DNA from: Dehalococcoidia bacterium
Lineage (GTDB): Bacteria > Chloroflexota > Dehalococcoidia > UBA2979
NCBI GenBank assembly: GCA_964291495.2
Contig: OZ219874.1
Location: 47,440 to 111,439, forward strand
Direction: 5' to 3'
DNA: 64,000 nt
Part shown: positions 1 through 64,000 of the stretch, one piece after another
How the letters are laid out: each line of letters starts with the position of its first letter
Numbering within the stretch: position 1 is the stretch's first letter
Notes under the pieces: model-generated
The model's database searches: none
Told to the model about the DNA's origin: nothing
What the model saw: only the letters and a program-made list of their open reading frames with translations
Position numbers and translations under genes: made by a program

Positions 1-444
1 GCAGGTAAAGAACTGACCGAGGGTGTCCGGCGCGCCGAAGTCGTGTTTGCTGTATTGGCAGACGCGGCCGCGCAGTTTGTAAGTGCCCGGGCGCAACGGC
101 CCAATCTGGACGGTGCCCTCCGCGTCCGTCAGCGATTGGTCGGGAGGCGTGTCGACCACGGGCGGGCGAGGGTTAACAGCGCTGCCAGAGCGCTGTAGTT
201 CCCACTCGATAAAGAGATGGTCTTGCCAGTCAAAGAAGGTGGGGTCGGTGGTGCCCTCCCACGTGTACCTCGCGGTCGCCCGCATATCGGAGATGGTGAA
301 CCCCACGATGTTCGGGACATCCAGCTTGTCGCGATCAGGCGGCTTGGGCAGCGACATCGGCGGATCGAAACCGATCACGAGCTCCACGGGGAGCGGAAAG
401 CCGATCGGTCCCGTCACGAGATTTTCGTGCGGCGGCGCCATCAT
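1..444 (-). CDS. Partial CDS (N-terminal 148 codons; continues past the window start). Paralog of the N-terminal domain of the 572..1927 protein
   Basis: Not in the ORF track because there is no stop inside the window. My reverse-strand translation from ATGATG (444..439) reads MMAPPHENLVTGPIGFPLPVELVIGFDPPMSLPKPP..ARYTWEGTTDPTFFDWQ..PPVVDTPP..GTYKLRGRVCQYSKHDFGAPDTLGQFFTC. This is colinear with ..KVGFPLVVELITGFHPPDSLPDPP..YTWYH..FIDWQ..PPMVDTPP..GWYKLRGRACQYSRHEPGTPDILGQFMVC of the + strand gene. The frame stays open upstream, so GTG at 489 is an alternative start. Confidence 0.5.
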   Translation of the reverse strand, partial: MMAPPHENLVTGPIGFPLPVELVIGFDPPMSLPKPPDRDKLDVPNIVGFTISDMRATARYTWEGTTDPTFFDWQDHLFIEWELQRSGSAVNPRPPVVDTPPDQSLTDAEGTVQIGPLRPGTYKLRGRVCQYSKHDFGAPDTLGQFFTC

Positions 445-571
445 GTGGACGCCTTGCGCCTGACCATCGAGAAGGGCATCTGTCGTCACGGAGATCCCGT
501 AGAGCAGCTGGTCTCGATCAGCCAGTGTTGTCGGGGAGAGATAGTCCCAAGTCTCCCTTTCTACAGATGCA

Positions 572-1927
572 TTGAAGCGACGGAGCAGCAAGTTCCATAC
601 TGAAGAGAACGAGGCGGGAGACTTCGTCCAGAGGAAGGTCGGTTTTCCGCTCGTCGTGGAACTCATAACCGGCTTCCATCCGCCGGACTCGCTGCCCGAT
701 CCGCCTAATGCCAACGAGCAAGTTGCCCCAAGCATCACAGACTTCACGGCATCGCGCGTCCAGGGTACGGTTGGAACCTACGCTGCGACCGGAACCTACA
801 CTTGGTACCACAGCAACCCTATCCGGTTCATTGACTGGCAACTACATCGTTCCAGTAGCGAGACCGGGACGTCGTACAACCCTGTGGTGCCTCGTCCACC
901 GATGGTGGACACACCACCCCAGCCCGGGATGGTGGCACTAACAGGGACCGTCACCTTTACCCCGGTGTCGCCCGGCTGGTATAAGCTGCGAGGTAGAGCG
1001 TGCCAGTACAGCAGGCACGAGCCCGGGACGCCGGACATCCTTGGTCAGTTCATGGTCTGCGGGGATTGGAGCAACTTCTCCGCTCCAGACGATGTTCCAA
1101 TACCGCCGCCGCCGCCGGAACTCTGCACCGTGCGCACGAGCGTGTCTCCGCCGGGTGCCGGGACGGTCAGTGGAGGCGGGACCTATCTCTGCGGGCAGAG
1201 CGTAACGCTTACAGCCACTCCAACGTACCCACAGGTCACCTATCACTCGGGCTGGACAGGCGTGTGCGCGAGTGCGGGTCCTACCTCCTGTACCTTCGGC
1301 GCCGCCAGCGTTTCCGTCACGGCCATCTTCCGCCAGGATTGCGAGCCCATTACTCCCTGTCGCCGCGCCAACGCCGACGACCAGCGAGCGGGGTTCACCT
1401 TCAAGGTCCACCTGGGCGAGAACCTGGCTAGCGGGACAGGCGCGCGTTCGGAGACGCCGCTGAGTGTCGAGGTCACGATCGGGGACTCGGCCCCGCTCGC
1501 CGTGAGCCCAGTCCAAGGCGAAGCGGGGACGTGGTCCGTTGAGGTTCCGGCCAACGCCTCGTTCCTTACCGAGGGGTCGCACGACGTCGTGGTCGACTGG
1601 TACAGGGGCGAAAAGCTCGTCGCCTCTGAGGCCACCACGATCCTCGTGGATCTGACCGCCCCATCGGTCAGCTACAGCGAGCCGGCGTCACTAACTGCGG
1701 GGACGCCTGTCAGCATCTCGCCGTCGACGACGGACACGGACATCGCGTCCTACGCGCTCAAGGCGGGATCGAGCCTGCCCGAGGGTCTCACGCTCGACCG
1801 TGCGAGCGGCGCGGTCAGCGGCACGCCGAGTGCGGCAGAGGCCGCGGGGGACGTGACCATCGTGGTCACGGACGAGGCCGGCAACACTTTGGAGGTCACG
1901 CTCGCGCTGCCGGCGGTGGAGGAATAA
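572..1927 (+). CDS. Multi-domain repeat protein: novel N-terminal domain, InlB-B-repeat-like module, Ig-like (He_PIG/cadherin-like) C-terminal module
   Basis: 451-aa ORF with a TTG start. VSPPGAGTVSGGGTYLCGQSVTLTATP..GWTGVC resembles divergent InlB B-repeats. SYSEPASLTAGTPVSISPS..LPEGLTLDRASGAVSGTPSAAEAAGDVTIVVTDEAGN resembles putative Ig/He_PIG domains. No obvious signal peptide, and the start codon is uncertain. Confidence 0.6.
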   Translation: MKRRSSKFHTEENEAGDFVQRKVGFPLVVELITGFHPPDSLPDPPNANEQVAPSITDFTASRVQGTVGTYAATGTYTWYHSNPIRFIDWQLHRSSSETGTSYNPVVPRPPMVDTPPQPGMVALTGTVTFTPVSPGWYKLRGRACQYSRHEPGTPDILGQFMVCGDWSNFSAPDDVPIPPPPPELCTVRTSVSPPGAGTVSGGGTYLCGQSVTLTATPTYPQVTYHSGWTGVCASAGPTSCTFGAASVSVTAIFRQDCEPITPCRRANADDQRAGFTFKVHLGENLASGTGARSETPLSVEVTIGDSAPLAVSPVQGEAGTWSVEVPANASFLTEGSHDVVVDWYRGEKLVASEATTILVDLTAPSVSYSEPASLTAGTPVSISPSTTDTDIASYALKAGSSLPEGLTLDRASGAVSGTPSAAEAAGDVTIVVTDEAGNTLEVTLALPAVEE

Positions 1928-2172
1928 CACCGCCGGCAGCGTGACGCAATCACTTGAATCAGGGGCCCGTGCCATTGACTGTTTTGAGTTGATCGAGGTG
2001 GCGCGAACGCCGCCTGCCAACGTGCTCCGCCGGCGTATCGTCTGGTGACTGGGCATGGCAGTGTCACACTTGAGGTAGCCCGGGCGCCGTCGCTGACCCG
2101 GCCGCGCGGGGCTTGGCGGACTGGCCTTGGCATCGACGCTCGGCGTAGTGTGGCACAGGATCGAGGGGCGCC

Positions 2173-3390
2173 ATGGATACACGACGAACGGCCTTGCTGG
2201 CGGCGCTGCTGCTCGCCGCAGCGGCCCTCGCGGCCTGCAGGGGCGGAGGAGACGAGGCCGGCCAAGGCGAGGTGTTGGCGACAGCAACGCCGACTTCGAC
2301 GACGGCTACCGCCCCTCAGGCTCGGACCCCAACCGGGGCGCCTGCCCCAATCTCGGCCGCCGCGGCGTCGCCGATCCCGACGCCGCGGCCGCCGGAGCCG
2401 CCAGACGTAGCCGCGGACCGCGCCGTCCTCGTCGTGCTCTACCACGCCATGGGCGGTGCTGACTGGTTTCGGAACACGAACTGGTTGACCAGCCTGCCGC
2501 TCGGCGAGTGGTCCGGCGTCTCGACTGACCGCGACGGTCGCGTAAGAAGTCTGTCCCTCACCAGTCTCAGCGGCCGTATCCCGCCGGAGTTGGGCGACCT
2601 CAGCAGGCTGGAGTGGCTCACCCTCAACGGAACCCCCAGTTGGGGTTATGCCAGCCAGTTGAGCGGCCCCATCCCACCGGAGCTGGGCAACCTCCAGAAC
2701 CTTACGTGGCTGGATCTCTCCTGGAATCAGTTGAGCGGGCCGATCCCCGCTGAACTGGGCAACCTGACCGCGCTGACGTGGCTGAGCCTCTCGGCCAACA
2801 AGTTGAGCGGACCCATCCCGCCCGAACTGGGCAACCTCACCCGGCTGGACTCTCTGGCTCTCTGGGGCAACGCGTTCACAGGATCCATCCCTGCCGAACT
2901 GGGCGGCCTCCAGAACCTGACACACATGTTCATTGCAGACACTCAGTTGAGCGGCCCGCTCCCGTCCGAGTTGGGAGGCCTCACGAGCCTGGTGATCCTT
3001 GTGCTCGCTGGGAACAGGTTGAGCGGACCCATCCCGCCCGAACTGGGCGGCCTCCAGAACCTCCAGGATCTAAACCTCTCGGACAACGACCTGAGCGGGC
3101 CCATCCCTGCTGAGCTCGGCAATCTCATGAACCTTCGGCTCCTGGACCTCTCGGGCAACGACTTGAGCGGGCCCATCCCGCCCGAACTGGGTGGCCTCCA
3201 GAACCTCTGGTACCTACGCCTCTCGGACAACGACTTGAGCGGGCGCTTCCCCTCTGAACTGGGCAGCCTCACGAAGCTCGAGGATGTGCGTATCGCGGGT
3301 AACAGGTTGGCCCGTTGTATCCCTGAGGGATGGCGGGGCACTCGTGTTGGCGCCCTGGTCGTGGAGCGTGGCTGGCACTACTGCTACTGA
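2173..3390 (+). CDS. Leucine-rich-repeat lipoprotein (plant-type 24-residue LRRs)
   Basis: 405 aa. Signal peptide with lipobox (MDTRRTALLAALLLAAAALAAC), then a Thr/Pro-rich linker, then an LRRNT-like cap (DRAVLVVLYHAMGGADWFRNTNWLTSLPLGEWSGVSTD). About 11 repeats follow of the form LxxLxxLxLxxNxLSGPIPxELGxL. Confidence 0.85.
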   Translation: MDTRRTALLAALLLAAAALAACRGGGDEAGQGEVLATATPTSTTATAPQARTPTGAPAPISAAAASPIPTPRPPEPPDVAADRAVLVVLYHAMGGADWFRNTNWLTSLPLGEWSGVSTDRDGRVRSLSLTSLSGRIPPELGDLSRLEWLTLNGTPSWGYASQLSGPIPPELGNLQNLTWLDLSWNQLSGPIPAELGNLTALTWLSLSANKLSGPIPPELGNLTRLDSLALWGNAFTGSIPAELGGLQNLTHMFIADTQLSGPLPSELGGLTSLVILVLAGNRLSGPIPPELGGLQNLQDLNLSDNDLSGPIPAELGNLMNLRLLDLSGNDLSGPIPPELGGLQNLWYLRLSDNDLSGRFPSELGSLTKLEDVRIAGNRLARCIPEGWRGTRVGALVVERGWHYCY

Positions 3391-4040
3391 GCCGCGCCCG
3401 CACGCGCAGGCCGGGTACTCGGGCCGGGCGCCGGCTGCCGCGGCCAGTTCCACCACCGAGCGTGGGTGTCCCTAGCTGAGCCGGCCGCGATCCAGGGCGC
3501 ATCGACCGCCACGACGGAGCTACGCTGACTGCACGATCTTAGGCTCACACCTGCACCAGCAGGGTTCCTTCCACCAAGCAGCAGTGATTGCGCTGGCGGC
3601 GGCGAGTACGAGCTCGCACCTCGCCGCCACGGGTTCGGGGCCGCGACTGGGAGCGGGCACTGGAACGACGAAAGTCGAGGCGAGGGTGGCGCGCCCCGGC
3701 CACAAACTTCAGCACGGACCACATGCTCTCGGACCCCTCGTGCACTCTCTCTAGGGTGACGGCCGCTGCCACCGCAACTGTCACCGTCGCCGCCAGCTAC
3801 CGCCGGGAGACCGACGGACGACTACCGCACGCTGTCCGCGCCCCGAGGATGACGATCGCAGAGGCCGGCGACGGCCTTTCGGCGGATGGCCGGACTCAGT
3901 GGTTGCGGTCAGGTCGGATTCTCTGAGTGCCGGGCCATTATGCCTGACGCTCCGGTGATGCTGCACAACAACGAGTTGACCGGACCGATCCTGGTCACGT
4001 CCCGTCAAGTGGTGTCGCTGTGCACCATCCTGATCAGTTC

Positions 4041-5097
4041 TCAGCTGGCAGCCTGCAGGAGCACCTCCTCTGCTGAAGTGACCTCGGGTGCGGGCGGGGG
4101 CAGCAGCGTCACCGCCGCCATGTAGCGCCTCGCCACGGCCCATTCGTCGTGCTGCTCGGCCAGCACCGCACCGACCAGGCCGACCACCGCGGCGCGGTTG
4201 GGAAAGATGCCGACCACGTCGGTGCGGCGCCGGATCTCGCGGGTTGAGACGCTCGAGCGGGTTGTTGGACCAGACCTGCCGCCAGTGCGCGAGCGGGCAG
4301 GCCGTGAAGGCGAGGACCTCCGGCGCCGCCTCGTCGAGCATCGCCGCGGCCTCCGGGAAGCGCTCCTCCAGCTGGTCGACGACCCGGGCGTGCTGGGCGT
4401 GCACCTCGGCGCCGAGGGCTGCTGGAAGATGGTGCGCACCGTCGTCGCCACCAGCCCCTCGGCGCTCTTCGGCACGCGGGTCAGCAGGTTGCGCATGAAG
4501 TGCGTCCTGCAGCGCTGCCAGGATGCGCCGCCGAAGACGGTTGCGATCGCCTCGCGCAGGCCCTGGTGGGCGTCCGAGGTGACGAGCTCGACTCCTGCGA
4601 GCCCGCGCGCCACGAGGCCCCGAAGAAATGCGAGCCAGAACGCCCCGTCCTCGGAGGTGCTGACGTCGAATACCCAGCACCTCGCGCTTGCCGTCACAGT
4701 TGACGGCGGTGGCGACCACGACGCTGACCTGCTGGATGCGGCCCTCCTCGCGCACGCGCTGGGTGAGCGCGTCGAGCCAGAGGTAGCGGTAGGGACCTGC
4801 GTCGAGCGGTCGCTCGAGGAAGCTCGTCACGACCGTGTCGAGCTCGGAGCAGATGCGCGTGACCTGGCTCTTGGAGATGCCCTCGCAGCCGAGCGAGCGC
4901 ACGAGGTCGTCGACGCGGCGCGTCGAGACGCCCTCGACGTAGGCCTGCGTGACGACCGAGACGAGGGCGCGCTCCGAGCGCCGGCGCGGCTCGAGCAGCG
5001 AGGGGAAGTAGCTGCCCTCGCGCAGCTTCGGGATACCCAGCTCGATCGTGCCCACGCGCGTGTCCCAGCGCCTCGGCCGGTAGCCGTTGCGCCGGGT
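4041..5097 (-). mobile_element. IS256-family (Mutator-type) transposase remnant, 5'-truncated and frameshifted (pseudogene)
   Basis: Hallmark stretches are split over two frames. They include RNGYRPRRWDTRVGTIELGIPKLREGSYFPSLLEPRRR..GVSTRRVDDLV and [46 protein letters not shown]. Further stretches are [36 protein letters not shown] and [29 protein letters not shown]. Frame switches lie near 4680, 4430 and 4260. The roughly 90-100 N-terminal codons normally upstream of RNGYR are absent. Element ends (IRs) were not identified. Confidence 0.8.
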
Positions 5098-5481
5098 CGA
5101 CGGCCCAGGTCATCGCCTCGATGTTCCCCAGCACCTCCACCGCGGTGACGTCGCGCGGCTCCTCTCCGAGCTGGCGGGCAGTCTGGGCGCGGAGGAGCCG
5201 GCGGCCCCCCACCTCGAGGCCCTCGATCCGTGAGGAGGCCACCGCTTCGGCGCGCAGCAGCAGCCGAGCAAGCGCCTCGGTGTCGGCGAGCGTGCCGGCC
5301 GCGTCGAGCAGACGAGCGCCGCCTCGGCGTCGGTGACGTCGGCGGCGACATCCCCGTCAAGCACGAACCGCCGGCCGACGAGTGGGTCGGGAATGTAGAC
5401 TTCGTAGTCGCAGGGGCGGCGATCGCGGCGTGTCTGGCCGCGTTCATCGCCCTGCCAGCGCCGCGCTTCCAACCGGGCCAT
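5098..5481 (-). pseudogene. Fic/DOC-family protein, N-terminal fragment only (frameshifted, 3'-truncated at the IS256 remnant)
   Basis: MARLEARRWQGDERGQTRRDRRPCDYEVYIPDPLVGRRFVLDGDVAADVTDAEAAL, then a frameshift near 5308-5312. The sequence continues in another frame as LLDAAGTLADTEALARLLLRAEAVASSRIEGLEVGGRRLLRAQ..EVLGNIEAMTWAVD, which is typical of a Fic N-terminal region. The Fic core motif region is missing. Confidence 0.65.
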
Positions 5482-5597
5482 CTCGACCTCCTATTCAAGG
5501 ATACACCAGAACCTTGAATATAGAGCACGGCAGTTGAAGGTTCGGGGCGAGCGCTCTCCTGAGCAAATGCTGCTGTACGACGGACAAGGAGCAGATC

Positions 5598-6369
5598 ATG
5601 TCGGACCTGATCGAGCACCTCCGATCGTTCAACAGGAAGGAGCGCTTCATTCCTGCTGCGCGAGGCCCTCGGCGGCGACACCCTCGGCGACGACTTCCGC
5701 GAGCGGCTCGGCGAAGCCATCGGTGTTGCGATCCCCGAGGACGCGTTCGTCGCGATGGACTACCACCTCGACTGGCTGCAGATGGCGCTCTACCTGGCAG
5801 CCAATCCCTCGCCGCCGGAGCGTATCCGCAACGACGGACTCGTCTCCGGGAACCAGGAAGACGCGGACCTGATCGTCGCGTTCGAGGGGGACTCGACGAC
5901 GCACGTCGCCCTGGTTGAAGCGAAGGTCGAGACGAACTGGGCGAACAGGCAGCTCAAGTCGAAGGCCGGGCGGCTTAGCCGGATCTTCGGCGAAGGGCGG
6001 CCCGGGGTTCACCTGGCGACGCCCCACTACGTGCTCGCATCACCCGAACCGCCCCCTCCGGGCATCAGCACCGCCGGTTGGCCCGAGTGGATGAGGCCCC
6101 ATGACGAGCCGGTCTGGATCGAGCTCAGGAGGCCGGCCCGGCTCAAGAAGCCGACGCGCTGTACGGCGCACGGGAAGACCTCGCGGCGGGGCCGCTTCGT
6201 GAAGATCGAATCGGTGAGCGGCTACGCCCAGCCGGCAGCGTCGGGAGTCGGTCCGCACGAGGTCGTGCATAAGGGCCAGGCGTACACCGTCGACTCTGAG
6301 GGCTTCGTCCTGCTCGCCTCGGGCCGCCGCGACAAGCGCTACAAGTACCCGCTCGTTCAGCGGTCCTGA
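5598..6369 (+). pseudogene. PD-(D/E)xK nuclease-like hypothetical protein with a +1 frameshift near 5649
   Basis: MSDLIEHLRSFNRKERF (ATG 5598) runs into nonsense. The real continuation FLLREALGGDTLGDDFRERL..AMDYHLDWLQMALY..EDADLIVAFEGDSTTHVALVEAKVETNW lies in the frame of ORF 5755..6369. That frame is open from 5611 but has no start codon before 5755. D..(x)n..E-A-K looks like a PD-(D/E)xK signature. Confidence 0.5.
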
Positions 6370-6562
6370 GCGCTGCCGCCAGCCGTGAGCCGGGTCAAGG
6401 CCACGGCACGGCGGGCGGGCCTACAAGCCTCTTACCGACGGATCGCCGGTCCGCCTTGCGCGGCTACTCCTCTCGGTGAACTCGGCATCGGGCGTCTCGA
6501 AGGCGGAAGGAGGGACGCCAAGCCATCGAGCCGCGGTGGAGCCACCTCGTCAGGCTGATCGG

Positions 6563-6826
6563 TCAAGGGGTTCGTCGTTCCTCGGTCAGCGAGGCACGCC
6601 AGAGCACGAGCGCATCCACGACGCGCGCGCTGGGTTCGTCGGCGGATCGATTGCCGGCGGCGCCATGGCGTCCTTCCCACCAGTCCTCCCCAACGTCGAG
6701 TTCGATGCGCTCGACGGAGACCCGCTCGGGCTCGACGTCGTCGAAGCCGTCCTCGTAGCCGTTCACGACGACGCGCAGATCGGACGGGTGGTCGGCCAGA
6801 AGTGCGATCAGTTGTTGTACGGTCAT
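6563..6826 (-). CDS. Small acidic hypothetical protein
   Basis: Internal ATG of ORF 6563..6871: MTVQQLIALLADHPSDLRVVVNGYEDGFDDVEPERVSVERIELDVGEDWWEGRHG.. The composition is protein-like. No family recognised. Confidence 0.45.
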   Translation of the reverse strand: MTVQQLIALLADHPSDLRVVVNGYEDGFDDVEPERVSVERIELDVGEDWWEGRHGAAGNRSADEPSARVVDALVLWRASLTEERRTP

Positions 6827-6925
6827 GGCGTTGCCGCCTCCTTGTTCGCGAAGTGCTCCCCGCGCCACCATTCCTGCGTATCGCCCTCGCGATCCCGAGC
6901 CAGGACATCGCGTGTGGCCGCCGGG

Positions 6926-7372
6926 CTACATGTGATAGTCGACCAGGACGGGCACGTATCCCCGCTCGGTGTACGACTGCAGCGTGGCGTGGAAGGCTGC
7001 ATTCCACTCCGGGACATCCTCGTCGAAGCCGACTGCGCGCTCATAGAACGAGTCCCTATCGGACCAGCCCTCGTCGGGAAGCAGCAGGGCGAACGACGGG
7101 GACCCGCCGGGTTTCGCGCCGTCGTAGCGAGACCGACCCTGGCCGACGAACTGGTACCAGTCCCAGGTCGGATAGGGATTGATCGTCGACCACACCTTGA
7201 GCGTCCCGTTGCAGCACGTAGCGTCGTGCTCGTCTTCCCAGCAGTCCTCTTGGTAGGCCGGAGCCTCGAACAGGTCGCCGTAGGGCTCCATCAGCTCGTC
7301 GACACGCGCGTGCCGCTCGGCCTCGGTGCTCGCGTGCTCGGGTTCGACGAGGAAGGTCAACAGCAAGTGCAT
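6926..7372 (-). CDS. Hypothetical protein (acidic, Trp-rich)
   Basis: Internal ATG of ORF 6926..7411: MHLLLTFLVEPEHASTEAERHARVDELMEPYGDLFEAPAYQEDCWEDEHD..PTWDWYQFVGQGRSRYDG.. It lies in tandem with 6563..6826. No family recognised. Confidence 0.5.
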   Translation of the reverse strand: MHLLLTFLVEPEHASTEAERHARVDELMEPYGDLFEAPAYQEDCWEDEHDATCCNGTLKVWSTINPYPTWDWYQFVGQGRSRYDGAKPGGSPSFALLLPDEGWSDRDSFYERAVGFDEDVPEWNAAFHATLQSYTERGYVPVLVDYHM

Positions 7373-8146
7373 GCGTCCCCCGTGCCGTTGCGGGGAGCAC
7401 CGATGCGACACGGTGCATCGTGCTCGTCGCCTCTACGCCACACCATTCTAGCGAGCGACCGGGCCCCGGCCCGCGGGGCTCCCCGCGCATAGCGGCCGGT
7501 CTTGCGTGAAGGGGTCTCTGAGCGAGATGTGAATAGACAGGCAGTGCGGGTAGGGCTCAACCCGCACCATCAGAGCGATCGTTGGCCCGTGGGTGCGACC
7601 AGGACAGGGGGCGACGAGGATGGGAACGAGACAGCCTGAAGCGCAGAAGCAAGGGACGCGGGAGCTGCCGAGCTTGGCGGTCACACTCGATGTCCGCGCG
7701 TACGCGGGTCCGCCGACGAAGGCGTGGAACGACCTGTGGTCGAGGATCATCAAGGAGCTGTCCGCTGAGTTCGACCGTCAAGATCGAGGGGGTGTCCCCG
7801 CAGATCGTGCCGAGCGAGCTCTTTGAGCGCGCCCGGGCGCGCCTCGATAGCCCCCTCGAAGCGACCGAACTCCGTCCGGATCTCCCGGGCTGAACCGGTA
7901 GAAGGCAGGTGGAAGAGCGTCGAGCTGTGCCGCCCGATGAGCGCGCCGAGAGGGTGAGCGACTTGCCGCAGGCGTGCGCAAGCACGCCGGCGGCGATACC
8001 TGAGCGGGGTCGCGGCCTTTGTGACCTAGGCTTCTGCGGCCGGAACGCTCGACACTTGATCGGGAAGTTGGCCCCACTTTGGCCCCAAGGTGGCGCCGCT
8101 CAAGCCAACCGAACGGACAAGGGCGGCGAAAAACCCTTGTGGTTGT

Positions 8147-8195
8147 TGGTGCCCCCAAGCGGGTTCGAACCGCTGTTTCCACCTCGAAAGGGTGG
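8147..8195 (-). tRNA. Orphan 3' half of tRNA-Glu(UUC): anticodon arm to CCA; not an intact gene
   Basis: The minus strand reads CCACC-CTTTCGA-GGTGG (anticodon stem/loop, anticodon TTC), then AAAC, then AGCGG-TTCGAAC-CCGCT (T arm), then TGGGGGC-A-CCA. The sequence 5' of it (..GCTCGCGCAATGCGCAGAGTGGAAC) forms neither a D arm nor the GCCCCCA acceptor strand. Confidence 0.6.
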
Positions 8196-8820
8196 GGTTC
8201 CACTCTGCGCATTGCGCGAGCACCTCGAGGAACGGAGATTCGACTCGCAGCAGGCGGCGGCAGTCGCCGATGTGGTGCAAGCGACGATGGCCGATGTTGG
8301 ATGGGCGATCGACAGGTTCCCGCGGGAGATAGTCGACAGCTACCAGTGGCGGCCGACGTCGACAATCGACAGCTACCCGTGGACGATCACGGAGGAAGTC
8401 CGCAGCCTCCGGCATGGCCGTCACGGCCATGGCCCTGGCGACGGTCACGATGGTTGTTGCGCTGATCGTCTTCGCGTTGGTGCTGGTCGCTATCGGAAAA
8501 AACTCGCAGCCGGACATCGGATCCCCCGATCCACCGCTGAGCCAGGAGGCGCCCGTCACCCCAGGTCGCTAAGGCCGGTCGCTGCGGCTCGAGTTACACC
8601 GGAGCCCGGGTCGTGCCGAAGAGGCCTCGCCGCAGTTCGTAGGTCCGGTGAAGGCTCCGCGCTCGTTTCGCCGCGGCCTGTCGCACGCCGGCGACCACTC
8701 GCCGCCGGCGACCGCCACGCCGACGCCCGCGCCGACCCCGGCCGCCACTCCGGCGCCAACCAGCACGCCGACCGCCACCGCCACGCCCGACGGCCAGCGC
8801 GCCAGTCGCGGGCTCAGAAG

Positions 8821-8873
8821 CCGGGCTGGCACGTGGTGGAGATGCGCCACAGCCGACCCGGTGGCGAGTTGGC
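8821..8873. repeat. Short intergenic repeat family B, copy 1
   Basis: ccgggctggcacgtGgtggagatgcgCCAcagccgAcccggtggcgagttggc matches 13213..13262 apart from 2 substitutions and 3 single-base indels. Confidence 0.85.
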
Positions 8874-8909
8874 AGCGCGCCGCATCGGGCGTAAGCCAGG
8901 CAAGCCTTC

Positions 8910-9575
8910 TCAGGTCAACACCGCACGGTACTCGGCGAGTAGCGCCTCGACGTAGCGCCGCGCCGCGCCGCCGGCGAGATCGCGATCGCCGGGAGGGAGG
9001 GGCAGGCCGTCTTGCTGCTCCGCCAGCGCGTCGCCGGACGAGCGATCGGCGAAGAACACGTAGGCGATGCCGTCCGGCTCGAGTCGGGACCTCCAGCTCA
9101 ACCCCGCTGCCTCCGTGTCCCAACTGCGGATCGCCGCGGCCCAGCGGCGCGTCATGGCGTACTCCGCTGCGGGGGCGACAGTGAGCCACCCATCCTGCCC
9201 GAGCGCAGCCAGGTCACGGCCGGAGCGCAGACTTACAAGATTCAGGTCGCGGGTTGTGCGCAGCCACCCGATGCGCAGGCCGTCAAGCTGTCGGCGGGGC
9301 AGCAGGCGACCTCCGCGCTCGTCGATCGGCAACTCGCGGAGCAGCGCTTCGGCCACGGCGGTGGAGTCGTCGCCGGCTGCATAGAGGAAGGCGTACGGAT
9401 CCTCGAGTGTGGAGTCAAAACGCCCGCCCTCGAGAGCACTCCGCGCCACGGTTGGGTTGAAGGCGGCGACGTCGAACGCTGCATCGTGCAGGCGCGTGAG
9501 CACCGTGCCGGCCCGCAGCACCAGCCGCCGTGGTGTGCCATCGAAACGGGGCGGCGGCAGGAGGTGTGGTGGCAA
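8910..9575 (-). CDS. RES-domain toxin (Xre-RES / MbcT-ParT-like type II TA)
   Basis: 221 aa with a TTG start 14 nt after the antitoxin stop. RES signature as read: GGRFDS..YAFLYAAGDDSTAVAEALL..GLSWRSRLEPDGIAYVFF. Confidence 0.8.
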   Translation of the reverse strand: MPPHLLPPPRFDGTPRRLVLRAGTVLTRLHDAAFDVAAFNPTVARSALEGGRFDSTLEDPYAFLYAAGDDSTAVAEALLRELPIDERGGRLLPRRQLDGLRIGWLRTTRDLNLVSLRSGRDLAALGQDGWLTVAPAAEYAMTRRWAAAIRSWDTEAAGLSWRSRLEPDGIAYVFFADRSSGDALAEQQDGLPLPPGDRDLAGGAARRYVEALLAEYRAVLT

Positions 9576-9588
9576 CCGCGCGTTCCCG

Positions 9589-10308
9589 CTAGCCGAGAGG
9601 CCGGGTCAGAGCGCTGGCTACAGCGGCCAGCTCGCTGGCGCGCTCTGTGCCGACCAGGTCGCGCGGCCGCGCCCCAAGGCGATCGTTGCGCGAGATCCAC
9701 CAGGAGGCGACGCCCCACGGATCGCCGGCAGCATCGAGTTGCTCGTTGACCGTCCGTACCTCGGGCGCCACATCGCGGTGTGCAGCGTCGAACTGGAAAG
9801 TCGGAAAAAGATAGCCGCGACCCGCCAGCAGGCCGAGCAGCCACGAGCGTTCGCGGTAGCGTCGCACCCGCTCGCGGTTCTCCCGCCTGGCCCCGAGCGC
9901 CAGTGCAGCGTCTCCGGCCTCGATCATCGGCTCGTCCCAGATCGCGCGCAGCGCCTCGCCCTCGACCTGTGTCTGGAGCAGCAGCGCACGCTCGTGCTCG
10001 TCAAGCACGCGACGGGGCTCGCCACCGAGCCGCCGCGCGAACTCGTGCTGATTCGCTAGCAGCGCGAGCAAGCTGTGAATCCGCGCCTCGGCCCCGGACA
10101 GCGCCCCGTGCCGCGCCGCCAATCGCGCCGCCGCGTCGAGCAACTCCTCTTGCTCTGCCTGCCAAGTATCTGCGAGCCGCGTCAGGATGCGCGGGACGTC
10201 GCGCCCCCGGCGCTGCGCCAACGCCACGCAGGCGATCTCCAGCTGCTCGTCGTCGAGCTCGCGGGCGAATTCACTGATGCGTTGTTCCAAGTCGGGTTGG
10301 GACGTCAT
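9589..10308 (-). CDS. Cognate antitoxin with C-terminal DUF2384-like (Xre/MbcA/ParS toxin-binding) domain
   Basis: 239 aa, immediately upstream of the RES gene. The C-terminus DPWGVASWWISRNDRLGARPRDLV fits the DUF2384 pattern. Confidence 0.7.
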   Translation of the reverse strand: MTSQPDLEQRISEFARELDDEQLEIACVALAQRRGRDVPRILTRLADTWQAEQEELLDAAARLAARHGALSGAEARIHSLLALLANQHEFARRLGGEPRRVLDEHERALLLQTQVEGEALRAIWDEPMIEAGDAALALGARRENRERVRRYRERSWLLGLLAGRGYLFPTFQFDAAHRDVAPEVRTVNEQLDAAGDPWGVASWWISRNDRLGARPRDLVGTERASELAAVASALTRPLG

Positions 10309-10390
10309 GAGAGGTGCTCCGGGCTATGTTGCTGACGATCCAGTGCGATTATACCACTGTCAGAAACGTATCACCGGCGACGGCTCGCAG

Positions 10391-10464
10391 CGCTTTGACC
10401 ATCTCCAAACTGCGGAGACAGGCTCGACTCACTGAGCCCCCGGCGGATGCGTGTCAACCGCCGG
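10391..10464. repeat. 74-nt repeat family A, copy 1 (two hairpins)
   Basis: cgctttgaccatctccAAACtgcggagaCaggctcgactcactgagcccccggcggatgcgtgtcaaccgccgg. 69/74 identical to 14841..14914, same orientation. Confidence 0.9.
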
Positions 10465-10505
10465 GGCTTCAGAGTTGCCGGGAGCACGATGGGCTGACGC
10501 TCCCG

Positions 10506-10712
10506 CTAGTACGTCCGCCTGAAGTGTACCCAGGTCGCGATCAGAAGGCCCACGCCAAGGACGGCAATGACGCACACTTGGACGAGCCATGCCGAGACAA
10601 GACTGGGGTCACCGATCGACCCGCCCGCCAGCACCCAAGACACCCAGATCATGAGAGTACCGCCCAATAGGCCGATACAGGTGCAGATGAATGGCAGGCG
10701 AATCACGTCCAT
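10506..10712 (-). CDS. Possible small two-TM membrane protein
   Basis: C-terminal 68 codons of ORF 10506..10952: MDVIRLPFICTCIGLLGGTLMIWVSWVLAGGSIGDPSLVSAWLVQVCVIAVLGVGLLIATWVHFRRTY. This part is hydrophobic and protein-like, unlike the Arg-rich upstream part. Confidence 0.3.
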   Translation of the reverse strand: MDVIRLPFICTCIGLLGGTLMIWVSWVLAGGSIGDPSLVSAWLVQVCVIAVLGVGLLIATWVHFRRTY

Positions 10713-10964
10713 CAGTCCCTCCGGGATCCACCACCAAATGGTCCCACATCCCGCTCGGTCGCCTCGAGCGGTTCGGCGGCGCCGGGCGACGTATTGACAC
10801 GACCGACCGCGCGCCGCACGCTGACTACGGCTCACCACAGCCGCGTCGTACCAGGCAGAGGCCTCTTCGGATTGAGGCTGTCCGCGCCCCCTTGGAGGCT
10901 CTAAGCCGGGTACCTGGCGGCTTGTGGTGAGTAGCCGATATCCGCGCCACAAGGGGGCACCTCG

Positions 10965-13157
10965 ATGGGCCTGCTGCCGCCACTCGCCAGGCCGAGGAAC
11001 ACGCTAGAGGCGGTCGCGCTCGTCGCGGGGGTCTGCTCCATAGCGCTACTCGCGCTGGTCGGCACCTCGTGCGAGGGCGAGGAGTCCCAGGACACCGCAG
11101 CACGTCCAGAGCCCACCGCGACGCCACAGGCCACCGCAACAGCACTCACGACCGCCACGCCACGTGCCACCACTGTGCCGCAGGCGACCGCCATGGTACC
11201 GGCGACCGCCACGCCTGAGGCCACCGCCACGCCGCGAGCGACCGCCACGCCGCAGGCCACCGCTACCCCGCAGGCCACCGCTACCCGGGCGCCAACCAGC
11301 ACGCCGACCACCACGGCCACACCGATGGCCAGCACGCCAGTGGCGGGCTCCGCAGCGCCGGACCGGGCCGTGCTGGCCGCGCTCTACAACGCCACGGGCG
11401 GCGCCAACTGGCTGAACAGCACGAATTGGCTGACCGACAGGCCGATCGGCGAGTGGCATGGCGTCACCACGGACGGGGCCGGCCGCGTCACGGCGCTGAA
11501 CCTTGAGGCGAACCAGTTGAGCGGGCCGCTTCCGGCCGATTTGGGTGACTTGGCCAACCTGCAGGCCCTGTCCCTACAAGACAATCAGTTGAGCGGGTCG
11601 ATTCCGGCAGAACTCGGTGAACTGACCAACCTGAGGGTCCTGTCCCTGGAGAACAATCGGTTGAGCGGTTCGATCCCGGCCGCATTGGGTGACCTGGCCA
11701 ACTTGACGGCCTTGTTCCTACAGAACAATCGGCTGGGCGGGCCCATCCCGGCCGAGCTGGGCGAACTGGCGAACGTGAGGATCATGCTCCTCACCGGTAA
11801 CGATTCGATCGAATGCGTCCCTCGTGGCTTGCGCGACGTCGGTTTGTCGGACTTGCGGTTCTGCGTGCCGGCCGATTACGCGCCGACCGGCACGCAGATC
11901 TCGAACAGGGACGCGCTCGTCGCGCTCTATGAAGCGACCCAAGGGGCACTCTGGCTGAACAGCACCAATTGGCTGACCGAGAGGCCGATCGGCGAGTGGC
12001 ACGGCGTAACCACGGACGGCGCGGGCCGGGTCATCGTGCTGCGCCTCTCGCAGAACGGGCTGATTGGGCAGCTCCCTGCGGAGCTCGGCAGTCTCGCCCA
12101 CCTCGAGGGCCTGCTGCTTGCGTCAAACTTCCTGAACGGGCCGATTCCCGCCGAGCTGGGTGGTCTCGCGAACCTCGGAGGCTTGGATCTCTCGAACAAC
12201 GAGCTGAGCGGACCGATCCCGGTCTCGCTCGGAGAACTCACCCTCTTGACCTCCCTGTCCCTCGGCGCGAACCAGCTGAGCGGGCCGATCCCGGCCGAGT
12301 TAGGGAGCCTTCCCAACCTCACGGAGCTGCGGTTGAGCCAGAACGAGTTGCACGGGCCGATTCCCCCAGAGTTGGGCGGCCTCAGCGAACTCAGGTGGCT
12401 GGGGCTCTCGGGAAACGAGCTGAGCGGAGCGATCCCGGCCGAGTTGGGTGGCCTCGCGAGGCTGCAGTGGCTGAAGATCTCCGGGAACAGGCTAAGCGGG
12501 CTGATCCCGCCAGCGTTGGCCCGCCTCACCGGCTTGCGGGAGTTGGTCCTCGACGGCAACGAGTTGAGCGGGCCTGTCCCGGCCTGGATTGGACAGTTCA
12601 CCGCCCTCGGAAACTTGTCGCTCGGAGCGAATCAGTTGAGCGGGCCGATCCCGGCGGAGTTGGGCAACCTCAGCAACCTGAAGCGGCTGTCCCTTGGGGC
12701 GAATCAACTGAGCGGGCCGATTCCGCCGGAGTTGGGCAACCTCAGCAACCTGGCGGCGCTCTCCCTCGAGGAGAATCGGCTAAGCGGGCCGATTCCCCCA
12801 GCGTTGAGCCGCCTCACCAGCTTGTCGGAGTTGATCCTCGACGGCAACGAGTTGAGCGGGCCAGTTCGGGCTTGGATTGGAGAGCTCATCGCCCTCGAGT
12901 ACCTGTTCCTCGGAGCGAACCGGCTCAGCGGGCCGATTCCGCCGGAGTTGGGGAACCTCAGCAACCTGCGGACGCTCTCCCTCGAGGCGAATCAACTGAG
13001 CGGGCCGATCCCCCCAGAGTTGAGTGACCTGGTCAACCTGCAGCTGAGTACCCTCTTCCTGGCCGGCAATGAGTTCACTGGGTGCATACCCGGAGGCTTG
13101 CGAGAGCTTCCGCAGAGTGATCTGGGTGCGCTCGGTCTAGCGTTCTGCGAGCTCTAG
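10965..13157 (+). CDS. Large leucine-rich-repeat (plant-type LRR) protein, two LRR blocks
   Basis: 730 aa. Hydrophobic N-terminus ending ..LLALVGTSC, then a long Thr/Pro/Ala linker (ATATPQ-type). Two LRRNT-like caps (DRAVLAALYNATGGANWLNSTNWLTDRPIGEWHGVTTD and RDALVALYEATQGALWLNSTNWLTERPIGEWHGVTTD) are each followed by LxxLxxLxLxxNxLSGPIPxELG repeats. Confidence 0.85.
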   Translation: MGLLPPLARPRNTLEAVALVAGVCSIALLALVGTSCEGEESQDTAARPEPTATPQATATALTTATPRATTVPQATAMVPATATPEATATPRATATPQATATPQATATRAPTSTPTTTATPMASTPVAGSAAPDRAVLAALYNATGGANWLNSTNWLTDRPIGEWHGVTTDGAGRVTALNLEANQLSGPLPADLGDLANLQALSLQDNQLSGSIPAELGELTNLRVLSLENNRLSGSIPAALGDLANLTALFLQNNRLGGPIPAELGELANVRIMLLTGNDSIECVPRGLRDVGLSDLRFCVPADYAPTGTQISNRDALVALYEATQGALWLNSTNWLTERPIGEWHGVTTDGAGRVIVLRLSQNGLIGQLPAELGSLAHLEGLLLASNFLNGPIPAELGGLANLGGLDLSNNELSGPIPVSLGELTLLTSLSLGANQLSGPIPAELGSLPNLTELRLSQNELHGPIPPELGGLSELRWLGLSGNELSGAIPAELGGLARLQWLKISGNRLSGLIPPALARLTGLRELVLDGNELSGPVPAWIGQFTALGNLSLGANQLSGPIPAELGNLSNLKRLSLGANQLSGPIPPELGNLSNLAALSLEENRLSGPIPPALSRLTSLSELILDGNELSGPVRAWIGELIALEYLFLGANRLSGPIPPELGNLSNLRTLSLEANQLSGPIPPELSDLVNLQLSTLFLAGNEFTGCIPGGLRELPQSDLGALGLAFCEL
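12486..13061 (+). repeat. Tandem duplication of a 288-bp (4-LRR) unit inside the LRR gene
   Basis: Unit 1 (12486..12773) begins NRLSGLIPPALARLTGLRELVLDGNELSGPVPAWIGQFTALGNLSLGANQLSGPIPAELGNLSNLKRLSLGANQLSGPIPPEL. Unit 2 (12774..13061) begins NRLSGPIPPALSRLTSLSELILDGNELSGPVRAWIGELIALEYLFLGANRLSGPIPPELGNLSNLRTLSLEANQLSGPIPPEL. Confidence 0.8.
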
Positions 13158-13212
13158 CCGGGCGCTTGACTCGGGGGCCGTTCCAGCACCTCGACGTGCG
13201 CGCCCAGCGGAA

Positions 13213-13262
13213 CCGGGCTGGCACGTAGTGGAGATGCGTCAGCCGCCCGGTGGCGAGTTGGC
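13213..13262. repeat. Short intergenic repeat family B, copy 2
   Basis: ccgggctggcacgtAgtggagatgcgTcagccgcccggtggcgagttggc, 56 nt downstream of the LRR gene stop. See 8821..8873. Confidence 0.85.
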
Positions 13263-13293
13263 CGTACGCCGCTGACGTAGGGAGACAACCACG

Positions 13294-13686
13294 ATGACGG
13301 GAACCTCGCCTCCGCACCCGGACTACGGAGCCGACGTGCGCGCGTTCCGCTCCGAGTTTCCGGACGTAGTCACTGAGCTGCGCCGACTGCTCGGCGCCAG
13401 GATCTGCGCGGTCTTGGGGTCGGTACAGGACACACGCGTCGTCGAGGAGTGGGCGGCGGGCTCACGCAAACCGCCGGCGACAGTAGAGCGGCGGCTGCGC
13501 GTCGCCCTGCAGGCCGCCGCACCGATCGCCGAGGCGGACTCGCCCGGCGTGGCCCAGGCCTGGTTCCGGGGTATGAACCCGCTACTTGACGACCACTCGC
13601 CGCTGCTGCTGCTGAGCGATGGAGACCTCGACGAAGCGCAGCCCGCGGTGATCGGCGCGGCCCGGGAGTTCGTCGCCGCCGGCTAG
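13294..13686 (+). CDS. Hypothetical protein, DUF2384-like C-terminal region (orphan antitoxin-like)
   Basis: 130 aa with an ATG start. ..SPGVAQAWFRGMNPLLDDHSPLLLLSDGD.. resembles the W..pn..L.g.sP..ll motif of Xre/MbcA/ParS toxin-binding domains. No RES partner follows. Confidence 0.5.
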   Translation: MTGTSPPHPDYGADVRAFRSEFPDVVTELRRLLGARICAVLGSVQDTRVVEEWAAGSRKPPATVERRLRVALQAAAPIAEADSPGVAQAWFRGMNPLLDDHSPLLLLSDGDLDEAQPAVIGAAREFVAAG

Positions 13687-13720
13687 GCTGCACTCGTCCG
13701 TGACCGGCAGATTCCTCGTG
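13655..13720. repeat. Repeat family C, copy 1 (3' end of 13294..13686 plus 34 nt downstream)
   Basis: gcgcggcccgggagttcgtcgccgccGgctaggctgcactcgtccgtGAccGGcagattcctcgtg, nearly identical to 14756..14820. Confidence 0.85.
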
Positions 13721-13848
13721 GCGGCGAGTCGTGGTATCGGCACGGCAAACTGCACCGCGAGGACGGCCCAGCGCTGATCTTCGCGAACGGCGGCGAGTCG
13801 TGGTACCGCCACGGCGAGTACCACCGCGAGGACGGGCCGGCGTTGACC
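13720..13848 (+). pseudogene. MORN-variant repeat remnant (two repeats, no start codon)
   Basis: GGESWYRHGKLHREDGPALIFAN GGESWYRHGEYHREDGPALT. It is in the same frame as the upstream gene and follows its TAG stop. No ATG/GTG/TTG lies between the stop and the repeats. Confidence 0.4.
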
Positions 13849-14039
13849 CACCGTCTCCTCCACCAGCACGTACCGTACCCAGAACTCGGCCGACGGCCTC
13901 TCGCTCGTTGCTGTGTGCGCGTGATCAGGCCCGCATGGGATGCGCTTCGGCGGCCAGGACGGCGACGCGACCCTGCGCGGTCCGGGTGCTCCCGCCGTAG
14001 AATGATTGGACGAGGGGGCGCGCCCGCGAAGGAGGACGG

Positions 14040-14330
14040 ATGACGAACACAGAGGCTCCCACCCGCGAGCGCAGGCCCAGGGAGGAAACCACTCGCCTCG
14101 GCCGGGAGATTTACGAACAGGAGATCAAGGCACAGGTGGAGCCGGGCCACCACGGCGAGTACGTCGCCGTCGACGTCGAGAGCGGGGGATGGGCGATGGC
14201 CGCCGATGCTCTATCCGCGGCGAATCGCCTGCGGGAGCAGCACCCCGAGGCGCTCGACGTCTTCCTCCTTCGGGTCGGGCATCGAGCGTTGCATCACTTC
14301 GGGGGCCGACCCTGGCGGATGGCCGAGTGA
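14040..14330 (+). CDS. Small protein (DUF5678-like) paired with aspartic protease
   Basis: 96 aa with RBS aggagg. ..GEYVAVDVESGGWAMAADALSAANRLREQHPEALDVFLLRVG.. Its stop overlaps the next gene's start (GTGA). Confidence 0.6.
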   Translation: MTNTEAPTRERRPREETTRLGREIYEQEIKAQVEPGHHGEYVAVDVESGGWAMAADALSAANRLREQHPEALDVFLLRVGHRALHHFGGRPWRMAE

Positions 14331-14710
14331 TCGAGGGCGTGGTTAACGCTGCGTACGAGGCCATCATCCCCCTTTCCCTGCAAGGTCCGTTGGCAGAGGC
14401 GAGTGAAGTCGAGGCGGTGGTAGACACCGGATTCACCGGATTCCTGACCTTGCCGCCTTCGCTCGTGGCGGAGTTGGGACTGATTCTCCAGGGCACCAGC
14501 GAGGGGACGCTGGCCGACGGCAGCGAAGTCTCCTTCGATGCGTACGAAGCCACGGTGCTCTGGGACGGCGAGCCGAGGGTCGTACTCATCGACGAGGCAG
14601 ACACGACTCCCCTCGTGGGCATGCTGCTGCTCAACACGTACAACCTGAACATTGGAGTTGAGAACGGCGGCCGCGTCCTCATATGGCGCCTCCCAGTGCC
14701 TACAGCCTGA
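14327..14710 (+). CDS. Retropepsin-like (clan AA) aspartic protease
   Basis: GTG at 14327 overlaps the upstream TGA. VIEGVVNAAYEAIIPLSLQG..VEAVVDTGFTGFLTLPPSLVAELGL.. carries the D-T-G active-site motif. The longer ORF 14006..14710 has an Arg-rich, implausible N-terminus. Confidence 0.7.
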   Translation: MIEGVVNAAYEAIIPLSLQGPLAEASEVEAVVDTGFTGFLTLPPSLVAELGLILQGTSEGTLADGSEVSFDAYEATVLWDGEPRVVLIDEADTTPLVGMLLLNTYNLNIGVENGGRVLIWRLPVPTA

Positions 14711-14755
14711 CCACACACCTGAAAGTGCGAGGCATGGGGGCGTTCACGGCGTCGA

Positions 14756-14820
14756 GCGCGGCCCGGGAGTTCGTCGCCGCCAGCTAGGCTGCACTCGTCC
14801 GTACCCACAGATTCCTCGTG
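14756..14820. repeat. Repeat family C, copy 2 (gene-less copy)
   Basis: gcgcggcccgggagttcgtcgccgccAgctaggctgcactcgtccgtacccacagattcctcgtg. It encodes only ..AAREFVAAS* with no upstream gene body. Confidence 0.85.
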
Positions 14821-14840
14821 ACGGTCCGGTGGCGATACGT

Positions 14841-14914
14841 CGCTTTGACCATCTCCGAGTTGCGGAGATAGGCTCGACTCACTGAGCCCCCGGCGGATGC
14901 GTGTCAACCGCCGG
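14841..14914. repeat. 74-nt repeat family A, copy 2
   Basis: cgctttgaccatctccGAGTtgcggagaTaggctcgactcactgagcccccggcggatgcgtgtcaaccgccgg. See 10391..10464. Confidence 0.9.
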
Positions 14915-14924
14915 AACTCACCCG

Positions 14925-14949
14925 GGAGGGGTCGCTGAGCGACCCCTCC
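14925..14949 (+). terminator. Strong GC hairpin (terminator-like)
   Basis: GGAGGGGTCGC-TGA-GCGACCCCTCC (11-bp stem) followed by TTGATCTCT. It lies between repeat A copy 2 and the HerA gene's 3' end. Confidence 0.4.
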
Positions 14950-15124
14950 TTGATCTCTCGCACAGTCCCGGCGCGCCCGACACCGATTGCAACCTGCTTG
15001 CAGGTAGCCTCTGGCTATCGACGACCGCGGCGGACTGCAGCCGCCCCGGACCACCCCGCGCGCTGCCCGGCACCGGCCTGCAGAGCCAACATCCAGGTGC
15101 CTGGGAAGGAACCTTGCTAGAGCC

Positions 15125-16819
15125 TCACTCGAACCTCGCGAACGGGTCGGCGGTCGTCGCGGCCTCCGCGGGGCGCGTCGCCCAGGCGGGGTAGGGGAAC
15201 TGGAGCAGCAGCGGCACCGGGATCTCCGGCTGCTGGAGGATCATCGTGCCCGGCTTGAGCAGCGAGGCGCGGGCACGCGCGGCCGGCGTCAGGAAGCCGT
15301 ACTCGCCGCGCTGCGCCTCGGCGGCGTCGAGGCGGCCGACCACGCGCAGCGCGCAGTTGGCGACCACGCGCGGCTCCACCTCGCTCGCCGTCTGCTGCGC
15401 GCCGATCAGCACGACGCCGAGCGAGCGGCCGCGCTCCGCGATGTCGAGCAGCACGTCCTTGATCGGGCTCTGGCCTTCGCGCGGCGCGTACTTGTTCAGC
15501 TCGTCCAGCACCACGAGCATCAGCGGCCGCGGCGAGCCGCTCGCCTCCTTGCGTTCGAACTCGCGCTTCAGCACCACGCCGACGACGAAGCGCTGCGCGC
15601 GGTCGTGCAGGCGGTGGATGTCGACGACGGTGACCTGCGCCCCGCCCGTCTCGATGCGGTGCCGCTCCGAGTCCTCCGAGGCGAGGCCCCGGACCAGCTG
15701 CCCGACGTGCGGCCTCGCCGCCTCCAGCCGCCGCATGAAGGCGGAGACCGTGCCGGGAGCGGCGCGTCCGCCCCAGGCGCCCTCGTCCGGGTCGGTCATG
15801 CGCCCGATCGCGTCGACCAGCTCGTCAAAGTCGGTGACCAGCTCGCCGCCGATCTCGACCGTGGGCGCATCGACGGGCAGCGAGAGCCGGGCGGCCATTG
15901 CCAGCTCCGACTCGACGCGCTGCACGACGAAGCCGAGCTGCGAGCGCTCGTCGTCGGCGTCGGCGAAGAGGAAGCGCAGGTAGCGCTCGGCGCAGAACTC
16001 GCGCAGCGTCCAGTAGAAGCCGGTGACGCCGTCCATCCTCGAGCCGGTCAGCGGGATCGGCTGGTCGCCGCGCGCCGCGGGCGCAAAGAGCCGCAGCGAG
16101 GGGAACGGCGCCGCCTCGAGGTCGAGGTCCGTGTAGCGGACTCGTTCGGCCTCGGGCAGTCCGGCGTTGGGCTTGTCGAGGAAGAGCAGGTCCTCGCCTT
16201 TGACGTTGAAGACGAGCGCGCGCGTGTTCGCGGTCTCGTGGCCGAGCACGCCGCTGCCGAACAGCGAATAGAGCAGGAACATCGCGTACGAGGTCTTCGT
16301 CGCGACGCCGGAGACGCCGGAGATGTTGACGTGCGCGCCGCGCTGGCCGTCGAGGAAGTCGAGGTTCGCGAAGATCGGCTCGCCCGAGCGCGAGAGGCCG
16401 ACCGGGAGGCGGCGCTCCATCGCGTCGAAGAAGAGCGCGCGGTCGCGGGCGGCGGCGTGGGCGCGACGCACTGCCTCGCCGGGTCGCGGCGGCACGAAGA
16501 TCTCCGGCTCGACACGCGTGACGGAGACGTGCGCGCTGACCGCGGACTCCGCGGGCAGCACGCCGCTGCTCGCCAGCGCCACATCCGAGGCGAAGCGCAC
16601 GCCCTCCTGCACGGCGCGCAGCTCGTCGACGACGCCGTAGAAGTCGACGTGCTGGCCGTCCGGCAGCGGCGAGGTGACGTGGACCACGTCGTCGAGCTGG
16701 AGGTAGCGCTGGGGGTCGACGTAGGTCCAGAAGCCGAGCGGCGTCGAGGCGCCTTGCTCCGTGCCGAGCACCAGCCCCTCGCGCCGCTGCGCCTCCAGCT
16801 GTGGATCGCGGCCTACCAT
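15125..16819 (-). CDS. HerA/FtsK-type hexameric ATPase (DUF87-like)
   Basis: Start taken at ATG 16819 (RBS GGGAGGA 5 nt upstream), giving 564 aa. The N-terminus GLVLGTEQGASTPLGFWTYVDPQ..DDVVHV..FYGVVDEL is HAS-barrel-like. Walker A-like ISGVSGVATKTSY; Walker B PLMLVVLDELNKY; then GVVLIGAQQTASEV. Confidence 0.8.
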   Translation of the reverse strand: MVGRDPQLEAQRREGLVLGTEQGASTPLGFWTYVDPQRYLQLDDVVHVTSPLPDGQHVDFYGVVDELRAVQEGVRFASDVALASSGVLPAESAVSAHVSVTRVEPEIFVPPRPGEAVRRAHAAARDRALFFDAMERRLPVGLSRSGEPIFANLDFLDGQRGAHVNISGVSGVATKTSYAMFLLYSLFGSGVLGHETANTRALVFNVKGEDLLFLDKPNAGLPEAERVRYTDLDLEAAPFPSLRLFAPAARGDQPIPLTGSRMDGVTGFYWTLREFCAERYLRFLFADADDERSQLGFVVQRVESELAMAARLSLPVDAPTVEIGGELVTDFDELVDAIGRMTDPDEGAWGGRAAPGTVSAFMRRLEAARPHVGQLVRGLASEDSERHRIETGGAQVTVVDIHRLHDRAQRFVVGVVLKREFERKEASGSPRPLMLVVLDELNKYAPREGQSPIKDVLLDIAERGRSLGVVLIGAQQTASEVEPRVVANCALRVVGRLDAAEAQRGEYGFLTPAARARASLLKPGTMILQQPEIPVPLLLQFPYPAWATRPAEAATTADPFARFE

Positions 16820-16937
16820 CTCGGTCCTCCCTTCGCGAGCAGCCGCGCGTCTCCGGCGAGCATCTGCCGGCTCAGCGCGACAACCAGGTCGTTCGGGGTA
16901 CGCGCCGTCGCGATCAGGGGGCTCATGAGTTCCTCCA

Positions 16938-17510
16938 TCAGCGGTTCTCCTGCTCGCGCTCGTCATCGGGGGGACCAGAGAACTCCAGTGGGCGGCCCTC
17001 GCGCTTCGCCTTGAGCCACCGCCGGAAGGACTTCACGCCCTCTCCGGACCGCTGCCCGGCGATCAACCCCTGGACGCTGATGTCCTCGTCCAGGTCGGGC
17101 CAGTGGATGCCTTCGCCGGGGCCGATGAGCTCCCAGTTGTCGCGCTCTTCAGGCGTGCCGTGCACGAGCCGCGGGTACCAGTCAAGCGGTACTGTGATGG
17201 TGCGGCCATCGGACAGCTCGGCCGTGAGCGCGTCCTCGGTCACGATGACGCGCTCCGCCTCCGGCGCCGGGACTTCCTGGTTGGAGTACTCATGCCACGA
17301 CTCGATCAGGAGCTTCTGATGCCGTTCGAGGCTCCTCTCGATCCGGCGTATCTCGGAGCGCCCGATTCCACCGCTCCGTTCAAGCCGGACGGGATCCAGC
17401 CAGAACTTGGCGACACGGTTCCCGCGCCACACGTGCACGTGCGGCGGCTGTCCCAAGTCGCTCGCGTAGAAGATGAAGAGATACGTGCCATCCGAGGTCT
17501 TACGAGGCAT
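16938..17510 (-). CDS. DUF4160-DUF2442 fusion protein
   Basis: 190 aa with a strong RBS GGAGGAAG. The N-terminal half MPRKTSDGTYLFIFYASDLGQPPHVHVWRGNRVAKFWLDPVRLERSGG..LLIESWHEY is DUF4160-like. The C-terminal half LTAELSDGRTITVPLDWYPRLVHGTPEERDNWELIGPGEGIHWPDLDEDISVQGLIAG is DUF2442-like. Confidence 0.75.
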   Translation of the reverse strand: MPRKTSDGTYLFIFYASDLGQPPHVHVWRGNRVAKFWLDPVRLERSGGIGRSEIRRIERSLERHQKLLIESWHEYSNQEVPAPEAERVIVTEDALTAELSDGRTITVPLDWYPRLVHGTPEERDNWELIGPGEGIHWPDLDEDISVQGLIAGQRSGEGVKSFRRWLKAKREGRPLEFSGPPDDEREQENR

Positions 17511-17597
17511 CGCCCACTTCCTCCTTCCTCGACGAACGGGGCGAAGCCGGCGTCGCCCTCGAACCTGTGTAGCCGCTCATCGCGGCGTTTCGCTCGG

Positions 17598-18671
17598 TCA
17601 TACTTCCCGTCCTTTCCCGGTCGTGAGGGACGCTCGTTGCGTGGCTCTCTCGGCGAGGGCCACGGCGATGTAGCGCCGTAACAGTTCGCGGTTTCCCAGA
17701 AGGCGGCGGAGCCAGCCCTCGAGCCCGCTGACGGGTGTGAGGTTCTGCGGGGCACGCGGATCGCGGATCGGCGACCCCGCCAGGTGCGGCAGGGTGCGCG
17801 CGCACTCGTCCGCAAGCCGGGCGGCCTGTTCCACCGGCAAAGTCGCCCACGTCTCGATCCGCATGACCGCGGCGTGGGGGTGCACGTGCGGTCCGACGTC
17901 CGCGACTCGGACGTACCAGGAGAAGCGATCCCTTTTGGCCTGACCCTCCACGGAGAGCCGGAACAGCGGCGTACGATCCCCCACGCCGAGATCGTCAAAG
18001 ATCGCCTGTTCCTCGGGGCAGAGGTACCACCTGGCGGTGCGCTTGATGTAACCGGCGACACGCCGGCCGGTAGTACCCGCACGCAGCGGGCCGTCGACCA
18101 ACGTCAGAGCGCCGCAGTCCGCGGACAGTCGGTTGACCAGTCTTGCCTCGGCCGCAAGCATCCTGTTTGTGAGCTCTCGTACGAGTTCAGACGGCTGCGA
18201 AACATCGAGCACTGTGGAGGCCCGGAAGCACAGGTCGGTCTGGCCGACGGTGAGCACCAGGTCTTCGTCGGTCGTTCCGGCCCGGAGGTAGCAGCGCACC
18301 ACGCGCAACAGATCGTCGTGCGTGAGCACAGCTGCGCGGGTTGGTTCGCAGCGCACTGCCCCAACGGCGTACGAGCCAAACAGCGCGGGGACTGCTTTCC
18401 CGGAGGTCGTGTCGCTGATCGCGTACGCCTCGACACGCCGCACGCCGTCGACTATCTGCACGATCGGAGCCCGGTCGCCCGACAGATGATGCGGGATCCA
18501 TGCGCCCTCGACAGAGGTATCGATGCAGAAGGCACCATCGTTGCCGTTGGCCTTCAGGGGTGCATTGCTGCCGGGGCCCTGTTCGGGTGACCAGGACACC
18601 AAGCGGGTCTTCAGGATGTTCGCGGATTCGCGATCGCCGAGGCGAGGGGCTACGCTCCCGGGTGTGGACAT
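17598..18671 (-). CDS. NurA-like nuclease (putative)
   Basis: 357 aa with RBS AAGGAG. Motifs read as NurA-like: IVQIVDGVRRVEAY, GALTLVDGPLRAG, VAGYIKRT, FSWYVRV, and C-terminal APQNLTPVSGLEGWLRRLLG. It is the first gene of the operon containing the HerA-type ATPase. Confidence 0.55.
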   Translation of the reverse strand: MSTPGSVAPRLGDRESANILKTRLVSWSPEQGPGSNAPLKANGNDGAFCIDTSVEGAWIPHHLSGDRAPIVQIVDGVRRVEAYAISDTTSGKAVPALFGSYAVGAVRCEPTRAAVLTHDDLLRVVRCYLRAGTTDEDLVLTVGQTDLCFRASTVLDVSQPSELVRELTNRMLAAEARLVNRLSADCGALTLVDGPLRAGTTGRRVAGYIKRTARWYLCPEEQAIFDDLGVGDRTPLFRLSVEGQAKRDRFSWYVRVADVGPHVHPHAAVMRIETWATLPVEQAARLADECARTLPHLAGSPIRDPRAPQNLTPVSGLEGWLRRLLGNRELLRRYIAVALAERATQRASLTTGKGREV

Positions 18672-19213
18672 GGAGCCGTGTCTCCTTGTCTGCGGGCTGT
18701 CCGGCGTTGCCGCGCCGGGCAGCCACCACTGCGTTAGGGATTGCTTGGTGGTGCTCGGCCGGGGCGGACCGTCACGAGAGTGGAGGCCGCCCCGACCGAG
18801 ATTTGGCTACTCCGTGGTTTCCTCCCCTCTGTGCGGGATCGCGGTAGCGCCCGGGCCTCCCGCCCCTTTCTCGTGTCCTGAGCGTCCCGGACCCGCTCTA
18901 CTGGGCCCAGCGGCTAAGGAGCACAGGCGACGTGCTAAGATCGATCCGCAAGCGTCCGGCACGGACGGACCCGCCCGGACAGCCGCGTTACCGGTAGTTC
19001 GCGCAAGGCCCGACACCTTGGAATGGCCTTGCAGCCAAAGGGTTTTTGGAGTGGAGGTCACGCGAGCACCCTCCACGCCACCGCGTAGGCACCCCACTCC
19101 GGGCGAACGGCAAACGGGATCCTGAACGAGTGTGGAGTTTCACCGGGTAGGGCCTCCCCCGTCTCCACCACAATCAAGCCCCTCGGGGACTGCGAGCTCC
19201 TCGAGGTTCGCCG

Positions 19214-19237
19214 AGACCGCCGGGAGCCCGGCGGTCT
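19214..19237 (+). terminator. Plus-strand intrinsic-terminator-like hairpin with no upstream plus-strand CDS
   Basis: AGACCGCCGG-GAGC-CCGGCGGTCT followed by TTGCC. It has the same architecture as the terminator after the DUF35 gene (63049..63074). Confidence 0.4.
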
Positions 19238-19318
19238 TTGCCTGTGCAGGCTCCGCTCGTCGCCGTGGGATGCGGGCGTGGAACAGCCGTCGAGGGCGCT
19301 CCTGTGGGCGGTGGGCCG

Positions 19319-21814
19319 CTAGCGCTGCGGCCGGACGGCGACGAGCTTCTCGCGCTGGCGCTCCTCGGCGGCGCGGGCGGCCCCGTCCTCGCCGCCTTCG
19401 TCCGGCCAGCCGACGATGCCGCCCTCCTTGAAGCCGTCGATCTCGGCAGACGAGTAGCCGAGCTCCGCGAGGATCGGGCGGGTGTGCTCGCCGGGCTCGC
19501 AGGCCGGGCGGATGGTCGAGGGCGCGCTGTCGAGGGTGACGACCGGGCCGTGGCGCCAGTACTCGCCGAACGTCGGGTGGCTGACGTCGACGGTGAAGCC
19601 CAACTCGCGGTTAGCCTCGTTCCCCGCGAACTCGGCGACGTTGGCGGCGTCGGCGCGGACGCAGGCGACGTCGCGAGCGGTCAGCTCGCGCTCCCACTCG
19701 TCGGCGCCGCGCTCGAGGAACGCCTCAGCCAGCGCGGCGGCGAGCGCCTCGCCGTGCTGCTCGCGCGCCTCGTCGCTCGCGAAGCGCGGGTCGGCGAGCC
19801 ACTCGTCGCGTCCCAGCGCGGCGCAGAGCGCGCTCCACTCGTGCTCGAACGGCGCGGCGAGGAAGACCCAGGCGCCATCGCCGGCGCGGTAGAGGCGGTA
19901 GAGGGGCCCCATGCCGAGCAGCTCCGGGTCCGGCTGGCGGCGCGGCGGCACGTCCGGACCGCGCACGGCGCCGTCCGCGTTGGCGTAGAGGTTCGAGGCG
20001 ATCATCGTCGTGAGCTGGTACTGGCCCACGCCCAGCTCCTCGGCGGCGCGCAGGCCGAGCAGCAGGCTGCTGCCGAGGCCGAGCGCGGCGTTGACGTCGG
20101 GGTTGCCCTCGTTCGCGTTCATCAGTCGCCAGGCCTTGCGCTTGAGCTCGTCCATCGGCAGCTCGGCGTCGCCGGCGTGCAGCTCGCTCGGGGGCATCTG
20201 CTGGATCGCGCCGCCGCCGAGGGCGCCCGCAATCGGGTGCATCGCCGGCTTGTACGAGTACGGCCCGGAGTCTCCGTAGGAGGCGCCGTAGTGGTAGACG
20301 ACGCGAGGGTTGAGGTCGCGCGCCCGCTCGTAGCCGATGCCGAGCCGCTCGGCGACGCCGGGACGGAAGTTGTGCATCACGATGTCCGCACGCCGCAGCA
20401 GCCGGTGGACGATCTCCTGGCCCTCCGCCGTCTTGAGGTCGACCCCGATGCTCTCCTTGCCCCCGGTGGTCTTGTAGAACAGCATCCGCCCCGCCGTGTA
20501 GCGGCTCACCTCGCCCTCGGGCGGCTCGACCTTGATCACGCGCGCCCCGAGGTCGGCGAGCAGCGCGCTCCCGAACGGCGTGGCGTAGAAGGTCGAGAAG
20601 TCGACGACCGTGATGCCCTCGAGGGGCGCCGTGGGGGCGGGGCCGGGTTCGCCCGGCTCCACGGCGGTCCAACCGTCGGCGTCGACGCCGTTGGCCGAGC
20701 CGAGCGAGGGCGCTCCACGGCCGGGAGTCGCGGGAGTCTCGGTCTGGCGGACAATTGGCCCGACCTGCTCCACGCCGTCGATCTCGATGATGTGCTCGTT
20801 GTGCCGGACCTGGGGGTGGTCGAACGCGTCGGCGGCCTCGAAGAAGGGTTCGATGGCGATGTCGCGCTCCGCGTCGAAGATCGCCTTCCATTCGCCCCAG
20901 GTCTTCTGGCGCACGCGCTCGAGGATGATCGCCCAGACCTCCTCGCTGTCGTCCGGATCCCTAAGCGCCGGGAGGTCGGCGAAGCGGGGCTCGGAGTAGA
21001 GGTCGGTGAGCCCGAGGGCGTTCATCTGGGCCATGAAGAGGTGCGGCAGGGTGTTCGCGAACTGCAGCCACACGCCGTCCTTCGTGACCGCCGTGAGGTA
21101 GTTGGGGCGCGGGATCTGGTGCTGGATCGCGCCCCATGAGCCGAGTCGGTCGGCGGCGAGCGGGTCGGCCGCGGCGGCCTGCAGGGCGAACCAGCGGAGC
21201 ATGTCGTAGGCGGTGGTGCCCTGGAGCAGGCTCGTCTCGACGTGCGTGCCTCGATGCGTCTGTCGCCGCACGTGCAACGCGGCGAGGATGCCCTGCAGTG
21301 CCGCGTGGAGCGCGCCGTAGCCGGCCGACGGCACCGCCGCGAAGACCGGGCCGCCTCGCTCGGGCAGCAGGCTCGAGAACTCGAGCATGCGACCAGTCTT
21401 CGCGGACACGATGCCCTCATAGCCCTTGAGGTGCGCCCACGGGCCGCGGGCGCCGAAGCCGGTGATCGAGGCGTAGACGAGCGCCGGGTTGAGCTCCCGG
21501 GCCTCCTCGTAGCCAAGGCCGTGCCGCTCCATCGCGCTGGGCCGGAAGTTCTCGACCAGCACGTCCGCCGCCGCGACCAGGTCGCGCGCGGCGGCTCGCC
21601 CGTCCTCGGACTTGAGATCGAGGACGCGGCTGCCCTTGCCGCGGTTCCAGAAGCCCCACGCGGGATGCCCCCGGTACGGGTCCCCCGAGGGCGGCTCGAT
21701 CTTCACGACCTCCGCCCCGTAGTCGGCGAGGATCGTGCCGACGAGGTTGCCGTGCATGCCCCGCGTGAAGTCGAGGACGCGCAGTCCGCTACAGGCCAGC
21801 GTCACGGTCGTCAC
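19319..21814 (-). CDS. Double-domain family III CoA-transferase (two CaiB/BaiF modules fused)
   Basis: Start moved to GTG 21814 (or 21805), after the upstream gene's stop at 21832. Module 1: LRVLDFTRGMHGNLVGTILADYGAEVVKIEPPSGDP..VLVENFRPSAMERHGLGYE. Module 2: ITVVDFSTFYATPFGSALLADLGARVIKVEPPEGE..IVMHNFRPGVAERLGIGYE. Confidence 0.8.
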   Translation of the reverse strand: MTTVTLACSGLRVLDFTRGMHGNLVGTILADYGAEVVKIEPPSGDPYRGHPAWGFWNRGKGSRVLDLKSEDGRAAARDLVAAADVLVENFRPSAMERHGLGYEEARELNPALVYASITGFGARGPWAHLKGYEGIVSAKTGRMLEFSSLLPERGGPVFAAVPSAGYGALHAALQGILAALHVRRQTHRGTHVETSLLQGTTAYDMLRWFALQAAAADPLAADRLGSWGAIQHQIPRPNYLTAVTKDGVWLQFANTLPHLFMAQMNALGLTDLYSEPRFADLPALRDPDDSEEVWAIILERVRQKTWGEWKAIFDAERDIAIEPFFEAADAFDHPQVRHNEHIIEIDGVEQVGPIVRQTETPATPGRGAPSLGSANGVDADGWTAVEPGEPGPAPTAPLEGITVVDFSTFYATPFGSALLADLGARVIKVEPPEGEVSRYTAGRMLFYKTTGGKESIGVDLKTAEGQEIVHRLLRRADIVMHNFRPGVAERLGIGYERARDLNPRVVYHYGASYGDSGPYSYKPAMHPIAGALGGGAIQQMPPSELHAGDAELPMDELKRKAWRLMNANEGNPDVNAALGLGSSLLLGLRAAEELGVGQYQLTTMIASNLYANADGAVRGPDVPPRRQPDPELLGMGPLYRLYRAGDGAWVFLAAPFEHEWSALCAALGRDEWLADPRFASDEAREQHGEALAAALAEAFLERGADEWERELTARDVACVRADAANVAEFAGNEANRELGFTVDVSHPTFGEYWRHGPVVTLDSAPSTIRPACEPGEHTRPILAELGYSSAEIDGFKEGGIVGWPDEGGEDGAARAAEERQREKLVAVRPQR

Positions 21815-21831
21815 CCTCCCAGCGTGTCGCG

Positions 21832-24165
21832 TCAGCGGCAGATTACCGCGAACGCGTAGCCGCGGCCCGTGAGGCCCTCGATCACGGTCTCGAGGGCGGC
21901 GACGGTCTGCGAGCGCTCGCCGCCCCCATCGTGCATCAGGATGATCGCGCCGGGTCGCACGTTGGCGAGGATGTGCGAGGCGATCTGCTCCGCCCCCGGC
22001 CGCCGCCAGTCCTGCGGGTCGATCGACCAGAGCACGATCGACTTGCCGAGCTCGGCGGCGGTGCGCACGGCGCGCTCGTTCGTCGCAGCGTACGGCGGGC
22101 GCAGGCACTCGATCGGATCGACGCTCGTCCCCGCGACGGCGTGGAGGGCGTCATCAGTGCTCGTCACCTGCGCGACGATGTCCTCGCGGTCCGCCTTGCT
22201 CAGCCAGATGTGGTCGAAGGTGTGGTTCTCGGCCTCGTGCCCGGCCTCGACCATGCGCTCGATGATCGACGGGAACCTCGAGACGTTGGAGCCGAGCACG
22301 AAGAAGGTCGCCGTCACCCGGTAGCGATCGAGGACGTCGAGCACCGCGGGCGTCCATGTCGGATGCGGTCCGTCGTCGAACGTCAGGTAAGCCAGCGGCG
22401 CGCCCGCCTGGTTGTGCGCCGGCGGGTGCGCCGGATCCACCCGGTCCGGGGGCTCCTCGGCGGGTTCGGGCTGCTGCCAGGCGGCCTCGACGGCGTCCCA
22501 GGTCGCGCGGTCGACGACGCCCGTCGGTTCGAGGTCGGCACGGAGTTGGATGCGGATCACGGCCTCGCGCGTCGCCGTGTCGTAGACGTCGTAGTAGCGG
22601 CCGGGGTAGAGGAAGCCAAGCCCCCGCACGCGCGCGAGCCGCTGGTGCAGCGCGCGCACGGCGCGCCCGCGATCGCCCGCGCCGAGCGTGTTGCCTTCGG
22701 CGAAGCGCTCCGGCGATGGCGCGGGCAGCAGCTCGTCGGCCCCCGGGGCCTCGGGGTGCACGCCCGGCGCGCGCTCGGCGGACTCGAGGAACCCCGCCAG
22801 CTCGTGCAGATAGTCGTCATCGGGGGAGAGTTCGATCGCCTGTGCGACCGCCTGACGTGCCCGGTCCAGCTGGTCCGGCGAGGCGAGCGCGAAGCCGAGG
22901 GCGCGGATCACGTGAATCGCCGCGTCGTCGGGCCGATGCTCGAGCGCGCGCTCGCTGTAGTCGAGGAGTGTGACGGCCATCGTCGTGAGGTCGTGCTCGG
23001 CGGCCGTGTCGATGATGAGCGGTCCGTCGAGGGCGAACGCCTCGGCGGGTGGGTGTCCGCGTTTCAGATCGAGCGCCGCCGCGTACTCCCCGGCGAGCAC
23101 GTGGGTGAGCAGGGGTTGCCCCGGCGATCCCGCGTGCCCGAGGCGCGCTGCCGCCAGCTGGTTCACGAGGATCGAGAGCCAGCGCAGCCCGTCGTGACCG
23201 GGAACCTCGCCGGCCGCGTGCACGGCTCGCGCCGCGGCCTCACGCCAGAGGTGGGCCTCCGCGAGCGCCACGACGAGCGCCGCGTCGGCCGTGGCATCCG
23301 GGGGAAGGCCTGAGGGAACCGCGAGTTCCACCGGGCTCATGTCGCTGCCGTCCCAGCGGTAGATCCGGAGCCCGTGCTCCTCGACGGCGCAGGCGTAGCA
23401 GAAGACGTAGGGGTTCGAGTCGTTCAGTACGAACTCGTGCAGGCCGTCGCCGTCGAGGTCGACGATCTCGCCGGCGTTCGGCCGCGAGCTGATGTGCGAG
23501 AGCGCCGTGGAGAGGCGGGCGCCGTCGAAGTGGATGACGTCGAACGTCCCGGCGTGCGCCCCCGTCGGCCCGCGGATGACGATCCAGGCGCTGCCGGGTG
23601 CCGCATCGATCGTGACGAGCTCGACCTGCTCCGTGCGCTGAGGCGCGGTGTCGATCTCGATGCGGTCGATCTCCTCGGACCACGTTCCGTCGTCGTTGAG
23701 GCGGTAGACGGCGACGATGTGGAAGAAGTTGATCGGGTCGCCGTCGTCGTTCCGGTAGAACGGCTGCGGCCCGTTCGTGACCACGGCCCAGTACGCGCCG
23801 TCCGCATCGGCCACCGCGAGGTCCAGGGCGCGAGCCGTGAGCTCGTTCTCGCCGAACTCCTCGGCGATCGCTGCGAGCAAGATCGAGGCAACTTCCGCTG
23901 CGCGCTCCTCGGCGCTGGGTGTCGGCTCCGGCGCGGGAGTCGGTGCGGGCGTCGCGGTGGGCGTCGGCGTGGCTGTCGAGGTTGGCGTCGGTGTCGGCGG
24001 GGGACTGGCTGCGGGGGTTGCGGTCGGGCTCGGCGCGCTCGTCGGCGAAGGCGCCGACGTTGCGACGGTCACGGGTGCGGGGCCAGAGTCCTCGCCGCTC
24101 TCGCAGCCGGCAAGGGCAGTCCCTGCCAGCAGCAGCGCGGCAGCGAGGGCAGTCCGGGCGTTCAT
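21832..24165 (-). CDS. Lipoprotein with peptidoglycan-binding-like domain and C-terminal polysaccharide deacetylase (NodB) domain
   Basis: 777 aa. Lipobox LLLAGTALAGC, then a Thr/Pro linker. PG-binding-like GDRGRAVRALHQRLARVRGLGF..TREAVIRIQ. NodB-like YLTFDDGPHPTWTP..ATFFVLG..HEAENHTFDH..RPPY..DPQDW. Confidence 0.8.
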   Translation of the reverse strand: MNARTALAAALLLAGTALAGCESGEDSGPAPVTVATSAPSPTSAPSPTATPAASPPPTPTPTSTATPTPTATPAPTPAPEPTPSAEERAAEVASILLAAIAEEFGENELTARALDLAVADADGAYWAVVTNGPQPFYRNDDGDPINFFHIVAVYRLNDDGTWSEEIDRIEIDTAPQRTEQVELVTIDAAPGSAWIVIRGPTGAHAGTFDVIHFDGARLSTALSHISSRPNAGEIVDLDGDGLHEFVLNDSNPYVFCYACAVEEHGLRIYRWDGSDMSPVELAVPSGLPPDATADAALVVALAEAHLWREAAARAVHAAGEVPGHDGLRWLSILVNQLAAARLGHAGSPGQPLLTHVLAGEYAAALDLKRGHPPAEAFALDGPLIIDTAAEHDLTTMAVTLLDYSERALEHRPDDAAIHVIRALGFALASPDQLDRARQAVAQAIELSPDDDYLHELAGFLESAERAPGVHPEAPGADELLPAPSPERFAEGNTLGAGDRGRAVRALHQRLARVRGLGFLYPGRYYDVYDTATREAVIRIQLRADLEPTGVVDRATWDAVEAAWQQPEPAEEPPDRVDPAHPPAHNQAGAPLAYLTFDDGPHPTWTPAVLDVLDRYRVTATFFVLGSNVSRFPSIIERMVEAGHEAENHTFDHIWLSKADREDIVAQVTSTDDALHAVAGTSVDPIECLRPPYAATNERAVRTAAELGKSIVLWSIDPQDWRRPGAEQIASHILANVRPGAIILMHDGGGERSQTVAALETVIEGLTGRGYAFAVICR

Positions 24166-24190
24166 CGGGTCGAACCTAGCACGCGAACGC

Positions 24191-24196
24191 TACTAT
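24191..24196 (+). promoter_or_regulatory. -10-like hexamer TACTAT, 6 nt before ATG (leaderless-type)
   Basis: tactat-cggtgc-ATG(24203). Confidence 0.35.
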
Positions 24197-24202
24197 CGGT
24201 GC

Positions 24203-25069
24203 ATGACGCCGCCCGCGCGGATCGAGGTTGAGGAGACGCCTGCACGCAGGCTGCTGACGCCCACCGGCGGCTACCTCGCCGCCTTCTCGCACACGCTCAA
24301 TCCGTACGCGGGCTGCGCCTTCGGCGACCGCGGCTGCGGCGTCTACTGCTACGTCGCCGAGTCACCGATCGGGCGCTTCGCCGGGCGCCCGTGGGGCCGC
24401 TGGCTGCGCGTCAAGACGAACGCTGCCGAGGCGCTGCGGCGCGAGCTGCAGCGGCAGCCGCGCCTCGAGGACGTGCGCATCTTCATGAGCTCGGCGACCG
24501 ACCCCTACCAGCCCGCCGAGTCGCGCTACCGCATCACCCGCTCGATCCTCGAGGTCTTCCGCGAGTTCCCGGTCGGCCTGCTGCTGCTGCAGACACGCTC
24601 CCCGCTCGTCGAGCGTGATCTGGATCTGCTTGCCGGGCTGCCGTTCGCCTGGCTCTCGATGACCGTCGAGACGGACGACGACGCGGTGCGGCGCGCCCTC
24701 ACGCCGACCTGCCCGAGCATCGAGCGGCGCTTCGCGGCGATGCGGCGGGCGCGGCAGCTCGGCGTCGCCGTGCAGGCGGCGGTCAGCCCCGTGCTGCCGC
24801 ACGACCGCGAGCGCCTCGCCGAGCTGATGGCCGCGGCCGCCGACCGCGTCGTCGTCGATACCTTCACGGGCGACGGTGCGGCCGGACGGCGCACGGCGGC
24901 GCGGCCCCTCCCCGCCCGCTTCGCCGACCTCGGCTACGGCGATTGGCGCGACGAGCGGTCGGCCCGGGCGCTCTACGAGGAGCTGCGGTCGCGACTCGGT
25001 CCCGAGCGCGTCGGCTGGTCTGTCGAGGGCTTCAACAAGCTGGCGAAGCCCGTCGCGGCGGGCGTGTAG
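24203..25069 (+). CDS. Radical SAM protein, SplB-like (DNA repair photolyase family, COG1533-like)
   Basis: ATG 24203, 288 aa. NPYAGCAFGDRGCGVYCYV cysteine cluster; ..IFMSSATDPYQPAE.. The upstream part of ORF 23777..25069 overlaps the minus-strand lipoprotein gene. Confidence 0.7.
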   Translation: MTPPARIEVEETPARRLLTPTGGYLAAFSHTLNPYAGCAFGDRGCGVYCYVAESPIGRFAGRPWGRWLRVKTNAAEALRRELQRQPRLEDVRIFMSSATDPYQPAESRYRITRSILEVFREFPVGLLLLQTRSPLVERDLDLLAGLPFAWLSMTVETDDDAVRRALTPTCPSIERRFAAMRRARQLGVAVQAAVSPVLPHDRERLAELMAAAADRVVVDTFTGDGAAGRRTAARPLPARFADLGYGDWRDERSARALYEELRSRLGPERVGWSVEGFNKLAKPVAAGV

Positions 25070-25090
25070 TTATGTCACTTATGTGGAGAA

Positions 25091-25493
25091 AGCGGCCAGG
25101 GGGCCTGTAAGCCGAATTCTGTACCGCCCTCGCAACGAGGGCGGCGACGGCCATCCATCTAGGACGGCGGTTGCCCGCCGCCTCCAGCGGCCTACCCGGG
25201 AGCGGAGCCGGACGCCCCTGCCGTGCAAGGCACGGCGCGCTCCCCTATTTGGCCTTGCTCCGGGCGGGGTTTGCCCGGCCGCCCCGTCTCCGGGACGCCG
25301 GTGCGCTCTTACCGCACCATTTCACCCTTACCGCCGGAGCCGAGGCCCGCGACGGCGGTATGTTTCTGTGGCACTTTCCGTCGGCTCGCGCCGCCCGGCC
25401 GTTAGCCGGCGCCCTGTCCGGAGGAGTTCGGACTTTCCTCCCGCGGCTCGCCCGAGGGCGTTCCGCCGGCGGCCGTCCGGCCCCCTGGCCACC
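25091..25493 (-). ncRNA. rnpB: RNase P RNA, bacterial type A
   Basis: The minus strand contains GGGAGGAAAGTCCGAACTCC, GGTAAGGGTGAAATGGTGCGGTAAGAGCGCACC, CCCGGAGCAAGGCCAAATAGGGGAG and ACAGAATTCGGCTTACAGG. P1 is formed by GGCCAGGGGGCC (5') and GGCCCCCTGGCC (3'). Ends are approximate to within a few nt. Confidence 0.92.
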
Positions 25494-25500
25494 GTCGATC

Positions 25501-26580
25501 CTACTCCCCGGCGCCCGCCGACCGCGACATCACGTGCAGATCGTCCGCCGGCAGCTCCACCACCCAGCGCTCCCGGCTCGCCACGCCGAGGATCTCGTAC
25601 GGCCTCGAGGCCACCTCGACGGCGATCGGCGGGCCAGCGCCCTCTGGCTTGAGGTGCAGCGTGTGCGTGTTGCCGAACGCGAGCTCGTCGACGACGCGCG
25701 CGACGAAGCAGTTCTCCGGCAAGCCCCCGTCCGGATCAAGCCGGCGCAGCACCACGCGCTCGGCGCGGATCGCGACGTCGACCGCCTCCGCCTCGGCCGT
25801 TTCCGGCGGCAGCGCGGCGCGCAGCGGCAGGCCGGAGACGACCACGCCGTCACCGCGGCGCTCCCCCTCGAAGATGTTGGAGAAGCCGGTCAGCTCCGCG
25901 ACGAGCCGCGAGGCGGGCCGCCGGAACACCTCGTCGCGCGGGCCAAACTGCAGCACCCGTCCCTCGTCGAGGACGGCGATGCGGTCGGCGAGCAGATGCG
26001 CCTCGCGCAGGTCGTGCGTCACAAAGACGATCGAGAGCCGCATCTCGCGGCGCAGGCGCAGCAGCTCCGCCCGCAGGTCGGCGCGCAGCGCCTCGTCGAG
26101 TGCCGAGAACGGCTCGTCGAGCAGCAGCACGTCGGCATGGCGCACGAGCGCCCGCGCGAGGGAGGCCCGCTGCTGCTGTCCGCCCGAGAGCTGGTGCGGC
26201 CGCCGGCCGTCGAGCCCCTCGATCGAGAGCAGGCGCAGCAGCTCCTCGTAGCGCCCGGGCGCGTCGACATCGCGTTCGAGCCCGATCAGCACGTTGCGGC
26301 GCAGATCGAGGTGCGGGAACAGCGTCGGCTCCTGCACGACGTAGCCGCTGCGCCGCTCCTGCGGCGGGAGATCGACGCCCGCCTCCGCGTCGAAGACGGT
26401 GCGCCCGCCGATCTCGATGCGGCCGCCGCGAGGCCGCAGCAGGCCCGCGATCGCACGCAGCGTCAGGCTCTTGCCGGAGCCCGAGCGTCCGTAGAGCACC
26501 ACCAGCTCGTCGTCGGCCTCGAGGGCGACCGCGAGGTCGAAGTCGCCGACGCGCGCCTCGAAGCGCGCGCGCAGCGTCAT
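25501..26580 (-). CDS. modC: Molybdate ABC transporter ATP-binding protein
   Basis: MTLRARFEARVGDFDL..GRSGSGKSLTLRAIAGL..LSGGQQQRASLARAL..LLLDEPFSALD, plus a C-terminal TOBE-like region. ATGA overlap with modB. Confidence 0.85.
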   Translation of the reverse strand: MTLRARFEARVGDFDLAVALEADDELVVLYGRSGSGKSLTLRAIAGLLRPRGGRIEIGGRTVFDAEAGVDLPPQERRSGYVVQEPTLFPHLDLRRNVLIGLERDVDAPGRYEELLRLLSIEGLDGRRPHQLSGGQQQRASLARALVRHADVLLLDEPFSALDEALRADLRAELLRLRREMRLSIVFVTHDLREAHLLADRIAVLDEGRVLQFGPRDEVFRRPASRLVAELTGFSNIFEGERRGDGVVVSGLPLRAALPPETAEAEAVDVAIRAERVVLRRLDPDGGLPENCFVARVVDELAFGNTHTLHLKPEGAGPPIAVEVASRPYEILGVASRERWVVELPADDLHVMSRSAGAGE

Positions 26581-27374
26581 CGGTACGCCCCCGCCGTCGC
26601 GGTCACGCGGTGCAGCGCGATCAGCAGCACGGCCGCGAAGCCGAGCAGCACGACCGAGAGCGAGACGGCGCCCGCGATGCCGGCCTCGGACTCGAAGGCG
26701 GCGAGGATGGCGAGCGGCATCGTCTGCGTCTTGCCCGGCAGCGAGCCCGCGAAGAGCAGCGTCGCACCCAGCTCGCCGAGCGCGCGCGCCCAGCAGAGCA
26801 CCGCGCCGCCGGCCAGCGAGGGCCAGACGAGCGGCAGCGTCACGCTGCGGAAGGTGCGCCAGCGCGAGAGTCCGAGGGTGTAGGCGACACCCTCGAAGCG
26901 CGGGTCGGCGCCGCTGAAGCCGGCGTAGGCGGAGCGCACGTAGAACGGCGCGGAGACGAAGAGCTGCGCCAGCACCACCGCCGCGGTAGTGAAGGAGAGC
27001 GAGAGGCCGACTCCGCCGAGCGTCTCGCCGAGGTAGCCGCTGCGCCCGAACGCGGAGAGCAGCGCGATGCCCGCGACCGTCGGCGGCAGCACCAGCGGCA
27101 GATCGAGCAGCGCCGCGGCAAGGCGGGCCGCCCTCGCGCGGCTGCGTGCGAGCAGCCAGGCGAGCGGTGTGCCGAGCAGCACGGTGATCGCGAGGCTGAT
27201 CGTGGCGGTGACCAGCGAGAGGCGCAGCGCGTCCCAGGTCGCCCCCGAACCGAGCTCGGCGGCGACGTCTCCGTCGCTCAGCGCGCGCCAGACGAGGCCG
27301 GCCAACGGCAGAAGCAGCAGCAGCGCGAGCAGGGCCGCCGCCACGGCCAGCGCGATCGAGACGCCGCGGCTCAT
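26577..27374 (-). CDS. modB: Molybdate ABC transporter permease
   Basis: MSRGVSIALAVAAALL..LPLVLPPTVAGIALL..RFEGVAYTLGLSRWRTFRSVTLPL.. ATG at 27374; multiple TM segments. Confidence 0.85.
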   Translation of the reverse strand: MSRGVSIALAVAAALLALLLLLPLAGLVWRALSDGDVAAELGSGATWDALRLSLVTATISLAITVLLGTPLAWLLARSRARAARLAAALLDLPLVLPPTVAGIALLSAFGRSGYLGETLGGVGLSLSFTTAAVVLAQLFVSAPFYVRSAYAGFSGADPRFEGVAYTLGLSRWRTFRSVTLPLVWPSLAGGAVLCWARALGELGATLLFAGSLPGKTQTMPLAILAAFESEAGIAGAVSLSVVLLGFAAVLLIALHRVTATAGAYR

Positions 27375-28186
27375 CGCGCCTGCACCCCGGCGACGCTGGG
27401 CAGGAACCCATAGAGGCCGAAGATCGCCTGCGCGTTCGGTGACAGCAGCCAGGCGAGCAGTTCCTCGGCCGCCGGGTCGGCGTCCTCGATCAGCACTGCC
27501 ACGTACTCGTTCGGCGGGGTCTGCGGCGGCAGGAGGATCGCGCGCAGACCGTCGCTGACGGCGACGTCCGAGGCGTAGACGAAGGCCGCGTCGGCCTCGC
27601 CCAGCTCGATCCGCGAGAGCACGATCCGCACGCTTGGGTCCTCCGTCGCGATCTTGTCGCGCAACGCTTGCGCGGTCTCCGGCTGCTGCTGCGCGACCCA
27701 CGCGAGGGCGATCCGCGAGAGCAGGCCCACAGGCACCGAGGGCGCGCCGACGGCGATCCGCACGTCCGCCAGCGCGAGATCGCGCAGGCTGCGCCACGGC
27801 GCATCCTCGGGAACGGCGACGACGAGCAGGTTCGCCGTCACCACCGTGGGCCGTGAGGCGAGGCCGGCGTCGAGCAGGCGCGCCGCCTGCAGCGGATTGG
27901 CGGAGATGAAGAGATCGTCGCCCGCTCCTTCCGCGATCTGGGAGGCGAGCACCTGCGAGCCGGCGAAGCGCAACTCGACCTCGACGCCGGGGTAGGCGCG
28001 CTCGAAGCCCTCGACGATGTCGGGCAGGACGTGGCGCAACGAGGACGCCGCGGCGATCGTGACGGTCGGCTCACGGTCGCCGTTCCCGCAGCCGCCGAGC
28101 AGCAGCGCGAGGACAGCGAGGAGCGCGAGCGCCGGGAAGAAAGCGCGGAGGCGCCGTGATGGCGAGAGTCGGCAGGCCGCGCGCAT
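27371..28186 (-). CDS. modA: Molybdate ABC transporter substrate-binding lipoprotein
   Basis: Lipobox LLLGGC. TIAAASSLRHVLPDIVEGFERAYPGVEVELRFAGSQVLASQIAEGAGDDLFISAN is a ModA-like pattern. Confidence 0.85.
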   Translation of the reverse strand: MRAACRLSPSRRLRAFFPALALLAVLALLLGGCGNGDREPTVTIAAASSLRHVLPDIVEGFERAYPGVEVELRFAGSQVLASQIAEGAGDDLFISANPLQAARLLDAGLASRPTVVTANLLVVAVPEDAPWRSLRDLALADVRIAVGAPSVPVGLLSRIALAWVAQQQPETAQALRDKIATEDPSVRIVLSRIELGEADAAFVYASDVAVSDGLRAILLPPQTPPNEYVAVLIEDADPAAEELLAWLLSPNAQAIFGLYGFLPSVAGVQAR

Positions 28187-28342
28187 TCCGCCCAGGGCTC
28201 CCCGCAGTCCGCGCCGCCCTGCATGGTCTCAGAACGCCGCCGCGCCTCCGAGTATATTCCGCGGCGCACCCGGTGCTACGATCATCGCCTGCCCGCTACG
28301 TGGGCAGCGTCACTACAGCAGACACCGCCGCGGAGACCCGTC

Positions 28343-28897
28343 GTGCACTTCAACGTCGCCACGCTGCTGCAGGAACCGGTCGGAAGCCGCCGCGACGGAC
28401 ATCTCGATGGCGAGGCGATGCACGTGGCGGCGGTGGGCTGGACCGCTCTCGCGAGTGGCGAGGTGCGGCTGCTGCGCTCGACGCGCGGCGTGCTGGTGCA
28501 CGCACGCCTCGAGACGGCCCCGCTTGTCGAGTGTGCGCGTTGCCTCGAGCCGTTTCGGCAGGCGCTCTCGCTGACCATCGACGAGGAGTTCGTCGCACCG
28601 TACGACCTGCTGACCGGCGAGGCGGTGGAGACGATCGACGAGGACGACTTCCGGATCGACGAGCAGCACCATCTCGATCTCAGCGAGGCAGTCCGGCAGT
28701 ATGAACAGACGGCGATCCCGATCCAGCCGATCTGCCGTTCCGCCTGCGCCGGGCTGTGCGCGGAGTGCGGGAGCAATCGCAACCTCGCTTCCTGCGAGTG
28801 CGCGGAGGCAGTCGCGGCGGGCCCGTGGGACGCGCTGAGCGCGCTGAGCGAGCGGCTGCACGCCACGGAGGAGCACGATGGCGCTACCGAAACGTAG
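28343..28897 (+). CDS. YceD/DUF177 family protein (upstream of rpmF)
   Basis: GTG 28343. VHFNVATLLQEPVGSRRD..ECARCLEPF..CRSACAGLCAECGSNRN. It has the classic position preceding L32. Start uncertain. Confidence 0.75.
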   Translation: MHFNVATLLQEPVGSRRDGHLDGEAMHVAAVGWTALASGEVRLLRSTRGVLVHARLETAPLVECARCLEPFRQALSLTIDEEFVAPYDLLTGEAVETIDEDDFRIDEQHHLDLSEAVRQYEQTAIPIQPICRSACAGLCAECGSNRNLASCECAEAVAAGPWDALSALSERLHATEEHDGATET

Positions 28898-29087
28898 GAC
28901 CCCGAAGGCGAAGCAGCGGCAGCGGCGCAGCCACCACCGGATCAACACGCCGCACCTCGTGCGCTGCACGACCTGCAACTCCTGGCACGTCAGCCATCAC
29001 GTGTGCGAGGTTTGCGAGGTTGACTACAATGACGCCGCCGGAGCGGCCCCGGTCGCCGAGGCCGAAGACGCCGACGACGAGGAGTAG
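28878..29087 (+). CDS. rpmF: 50S ribosomal protein L32
   Basis: MALPKRRTPKAKQRQRRSHHRI..C..C..HHVC..C with an acidic tail. Confidence 0.9.
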   Translation: MALPKRRTPKAKQRQRRSHHRINTPHLVRCTTCNSWHVSHHVCEVCEVDYNDAAGAAPVAEAEDADDEE

Positions 29088-29147
29088 CCTCCAGCCGGAC
29101 TCCGCGCGGTTCGGCCCGAGGCACACCGAACAACCCGCGGAGCGCCG

Positions 29148-30110
29148 ATGACCCCCATCACCATCCCCGAACTGCCCGCCGCCTCCGACGCCGCCAGCGC
29201 CTGGCTCTTCCCCGGACAGGGCGCCCAGCACGTCGGCATGGGCCAGGACCTCGCCGAGGAGATCCCCGCCGCCCGCGCCGTCTTCGAGGCAGCCGACGAA
29301 GCGCTCGGCTTCTCGCTCTCCACGCTCTGCTTCGAGGGTCCCGAGGACGAACTGCTGCGCACGGTCAACACGCAGCCGGCGCTCGTCGCGCACGGCATCG
29401 CCGCGCTCGCGGCTGCGATCGACCAGGGCAGCATCAGCGAGGCGCCCACCCTCCTGGCCGGCCACTCGCTGGGCGAGTACGCCGCGCTGATCGCCGCGGG
29501 CGCGATCGGCTTCGAGGACGGCATCAGGCTGGTGCGCGAGCGCGGGCGGTTGATGCAAGAGGCGTGCGACGCGCAGGCCGGCACGATGGCAGCCATCCTC
29601 GGCCTCGATCGCGACACGCTGGAGCCGATCTGCGCCCACCACGGCGCCGCCGTCTGCAACGAGAACGCTGCCGGCAACATCAGCATCGGTGGGACCGCCG
29701 AGGCGGTCGCCGCCGCGAGCGAGGCGGCCACGGAGGCGGGCGCCTCGCGCGTGGTGCCGCTCAGGGTCGCCGGAGCCTTCCACACGCCGCTGATGGCGAG
29801 CGCCGCCGAGGGCATGGCCTCCGTCCTCGATGCCGCGCCCTTCACGGACCCCGGGACGCCGGTCGTCTCAAACGTGACGGCGCAGCCGCTCACGGCGGGT
29901 GACGCCCTCGCCGGCGAGCTGCGCGACCAGATCACGAGCCCCGTGCTCTGGCTGGACTCGCTGCGCACGATGCTCGGCGCGGGTGTGAGCTCGTTCGTGG
30001 AGTTCGGGCCGGGCCGGGTGCTGACCGGGACCGTCGGCCGGACCGATCGTTCGGCCGCCGTGCGGAACGTCGCGACGGCCTCCGACGCGCGCGGCGGGGA
30101 CGAGGAGTAG
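29148..30110 (+). CDS. fabD: Malonyl-CoA:ACP transacylase
   Basis: LFPGQGAQHVGMG..NTQPALVAHGIAA..AGHSLGEYAALIAAGAI..GAFHTPLM. Confidence 0.9.
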   Translation: MTPITIPELPAASDAASAWLFPGQGAQHVGMGQDLAEEIPAARAVFEAADEALGFSLSTLCFEGPEDELLRTVNTQPALVAHGIAALAAAIDQGSISEAPTLLAGHSLGEYAALIAAGAIGFEDGIRLVRERGRLMQEACDAQAGTMAAILGLDRDTLEPICAHHGAAVCNENAAGNISIGGTAEAVAAASEAATEAGASRVVPLRVAGAFHTPLMASAAEGMASVLDAAPFTDPGTPVVSNVTAQPLTAGDALAGELRDQITSPVLWLDSLRTMLGAGVSSFVEFGPGRVLTGTVGRTDRSAAVRNVATASDARGGDEE

Positions 30111-30114
30111 CAGC

Positions 30115-30882
30115 ATGGTCGCCCAGGCGAGCGCGAGGCCGTTGCTGGGACGTAACGCAGCCGTCACCGGCGGCGCGCGCGGCATCGGCCGGGCGATCGC
30201 GATGGAACTGGGCCGCCAGGGCGCCAACGTGATCATCACCTACCGGCGCGAGGAGCACCTCGCGAGCGCCGTGGCCGGCGACATCCGGGCGCTCGGCGTG
30301 AGCTGCAACGCCGTGCACGTGGACGTGCGCAACCAGGACGATCTCGAGGCGTTGTTCGAGGAGGGACGGCAGCGCTACGGCAAGATCGACATCCTCGTCA
30401 ACAACGCCGGCGTCACCGAGGACGGCCTCGTCGTGCGCATGAGCGACGACTCATGGGATCGCGTCATCGAGACGAACCTGCGCGGGGCCTTCCTCGCGAC
30501 GCGGCTGGCGCTGCGCCAGATGACGCGGGCGCGCTGGGGCCGGGTGATCAACATCACCTCCGTCTCCGGGATCATGGGCAACGCCGGGCAGGCCAACTAC
30601 GCCGCCGCCAAGGCGGGCATGATCGGCTTCACGCGCGCCGTGGCTCGCGAGGTCGCCTCGCGCCAGGTCACGGTCAACGCGGTCGCCCCCGGCTTCGTGC
30701 ACACGGACCTCACGGCAGGGCTCAGCGACAACCAGAAGCAGGCGATCCTCGACTTGATTCCGCTCGGTCGCCACGCCGAGCCCGAGGACATCGCCCCGCT
30801 CGTCGCCTTCCTCGCCTCGGACGCCGCGGGCTACATCACCGGCCAGACGCTGCACGTCGACGGCGGCCTGGTGATGCAGTAG
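30115..30882 (+). CDS. fabG: 3-oxoacyl-ACP reductase
   Basis: VTGGARGIGRAIA..LVNNAGVT..NITSVSG..YAAAKAGMIGFTRAVA..ITGQTLHVDGG. Confidence 0.85.
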   Translation: MVAQASARPLLGRNAAVTGGARGIGRAIAMELGRQGANVIITYRREEHLASAVAGDIRALGVSCNAVHVDVRNQDDLEALFEEGRQRYGKIDILVNNAGVTEDGLVVRMSDDSWDRVIETNLRGAFLATRLALRQMTRARWGRVINITSVSGIMGNAGQANYAAAKAGMIGFTRAVAREVASRQVTVNAVAPGFVHTDLTAGLSDNQKQAILDLIPLGRHAEPEDIAPLVAFLASDAAGYITGQTLHVDGGLVMQ

Positions 30883-30888
30883 CGGGCA

Positions 30889-31353
30889 ATGCCGCCCGGC
30901 TCGCGCCGCCGCTCCCGCATCGTCGCCTTCCAGGTGCTCTACGAGGCGGACCAGTCCGGCCACGACACGCAGCGCATCCTCGAACGGCAGCTCGACGAAT
31001 CGCGGCTCGCCGCGGAGGCCGCTGCCTTCACCCGCTCGCTCGTCGAGGGCGTCGAGGCGCACCGCGAGGCGCTGGACGAACGGATTGCCGCGCAGGCGCC
31101 GGCCTTCCCGCTCTCCTCGATGGCGCCGATCGACCGCAATCTGCTACGCCTTGCCCTCTTCGAGATATGCTTCGATAATCGCCGTGCTCCGCTGCCGGTC
31201 GTGATCAACGAGGCCGTGGAGCTGGCCAAGGGATACGGCTCGGAGTCATCCGGGCGCTTCGTCCACGGGGTGCTCGGAGCCATCGCAGCGGATGCTGCGG
31301 ACCACGAGGCGACGACCAACGAGCACGCCGGGCGCTCCGCCGGACCCGACTGA
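30889..31353 (+). CDS. nusB: Transcription antitermination factor NusB
   Basis: RRRSRIVAFQVLYEADQSG..MAPIDRNLLRLALFEI..PLPVVINEAVELAKGYGSESSGRFVHGVLGAI. Confidence 0.8.
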   Translation: MPPGSRRRSRIVAFQVLYEADQSGHDTQRILERQLDESRLAAEAAAFTRSLVEGVEAHREALDERIAAQAPAFPLSSMAPIDRNLLRLALFEICFDNRRAPLPVVINEAVELAKGYGSESSGRFVHGVLGAIAADAADHEATTNEHAGRSAGPD

Positions 31354-31389
31354 GCCGGCGCCCGCCCCCAGACCGAGAGGACCGCACCG

Positions 31390-31650
31390 GTGGCAACCAC
31401 GTACGAGCGCGTTCGCGCCCTGATCGTCGAGCAACTCGGCGTCGACGAGTCCCAGGTGACTCCCAACGCCTCCTTCGTCGATGACCTGAACGCCGACTCA
31501 CTCGACCTCGTCGAGCTGATCATGTCGATGGAGGAGGAGTTCTCCGCCGACGGCACGGACATCGAGATCTCCGACGAGGACGCCGAGAAGATCCAGAGCG
31601 TCCAGGACGCCCTCGACTACCTGCACGACCTCGGCATCGAGGACGACTAG
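31390..31650 (+). CDS. acpP: Acyl carrier protein
   Basis: GTG start. ..[23 protein letters not shown].. (DSLD phosphopantetheine site). Confidence 0.9.
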
Positions 31651-31737
31651 CCCGCGCCGCCCGCGGGCGGCGTCCGCGCTGCGCAGCAGCCAAGGCCCGT
31701 CGGCGCGCCGCGGTAATCCGCGCGCGGCGGCACGGCG

Positions 31738-31743
31738 TACTAT
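31738..31743 (+). promoter_or_regulatory. -10-like hexamer TACTAT, 9 nt before ATG
   Basis: tactat-cctgtagac-ATG(31753). Confidence 0.35.
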
Positions 31744-31752
31744 CCTGTAGAC

Positions 31753-32196
31753 ATGGAACTCCTGGGCGTCGGAGTTGCCGAGGCGTTCGTGGTCCTCGTG
31801 ATCTCGCTGATCGTCGTCGGCCCGCAGCGCTTCCCCGAGATCGCTCGCCAGGGCGGGCGCTACTTCCGCATGGCCCGGCGCTACGCCGCCGAGGTCACCG
31901 CCGACGTGCGCGGCGCGATGAAGGAGCTTGAGGCCGAGGTCGAGGAGCAGCGGGAGGAACTGCTGGCCGCCCAGGAGGACATCTCGACGGGCATCAGCAC
32001 CTCGATCGAGGAGACCCGCAGCGACCTCCGCGACATCGGGCGCGAGACGCAAGAAGCGTTGCGGGACGCGCCGACGGCGCAGGCAGAGGCGGAGAGCGAG
32101 CCGGACCCGTCCGGCAACGGGGCGTCGCCGCCCGCAGCGGCAAGCGGGTTGCTGACGCCTCGCGAGCTGCCTGCCGGCGACGGCGAGAGCGACTAG
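31753..32196 (+). CDS. Twin-arginine translocase TatA/TatB-family protein
   Basis: MELLGVGVAEAFVVLVISLIVVGPQRFPEIARQGGRYFR, then an amphipathic/acidic tail. 147 aa (TatB-like length). Confidence 0.7.
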   Translation: MELLGVGVAEAFVVLVISLIVVGPQRFPEIARQGGRYFRMARRYAAEVTADVRGAMKELEAEVEEQREELLAAQEDISTGISTSIEETRSDLRDIGRETQEALRDAPTAQAEAESEPDPSGNGASPPAAASGLLTPRELPAGDGESD

Positions 32197-32202
32197 CCGG
32201 CC

Positions 32203-33012
32203 GTGACCAGCGCTCCGACCGACGAGCACATCCCACCTGACCCGGACGCCGAGGAGGATCTCGACGCCGAAGAGGAGGGGCGCGAGGGCGGAGAGATGAC
32301 CCTGCTGGGTCACCTCCTGGAGCTGCGCACCCGCGTCACCTGGATGGCAGGCGCGGTCATTGTCGGCATGTGCATCTTCTTCCCGCCGCCCGTCAACTTC
32401 GCGATCTGGGAGTTCCTGCTCGAACCGGCGCGGGCGCGCGTCGAGAACTTCGAGGCGCAGGCGATCGAGCCGCTGGAGAACCTCGGCGTCTACTTCCGCA
32501 TCGCCCTCGCCTGCGGCCTCGCCGTGGCGATGCCGATGCTCGTCTACCAGACCATGCGCTTCGTGGCCCCGGCGCTCACGAAGCAGGAGAAGCGCTGGAT
32601 CTACCCGATCGCCCTCGGCGCCTCGTTCGCCTTCCTCGCGGGCATGGCCTTCGCCTACTTCGTCGTGCTGCCGGCCGCCTACGGCTTCCTCTTCCAGTTC
32701 GGGAGCGACCTCGCGTCCGCGAACCCGCGGATCAGCAGCTACATGGACCTCACGCTGCGGCTGATCGTGATCCTCGGCTTCGTGTTCGAGATGCCGATTC
32801 TGATCATGGGTCTCGCGCGGATCCGAGTCGTGCACTGGCGCAAGCTGCTCGGCTGGTGGCGCATCGCGATCATCGGCGCGTTCGTCGTCTCGGCGATCGC
32901 GACGCCGACGATCGACCCGGTGACGCAATCGCTGGTGGCGGGGCCGATGATCGTCCTCTACATGCTCGGCATCGGCCTCGCCTGGATCGTACGCCCCAGG
33001 GCCGAGGAATAG
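32203..33012 (+). CDS. tatC: Twin-arginine translocase subunit TatC
   Basis: MTLLGHLLELRTRV.., six TM segments, ..FVFEMPILIMGLARIRVV.. Confidence 0.85.
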   Translation: MTSAPTDEHIPPDPDAEEDLDAEEEGREGGEMTLLGHLLELRTRVTWMAGAVIVGMCIFFPPPVNFAIWEFLLEPARARVENFEAQAIEPLENLGVYFRIALACGLAVAMPMLVYQTMRFVAPALTKQEKRWIYPIALGASFAFLAGMAFAYFVVLPAAYGFLFQFGSDLASANPRISSYMDLTLRLIVILGFVFEMPILIMGLARIRVVHWRKLLGWWRIAIIGAFVVSAIATPTIDPVTQSLVAGPMIVLYMLGIGLAWIVRPRAEE

Positions 33013-33072
33013 CCGCGCCGCGCGCCAGACCGATCAGCTGCATATGCAGCGCTACCGTTTCCACCGGCGTGC

Positions 33073-33078
33073 TACGAT
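33073..33078 (+). promoter_or_regulatory. -10-like hexamer TACGAT, 9 nt before ATG
   Basis: tacgat-aggccgcag-ATG(33088). Confidence 0.35.
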
Positions 33079-33087
33079 AGGCCGCAG

Positions 33088-33780
33088 ATGAGCGACGCCA
33101 CCGGCAGTCCGTCCCGAGCGGCCAGCCCCGCCCTGCTCGCCCTCTACGAGGAGATCGCAGACTGCCCGGCCTGCGAGCTGGCCCGCAACCGCACGCAGAC
33201 CGTGCCCGGCGTCGGCCCCGCCCCCGCCGAGGTGATGTGCATCGGCGAGGCGCCCGGGGCACGCGAGGACGAACAGGGCCTCCCCTTCGTCGGGCCGGCC
33301 GGCCGCTTCCTCGATCAGTTGCTCGGCGGCGTCGGGCTCTCGCGGGAGACGGTGCACATCGCCAACGTCGTGAAGTGTCGCCCGCCGGGCAATCGCGATC
33401 CGCTGCCCGAGGAGATCGCGGCCTGCAACCCGTTCCTCGAGCGCCAGATCGCGATCGTCGACCCGCTGCTGATCGTGACACTCGGACGCTTCTCGATGTC
33501 CCGCTGGTTCCCGGGCGCCTCGATCAGCCGCATCCACGGCCGCCCCAAGCGCTTCGGCGGGCGCACCGTGCTGCCGATGTACCACCCGGCCGCCGCGCTG
33601 CATCGCGGCGACCTGCGGCCGGTGATCGAAGCTGACTTCGCCCTCATACCCGAGCTGCTCGAGCAGGCGCGCAACGAGGGCGCGCGCGAGCCCGGCGCAG
33701 CCACGGAGCCGTCCACGCCCTTCGCACCCGTCGCCGCGGCCGCTGCCCCTCCGTCCGCGGAACAGCGCTCGCTGCTGTGA
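33088..33780 (+). CDS. Uracil-DNA glycosylase, family 4
   Basis: [67 protein letters not shown]. Confidence 0.85.
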
Positions 33781-35510
33781 GCGCGCGCAACGGGGCGACC
33801 CTGCGGGTCATCCCCCTCGGCGGACTCGGCGAGATCGGCCGCAACATGATGCTCTACGAGCAGGGCGACGACGTGATCGCCGTCGATGTCGGGCTGATGT
33901 TCCCCGAGGAGCACATGCCCGGCGTCGACCTCGTGATCCCGGACCTGCGCTACCTGCTGCGCAACCCCGAGCGGCTGCGCGCCGTCTTCCTCACGCACGG
34001 CCACGAGGACCACATCGGCGCGCTGCCCTTCCTGATGCGCGCGCTGCGCGACCACGGCGAGCCGCTGCCGCCCGTCTTCTGCACCCAGCTCACGCGCGGC
34101 CTCGTGCAGGTCAAGCTGCGCGAGCACGGTCTGCTCGACGAGACGCACGTCCAGGTCATCGAGCCGGGACAGACGATCGAGGCCGGCTCGTTCTCCGTCG
34201 AGCCCTTCGCCGTCTCCCACTCCATCCCCGACTCCGTGGGGTTCATCATCCACACCCCGCTCGGCCCGGTCGTGCACACCGGCGACTTCAAGATCGACCA
34301 CACGCCGGTCATGGGGCAGCACACCGACCTCACGCGCCTCGCCGAGGTCGGCCGCGAGGGCGTCGTGTTGCTCGCGGCGGACTCGACCTACGCGGAGATC
34401 GAGGGGCACACGCCCTCCGAGCAGACGGTCGCCGACGCGCTCGATCGCGTGATCGGGGAGGCGCCGGGGCGGGTCATCGTCGCGACCTTCGCCTCGCTGA
34501 TCTCGCGCGTGCAGATGGTGATCGACGCCGCCGAGCGCTACGACCTGCGCGTCTTCGTCACGGGACGCTCGATGGTCAACAACGTGCAGATGGCGCGTGA
34601 GCTCGGCTACCTCGACGTGCCCGACGGCATCCTGATGAACGTGCGCGAGATGCAGGAGCACCCGGACTCGCGCACCGTCGTGATCAGCACCGGCGCGCAG
34701 GGCGAGCCGACCGCAGCCCTCACCCGCATGGCGAACGGCGACCACCGGCACATCGCGATCACCGAGGGCGACACCGTCGTCCTCTCCTCGAACCCGATCC
34801 CCGGGAACGAGGCGCTCGTGGACCGCAACATCGACAACCTCTTCCGGGCCGGAGCGCGCGTGGTCTACAACCGCATCGCGCCCGTCCACGTGCGCGGCCA
34901 CGCGGCGCGCGAGGAGCTGAAGATCATCCACCGCCTCGTGCAGCCCAGGCACTTCGTGGGGATCCATGGCGAGCACCGTCACCTGGTGATGCACCGCGAC
35001 CTCGCCGTCGACCTCGGGATCGACGAGGACGACGCCTTCGTCCTCAGCGACGGCGACGTGCTGGAGATCAGCGAGGACGGCGCCGCGATCGCCGACGTGG
35101 TGGCGGCCGATTATGTCTACGTGGACGGCATCGGCATCGGCGACATCGACCACATCGTGCTGCGCGACCGGCGCCGGCTCGCCTCGGACGGGATGTGCGT
35201 GGTCGTCGTCGCCGTCGACCGCCGGCGCGGCGAGCTCGTCGGCGTCCCGCAGGTGCTGCTGCACGGCTTCGTGGGCCCCGAGGAGGAGGAACTGATCACC
35301 GAGCGCGTCTGCCAACTGGTCGCCAACCTCGCCGGCGGCGAGGGGGGGCGTTTCGACTGGACGGACTGGCGTGAGACACTGGAGGACGAGGTGGCTCGCC
35401 TCCTCTATCGCGAGACGCACCGGCGGCCCGTCGTGCTGCCGGTGACCGTGGATGCGCCCTCCGGTGAACGGAACGGCGCACTGCAACGGAGCGCAGCGAC
35501 GGAGGAGTGA
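33777..35510 (+). CDS. rnj: Ribonuclease J
   Basis: LRVIPLGGLGEIGRNMMLYE..VFLTHGHEDHIGALPFL..HTGDFKIDHTP..HVRGHAAREELK. Confidence 0.9.
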   Translation: MSARNGATLRVIPLGGLGEIGRNMMLYEQGDDVIAVDVGLMFPEEHMPGVDLVIPDLRYLLRNPERLRAVFLTHGHEDHIGALPFLMRALRDHGEPLPPVFCTQLTRGLVQVKLREHGLLDETHVQVIEPGQTIEAGSFSVEPFAVSHSIPDSVGFIIHTPLGPVVHTGDFKIDHTPVMGQHTDLTRLAEVGREGVVLLAADSTYAEIEGHTPSEQTVADALDRVIGEAPGRVIVATFASLISRVQMVIDAAERYDLRVFVTGRSMVNNVQMARELGYLDVPDGILMNVREMQEHPDSRTVVISTGAQGEPTAALTRMANGDHRHIAITEGDTVVLSSNPIPGNEALVDRNIDNLFRAGARVVYNRIAPVHVRGHAAREELKIIHRLVQPRHFVGIHGEHRHLVMHRDLAVDLGIDEDDAFVLSDGDVLEISEDGAAIADVVAADYVYVDGIGIGDIDHIVLRDRRRLASDGMCVVVVAVDRRRGELVGVPQVLLHGFVGPEEEELITERVCQLVANLAGGEGGRFDWTDWRETLEDEVARLLYRETHRRPVVLPVTVDAPSGERNGALQRSAATEE

Positions 35511-35573
35511 GCAGAGCCCTCGAACCGGCCCGCTTGCTTGGCGGGGGGGCGGTCCGGTTGAAGGAGCGGAGCG

Positions 35574-38012
35574 ATGGCCCGAACGAATACCCGCCGCCCG
35601 GCTAGCCGCGGCACGCAGCGCGCGACCTCGCGATCGATGGTGCGGCGCGTCCTGCGCCCCGAGATCGTCGGCACCGCCCTCGTCGTGCTGGCGGTCGCGC
35701 TGCTGCCCTTCCTGTTCCCGCTCACGAGCGTCGTGGCCGAGGCTCGCGACGGGCTGGTGGGCGCGCTCGGGCTGCACGTATTCACCCTCGTCGTGCTGGC
35801 GCTGACGATCGGGCTGCTGCTCGCGCTGCGCCAGGGCAGACGGCTGCGCGGCCGAGGGCGACACATCGCCGGCGCGGTCCTGATGCTGGCGTTCAGCGCC
35901 GGACTGCTCGGCCTCTGGACACCCGACGTGATTGTCGGCGAGGTGGACCTGGGCGCGAGCTCGGCCGGTGGCAGCGCCGGTCGCGCGCTGGCGGGCGGTG
36001 GGCTCGCGACGATCGCCTGGCTCGCGACGTTCCCGATCGGCTTCACGCTGCTCTGGCCGCGCACGTCCTGGCAGCTGCTGCGCAGCACCCCGCGTGCCCT
36101 CGGCCTTACGCTGGCCTGGCTCTGGCGCCACGTCGCGCGGCCCGCCGGGCACGGCATTGCGGCGCGCGTCCGCGCCTACCGCGCGCGCCGCAAGAGCCCC
36201 GAGGCGGCGCGGGACCCATACGCCGACCTCCGCGCCGACTTGCCGATCGGGCCGGGCCTGCCCACCCGCCTCGAGAACCAGCCGGCCGGCAACGGCGCGG
36301 CCTCGGAAGCCGAGAGCCGGAGCGAAGCCGCCGCCGCGACGGAGGTCGCGGAGCCGCCGCCCCCGAAGCAGATCGAGATGGACCTCGAGCACGACGTCAG
36401 CACCTGGCGGCACTCGAGTGACGGCTGGCAGCTGCCGCCGATCGAGCTGCTGGCCGAGGCGGAGCCGCTCGCGCCGGAGCTGGGCGACCAGCAACGGCGC
36501 GCCGAGCTGATTGTCGAGACGCTCGCCTCGTTCGGCGTCGAGGCGCGGGTCAGCCAGATCAGCGAGGGCCCGACCGTCACCCAGTTCGGCGTCGAGCCGG
36601 GCTGGGACGTGCGCACCCGCACCGTGCAGGAACGCACGCCCGAGGGCGATCCCGTCCTCGACGAAGAGGGCCAGCCTCGCACAAAGCAGATCGAGGTCTC
36701 GCGGACGCGCGTGCGCGTTAACCGCATCACGGCGCTGCAGAACGACCTCGCGCTGGCCCTCGCGGCGCCAGCGCTGCGCATCGAGGCGCCCGTACCGGGG
36801 CGCTCCGTCGTCGGCATCGAGGTGCCGAACGCCAGCTCCGCCGTCGTGACGCTGCGCAGCGTGCTGGAGTCGCGTGAGTTCGCGAAGACGGCGGGCAAGT
36901 CGCCGCTGCCGATCGCGCTCGGCTCCGGAGTGTCGGGCACGCCGGTCGTCGCCGACCTCGCCGCGATGCCGCACCTGCTGATCGCGGGTGCGACCGGATC
37001 GGGCAAGTCGGTCTGCCTCAACTCGATCATCGCCTGCCTGCTGATGAACTTCTCGCCCGAGCAGCTGCGCTTCGTGCTGATCGACCCGAAGCGCGTCGAG
37101 CTCGCCCCCTTCGCCGACGTGCCGCACCTCGCCTTCAGCGAGATCGTGATCGACATGGACAAGGTGGTGGGCACGCTGCAGGCGGTCATCCACGAGATGG
37201 AGTCGCGCTACCGCCGCTTCGCGAACGTCGGCGTGCGCAACATCGAGCGCTACAACGAGCAGGCCGGCAGCGGCCGTCTCCCCTACTGGGTCGTGGTGAT
37301 CGACGAGCTGGCCGACCTGATGCTGGCCGCGCCCTACCAGGTGGAGCACCAGCTGGTGCGCCTCGCGCAGCTCGCGAGGGCGACCGGCATCCACCTCGTG
37401 GTCGCGACGCAGCGGCCCTCGGTGGACGTGGTGACGGGGCTGATCAAGGCGAACTTCCCGACGCGGATCGCCTTCGCTGTCTCCTCGCAGGTTGACTCGC
37501 GCACCATCCTCGACGGCGGCGGGGCCGAGAAGCTGCTCGGCAAGGGCGACATGCTCTTCCAGCCCAAGGACCAGGGCAAGCCGACCCGCCTGCAGGGCGT
37601 TTTCGTCTCCGACGGCGAGATCGAGGAGCTGACGAGCTTCTGGACGGACGATCGCTTCGAGAACCTGCGCCCCGTCAGCTTCGACGAGCTGATCGACGAA
37701 GCCGCCGAGGACGCGGCCGCCCTCGAGACGGGAGGGGCGGCCGGGAGCGCCTCCTCCGAGGTCGACCCGATGATCACGAAGGCCCTCGAGCTGGCGCGCG
37801 AGCACGACCACATCTCGACCTCGCTGCTGCAGCGCCGCCTGCGCATCGGTTACCCGCGCGCCGCGCGCGTCATGGACGAGCTGGAGGGCCAGGGCATCGT
37901 CGGCGCGCCCGAGGGCGGCAGCGGCTCCCGCCCTGTCCTCCTCGACTCGGCCGACGGCGAGCTCGATGAGTCGGCTTCGGCCCCGGTCGCGCCGGTGGTG
38001 GAGCGGGAGTAG
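35574..38012 (+). CDS. ftsK: DNA translocase FtsK/SpoIIIE
   Basis: N-terminal TM segments, a linker, then HLLIAGATGSGKSVCLNSII..VVVIDELADLM..HLVVATQRPSVDVVTG.. and a gamma-domain-like C-terminus ISTSLLQRRLRIGYPRAARVMDELE. Confidence 0.9.
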   Translation: MARTNTRRPASRGTQRATSRSMVRRVLRPEIVGTALVVLAVALLPFLFPLTSVVAEARDGLVGALGLHVFTLVVLALTIGLLLALRQGRRLRGRGRHIAGAVLMLAFSAGLLGLWTPDVIVGEVDLGASSAGGSAGRALAGGGLATIAWLATFPIGFTLLWPRTSWQLLRSTPRALGLTLAWLWRHVARPAGHGIAARVRAYRARRKSPEAARDPYADLRADLPIGPGLPTRLENQPAGNGAASEAESRSEAAAATEVAEPPPPKQIEMDLEHDVSTWRHSSDGWQLPPIELLAEAEPLAPELGDQQRRAELIVETLASFGVEARVSQISEGPTVTQFGVEPGWDVRTRTVQERTPEGDPVLDEEGQPRTKQIEVSRTRVRVNRITALQNDLALALAAPALRIEAPVPGRSVVGIEVPNASSAVVTLRSVLESREFAKTAGKSPLPIALGSGVSGTPVVADLAAMPHLLIAGATGSGKSVCLNSIIACLLMNFSPEQLRFVLIDPKRVELAPFADVPHLAFSEIVIDMDKVVGTLQAVIHEMESRYRRFANVGVRNIERYNEQAGSGRLPYWVVVIDELADLMLAAPYQVEHQLVRLAQLARATGIHLVVATQRPSVDVVTGLIKANFPTRIAFAVSSQVDSRTILDGGGAEKLLGKGDMLFQPKDQGKPTRLQGVFVSDGEIEELTSFWTDDRFENLRPVSFDELIDEAAEDAAALETGGAAGSASSEVDPMITKALELAREHDHISTSLLQRRLRIGYPRAARVMDELEGQGIVGAPEGGSGSRPVLLDSADGELDESASAPVAPVVERE

Positions 38013-38015
38013 CCC

Positions 38016-40109
<2,094 letters not shown>

Positions 40110-40198
40110 TGTACGCCTCGCGGGCGGCGATCCCGCCTCGCGCCGCGCCGCGCTATGCTGCCGTGCGGCAGAACGCGGCGCGGCTGAGGAGGTGAACG

Positions 40199-40924
40199 AT
40201 GCGGCTCGAGGGCAAGGTCGCGATGGTCACGGGAGCGGCCTCGGGCATCGGGCGGGCGACGTCGCTGACGCTGGCCCGCGAGGGCGCGGCGGTGATGTGC
40301 GCCGACGTCAACACCGAGGGCGCGCAGGAGACCGCGGACGCGATCGCCGCCGCCGGCGGTACGGCGGCGATCTTCGAGCTGGACGTCACCGACGAGGAGG
40401 CCGTGCAGGCCGCCCTCGCGGCCACGGTCGAGCAGCTCGGCGCGCTGCACATCCTGGTCAACGACGCCGGCATCAGCGGCCGTACGCACGACTACCACAA
40501 CGTGATCGACGTGAACCTCAACGGCGTCTACTACTGCATGAAGTACGGTGCGGCGCTGATCGAGCAGCACGGCGGCGGCTCGATCGTCAGTCTCTCCTCG
40601 ATCATGGGCCTCGTCGGCGGATCGGCGCCTGGCTACACCGCCTCGAAGCACGGCGTGCTCGGCCTCACGCGCAACTACGCGCTGATGTACGGAGGCCGCG
40701 GCGTGCGCGTGAACTGCGTCAACCCCGGCTACATCGAGACGCCGATGACGGCGCAGATGCTCGAGGACGTGCAGCGCCGCGAGGACGCGGTCGGCCTGCA
40801 CCCGATCGGCCGCCTCGGAAAGGCCGAGGACGTGGCGAACGCGATCCTCTTCCTCGCCAGCGACGACGCCTCGTTCGTCACGGGTGTCGCGCTGCCCGTG
40901 GACGGCGGCTACACGGCGCAGTAG
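40199..40924 (+). CDS. SDR-family oxidoreductase
   Basis: [61 protein letters not shown]. Confidence 0.8.
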
Positions 40925-40960
40925 GCGCGGCCCGCCGAGGGCTCGCAGGGTCCGGCCGGC

Positions 40961-41746
40961 TCAGTCCTCGCCGAACCAGAAGCGGCGCATGTTCGCGCCC
41001 GCGATCGCCTCGATCGCGTCGTCCGGGACCGGCAGCTTGCCGTCGAGCAGCAGGTTGAGGTCGGCCACGTACTCATCGAGGTCGCCGGAGGCCGGGTAGT
41101 TCGAGCCCCAGACGATGCGCTCCGCGCCGAACGCTTCCAAGGCCTGCGCGATCACGGGGTAGACCGGCTCGTGCGGGTAGGGCGCGTAGCGCCTCGGGAA
41201 CGAGAGCTGGAACCAGACGCCCGGGTGGCGCGCCAGCTCCCAGACCGGCCGCTGGGGCGCGAAGTCGGGCGCGTCCTGCAGGCGCGGCGTCGCGAGGTGC
41301 GAGAGCATCACGCGCGTCCCCGGGTGGCGGGCGATCGCCGCCTCGATGTATGGGACCCAGTCCACCGGTGCGTGATGCGGCATCGCCTGGATGATGAGAC
41401 CGAGGTGCGCCGCCGCCATCAGCAGCTCCGGTCGCTCGAAGATCATCTCCGAGGTCAGTCGCACGCCCTTGAAGTCGCCCTCCGCGGCGATCTCCTCGAG
41501 CTGATCGCGTGCCCGCGGATCGCGGTGGTTGACGAGGCAGACGGCGGCGACCCTGTCCCGGTCCTCGCGGATGACTCCGGCGAGGTAGCCGTTGTCGTAC
41601 TCGCCCATGTGCTGAACGATCGTCACCCGCGTCACGCCCGCCCGGTCGAGCGTGTCGCGCAGCGTCTCGTACGGGTAGTACTTGCTCAGCCCGCAGTGCG
41701 TGTAGGCGTCGTTGACCTCGAAGGGGTGTACGGGCGGCGTGGTCAC
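40961..41746 (-). CDS. Amidohydrolase-2 family (TIM-barrel metal-dependent hydrolase)
   Basis: ..NDAYTHCGLSKY..IVQHMGEYDN..MLSHLATP..IVWGSNYPA.. This is an ACMSD-like family pattern. Confidence 0.65.
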   Translation of the reverse strand: MTTPPVHPFEVNDAYTHCGLSKYYPYETLRDTLDRAGVTRVTIVQHMGEYDNGYLAGVIREDRDRVAAVCLVNHRDPRARDQLEEIAAEGDFKGVRLTSEMIFERPELLMAAAHLGLIIQAMPHHAPVDWVPYIEAAIARHPGTRVMLSHLATPRLQDAPDFAPQRPVWELARHPGVWFQLSFPRRYAPYPHEPVYPVIAQALEAFGAERIVWGSNYPASGDLDEYVADLNLLLDGKLPVPDDAIEAIAGANMRRFWFGED

Positions 41747-41865
41747 GGCGCGGCCTCTCTCGATGCCGGGCCCGAAGGCCGGGGATCGGTTACAGCCCGA
41801 GTCTAGCGAACCGCGCGGCCCTGCGGCCCGCGGCGGGCGGGGCTAGAGTGGCCGCTGGAGGCGGC

Positions 41866-43191
41866 ATGGTCGCGAGGCTGTTCCCAAGCGTCTACGAGGG
41901 CTGGATCGTCGTCGGCGCCTCGACGACGATGCTGTTTATCCTCTCCGCCTCCGTCTTCTGGGGCCTCGGCCCGATCTTCAACCCGATCCTCGACGAGTTC
42001 GGCTGGAGCCACGGCGCCACCGCGTTCGCCTTCGCCGTCCGTTCCGAGGTCAACGGGGCGGCCGCCCCGTTCGTCGGGGCGCTGATCGACCGCATCGGCT
42101 CGCGGATGATGCTGATCGCCGGGCTCGTCCTCGCCTCGTGCTGCCTCTTCCTGCTCTCGTTCATGCAGAACATCGTGCACTTCTACGTGCTGATGCTGGT
42201 CATGGCTCTGGGCACGAGCACCTGCGGGGGACAGGCGACGATGGTCTCGACCGTGAGCTGGTTCGAGCGCAAGCGGGCGCGCGCGCTGGCGCTGGCGACG
42301 GCGGGCGGCACGCTCGGCGGGATTCTCGTTGTCGCCATCGCCTTCCTCGTCGAGTTGCTCGGCTGGCGGAGCGCGCTGCAGGTGATGGCGCTGTTCCTGC
42401 TCGTCGGCGGGCTCCTCGCGGGCTCGAACGTGCGCACGAGGCCGCAGGGCCACCGCCAGCCGCTTGATGGCATCCCGCGGGCCGCGGGCTCAGGACAACG
42501 CGCGGGCGATGACGACGACGAGCGCTGGGGTGTGCCGCTGCGCGAGGCGCTGCGCGCGCGGGCGTTCTGGCTGCTCGCCTTCGCGCAGTTCGCGATCTTC
42601 TTCGCGATCACGGCCATCGTCGTGCTGCACGTCCCCTTCATGGAGGACGACGTCGGGATCTCGAAGACGGCGGCTGGCGTGGGCTCGGCGTTTTTTGCTG
42701 TCGCCTCGCTGGTGGGGCGAATCATCTCCGGAGGCGCCGCCGACCGCTTCGACAAGCGAGTGGTGCTGGCGCTGGTGGTCCTGGTGGCAGGCGTTGCGAT
42801 GCCGCTCTTCGCGCTGGTCCAGAACCTCTGGCAGGCGAGCCTGGTCTTGATGGTCATCGCCGCCGGGGTCGGCGGCGCCAATCCGATCCGCACGGCGCTG
42901 CTGGCGGACTACTTCGGGACGCGCTCGTTCGGGGCGATCAACGGTGTTTCGATGGCGATCGGGACGCTCGGCGCGTTCCTCGGTCCGTGGCTGCTGGGGC
43001 TGAGCGTGGACGCGACGGGCGGCTACTCGACCGGCTTCCTGTTCACCGGCGTGGTCGCGCTGCTCTCGATTCCCTTCGTGCTGCGGACACAGGCGCCGAC
43101 GGAGCTGACCGCTCGCCACCGCCGCCGCCGCGCGGTGCGCGTCGTGCAACCGGGTCCGCCCCGCTCGCGGTCCGCCGAGCCGCCCAACTAG
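41866..43191 (+). CDS. MFS transporter
   Basis: ATG 41866 after GGAGG. About 12 predicted hydrophobic segments. ..GALIDRIGSRMM.. (MFS loop 2-3 motif). Confidence 0.75.
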   Translation: MVARLFPSVYEGWIVVGASTTMLFILSASVFWGLGPIFNPILDEFGWSHGATAFAFAVRSEVNGAAAPFVGALIDRIGSRMMLIAGLVLASCCLFLLSFMQNIVHFYVLMLVMALGTSTCGGQATMVSTVSWFERKRARALALATAGGTLGGILVVAIAFLVELLGWRSALQVMALFLLVGGLLAGSNVRTRPQGHRQPLDGIPRAAGSGQRAGDDDDERWGVPLREALRARAFWLLAFAQFAIFFAITAIVVLHVPFMEDDVGISKTAAGVGSAFFAVASLVGRIISGGAADRFDKRVVLALVVLVAGVAMPLFALVQNLWQASLVLMVIAAGVGGANPIRTALLADYFGTRSFGAINGVSMAIGTLGAFLGPWLLGLSVDATGGYSTGFLFTGVVALLSIPFVLRTQAPTELTARHRRRRAVRVVQPGPPRSRSAEPPN

Positions 43192-44507
43192 TCGAGCCTG
43201 CGCAGCCGCGGCAGGAACGCGATCATCGCGAGTGTCAGGACGACGAGCACGGCCGAGACGGTGCCGAACGCCCATTGCCCTCCGACCTGCTCGGCGAAGA
43301 GGCCGAACAGCACCGCTCCGAAGGACATGATCCCGAACTCAGTCATGTAGAGCGACATCACGCGGCCGCGGTACTCGTCGAGCGAGTAGTGCTGCAGCAG
43401 TACGTTGCCCAGCGCCTGCCGCCCCGCGCTGCCGATGCCGACGAACAGCATGAAGAAGCCGCTCAGCCAGATCAGCCTCGTCGAGGCGAACCCGATCAGC
43501 GCGACGCCGACGAACAGGGAGCTCAGCAGCAGGAGCAGCCCGCGGCGCCTCGCGGGCAGCGAGGCGAGCACGAGCGAGCCGGCGAGCGATCCCACCGCGC
43601 TCACGGCGATCAGCAGCCCGAGCTCGATCGCGCCGCCGCCGAGCACGTCGCGCACGAAGCCGGGGAGCATGATCTGGTACGGCAGCGCCAGCAGCGCGCC
43701 GACCATGCCGGCGAGGAGGAGCAGGGCGAGCGTCCGTTCGGCGATGACGTAGCGCACGCCATCGACGAGGTCGGCGTACCCGCTGGTGCGGCGAGAGCGG
43801 GCCGCGGGCTCGTGCTGGAGCCGCACGCGGCCGAGCGTGACGACGGCGAACCCGTACATGGCGGCCATCAGGAAGTAGACCCACTCGGCGCCGATGAAGT
43901 GGATCATGAACCCGCCCAGCGCCGGGGCGGCGAGCCGCATCAGGTTCGACGCGGCGGCGCTCAGCGAGACGGCGTTCATCAGCCGCCCCATGCCGACGAC
44001 CTCCGGCAGGATCGCCTGCCTCGAGGGCATCATCAGCGAGAGCGCGATGCCGTGCGCCACGCCCGCGATCATCAGGTGCGCGAACTGGAGCAGGTCGAAC
44101 AGCAGCAACAGGCCGACGATGACGGCGGTCACGGCGTTGGCGAGCTGCCCCACCTGCAGCACCAGCTTCTTCGGCGCCCGGTCGGCGAGCACCCCGCCGA
44201 ATACCGAGAGCAGCAACATCGGCGCGGCGCTCCCGAGGGAGATCACGCCGAGCGCGGCGAAGCTCCCCGTGAGATCGAACGCCAGGTAGCCGCGCGCGAG
44301 CATCTGCATGTTCATCGCGGCCATCTGGCCGAGCAGGGCGAGGTAGAACCAGCGGAAGTTGCGGTCCGAGAACGAGTCGAAGGTGCGGAGCTGCCGTCCG
44401 CCTCCAGAGGCACCGCCCTGCTCCGGCGGCCGGTCGGGCGGGCGGCCGGCCGCGCCCCGCGTCGGAGTGGCGGTCACGGCGCGAAACCGCTCGCGAGGGC
44501 GGGCCAA
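43188..44507 (-). CDS. MFS transporter
   Basis: ..FRWFYLALLGQMAAMNMQMLARGYL..GGVLADRAPKK.. with 12 hydrophobic segments. Start uncertain. Confidence 0.75.
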   Translation of the reverse strand: MARPRERFRAVTATPTRGAAGRPPDRPPEQGGASGGGRQLRTFDSFSDRNFRWFYLALLGQMAAMNMQMLARGYLAFDLTGSFAALGVISLGSAAPMLLLSVFGGVLADRAPKKLVLQVGQLANAVTAVIVGLLLLFDLLQFAHLMIAGVAHGIALSLMMPSRQAILPEVVGMGRLMNAVSLSAAASNLMRLAAPALGGFMIHFIGAEWVYFLMAAMYGFAVVTLGRVRLQHEPAARSRRTSGYADLVDGVRYVIAERTLALLLLAGMVGALLALPYQIMLPGFVRDVLGGGAIELGLLIAVSAVGSLAGSLVLASLPARRRGLLLLLSSLFVGVALIGFASTRLIWLSGFFMLFVGIGSAGRQALGNVLLQHYSLDEYRGRVMSLYMTEFGIMSFGAVLFGLFAEQVGGQWAFGTVSAVLVVLTLAMIAFLPRLRRLD

Positions 44508-44643
44508 GCTGCCGGTCTGCGGGAAGGCGGGATCATCTCCGCAGTCTAGGCGATGATCCTCGGGGTATGCCGCGCGAGGAACGGCGGGACGGCCTTGACG
44601 GGCTGTTCTCTATTGGCGAACATCTGGAGGATTCGCGTTTGGC

Positions 44644-44901
44644 ATGACAATCGAGTGGGGGAGCAAGGCGATTCGGGACATGCGCCGCCTGCCCGCCAGG
44701 GAGCGCGATCGCATCATCGCCAGGATCGAGCAGTACGCCGCGAACCCGGCGTCACTCGCGAGGCAGGTGGTCGCGCTGACCGGCGGTCCGTACAGGCGAC
44801 TGCGAGTTGGCGACTATCGCGTGATCTTCGATGTCGAGCGGGGCGACCCAGCGGTGCTGGCGGTAGTCAGGGTTCGGCACAGGAGACAGGCATATGACTA
44901 G
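44644..44901 (+). CDS. RelE/ParE-superfamily toxin
   Basis: 85 aa. ..AIRDMRRLPARERDRIIARIEQYA..YRRLRVGDYRVIFDVERGDP..VVRVRHRRQAY. Confidence 0.8.
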   Translation: MTIEWGSKAIRDMRRLPARERDRIIARIEQYAANPASLARQVVALTGGPYRRLRVGDYRVIFDVERGDPAVLAVVRVRHRRQAYD

Positions 44902-45286
44902 CGAGGACACCGTCACCCTGCTACGGGCGGAGTACGAGGCCCTGCTCGAGCGTAACGAGGAACTCGAGGACACGCTGGCCGCCATTGAGGCGGACGACGG
45001 CAACCGCGTGCCGCACGAGGTGGCGCTCACCATCATGCGTGGCGGGAGTCCGATCCTCGCCTTTCGCAACCATCTCGGACTCACACTGCGAGAACTCGCC
45101 GCGCGAACCGGGATCGCCGCCAGCTACCTGTCCGAGATCGAGCGCGGGCGCAAGCCGGGCTCCGCTTCAGCTCTGGCGAGAATCGCCGACGCATGCGGGA
45201 CCACGATCGACACCCTGCTCATTGATAGGGAGTTGCCCGGAGGCGAACTGCTGGTCGCGGAGGAGGAGCCCGAATACGGGCGCTGA
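44894..45286 (+). CDS. HTH (Xre-type) antitoxin
   Basis: 8-nt overlap with the toxin gene. ..FRNHLGLTLRELAARTGIAASYLSEIERGRKPGSASALARIADACG.. Confidence 0.8.
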   Translation: MTSEDTVTLLRAEYEALLERNEELEDTLAAIEADDGNRVPHEVALTIMRGGSPILAFRNHLGLTLRELAARTGIAASYLSEIERGRKPGSASALARIADACGTTIDTLLIDRELPGGELLVAEEEPEYGR

Positions 45287-45352
45287 TCCTCGCGGTTGCC
45301 GCGCGGCAGGCCCGCCGCTAGGGTTCGCAGCGCGAGACGGGAGGAAACCGCA

Positions 45353-46141
45353 ATGCCGATGCTCGATGTGGACGGAGCCAGGCTGCACTACCACGAGCAG
45401 GGAGCCGGCGAGACGATCGTCCTCACCGCCGCCTATAACACCCCCTCGAAGTTCTGGGGCCCGCTGGTCCCGATGCTCGCCGAGAGCTTCCGCGTCGTCA
45501 CCTATGACGTGCGCGGCTTCGGCGACACGGAGATCGAGGCCGAGAGCGCCGACGTCGATGTCGCCGCGGACGACCTGCACGCGCTGATCGAGCACGTCGG
45601 CGACGGCCCGGTGCTCTCGCTCGGGCACGCCTTCGGGGGCGGGATCGCCGCCAACCACGTCGTGCGCAACCCGGGCGCCGTGCGCGGCCTGATCCTCGTC
45701 AACGCCGGTGGCATGTTCGCCGGCGATCCGGCGGCGTCGGCCAACATGTTCTCGCTCTCCACCAAGCGCGGCCTCGACGCCGACGGGTTCGCGGAGCTGT
45801 TCGTCGAGACCTACTGCGGCGCCGGGTTTGGAGAGACCGAGGAGCAGCGCGCGCTCCTCGACGGGATGTTCGAGGACCGCAGCCCGCGCGAGAAGGTGAT
45901 GATGGCGCTCTCGATCCTCGGCTCGTCGAACGCCGACAAGTACTGGGCGCAGTGGTCGCATCCGACGCTGCTGATCTACGGCACCGCCGACCGCGTCGCC
46001 GTGCCGTTCAATGGCTTCGACCTCGCGCGGGCGCTTCCCAACTCCGAGCTGCACTGGCTGCGCGGCGCCGGACACTACAGCCCGTGGGAGCGCCCAGAGC
46101 GCATCGCCGAGCTGGTCGGCGAGTTCGCGGCCGGCCTCTAG
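45353..46141 (+). CDS. Alpha/beta-fold hydrolase homolog (nucleophile position is Ala)
   Basis: ATG 45353 after GGGAGGA. MPMLDVDGARLHYHEQGAGETIVL..; the nucleophile elbow reads LGHAFGGGIA instead of G-x-S-x-G; ..LLIYGTADRV..GAGHYSPWERPE. Confidence 0.75.
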   Translation: MPMLDVDGARLHYHEQGAGETIVLTAAYNTPSKFWGPLVPMLAESFRVVTYDVRGFGDTEIEAESADVDVAADDLHALIEHVGDGPVLSLGHAFGGGIAANHVVRNPGAVRGLILVNAGGMFAGDPAASANMFSLSTKRGLDADGFAELFVETYCGAGFGETEEQRALLDGMFEDRSPREKVMMALSILGSSNADKYWAQWSHPTLLIYGTADRVAVPFNGFDLARALPNSELHWLRGAGHYSPWERPERIAELVGEFAAGL

Positions 46142-46163
46142 CCGGCTGCGCGGGCGTGGCGCC

Positions 46164-46940
46164 GTGACACAGCGCCTCGAGGGCAGAGTCGCCGTCGTTA
46201 CCGGCGCCGCCTCCGGCGCCGGGCGGGCGATGGCGCAGCGCTGCGCCTCGGAAGGCGCGGCGGTGCTCTGCGCCGACGTCAACGAGGACGGCCTCGCCGA
46301 GACGGTGGCGAGCATCGAGACTTCCGGCGGCAGGGCCGCCGCTCGGCGCGTCGACGTCTCCCGTGAGTCCGAGGTCGAGGCGATGCTGGCCGAGGCGGTT
46401 GAGCGCTTCGGGCGGCTCGATGTGCTGATGAACAACGCCGCGATCGGGAGCAGCGCGGCCGACTGGCCGCGGGTGGTCGCGATCAACCTCGAAGGCGTCT
46501 ACCACGGGCTGCGGCACGGCGCGGCGCTGCTCGCCATGCAAGGCGGCGGCGCGATCGTGAACACCGCCTCGGCGGGGGCGCTCGTCGCGCTGCCCAACCA
46601 GCGGGTGCCGGAGGACGGCGGCCCGCTGCCATCGGGGCCACTCGGCTACGTCGCCGCCAAGGCCGGCGTCGTGGGGCTGACGAGGCAGTTCGCCGTCGTC
46701 TACGGCCCCCGCGGCGTGCGCGTCAACGCGATCGCGCCCGGCGGCATCGACACGCCGATGCTGCGCGGCGGCACGGACTTCAGCGAGGGCGATCCGCACC
46801 CCGCCGACGCGATCCACCCGCTCGGCCGCATCGGACGGCCCTCGGAGATCGCCGCGGCCGCCGTCTTCCTCGCCAGCGACGAGGCGGCGTTCATCACCGG
46901 CGTCGTGCTGCCCGTCGATGGCGGCTACACGGCGATGTAG
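46164..46940 (+). CDS. SDR-family oxidoreductase
   Basis: GTG 46164. [52 protein letters not shown]. Confidence 0.8.
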   Translation: MTQRLEGRVAVVTGAASGAGRAMAQRCASEGAAVLCADVNEDGLAETVASIETSGGRAAARRVDVSRESEVEAMLAEAVERFGRLDVLMNNAAIGSSAADWPRVVAINLEGVYHGLRHGAALLAMQGGGAIVNTASAGALVALPNQRVPEDGGPLPSGPLGYVAAKAGVVGLTRQFAVVYGPRGVRVNAIAPGGIDTPMLRGGTDFSEGDPHPADAIHPLGRIGRPSEIAAAAVFLASDEAAFITGVVLPVDGGYTAM

Positions 46941-47006
46941 CCGGCCGTCGCCACCGCCCGCATACACTCCGGCGAAGACGCTTCGGCCAGCGAACGGGAG
47001 ACGGCC

Positions 47007-47891
47007 ATGCAGGACTTCGAGGGCAAGGTCGCCGTCGTCACCGGAGCGGCGAGCGGCATCGGGCGCGGGCTCGCGCAGCGCTTCGCCGAGGAGGGCATGC
47101 GCGTCATCCTCGCCGATGTCGAGGCGGACGCCCTCGACGCTGCCGTCACGGAGCTGCGGGACGCGGGACACGAGGTGCGCGGCGAGCAGGTCGATGTTTC
47201 GAGCCAGGACTCGGTCGACGCCCTCGCGGAGGCGGCGTTCTCGGCCTGGGGCGGCGTGCATGTCGTCTGCAACAACGCCGGCGTCGCCGCCGTCAACGAC
47301 TGGGGCTCGCTGCACCCGGACGGCGGCGTGCCGATGTGGGAGCTGACGCTCGAGGACTGGCGCTGGACCTACGGCGTCAACTTCTGGGGCGTGCTGCACG
47401 GCATCCGCGCCTTCACCCCGCTGCTGCTCGAGCAGGGCGAGCCGGCGCACATCGTCAGCACCGGCTCCGTGCAGAGCTTCCAGGGCAACACCAGCCTTGT
47501 CGCCTACAGCTCGACGAAGTTCGCCGTCGGGCGCATCACCGAGGCGCTGCAGATGCAGCTCGCGGGGCTCGGCTCGCCCGTGCGCGCGCACCTGCTCTGC
47601 CCCGGCGGCGTCGCGACGCGCAGCTACCTCGCGGAGCGCAACCGCCCGGAGGAGCTGCGCAACCCCGACCCGGTAGCGGGCGACCCGGTGCGCGCCGCCG
47701 CCTTCGACCGCGCGCGCGAGGAGACCGGCGAGAGCATGGGGCGCAACATGCCGCCCTCGGGGGTCGCGGCGGCGGTGATCGAGGGGCTGCGCGCGGAGCA
47801 GTTCTACATCTTCTCGCACGGGACCGACTTCGATGCGCAGATCCGCGCGCGCATGGAGCGGATCATCGCGCGCGAGGAACCCCGGCCCTGA
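47007..47891 (+). CDS. SDR-family oxidoreductase
   Basis: [37 protein letters not shown].. Confidence 0.8.
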   Translation: MQDFEGKVAVVTGAASGIGRGLAQRFAEEGMRVILADVEADALDAAVTELRDAGHEVRGEQVDVSSQDSVDALAEAAFSAWGGVHVVCNNAGVAAVNDWGSLHPDGGVPMWELTLEDWRWTYGVNFWGVLHGIRAFTPLLLEQGEPAHIVSTGSVQSFQGNTSLVAYSSTKFAVGRITEALQMQLAGLGSPVRAHLLCPGGVATRSYLAERNRPEELRNPDPVAGDPVRAAAFDRAREETGESMGRNMPPSGVAAAVIEGLRAEQFYIFSHGTDFDAQIRARMERIIAREEPRP

Positions 47892-47922
47892 TCCTCGTCC
47901 CGGAATCGGCTATCGTGCGCGC

Positions 47923-48369
47923 ATGACCGCCGAAGACCGCCTCGACATTCTCGATCAGATCGGCCGCTACTCCTACGCGGTCGACGCATTCGACGACGCC
48001 GAGTTCGCCGCGCGCTTCACCGCCGACGGCGTCTTCGAACGCCGTGCGATCGGCTCGGAGGGGCCGTACGAGGTGATCGAGGGCCACGCGGCGCTGCGCC
48101 GCTGGATCCTCGAGATCCTCGAGACGCTCCCCGAGGGCGTGATCACTCGCCACCACCAGCGCGCGACCGTCTTCGACGAACTGGGCGCGGACGCGGCGAG
48201 CACGCGCACGATGATGCTGCTGACCAGCATCGCCCCGGGCGATCGTCACCCGCGCACGGTGAGCAGCGGCGTCTACCGTGACGAGTGGCGCCGCACGAAC
48301 GACGGCTGGCGCATCGCGCGGCGCATCGCCGACATGGACCGGCCGGCCCCGGACGCGGCCCGTGGCTGA
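47923..48369 (+). CDS. SnoaL-like / NTF2-family protein
   Basis: ATG 47923. MTAEDRLDILDQIGRYSYAVDAFDDAEFAARFTADGVFE..; -10-like TATCGT 6 nt upstream. Confidence 0.6.
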   Translation: MTAEDRLDILDQIGRYSYAVDAFDDAEFAARFTADGVFERRAIGSEGPYEVIEGHAALRRWILEILETLPEGVITRHHQRATVFDELGADAASTRTMMLLTSIAPGDRHPRTVSSGVYRDEWRRTNDGWRIARRIADMDRPAPDAARG

Positions 48370-48391
48370 GGTGCGCATCGTCGGCAAGGCG

Positions 48392-48655
48392 ATGGACGAC
48401 CTCGCCGACGACTGGCACTGGGTGGTCCTGCACGCCGCCGAGGAGCTGGAGCCGCGCCTCTACTTCACTGCCCGCGTCGACACCGTCTGCGGGATCCTCA
48501 TTGCGGACCGCCCGCGGCGCGTGCGCCTCTTCGACATGGGCGCGCCCGACGAGCCGACCTGCCCCACCTGCAACAAGGAGGGCCTGCCGCCCGGCCTGCT
48601 CGCCGACGTGCGCGAGGCGATCGAGCGGGGCGAGCGCGAACCGGCGGCGGTCTAG
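48392..48655 (+). CDS. Hypothetical small protein with CPTC motif
   Basis: MDDLADDWHWVVLHAAEELEPRLYFTARVDTVCGIL..PTCPTCNKEGLPPGLL.. Start (ATG 48392 or GTG 48371) uncertain. Confidence 0.4.
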   Translation: MDDLADDWHWVVLHAAEELEPRLYFTARVDTVCGILIADRPRRVRLFDMGAPDEPTCPTCNKEGLPPGLLADVREAIERGEREPAAV

Positions 48656-48683
48656 CCACCCGCCCGGCGGGCGGCGCGGCGGA

Positions 48684-48689
48684 TATACT
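48684..48689 (+). promoter_or_regulatory. -10-like hexamer TATACT, 7 nt before polA ATG
   Basis: tatact-gcgggcg-ATG(48697). Confidence 0.35.
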
Positions 48690-48696
48690 GCGGGCG

Positions 48697-51537
48697 ATGG
48701 CCCTCGATCTGTCAGACCGGCCCAATCTGCTCGTCATCCTCGACTCGCACGGCATCATCTATCGCTCGTACTACGCGCTGCGCGACAGCTTCGCGAGCAC
48801 CGTGCGCCGCACCGGTGAGCCGGTCTGGGCCGTCTATGGCTACGCCAATTCGCTGCTCTACGTCCTCGATGAGCTGCGGCCGACGCACATCATCGCCGCC
48901 TGGGACGCCCCCACCCCCACCTTCCGCCACGAGGCCGACGCCGACTACAAGGCGACCCGCGCGCCGACGCCGGACGACCTCAAGCCGCAGATCGATCGCG
49001 TCAAGGACCTGCTGGGCGCGTTCCGCATCCCCGTGATCGAGGCGCCGGGCTTCGAGGCCGACGACGTCCTCGGCACGCTCGCGACGCAGGCGAAAGCGGC
49101 TGGCGTCGAGACCGTGCTCGTGACGCTCGACAACGACATGGTGCAACTCGTGCAGCCGGGCGTGAAGGTGCTGATGTACCGGCCCTACCAACGGGATTAT
49201 GTCCTGTACGACCGGGAGGGGGTGCGTGCGCGCTGGGGCTTCGAGCCCGAGCAGATCCCGGACTTCAAGGCCCTTGTCGGCGACAACACCGACAACATTG
49301 CCGGCGTCCGCGGCATCGGCGACAAGGGCGCCAAGGCGCTGATCGGCGAGTGGGGCACGATCGAGGGGATGATCGAGCACCTCGACGAGATCAAGCCACC
49401 GCGCGCGCAGAAGGCGCTCGCCGCCGCCGTCGAGGACGCCCGTCACTACAAGCGCATGGCCACGATCGTCACCGACGTGCCGGACGTCGCGCTCGACCTC
49501 GACGCCGCGCTCGTGCACGACTACGACCGCGCGGCCGTGCTCACGCTGTTCCAGGAGCTGGAATTCCGCTCGCTCGTCGGGCGGCTGCCACAGCACGCCG
49601 ACGACGCGCCCGGCGACGGCGCGCAGCCCGAGGGCGCGATCACCAGCGGCGGCGACTACGAGGTCGTGACAACGACCGAGCGCCTCGGCGAGGTGGTCGA
49701 GGCGGTGAAGGCCGCCGGGCGCTTCGGCTTCGAGCTGCTGGCCGACGACGAGCACCCGATGCGCGCGGCCTACGGCCTCGTGGGGCTCGCGCTCAGCGTC
49801 GAGCCGGGCAAGGGTTGGTACCTGCCGTTCGGCCACACGCGCGAGCCGCTGCCGCCGAAGGAGGGCCAGCAGGAGATGATGATGGACGCGCCGGAGCCCG
49901 AGGCGCCGGTCGTCCAGCTCCCGCGCGCCGCCGTCCTCGAGGCCGCCCGCGCGCTGTTCACGGACCCGGACCTCGAGCGTGTCTCCAACAGCGGCAAGAC
50001 GCAGCTGCTCGCCCTCGCCCAGACGCCGGGCGGTGTCTGGACCGGCAGCATCGACTTCGACACCTCGATCGCCGCGTACGTGCTCGGCGAGCGAGCGCGT
50101 GACATCCGCGGCCTCGCCTTCGAGCGGCTCGGGCACGAGCTGCCGGAGGCGAAGAGCCTGCTCGGCACGGGCCGCAAGGCCATTCCGTTCTCACGCACCG
50201 ACCCCGAGGACGCGGCCGGCCTCGCCGCCGGCGCCGCCGACGCGACGTTGCGCCTCGCCGGCGAGCTGCTCGCCGACCTCGAGGCGAACGACCTCGATCG
50301 CGTCTTCCGCGAGATCGATCTGCCGCACCTGCCGGTGCTGGCGCGCATGGAGCAGTACGGCCTCGCCATCGACCGCGAGGCGCTCGCGATCCTCGGCGCG
50401 GAGCTGGCCGATCTGACGGAAGGAGCACAGGACGAGGTCTTCTCCGCCGTCGGCCACGAGTTCCAGATCGGCTCGCCGCAGCAGCTCTCGCACGTGCTCT
50501 TCGAGGAGCTGGAGCTGCCGAAGACGCGCAAGACCGCGACGGGCTGGACGACGGACGCGAACGCCCTCGAGCCGCTGCGCCAGGCGCACCCCGCCGTCGA
50601 GGCGGTGCTGCGCTGGCGCGAGCTGACGAAGATTCGATCGACCTACGTCGATACGCTGCCGGGGCAGATCCACCCGGTGACCGGCCGCGTACACACGGTG
50701 TTCTCGCAGACCACGGCGGCCACCGGACGGCTCTCCTCGAACGACCCGAACCTGCAGAACATCCCGGTGCGCACGGAGATCGGCGCGGCCGTCCGCAACG
50801 CCTTCATCGCGCGTGACTGCGGCGAGGACCCCGTGCTGCTCTCGCTCGACTACTCGCAGATCGAGCTGCGCATCCTCGCCCACGTCTCGGGCGACGAGGA
50901 GCTGCGGCGCGCCTTCCTCGATGGTGAGGACATCCACCGCGCGACGGCGGCGAACGTCTTCCACGTCGGCGCCGACGAGGTGGACGCGGAGATGCGGCGG
51001 CGCGCGAAGGTGTTCAACTTCGGCGTCCTCTACGGCCTCACGGCGTTCGGCCTGTCGCAGCGCGAGGGCATCCCGCGCGACGAGGCCGAGGAGTTCATCC
51101 GCGCCTACTTCGCCGCGTACCCGCAGGTCGCGCACTGGCGTGACGCCGTCGTCACCGAGGCGCGCGAACGCGGCTACGCCGAGACGCTGACCGGCCGCCG
51201 CCGCTACATCCCGGATCTGCGCACGCGGAACCACAACCGCCGCCTCGCGGCCGAGCGGATCGCGATCAACATGCCGATCCAGGGCGCGGCCGCCGACATC
51301 ATCAAGATCGCCATGAACCAGATCGACGCCGAGCTGATCGCCCACCGCGCCAACGGCGGCAAAGCCCGCATGGTGCTGCAGGTCCACGATGAGTTGTTGT
51401 TCGAGCTGCCTCGCGAGGAGCTCGACGCGGTGCGCGAGATCGCCCGCCGCCTCATGCCGGCCGTGCAGCTCTCCGTGCCGCTCGACCTCGACGAGAAGCA
51501 CGGCCGCTCGTGGGGCGAGATGGTCGAGACGGCGTGA
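48697..51537 (+). CDS. polA: DNA polymerase I
   Basis: 5'-nuclease domain (LLVILDSHGIIYRSYYAL..DNIAGVRGIGDKGA). Polymerase motifs (LLSLDYSQIELRILAH, RRRAKVFNFGVLYG, VLQVHDELLFE). Confidence 0.95.
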   Translation: MALDLSDRPNLLVILDSHGIIYRSYYALRDSFASTVRRTGEPVWAVYGYANSLLYVLDELRPTHIIAAWDAPTPTFRHEADADYKATRAPTPDDLKPQIDRVKDLLGAFRIPVIEAPGFEADDVLGTLATQAKAAGVETVLVTLDNDMVQLVQPGVKVLMYRPYQRDYVLYDREGVRARWGFEPEQIPDFKALVGDNTDNIAGVRGIGDKGAKALIGEWGTIEGMIEHLDEIKPPRAQKALAAAVEDARHYKRMATIVTDVPDVALDLDAALVHDYDRAAVLTLFQELEFRSLVGRLPQHADDAPGDGAQPEGAITSGGDYEVVTTTERLGEVVEAVKAAGRFGFELLADDEHPMRAAYGLVGLALSVEPGKGWYLPFGHTREPLPPKEGQQEMMMDAPEPEAPVVQLPRAAVLEAARALFTDPDLERVSNSGKTQLLALAQTPGGVWTGSIDFDTSIAAYVLGERARDIRGLAFERLGHELPEAKSLLGTGRKAIPFSRTDPEDAAGLAAGAADATLRLAGELLADLEANDLDRVFREIDLPHLPVLARMEQYGLAIDREALAILGAELADLTEGAQDEVFSAVGHEFQIGSPQQLSHVLFEELELPKTRKTATGWTTDANALEPLRQAHPAVEAVLRWRELTKIRSTYVDTLPGQIHPVTGRVHTVFSQTTAATGRLSSNDPNLQNIPVRTEIGAAVRNAFIARDCGEDPVLLSLDYSQIELRILAHVSGDEELRRAFLDGEDIHRATAANVFHVGADEVDAEMRRRAKVFNFGVLYGLTAFGLSQREGIPRDEAEEFIRAYFAAYPQVAHWRDAVVTEARERGYAETLTGRRRYIPDLRTRNHNRRLAAERIAINMPIQGAAADIIKIAMNQIDAELIAHRANGGKARMVLQVHDELLFELPREELDAVREIARRLMPAVQLSVPLDLDEKHGRSWGEMVETA

Positions 51538-51558
51538 GCCGCCGTCTCGTGACCGGCG

Positions 51559-52389
51559 ATGCCTGAGCTGCCCGAGGTCGAGACGATCCGCCGCGGCCTC
51601 GAGCCGCGGATCGTCGGCCGCACCATCGAGGCGGTGCGCATCCACGCCGGCGCGGAGCGCCTGGCCGTCACCCACTCGCCGCGCGAGCTGGAGGAGGAGT
51701 TGGCCGGCCTGCGCATCGAGGCGCTGGGACGCCACGGCAAGTACCTGATCGCCGCCCTCGACGACGGCCGCAGCTGGGTGATGCACCTGCGCATGACCGG
51801 CGTGCTGCTGATCGGCGATCGCTCGGCCCCGAGTGAGCGCTTCGAGCGCGCGCGCGTCGACCTCGACGACGGCTGCACGCTGCGCCTCAACGACATCCGC
51901 AAGTTCGGCACCTGGCACCTCGTCGAGGACCGCGCCGAGGCGATGCCGCGCATCGGACCGGACGCGCTCTCCGGGGAGTTCAGCGTGCGCTGGCTGCGTG
52001 ACGCGCTCGGGCGGCGCACCGTGGCGGTGAAGTCGGCGCTGCTCGATCAGCGGGTGGCGGCTGGGGTCGGCAACATCTACGCCGACGAGGCGCTGTGGAT
52101 CGCCTGCATCGACCCGCGCACGCCCGCCGGCTCGATCGGCCCGCGCCGCGTCGCGCGGCTCCACGCCGCGCTGCTCAAGACGCTGCGCGACGGCCTGGCC
52201 GACGGCGGCAGCTCCTTCGACGAGTACCGGGACGCCTTCGGACTCACGGGCGGCCACCACCTGCGCGTGCACGTCTTCCGCCGCCAGGGCGAGCCGTGCG
52301 AGCGCCCTCGTTGCCGCGGACGCGGGATCCGCAAGATCCGCCTCGGAGGCCGCGCCACGCACTACTGCGCGAGCTGCCAGCGCCGCTGA
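51559..52389 (+). CDS. mutM: Formamidopyrimidine-DNA glycosylase
   Basis: MPELPEVETIRRGL.. and a C-terminal zinc finger C..C..GRATHYCASCQ. Confidence 0.9.
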   Translation: MPELPEVETIRRGLEPRIVGRTIEAVRIHAGAERLAVTHSPRELEEELAGLRIEALGRHGKYLIAALDDGRSWVMHLRMTGVLLIGDRSAPSERFERARVDLDDGCTLRLNDIRKFGTWHLVEDRAEAMPRIGPDALSGEFSVRWLRDALGRRTVAVKSALLDQRVAAGVGNIYADEALWIACIDPRTPAGSIGPRRVARLHAALLKTLRDGLADGGSSFDEYRDAFGLTGGHHLRVHVFRRQGEPCERPRCRGRGIRKIRLGGRATHYCASCQRR

Positions 52390-52514
52390 CCGTCCGCGAG
52401 GGCAACACGCGGCCCGGCACGGCCCGATGGTCCTCGCTTGTAGGGGCCGAAACGCGCTGGTACGGTCCGCACGGTCGACTCACCGACGCCGGACTGAGGA
52501 CAGGGCGGGACGGC

Positions 52515-53420
52515 GTGATCGTGCTGCTGTGGGGCGTGCTTATCGGGATCGCGGGCGTCCTGCTCGCCTGCGTCATCGCGGCGTTCTACCTGGCCGAGCT
52601 ACTGACACGGACCAAGCGCTGGCGCGTTGCCGGCAATCCCGCAGATCTGCGGCTGCGTCACGACGAGATCGAGCTCGTTGCGGCGGACGGTGTGTGGATC
52701 CGCGGCTGGTACATGGAATCGCCCGGCGCGCGCGCCACGGTCGTCCTCGTCCACGACACCGCTGGTACCCGCTCCGATCCGAGCCAGGGTCTGCTCGACC
52801 TCCAGCGCGACTACCTCCGCCGCGGCATCAACGTGCTGAGCTTCGACCTCCGCGGGCGCGGTGAGTCCGAGGGCGATGACGACCACCTCGGGGCGGCCGA
52901 GCTGGCGGATGTCGAGGCTGCGGTCGCCTACGCCAGGAGCCACGGGGCGGACACTCCGCTGTTCGTGCACGGCTTCGGGATGGGCGCCGCGCTCGCGCTG
53001 ATGGTGGCTGCGCGAGACCCCGCCATCTCCGGCGTGATAGCGGACTCGCCTTTCGTCTCGATGCGCAGCCACCTGCGGCATGAGTACCGGCGTTGGCCGG
53101 AGTTCGTCTTCCTGCTCGCCACCGTGATAGCTCGCCACTTCTTGCACGCCGACATCGACGCCGTCTCGCCGATCCGGGTGATTCCGCAACTCCAGCAGCC
53201 GGTGCTCTACATCCACGCCGAGGCCGACCCCGAGGTACCGGTGGAGCACACGCTGAACCTCGGAGCCGCCTCGCTGAATGCAGACGACGCGATCTGGATC
53301 TCAGCAGCCGGCGGGCACTGCCAGACGTACCTCGACGACCCGGCCAGCTACCTCGCACGCTGCATCGGCCACATCAACTTGGTCGTGTCGCCGCGGCGGC
53401 CGCTTGCGCCCGCGCTCTGA
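52515..53420 (+). CDS. Membrane-anchored alpha/beta-fold hydrolase homolog (nucleophile position is Gly)
   Basis: GTG 52515. VIVLLWGVLIGIAGVLLACVIAAFYL (TM), ..VVLVHDTAGTRS... The elbow reads VHGFGMGAALAL rather than G-x-S-x-G. The upstream part of ORF 52095..53420 overlaps mutM. Confidence 0.65.
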   Translation: MIVLLWGVLIGIAGVLLACVIAAFYLAELLTRTKRWRVAGNPADLRLRHDEIELVAADGVWIRGWYMESPGARATVVLVHDTAGTRSDPSQGLLDLQRDYLRRGINVLSFDLRGRGESEGDDDHLGAAELADVEAAVAYARSHGADTPLFVHGFGMGAALALMVAARDPAISGVIADSPFVSMRSHLRHEYRRWPEFVFLLATVIARHFLHADIDAVSPIRVIPQLQQPVLYIHAEADPEVPVEHTLNLGAASLNADDAIWISAAGGHCQTYLDDPASYLARCIGHINLVVSPRRPLAPAL

Positions 53421-54463
53421 TGCCGCGCGACTCCACGGCTCCGGCGGCGAGCGGGCCGCGCGACGCGATCACGGACGTCGGCGGCATCCGCGTCGGACAC
53501 TGGACGCATCGCCGCTGGGCGACGGGGTGCACGGTGGTGATCTGCGCCGCCGGCGCCGTCGGAGGCGTCGATGTGCGCGGGGCCGCTCCCGGCACGCGCG
53601 AGACGGACCTGCTGAGGCCCGGCAACCTCGTCGAGGAGGTGCATGCCGTCGTGCTCTCCGGCGGTTCCGCCTTCGGGCTCGACGCGGCCGGCGGAGTCGT
53701 CCGCTACCTCGAGGAGCGCGGTATCGGGCTGCACTTCGCGGAGCGCACCATCCCGATTGTCCCGGCGGCGATCCTGTTCGACCTCGGACTGGGGAGCGGC
53801 GCCCGGCGTCCCGGCGCCGTCGAGGGCGAACGTGCGGCGAGGCGCGCCACCGCCGGGCGGGTCGCGCAGGGCTCGGTCGGCGCCGGCACGGGCGCGACGG
53901 TCGCCTCGCTGCTCGGCCGCGATCGGGCGCTCAAGGGTGGCCTCGGAACCGCGAGCGAGCGGCTCGAGAGCGGGGCCACCGTTGGCGCGATCGTCGCCGT
54001 GAACGCCGCCGGCGCGATCCGCGACCCGAGCGACGGGTCGCTCGTCGCCGCGCCGCGCGCGGACGAGAGCGGGTTCGTCGACCTCGATGCGCACCTGCGG
54101 ACCGGCCGCCGCTGGCCGGAACTGCCCGACCCGGACGCCGAGGACGGTGAGGACGGCCCGGAGAACACGACGATCGCGGTGGTAGCCACGGACGCGCGGC
54201 TCACGCGCGAGCAGGCGAACCGGCTGGCGAGCGTCTGCCACGACGGCTTCGCGCGAGCGATCTGGCCCGCGCACTGCCGCAGCGACGGCGACGTGATCTT
54301 CACCCTCGCCACGGGCGCCGTCGAGGTCGACCGCTACGCCTACGCTGCCCTCGAGGCGCTCGCGACGCGCGCGGTGGAGCGCGCGGTGCTCAACGGCGTC
54401 CGCGCGGCCGAGGGTCTCGGGGGCGTGCCGTCCGCCGCCGAGTGGCTGCGGGAGGACCGCTGA
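53420..54463 (+). CDS. P1/S58-family peptidase (DmpA/BapA-like aminopeptidase)
   Basis: ATG overlaps the upstream TGA (TGATG). ITDVGGIRVGHWT..TGCTVVI..GGVDVRGAAPGTRETDLL..VVLSGGSAFGLDAA..NTTIAVVATDA. Confidence 0.75.
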   Translation: MPRDSTAPAASGPRDAITDVGGIRVGHWTHRRWATGCTVVICAAGAVGGVDVRGAAPGTRETDLLRPGNLVEEVHAVVLSGGSAFGLDAAGGVVRYLEERGIGLHFAERTIPIVPAAILFDLGLGSGARRPGAVEGERAARRATAGRVAQGSVGAGTGATVASLLGRDRALKGGLGTASERLESGATVGAIVAVNAAGAIRDPSDGSLVAAPRADESGFVDLDAHLRTGRRWPELPDPDAEDGEDGPENTTIAVVATDARLTREQANRLASVCHDGFARAIWPAHCRSDGDVIFTLATGAVEVDRYAYAALEALATRAVERAVLNGVRAAEGLGGVPSAAEWLREDR

Positions 54464-54756
54464 GGTCGCGTCCGGACCGCGTCGTCGCCCGCACGAGAGA
54501 GCCAGGAACAGCGCTGCCGGAACGCCCTCGATCGGCCCCCGGAGCGTGCTTCTTTGGGGCGATTGGAGGGCGGACGATGATCGGGGTTGCGCGCATGCCT
54601 ATACTGTGCGCGCGTTCGCGCCAGTTGGACCATGCGTATCCGTCTGAATCCCGCCGAGATCGGGACGGAGTGAGCACACATGACCCCAGCACCCAGCCCG
54701 GCGGCTGACGCCCACCTCGCAGGCCTGCCGGTGCACCATGCGAACGGAGCGCCGCG

Positions 54757-55182
54757 ATGATTCGGATCATGCTGCGTTCCAAGATCCACCGCGCCACGGT
54801 GACGGCGGCGGACCTCGACTACGAGGGCTCGATCAGCATTGACCAGGCGCTGCTCGACGCCTCCGGCATCGTCGAGTGGGAGCAGGTGCACGTGCTCAAT
54901 CTGACCAACGGCGCGCGCCTCGAGACCTACGTGATCCCGGCGCCCGCGGGCTCCGGCGAGATCCAGATCAACGGCGCCGCGGCGCACCTCGTCGATCCCG
55001 GTGACATGGTCATCATCATGGCCTACGAGGGCGTCTCCGAGGCTCGCCTCGCCGAGCACCGCCCGCGCATCGTGCTCGTCGACGAGCGCAACCAGGTCGC
55101 ATCCATCTCATCCACCAACCTCGTCAACGGGGCCCACCCGGTGGAGTCGCCGGGGCCAGTCGTACAGGGGGCAGCACGATGA
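54757..55182 (+). CDS. panD: Aspartate 1-decarboxylase
   Basis: MLRSKIHRATVTAADLDYEGSISID (pyruvoyl-forming G-S site) .. Confidence 0.9.
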   Translation: MIRIMLRSKIHRATVTAADLDYEGSISIDQALLDASGIVEWEQVHVLNLTNGARLETYVIPAPAGSGEIQINGAAAHLVDPGDMVIIMAYEGVSEARLAEHRPRIVLVDERNQVASISSTNLVNGAHPVESPGPVVQGAAR

Positions 55183-56159
55183 GCGCAGGCATGAAGCGGG
55201 TGAGCGTCAGCGACCTGCAGCGGATGCGCCGCACGAACCAGCGGATCACGATGATCACGGCCTACGACTACCCGAGCGCGAAGCTCGCCGATGAGGCCGG
55301 CGTCCCGGTCATCCTCGTCGGGGACTCGCTCGGGATGGTCGTCCTCGGCTACGAGTCGACCCTCCCCGTGACGGTGGAGGACATGATTCACCACGGCTCG
55401 GCCGTGATGCGAGGCTCGGAGCGCGCGCACGTCGTCGTCGATATGCCGTTCGGTTCCTACCAGGCCGGCTGGAAGGATGCGCTGCGCAACGCAGCGCGGA
55501 TCATGCAGGAGACCGGGTGCGGCTCCGTGAAGCTCGAGGGCGGACAGCGCTCGGCGGGCATCGTCAAGCGCCTCGTCGAGGCGGGCATCCCGGTGATGGG
55601 TCATGTCGGCCTCACTCCGCAGTCCGTGAACGCGATGGGCGGCTACAAGATCCAGGGACGCACCCCACGCGATGCCGTGCGTGTCCTCAACGACGCGAAG
55701 GCGCTGGAGGAGGCCGGCGCCTTCGCGATCGTGCTCGAGGTCGTGCCTGCCATCGTCGCCTGGCGCATCACCGAGCGGCTCAGCGTGCCGACAATCGGCA
55801 TCGGCGCCGGGCCGTACTGCAGCGGGCAGGTGCAGGTCTTCCACGACATGCTCGGCCTGGACCCGGACATGGACCCGCGGCACGCGCGGCGCTTCATCGA
55901 GGGCGGCGATCTGGTCCGCAACGCCATCACCGAGTACCGCGAGGCCGTCGAGGATGGCAGCTTCCCCAGTCCCGCCGAGTCGTTCTTCCTCGACGCCGCC
56001 AGGCGGCAGCACATCGAGGCGACGCTCGCACGCCACGCGCGCGAAGCCGCGCTGCCGCCCGGCCGTGCGCAGGCCTCCGACAGCGGGCACACGCCCGACA
56101 GCGCGCACGAGGGCGTAGACGCGGAAGTCGCGATGCTCGAAGAGGACGAGGTCGTCTAG
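55179..56159 (+). CDS. panB: 3-methyl-2-oxobutanoate hydroxymethyltransferase (with ~55-aa C-terminal tail)
   Basis: ITMITAYDYPSAKLADEAGVPVILVGDSLGMVVLGY..VKLEGG..PVMGHVGLTPQ.. Confidence 0.9.
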   Translation: MSAGMKRVSVSDLQRMRRTNQRITMITAYDYPSAKLADEAGVPVILVGDSLGMVVLGYESTLPVTVEDMIHHGSAVMRGSERAHVVVDMPFGSYQAGWKDALRNAARIMQETGCGSVKLEGGQRSAGIVKRLVEAGIPVMGHVGLTPQSVNAMGGYKIQGRTPRDAVRVLNDAKALEEAGAFAIVLEVVPAIVAWRITERLSVPTIGIGAGPYCSGQVQVFHDMLGLDPDMDPRHARRFIEGGDLVRNAITEYREAVEDGSFPSPAESFFLDAARRQHIEATLARHAREAALPPGRAQASDSGHTPDSAHEGVDAEVAMLEEDEVV

Positions 56160-56198
56160 CCCCGCAGGCCGGTGACGCTCAATGGCGGTGATGCCTCG

Positions 56199-57041
56199 AT
56201 GATGATCGTCGCGCGCACGATCGGGGACTTGCGCGCTGCGTTGCGCGCGCCGGCCGCGCCGATCGGCCTCGTGCCCACCATGGGCTACCTGCACGAGGGC
56301 CACCTCTCGCTCGTCGAAGCGGCTCGGGCGGAGTGCCCGACCGTCGTCGTCTCGATCTTCGTGAACCCGACCCAGTTCGGCCCCAACGAGGACTTCGAGG
56401 ACTACCCGCGCGACGAGGACCGCGACCTCGAGCTGCTCGGCGAGGCAGGCGCGGACATCGCCTTCATCCCGTCAGTCGAGGAGATCTACCCGCCAGGCGA
56501 CTCCACCCGCGTGCGCGTCGGCGGGCTGACGGAGGTGCTCGAGGGCGAGCGCCGTCCCGGCCACTTCGAGGGCGTCGCGACCGTGGTCTCCCGGCTCTAC
56601 CTGATGGTGGCGCCGGACCGCGCCTACTTCGGTGAGAAGGACGCGCAGCAGCTCGCCGTGCTGAGGCGCATGACGGCGGACATGCAGTTCCCGATCGAGG
56701 TCGTCGGCTGCCCCACGGTGCGCGAGCCGGACGGCCTCGCGCTCTCCTCGCGCAACATCTACCTCACGCCCGAGGAGCGCGCGCAGGCACCGGCATTGCA
56801 CGCGGGCCTCCAGGCCGCCGCCGCGGCCTTCGAGAACGGCGTGCGCGACGCCTCGGCGCTCCGGGCGGTGGTGCGCGACCATATCGCCGCGCAACCGCTG
56901 GCGGAGATCGACTACGTCTCGCTCGCCGACTCGGCGACGCTGACGGAACTCGATGGGCTGATCAAGCCGCCCGCGCTGCTCTCGCTGGCGGTGCGCTTCG
57001 GAGCCGCGAGGCTGATCGACAACGTGACGCTGCGCGCCTAG
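56199..57041 (+). CDS. panC: Pantoate-beta-alanine ligase
   Basis: ..LVPTMGYLHEGHLSLV..VVSIFVNPTQFGPNEDF..YPR..GHFEGVATVV..FGEKDAQQ. ATG 56199 preferred over GTG 56172. Confidence 0.9.
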   Translation: MMIVARTIGDLRAALRAPAAPIGLVPTMGYLHEGHLSLVEAARAECPTVVVSIFVNPTQFGPNEDFEDYPRDEDRDLELLGEAGADIAFIPSVEEIYPPGDSTRVRVGGLTEVLEGERRPGHFEGVATVVSRLYLMVAPDRAYFGEKDAQQLAVLRRMTADMQFPIEVVGCPTVREPDGLALSSRNIYLTPEERAQAPALHAGLQAAAAAFENGVRDASALRAVVRDHIAAQPLAEIDYVSLADSATLTELDGLIKPPALLSLAVRFGAARLIDNVTLRA

Positions 57042-57130
57042 CGGCAGCGCGCCGGTGCTACCATGCCCGTACCTGTCGTGAAGCCTGTGAAGCGGCGTGC
57101 GCGCCTCGTCGCCGTTCTCGGGAGGGGTTC

Positions 57131-57883
57131 GTGTCCGGTCACTCCAAGTGGTCCTCGATCAAGCACAAGAAGGCGGCGACCGACGCCAAGCGCGGCCAGC
57201 TCTTCACCAAGCTCGCGCGTGACATCACCGTCGCGGCTCGCGGCGGGGCTGACCCCGACATGAACTCGGCGCTGCGCCTCGCGATCCAGAAGGCGCGCGA
57301 CAGCAACATGCCCGGGGCCAACGTCGAGCGCGCTATCCAGCGCGCCACGGGCGGCGGGGATGGCGCCACCCTCGAGGAGATCGTCTACGAGGGCTACGCG
57401 CCCGGCGGGACGGCGGTGCTGATCCAGACCGTCACGGACAACCGCAACCGCACCGTCGCCGACATCCGCGTCACGCTGAACCGCGGCGGCGGCACGCTCG
57501 CCGAGAACGGTGCCGTCGTCTGGATGTTCGACCTGCGCGGCGTGATCACACTCGACGCCGCCGGCGCCGACGCCGACGAGATCCAGCTCGCCGCGATCGA
57601 GGCCGGCGCCGAGGACGTCAGCGCCGACGACCAGCTCGTCGAGGTGCTGACCAGCCCCGGCGACCTCGAGGCCGTGCGCGCGGCGCTCACCGAGGCCGGG
57701 TTCACGATCGCCAGCGCCGAGATCGCGCAGGTGGCAAAGAACATGGTCGAGCTCGACGAGAAGAACGCCGCCCAGACGCTGCGCCTGCTCGACCAGCTCG
57801 ACGAGCTCGACGACGTCTCGCGCGTCTACAGCAACGCCGACTTCAGCGACGAGGTGCTCGCCGCGGCCGGCCTCGGGGAGTGA
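57131..57883 (+). CDS. YebC/PmpR-family transcriptional regulator
   Basis: MSGHSKWSSIKHKKAATDAKRGQLFTKLARDITVAAR.. Confidence 0.9.
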   Translation: MSGHSKWSSIKHKKAATDAKRGQLFTKLARDITVAARGGADPDMNSALRLAIQKARDSNMPGANVERAIQRATGGGDGATLEEIVYEGYAPGGTAVLIQTVTDNRNRTVADIRVTLNRGGGTLAENGAVVWMFDLRGVITLDAAGADADEIQLAAIEAGAEDVSADDQLVEVLTSPGDLEAVRAALTEAGFTIASAEIAQVAKNMVELDEKNAAQTLRLLDQLDELDDVSRVYSNADFSDEVLAAAGLGE

Positions 57884-57905
57884 CCGGGGCGTTGGACGGC
57901 GCACG

Positions 57906-58427
57906 GTGAGCGAAGGCATACGGCGCGTGATCGGGATCGATCCCGGCCTCGCCGCCACCGGCTACGGCATCATCGACGGCGACGCCCGGAGCGCCGAGGT
58001 GATCGCCTACGGTGCGATTCGCACGCGCACGCGCTGGAGCCGCGCCGAGCGCCTGCACCACATCCACGAGCAGGTGCGGGCGCTGATCGAGGAGCACCAC
58101 CCGCACGAGCTCGCGATCGAGGAGCCCTACGTGGCGAAGAACGCGCGATCCGCCCTCGCGATCGGGGAGGCGCGGGCGGCGGTGCAGATCGCGGCGGCCG
58201 GACACGCGACCCCCGTCTTCGAGTACCCGCCCGCGACGATCAAGGCCTCGGTGGCCGGCCACGGCGGAGCCTCGAAGGAGCAGGTGCAGGCGATGGTCAC
58301 GCTGCAGCTCGGGCTTGCCGAGGCGCCGACACCACTGGACGCCGCCGACGCGCTCGCGATCGCCCTCACGCGGCTCGCCGAGGTCGATTTCGAGGCGCGG
58401 CTCGCCGGTAGCGGGAGCGGGCCGTGA
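57906..58427 (+). CDS. ruvC: Holliday junction resolvase RuvC
   Basis: VIGIDPGLAATGYGIID..LAIEEPYVAKNARSALAIGEARA..DAADALAIAL. Confidence 0.9.
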   Translation: MSEGIRRVIGIDPGLAATGYGIIDGDARSAEVIAYGAIRTRTRWSRAERLHHIHEQVRALIEEHHPHELAIEEPYVAKNARSALAIGEARAAVQIAAAGHATPVFEYPPATIKASVAGHGGASKEQVQAMVTLQLGLAEAPTPLDAADALAIALTRLAEVDFEARLAGSGSGP

Positions 58428-59047
58428 TCGCGGCGCTGAGCGGCCCCCTCGTGCGCTGGGACGCCGAGCGCTCCTCGCTCTGGATCCTGGCGGGCGGCAT
58501 CACCTACGAGGTACACATGCCCGCCTTCGCCGCCGACTGGGCCGCCGGCCACCAGCAGGGCGAGGAGGTGCAGGTCTTCACCTACTACCACGCCACCGAG
58601 CGCCAGCCGCTGCCCACCCTCTACGGCTTCCCGCACATGGCCGAGCGCGAGTTCTTCCGCAAGTTCATCGAGGTGCCGGACGTCGGGCCGGCCAAGGCGG
58701 TGCGCGCGCTCACCCGTCCCGTCTCCGAGATCGCCGGCTGGATCGAGGCGGAGGACCAGCGCTCGCTGCGCCAGTTGCCCGGCATCGGCGAACGCCTCGC
58801 CCAGACGATCGTCGCGCACCTGCGCGGCAAGGTCGTGCAGGAGGCGCTGCTCCGTGACGCCCTCGAAGGCGAGCGCGAGCCCACCCCCGACGTGCGCGAC
58901 GACGCCGTCGAGGCGCTCGTGACGCTCCAGTACTCCCGCCGCGAGGCCACGAACCTCGTCGCCGACGCGCTGGCAGCGGACCCGCCGCCGAGTACGCTGG
59001 AGGACGTGCTCCGCTCCGTCCTCGAGCAGCGCGCGCCTTCGGCGTAA
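58424..59047 (+). CDS. ruvA: Holliday junction branch-migration protein RuvA
   Basis: MIAALSG..LYGF....EREFFRKFIEVPDVGPAKAVRAL..LPGIGERLAQTIVAHL. Confidence 0.9.
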   Translation: MIAALSGPLVRWDAERSSLWILAGGITYEVHMPAFAADWAAGHQQGEEVQVFTYYHATERQPLPTLYGFPHMAEREFFRKFIEVPDVGPAKAVRALTRPVSEIAGWIEAEDQRSLRQLPGIGERLAQTIVAHLRGKVVQEALLRDALEGEREPTPDVRDDAVEALVTLQYSRREATNLVADALAADPPPSTLEDVLRSVLEQRAPSA

Positions 59048-59077
59048 AGGCCGACGAAGCTCAGCGAGTCTCGGCGG

Positions 59078-59266
59078 TCAACTCACTATCGAGGCGACGG
59101 CGGCCGCGATCGCTGCGGCCGCGGCCATCCCGGCGAGTATCGTCGCGACCGTCCACCTGATCAGCCGGATCTCGAGCTCCGCGAGATCGGCATTTGTCAG
59201 TAGATGTTGAAGCGTGAGCTCGATGCGTGTCACGCGAGCAGCGAGGGAGTCGGCGTGCATGGTCAT
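59078..59266 (-). CDS. Small coiled-coil plus C-terminal TM protein
   Basis: ATG at 59266 lies directly after the stop of the upstream gene. MTMHADSLAARVTRIELTLQHLLTNADLAELEIRLIRWTVATILAGMAAAAAIAAAVASIVS. Confidence 0.4.
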   Translation of the reverse strand: MTMHADSLAARVTRIELTLQHLLTNADLAELEIRLIRWTVATILAGMAAAAAIAAAVASIVS

Positions 59267-59835
59267 GCGCTGGACTCCGTCCCAGGTGGCCGTGCTGGCC
59301 CCGGGCAAAGAGTCCGAATCGAGGCTTGGCTATGCTCCAGAGCGATGTGGCCAGCGGGGCTCCTGATCTCCCGGTACAACTCGAAGTAGATGTCGTCGAG
59401 GACGAGATGCGAGCCATCCTCAAGAGAGATCACATTGATGTACTGTGGCTGGCCGGGCTGGCGATGACCCCGCCACTTCGCGAAGTCCGTGAGCGCCGTT
59501 CCCTCGGGGATGTCAAGAATGATGTGCCCCTCCCACCATCCACCAGCCTTTGATGATGAATCCCACCGGATGACGGTTGCGGGACCCGCGATGGGAAAGT
59601 CCACCATCCGGGAAATCGAGATGTCTACAAACTGGTCAGGGTCGTCGCCTGGATCGCAGTGGCGCAGTAGCGGAACACCCGTCCCCGATTCCTGACCGCC
59701 GAACAGGACGACGAGAGCGACTGCGATAGCGAGGATGGCAGCGGCCCGGCCTGCGGTTCGGGAGGCCCAGCCCGACAGGATGCGCCCGATGCGCTTCCCT
59801 ACCGTCGATGGACTGAGGCGCATGAGCATCAGCAT
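59263..59835 (-). CDS. Membrane-anchored hypothetical protein
   Basis: 190 aa. TM segment AAAILAIAVALVVLF, then a globular part ..VDFPIAGPATVIRWDSSSKAGGWWEGHIILDIPEGT.. The local DNA is visibly less GC-rich than its flanks. Confidence 0.5.
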   Translation of the reverse strand: MLMLMRLSPSTVGKRIGRILSGWASRTAGRAAAILAIAVALVVLFGGQESGTGVPLLRHCDPGDDPDQFVDISISRMVDFPIAGPATVIRWDSSSKAGGWWEGHIILDIPEGTALTDFAKWRGHRQPGQPQYINVISLEDGSHLVLDDIYFELYREIRSPAGHIALEHSQASIRTLCPGPARPPGTESSA

Positions 59836-59885
59836 CCTCTGTTCGCGTCAACAGCGCAGTCTAGGGCCATAGCGCGCGCTCCCGT

Positions 59886-61244
59886 CTACTCCCGCTCCGC
59901 CTCGTCACCCAGCTCGCCCGGCACGTAGTAGGTGTTGCCCTCGGCGGAGGGCGGGCGGTGGGTTTGCGAGGGCGGGGTGTGGCCCTCGTAGTCGTGGGCG
60001 TACTGGTAGCCACGGCCGAAGCCGAGGTCGCGCATCAGCCGCGTGGCCGCGTTGCGCAGGTGCAGCGGGACCGGCTCGTTGCGCGTGCGCTCGGCGTCCT
60101 GCGCGGCGCGCTGGTAGGCCGCGTAGGCGCTGTTCGACTTCGGCGCGCGCGCCAGGTAGACGGTCGCCTCGGCGAGCGGCAGCCGCGCCTCCGGCATGCC
60201 GAGGAAGTGCACCGCCTGCTGCGCCGCCATCGCCAGCGGCAGCGCCGCCGGATCGGCGAGTCCGATGTCCTCGGCCGCGAGGATCACGACGCGGCGCGCG
60301 ACGAAGAGCGGGTCCTCGCCGGCCTCGAGCATGCGCGCGAGCCAGTAGAGCGCCCCGTCCGGGTCCGAGTCGCGGACCGACTTGATGTAGGCGGAGATGT
60401 GGTCGTAGTGAGCGTCGCCCTCGCGGTCATAGAGCAGCGTTGGGTGCTGGCCGGCCGCCTCGACAGCCTCGCGCGTTACGGCGCGCTCGCCGTCTGCCGA
60501 GGGCTGCACGGTCGTCGCGGCCAACTCGAGCAGGTTGAGGGCGGCCCGCGCGTCGCCGCCCGCGAGGTGGACGATCGCGCCCAGCGCGCCTTCGTCGACG
60601 CTCACCTGCCGCTCGTGCAGCCGCTCGTCGCGATCGAGGGCGCGCGTCACGATCGCGCGCAGCGCGTCGCCGTCGAGCGGGCGCAGCACGAAGACGCGGG
60701 CTCTCGAGAGCAGCGGCGCGACGACGTGGAACGACGGGTTCTCGGTGGTCGCGCCGATCACCGTAACGGCGCCCTCCTCGACGTGCGGGAGGACGGCGTC
60801 CTGCTGGTTGCGGCTGAAGCGGTGCAGCTCGTCGATGAAGAGGATCGTCTCGATACCGGAGATGCGGCGGCGCTCGCGCGCCTCGGAGACCACGCGGCGG
60901 ATGTCGGCGACGCCGGAGTCGACCGCCGAGAGCGGCTCGAAGCGGCGGCTGGTGGTGCGCGCGATGATCGCGGCCAGCGTCGTCTTGCCGGAGCCCGGCG
61001 GCCCCCAGAGCACCAGCGAGGGCGTCTCGTCCCGCTCGATCATCCCGCGCAGCGGGCTGCCGGGCCCCACCACGTCCTCCTGCCCGACGAAGTCATCGAG
61101 CGTCTCGGGACGCATCCGGGTGGCGAGCGGAGCGGCCTTTGCGCCGGGGCCCACGGCGCCGCTTGGCAGGCGCGGCTCGTCGGCCTCGAACAGATCGGTC
61201 TGGAGGCCGGGCGGGACTCGTCGGCTGCGGCGGCCGCTGCCCAT
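59886..61244 (-). CDS. rarA: Replication-associated recombination protein A (AAA+ ATPase)
   Basis: ATG 61244. PLATRMRPETLDDFVGQEDVVGPG..LVLWGPPGSGKTTLA..ILFIDELHRFSRNQQD..YQYAHDY. Confidence 0.9.
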   Translation of the reverse strand: MGSGRRSRRVPPGLQTDLFEADEPRLPSGAVGPGAKAAPLATRMRPETLDDFVGQEDVVGPGSPLRGMIERDETPSLVLWGPPGSGKTTLAAIIARTTSRRFEPLSAVDSGVADIRRVVSEARERRRISGIETILFIDELHRFSRNQQDAVLPHVEEGAVTVIGATTENPSFHVVAPLLSRARVFVLRPLDGDALRAIVTRALDRDERLHERQVSVDEGALGAIVHLAGGDARAALNLLELAATTVQPSADGERAVTREAVEAAGQHPTLLYDREGDAHYDHISAYIKSVRDSDPDGALYWLARMLEAGEDPLFVARRVVILAAEDIGLADPAALPLAMAAQQAVHFLGMPEARLPLAEATVYLARAPKSNSAYAAYQRAAQDAERTRNEPVPLHLRNAATRLMRDLGFGRGYQYAHDYEGHTPPSQTHRPPSAEGNTYYVPGELGDEAERE

Positions 61245-61321
61245 ACGCCAGTCTAGGCCGTCGCGCGCCGGGATGTGGCGGCCGCGGCCTCGAGGCCCGG
61301 AGGGCCCGGCCGTGCCGCAAC

Positions 61322-61361
61322 GTTGGAGTGCCCTCCAACCGCACATTGGAGTATGCTCCAA
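61322..61361. promoter_or_regulatory. Two tandem inverted repeats (candidate operator) in the rarA/thiolase divergent intergenic region
   Basis: GTTGGAG-tgcc-CTCCAAC, then cgcaca, then TTGGAG-tatg-CTCCAA. The second overlaps a TATGCT -10-like hexamer. Confidence 0.45.
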
Positions 61362-61405
61362 CGTCGGAGCGGCCTGGGCACGGCAGCGGCCCGCCGCAGG
61401 AGAGG

Positions 61406-62590
61406 ATGGAGCGAGTGAGCGATCGATCAATCCGCGGCGCCGCCGCGATCACAGGCTTCGCCGAGATCAAGCCCGAACGGCGCAAGCCGGGCCGCACCGC
61501 GGTCGGGCTGGCCGCCGAGTTGGCGAAGAACTGCGTCGAGGACGCGGGACTGACGAAGGACCAGGTCAACGGCCTGATCACGCACATCCCGTTCTCCCAC
61601 AACATCGAGTTCGCCGAGTATCTCGGCCTCAAGCCGGTCTGGTCGCACAGCGTCGACCAGATGGGTGGATCCGGGGCGACGAGCCTCACGGTGGCGGCGG
61701 CGGCGGTGGCCACAGGCCTCGCGGACAACGTGCTCGTCATCGTCTGCTCCAGCCAGTGGGGCGGCTTCGGCGGTGGCACCGAGGCCTCCCCGGACGGCCA
61801 CGGCGCGCAGTACGTGCGCGCCCACGGCCCCGGCCCCGGCGCGAACTACGAGTACGCGCAGATCGCGATGCGCTACCAGCACCTCTACAACCTCAGCGAC
61901 GAGGACCGCGTCGCGATCGCCGTGCAGCAGCGCGAGAACGCGCAGGCCAACCCGGACGCCGTCTTCTACGGCCAGCCCGCGACCGCCGACGACATCCTCA
62001 ACTCGCGGATGGTCGCCGACCCGCTGCGGCTGCTCGAGTGCGTGATGCCTTGCATCGGGGGCGCGGCGGTGATCGTCAGCGCCGCTGACGAGACCGACTA
62101 CTCGCCGAACCCGCCCGTCTACCTGCTCGGCGCGGGCTGCGCGACGGACCGAGGCGTGCCGGGCCTCTCCTACGCGCCGGACATGACGATCTCGCCGGTC
62201 AAGGTGTCGGCGGAGCGCGCGTTCGCGACCGCGGGCCTGACCCCGCAGGACATGGACATCGCGCAGATCTACGACTGCTACACGATCGCCATCATCTGCG
62301 AGTTCGAGGACGCCGGCTTCGCCCCCAAGGGCGAGGGCGGCCAGTGGTTCGCCTCGCACGACGTGACGTACAAGGGCGAGTTGCCCATCAACACGCACGG
62401 GGGCCAGCTCTCCTTCGGGCAGGCCGGCAGCGGCGGCGGCATGTCGCACGTCGTCGAGGGCGTGCGCCAGATGATGGGCCGCGGCGAGGCCCGCCAGGCG
62501 CACAAGGACCTCAACTACGCGTTCATCAACAACAACGGTGGCGGCCTCAGCGTCGAGGCCTCGCTCGTCCTCGGAAAGGGCGTGGACTAG
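61406..62590 (+). CDS. Thiolase-like protein (SCP-x/non-condensing thiolase type)
   Basis: ATG 61406 after AGGAGAGG. ..IRGAAAITGFAEIKP..VDQMGGSGATSL..INTHGGQLSFGQAGSGGGMSHVVEGVRQ.. Confidence 0.8.
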   Translation: MERVSDRSIRGAAAITGFAEIKPERRKPGRTAVGLAAELAKNCVEDAGLTKDQVNGLITHIPFSHNIEFAEYLGLKPVWSHSVDQMGGSGATSLTVAAAAVATGLADNVLVIVCSSQWGGFGGGTEASPDGHGAQYVRAHGPGPGANYEYAQIAMRYQHLYNLSDEDRVAIAVQQRENAQANPDAVFYGQPATADDILNSRMVADPLRLLECVMPCIGGAAVIVSAADETDYSPNPPVYLLGAGCATDRGVPGLSYAPDMTISPVKVSAERAFATAGLTPQDMDIAQIYDCYTIAIICEFEDAGFAPKGEGGQWFASHDVTYKGELPINTHGGQLSFGQAGSGGGMSHVVEGVRQMMGRGEARQAHKDLNYAFINNNGGGLSVEASLVLGKGVD

Positions 62591-62592
62591 TC

Positions 62593-63009
62593 ATGGCTGA
62601 ACAAGAGCTCCAGCGCCCGCTCCCGGCCTCGAACGCGCTCACCGAGCCGTTCTGGGAGGCGACGAAGCAGCACAAGCTCGTGGCCCAGTACTGCGAGGGC
62701 TGCGACCAGCTCGTCTGGTACCCGCGCGAGATTTGCCCGGGCTGCTGGACGATGGAGGGCATCGAGTGGCAGGAGCTGAGCGGTAAGGGCCGCCTGCACA
62801 CCTTCACCGTGATCCGCCAGGCCGCCGACCCCTGGTTCCAGCAACGCGTCCCCTACGTCTACGGGGTCGTCGAGCTGGACGAGGGCCCGCGCATGATCTC
62901 GGGCATCCAGTGCGAGGTCGAGGACGCCGTCTGCGACATGCCCGTCGAGGCCGTGTTCGAGGACCTGAACGACGACTGGACGATCGTCCAGTTCAAGCCC
63001 GCAAGCTAG
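62593..63009 (+). CDS. DUF35 OB-fold/zinc-ribbon protein (thiolase partner)
   Basis: ..EPFWEATKQHKLVAQYCEGCDQLVWYPREICPGCWT..GKGRLHTFTVI.. Confidence 0.8.
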   Translation: MAEQELQRPLPASNALTEPFWEATKQHKLVAQYCEGCDQLVWYPREICPGCWTMEGIEWQELSGKGRLHTFTVIRQAADPWFQQRVPYVYGVVELDEGPRMISGIQCEVEDAVCDMPVEAVFEDLNDDWTIVQFKPAS

Positions 63010-63048
63010 CAGCGCGACGCCCTCGAGGCGTCCGCTCCAGCTTCAGCG

Positions 63049-63074
63049 AGAGCCGCCCCGGCGGGGGCGGCTCT
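63049..63074 (+). terminator. Intrinsic terminator
   Basis: AGAGCCGCCCC-GGCG-GGGGCGGCTCT (11-bp stem) followed by TTGC. It starts 40 nt after the DUF35 stop. Confidence 0.6.
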
Positions 63075-63169
63075 TTGCATCGGGGGCCGGGCCGGGGCTG
63101 CGGCGATCGTCTTGACAGGCCTGGCCTGCGGGTGAAGATGAGGGCGATCGCGGCGACGAGGAGATCCCG

Positions 63170-64000
63170 ATGGACCCCGTCGAGCTGTTCACCCCCGAGT
63201 TCAAGCACGACCCGTTCCCCACCTACCGGATCCTGCGCGACCATCACCCGGTCTACCGCGATCCTCGCACCGGGGCGTGGCTGCTCAGCCGCTTCGAGGA
63301 CGTCTACGCCGCCCTTGCCGACCATGACGCGTTCTCCTCGGAAGACACGAGGCGGGCCGACTCGCGACTGGGGCCGCGGCGCTCGGCGCGGGTGCTGGTC
63401 GGGCAGGACCAGCCCGGCCACACGCGCATCCGGCGGCTGGTGAATCGGCCCTTCGCGCGCGGCGAGATCGAAAGGCTGCAGCCGGAGCTCGATGCACTCG
63501 CCGGCGACCTGCTCGACGCGGCCGCAGAGCAGCCGGTCGACCTCGTACCGGCGCTCGCGATCCCGCTCCCGGTGATGGTGATCGCGCGCGTGCTCGGCGT
63601 CGCCTCCGAGGACTACCAGCGCTTCAAGGCCTGGTCGGACTCCGTGATCGCCACCGACGCCCCGCCGAGGCCACCTCGGCGGCCGTCCGCGAGATGCACG
63701 CCCACTTCCGCGAGGTCGCCGCGCGGCGCCTCGAGGAGCCTCGCGACGACCTGATCTCGGTGCTGGTGCACGAGGAGCCCGAGGGCGGCCCGCTGTCCGA
63801 GGAGGAGCTGCTCGACATCTGCCAGGTCGTGCTCGTGTCCGGCAATCAGACCACGACCGCCCTGATCGGCAACGTGCTCAACATCCTCGTGGACCGTCCC
63901 GACCTCTGGGCGAGGCTGCGCGCGGACCGCTCGCTCGTCGACGCCGCGATCGAGGAGGGGCTGCGCTTCGACAGTCCGCTACAGCTGCTCTGGCGGCGCG
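63170..64000 (+). pseudogene. Cytochrome P450, frameshifted near 63656-63664 and truncated by the window end
   Basis: MDPVELFTPEFKHDPFPTYRILRDHHPVYRD..GQDQPGHTRIRRLVNRPF..; ORF 63170..63754 ends in Arg/Pro junk. The P450 sequence continues in the -1 frame from about 63664: AEATSAAVREMHAHFREVAARRLEEPRDDLISVLV..VLVSGNQTTTALIGN..IEEGLRFDSP. Confidence 0.75.

Follow-up and report, generated by a model that had tools for sequence, protein, structure and literature searches.

Why should a terminator-like hairpin oriented for the plus strand stand in an intergenic gap that holds no plus-strand gene? The question arises in a 64,000-nucleotide stretch of DNA from an uncultured, high-GC member of the Dehalococcoidia (hereafter the window; contig OZ219874.1, positions 47,440 to 111,439), in which 647 bp (18672-19318) separate the stop codon of a CoA-transferase-family open reading frame (PF02515) from the ATG of a NurA-like gene. 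A reading made from the letters of the window without database searches (the sequence-only reading) had described this gap as coding-free and rich in hairpins, and had suggested either a structured plus-strand RNA of a few hundred nucleotides or a long 5′ leader of the nuclease/ATPase operon, each with a possible guide-like role. The gap itself is real. It is a mosaic of host DNA, the tip of a tmRNA gene, a small open reading frame and the leader of a mobile gene cassette, and so is not coding-free (Table 1). GC3 frame bias is missing from about 18690 to 19100, and the whole 647 nt fold no better than dinucleotide-shuffled sequences (z -1.15 on the plus and -1.88 on the minus strand). A decayed protein gene, the outcome that was to overturn the RNA proposals, did not emerge from a tblastx comparison with 80 loci, which returned a match to the relative L001 only, with similar scores in all six frames.

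Alignment with other copies of the cassette divides the gap in two. The portion from 18672 to between 19109 and 19171, depending on the copy, is conserved along with the cassette, and the remaining 19172-19318 is not; the co-occurrence of the spacer with the HerA operon, proposed as a check, holds for the former portion. In full-length copies the boundary of the conserved unit lies at 19171, truncated copies stopping further in, and the homology to the other full-length copies (L081, L092, L088 and L090) ends at one short sequence, which on the minus strand reads GTGGTGGAGACGGGGGAGG, forms the far end of the unit in five copies including the window (19153-19171 there), and occurs once within the window. 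On the plus strand this core, CTCCCCCGTCTCCACCA, comprises the end of a T-stem, an acceptor strand, A73 and CCA. At first sight its plus-strand end resembles the 3′ end of an alanine-type tRNA acceptor. A tRNA gene as the source of the core was considered and set aside, as the only tRNAs that ARAGORN found in the window or its relatives were unrelated ones in L082 and L089; nor did it find a tmRNA in the window.

The origin of the core was provided by a short contig from public sequencing data. Public runs, among them X1 and X2, contain window sequence; their kind is unrecorded, they look metagenomic, and their sequences are assembled contigs that carry no strand information. The X2 contig, 151 nt long, spans window positions 19154-19241 with few differences, and reads ...GGACGGGGAGTTCGATT followed directly by CTCCCCCGTCTCCACCA and then by the flank 19172-19241 as in the window; leftward, past the match to the window, it continues as ...ACGGACGCTCGCTGGACGGGGAGTTCGATT. 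When joined, these parts give GGAC-GGGGAG-TTCGATT-CTCCCC-CGTCTCC-A-CCA, a canonical tmRNA-type T-arm and acceptor end with the flank of the window directly after it. X2 represents the island-free arrangement in a related population, in which an intact tmRNA T-arm is joined to the window's flank. Moreover, the islands of Dehalococcoides are known to enter the single tmRNA gene (ssrA) at its 3′ end and to be bounded by an ssrA direct repeat, for which the 19-nt primer TGGTGGAGACGGGGGAGGG has been published (McMurdie et al., 2011, BMC Genomics 12:287; PMC3146451), and the reverse complement of the core matches this primer at 18 of 19 nt. Because of the T-arm in X2 and the published repeat, the core is assigned to a tmRNA and not to a tRNA.

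Taken together, the identity of the core, the island-free joint in X2 and the published repeat indicate that window positions 1-19171 are (part of) an ssrA-targeted island with 19154-19170 as its right-hand att core. The GC content, which rises at about 19200 from a lower level over the preceding part of the window, and the cargo of the region, including a Mutator-family transposase and LRR/He_PIG proteins, fit with this assignment. A second copy of the core, a tmRNA gene and an integrase are all absent from window positions 1-19171. Apart from the left end of the island, which lies beyond the window together with its integration module, the evidence shows that site-specific recombination inside the last 17 nt of ssrA was the route by which the island entered. 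Terminal inverted repeats were not found at the cassette.

The arrangement closely resembles that of the ssrA-specific islands of Dehalococcoides (McMurdie et al., 2011), in which integration likewise targets the single tmRNA gene at its 3′ end, the direct repeat is practically identical (TGGTGGAGACGGGGGAGG), the cargo lies downstream of ssrA and a reverse-strand reading frame crosses the att repeat. However, the host here belongs to an uncultured high-GC lineage of Dehalococcoidia; the cargo consists of a NurA/HerA cassette and LRR proteins, whereas dehalogenases are carried there; the relatives recovered with the small open reading frame at an island edge carry tyrosine integrases instead of the serine recombinase DsiB; and the frame crossing the core is a separate, short, conserved ORF of 36 aa. 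The ssrA-targeted islands known from Dehalococcoides appear to use the same 17-19-nt core in distant high-GC Dehalococcoidia.

Table 1. Features in and beside the gap between the CoA-transferase-family and NurA-like genes. Assignments to ssrA, to an island end and to coding sequence come from sequence comparison.
Feature	Positions	Strand	Description
Host flank	19172-19318		Holds the putatively stranded tmRNA terminator hairpin
Terminator-like hairpin	19214-19237	+	GC-rich, 10-bp stem, 4-nt loop, then TTTGC
Putative att core (attR, ssrA direct repeat)	19154-19170	+	Last 17 nt of a tmRNA gene, CTCCCCCGTCTCCACCA
Small ORF (predicted)	19171-19058	-	GTG at 19171 to TGA at 19058; 37 codons and stop; VVETGEALPGETPHSFRIPFAVRPEWGAYAVAWRVLA
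Small-ORF peptide			...RPEWGAYAVAWRVLA
Cassette leader	19057-18672	-	Noncoding
Variable part of leader	18800-19057	-	Includes an A-run and a hairpin (~19003-19049) just past the small-ORF stop
Hairpin A	18755-18799	-	14-17-bp stem-loop, kept in 15/15 module copies
Hairpin B	18695-18724	-	12-bp palindromic stem, 6-nt loop; ends 7 nt before the ribosome-binding site
Ribosome-binding site AAGGAG	18682-18687	-	Within 18672-18694, which also includes the spacer to the ATG at 18671-18669; kept in all copies
NurA-like gene	17598-18671	-	357 aa; relatives carry PF09376

The island end offers an ordinary explanation for the odd terminator. The hairpin at 19214-19237 begins 43 nt beyond the CCA end of the tmRNA, has a folding energy of -25.3 kcal/mol (z -4.0 against dinucleotide shuffles), equally stable on both strands, and, as the sequence-only reading had correctly noted, is plus-oriented and built like the hairpin at 63049-63074, with a GC stem followed by TTTGC. 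An analogous layout is found in L090, where the same CCA end is followed by 11 nt, a 13-bp hairpin and TTG. These features recall the intrinsic terminators of tRNA and tmRNA genes, in which a GC-rich hairpin stands soon past the CCA end and is followed by T residues; the hairpin here differs in that its T-tract has three T only, so that a standard terminator scan passes over it, and in that its RNA gene is detached. Most simply, 19214-19237 is the original ssrA terminator, stranded by the integration of the island, and it would terminate transcription. As the tip of ssrA and its terminator were moved to the far end of the island, a plus-strand terminator was left without a plus-strand gene. 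The hairpin also separates the CoA-transferase gene from the island. A 28-nt match of 19200-19227 upstream of core NurA genes (in L002 and others) was dismissed as chance, since it lies inside a coding gene there.

Once the hairpin is assigned to the tmRNA, the proposed plus-strand RNA loses its main support. Such a structured noncoding RNA of about 300 nt, running from about 18948 to the terminator at 19214-19237 and antisense to the small ORF and leader, would account for the plus orientation of the terminator and for an extended -10-like motif (TGnTAAGAT or TGnTACGAT) that is common to the window (18933-18941), L001 and L081. However, the terminator lies outside the conserved unit, the motif is missing from six of the nine copies scanned, and the consensus fold is weaker on the plus strand (-87 kcal/mol, against -106 kcal/mol on the minus strand); an excess of U.G over C.A pairs in hairpin A also favours the minus strand. 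Rfam 15, whose families include tmRNA, 6S/Ms1, riboswitches and CRISPR repeats, gave no family match on either strand of the window or two relatives, the best scores being 12-20 bits against thresholds of 35-162. We consider this RNA very improbable. The suggested guide-like role likewise finds no support, there being neither an Rfam match nor repeats or spacers, and a false lead is thereby removed from the gap.

The other stem-loops listed in the sequence-only reading fared unevenly. Those at 18755-18799 and 19051-19076 (z -3.3), like the terminator hairpin, stand above dinucleotide shuffles, as does a further one at 18695-18724 that was absent from that list, whereas those at 18954-18980 (z -1.9) and 19003-19032 (z -1.55) are not clearly above chance and are confined to the closest relatives. 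The word gtcacg/gtggagg, said to recur in the gap, does so only within the closest group of relatives.

Immediately inside the att core, the description of the gap as coding-free breaks down. The segment 19171-19058 appears to be coding, as judged from variation biased by codon phase, an excess of synonymous change and the retention of its stop and length. The variable columns at the three codon phases number 2, 1 and 8 in one count and 3, 2 and 11 in another, and across codons 21-36 they number 5, 5 and 13 at codon positions 1, 2 and 3. Within the last 16 codons, nine vary synonymously only and one in amino acid; the middle third is variable at all codon positions and free of indels; and the first five codons are invariant in the window and its close relatives, with one synonymous change in the distant L093. 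The stop is retained while alternating between TGA and TAG, and the length from VETGE to the stop is 36 aa in 7/7 full copies compared, and likewise in L093 and L095. The end of the frame, 19058-19105, is the most conserved block of the unit, being 92-96% identical between lineages, compared with 52-54% at the fourfold-degenerate sites of NurA. In view of this codon periodicity, an RNA aptamer or a promoter in the conserved 5′ block was dropped.

The GTG start lies inside the core in every copy, and the start and first codons of the frame are the complement of the core. In the window, GAGGGG precedes the start by 7 nt and is unconserved between copies, and neither a conserved ribosome-binding site nor a conserved promoter was found among the copies. 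A HMMER search of 1.8 billion proteins recovered four homologues (P0122 and P0125-P0127; E 2.6e-8 to 5.6e-6), which share the C-terminal 36 residues; further matches to large proteins with Ig-like or related repeats (Ig, HYR, PKD) are probably spurious. A Pfam search with the small ORF and a word-index protein search using the small peptide gave no match, and neither the ORF block nor hairpin B is present in the viral collections.

The homologues in L093 and L094 stand at the edges of integrase-bearing islands without NurA, and those in L093-L095 are two to three genes from, or adjoin, tyrosine integrases; in L095 the order is tyrosine integrase, 70 nt, core and small ORF, the ORF being out of frame with the integrase. 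Because homologues occur at island edges and beside integrases without NurA, the small ORF appears to be tied to the att end of the islands and not to the NurA cassette. It would thus belong to the integration/excision side of the element, and may be expressed, or extended at its N terminus, from the integrase side once the ends of the island meet in a circle or in tandem islands. In Dehalococcoides the integrase frame crosses the repeat, and the 3′ gene fragment at an adjoining end may complete it (McMurdie et al., 2011; PMC3146451). The small ORF is a candidate for a junction-dependent coding piece of this kind.

The leader that follows the small ORF is the part of the gap to which the earlier proposal of a structured operon leader applies. 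It fits 18672-19057, which is noncoding, travels with the cassette and has two hairpins before the ribosome-binding site. In this leader, codon periodicity is absent and tblastx scores are alike across the six frames. Its last ~150 nt form a module that is found in 15/15 copies, including L085 and L087-L089, which lack the small ORF, and that has a second copy downstream of HerA in L086/L087. The order within the module is a purine-rich motif, GTARC, hairpin A, a C/A-rich spacer, hairpin B, AAGGAG and the ATG.

Both hairpins of the module are kept as structures. Hairpin A has a folding energy of -38 kcal/mol (z -6.1 against dinucleotide shuffles) and four pairs with changes on both sides, and its minus-strand cells comprise 17 U.G against 4 C.A; hairpin B has 93.6% of its cells paired (z -2.6). 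In the two together, 90% of cells are paired, compared with 30-47% when partners are slid. As regards the proposed test of stem conservation and covariation, pairing persists across the copies and covariation is modest, with 5 pairs changed on both sides against 2-5 in slid controls. For the whole element including the small ORF, RNAalifold gave 21 such pairs against 12.6 +/- 1.7 in shuffled and 6-12 in slid alignments, the alignment being uncertain in 18800-19057. The U.G bias of hairpin A and the consensus folding energy favour RNA on the operon strand, and hairpins A and B are most likely minus-strand mRNA structures that would tune stability or translation. The module resembles structured bacterial 5′ leaders in that conserved stem-loops precede the first gene's ribosome-binding site by a set distance, but it differs from them in the absence of an Rfam match and of a visible ligand-binding-like core and in its weak covariation. 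Pairing of CUCC/GUCU, which lies in the small ORF, with the ribosome-binding site was also considered; the pairs are invariant and short and so provide no evidence.

Could the hairpins instead act as DNA? The 12-bp stem of hairpin B forms a perfect palindrome, and its loop faces one way in some close relatives and the opposite way in others (CGGYAA and TTRCCG); in a BLAST comparison of the window with L001 it appears as an inverted match. In the noncoding spacers of chloroplast DNA, minute inversions have been described in which the loop of a perfect stem-loop is likewise turned either way between closely related sequences. Hairpin B differs in that it is located in a bacterial mobile cassette, directly upstream of a ribosome-binding site. 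The flipping of the loop suggests that a hairpin forms in DNA and that a role at the DNA level is possible. On this alternative, the terminal ~500 bp, hairpins A and B included, would serve as attP-arm sites, a transfer origin or an operator, for instance for the 96-98-aa protein of the cassette, which would suit the repeated inversion of the loop through a hairpin or cruciform, the C.A mismatches that the minus strand of hairpin B shows in the window, L081 and L088, the distance of less than 500 bp to the att core and the weak covariation. However, the module of A and B also occurs far from att cores (L085, L087-L089) as well as downstream of HerA, its spacing to the ribosome-binding site that follows is constant in every case, the U.G cells of hairpin A far exceed its C.A cells, and no relaxase or nick-site motif was seen. 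A DNA role for the region is in our view unlikely.

It might also be argued that only the att core and the ribosome-binding site are functional, and that the remainder of the gap is a spacer whose apparent conservation reflects the recent spread of the cassette. The middle of the leader, at 30-55% identity between distant lineages, is indeed near neutral and conserved no better than the fourfold-degenerate sites of NurA, and the fold of the whole region is no better than that of shuffles. Against this, identity in the final 50 nt of the small ORF, and in the segment comprising hairpin B and the ribosome-binding site, is 84-96% in most comparisons between lineages (53-67% against the solo copy L088), where those sites reach 52-54%, and the pairing of hairpin A survives sequence change. 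We hold this explanation to be improbable.

The cassette downstream of the leader is about 4.35 kb long, and comprises the conserved upstream region, a 96-98-aa gene, NurA (362 aa), a DUF4160-DUF2442 fusion (190 aa), a 42-aa ORF and a HerA-like ATPase (565 aa), the last with weak PADLOC and NCBIfam HerA matches. It is found in at least 12 genomic contexts, often beside transposase, restriction or CRISPR genes. Its NurA is a paralogue distinct from the core NurA that most Dehalococcoidia carry, with about 50% identity, and the region upstream of the core gene is short and unrelated to the cassette leader. The pairing of a HerA-like ATPase with a nuclease partner, here NurA, is shared with the SIR2-HerA and DUF4297-HerA anti-phage systems and the archaeal and bacterial NurA-HerA end-resection complexes, and, as with the HerA anti-phage systems, cassette islands adjoin restriction, CRISPR and transposase genes. 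In contrast to these systems, the cassette is a mobile paralogue with the additional 96-98-aa, DUF4160-DUF2442 and 42-aa genes, and its defence role is a candidate one.

Based on these findings, we propose that the gap is the attR of an island in the 3′ end of ssrA, consisting of a host flank with a terminator, a small ORF and a cassette leader, in front of a deletion variant of the cassette; we consider this reading probable. At integration, strand exchange would have taken place within the last 17 nt of ssrA, by which the ssrA tip and the terminator hairpin would have been parted from the rest of the gene by more than 19 kb and left at the opposite end of the island. The last ~115 bp of the island would encode a peptide of 36-37 aa, the complement of the att core supplying its first codons, and the leader would be an untranslated stretch in front of the first cargo operon, that of the mobile cassette. 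A scan of nine copies gave no sigma-70-like promoter on the minus strand, and because the unit lacks a recognisable promoter, transcription probably reaches the cassette from further upstream, whether by reading through the terminator hairpin or, once the island is excised, from the integrase side.

In a stronger version of the proposal, the ORF at the att core would be a junction gene that depends on the state of the island for its expression or N-terminal extension, silent or minimal while the island is integrated and active after the ends are joined, with a part in excision control and with read-through switching on NurA/HerA. If so, transcription of the small ORF, with translational coupling, would come from the integrase side, as in L095, and excision would switch on the cargo nuclease-ATPase through transcription across the hairpin leader. 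We regard this version as rather improbable.

With respect to annotation, the attR reading explains the gene-less terminator in ordinary terms and locates the true edge of the island, which is needed to annotate its cargo, including the candidate NurA/HerA defence cassette. It also adds two unannotated features, namely a predicted conserved peptide gene overlapping the att core and a conserved leader with hairpins that accompanies the cassette. These two are modestly novel, while the ssrA island end is itself of a known kind.

Finally, the cassette copy in the window has undergone a rearrangement just downstream of its leader. Its NurA is an in-frame fusion of the first 19 codons of the 96-98-aa upstream gene with NurA, and alignments with L001 and L081 trace this fusion to a 300-bp deletion at 18615/18616, by which the small upstream gene was lost. 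The joined form is confirmed by an assembled contig of run X1.

The 6-nt loop of hairpin B, the stem-loop preceding the ribosome-binding site of the NurA-like gene, occurs in two reverse-complement orientations, CGGYAA and TTRCCG, in the window and at the equivalent place in the relatives' loci (L001 and L081-L092), and its orientation flips repeatedly between close relatives, the 12-bp stem remaining unchanged. Within the NurA-like gene, 300 bp present in every relative are absent from the window, a deletion comprising codons 20-96 of the 96-98-aa gene that stands first in the cassette together with the first ~24 NurA codons, and its product is an in-frame fusion of the remainder of this gene with NurA. 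The first-gene product has a conserved core, AEWADIALxILxRRAxEQQ, and gave no Pfam match.

At four of the relatives' loci (L082, L084, L091 and L083), the cassette begins at the identical base, AG/CCCCATC, just inside the att core, and the small ORF ahead of the leader is without its first six codons. The contexts of these four copies are unrelated, and in L084 the insertion splits a Mutator-family transposase gene; the common left end may represent integration at secondary sites. Additionally, a tRNA-Glu-like sequence called by ARAGORN, with good T- and anticodon arms and a poor D-arm, lies ~230 nt upstream of the partial leader in L089, and may be another att remnant.

Copies of the leader and its module are also found in other arrangements. 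In L083, an IS481-family element sits in the middle of the leader, flanked by the target duplication CCTAGC, and the leader can be exactly rejoined across it. The full small ORF and leader occur in L088 as a solo copy with no NurA following. In L086 and L087 the hairpin A/B module is present a second time, downstream of HerA and ahead of an uncalled ORF.

Coordinates of the features described, with positions in the window or in the relative's locus
Feature	Sequence	Position	Strand
Hairpin B loop	window	18707-18712	
NurA-like gene	window	17598-18671	minus
300-bp deletion point	window	18615/18616	
Cassette left end	L082, L084, L091	about 5230	
Cassette left end	L083	about 4180	
tRNA-Glu-like sequence	L089	5175-5243	minus
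IS481-family element	L083	4435-5463	
Solo small ORF and leader	L088	10080-10538	minus
Second hairpin A/B module	L086 and L087	8893-9024	
Post-HerA stretch	window	14838-15124	minus
CoA_transf_3 ORF	window	19319-22108	minus
RNase P RNA, bacterial class A (258 bits, E 5.5e-83)	window	25092-25488	minus
Leucine-rich-repeat proteins	window	2173-3390 and 10965-13157	plus
He_PIG/Ig-like protein	window	572-1927	

Past the HerA stop, ~290 nt are kept in the window, L001, L082 and L085, and are not conserved in L081 or L084; within this stretch lie a perfect TTGACA and a hairpin, GGAGGGGTCGC...GCGACCCCTCC.

The ORF adjoining the gap on its other side is a 929-aa frame with two CoA_transf_3 stretches, the alternatives being a tandem fusion and an ORF called too long. 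The window also encodes an RNase P RNA. The island cargo includes eukaryote-like repeat proteins of a type frequent in host-associated bacteria, namely two leucine-rich-repeat (LRR) proteins and one He_PIG/Ig-like protein, one of the LRR proteins being weakly similar to LRR effector families.
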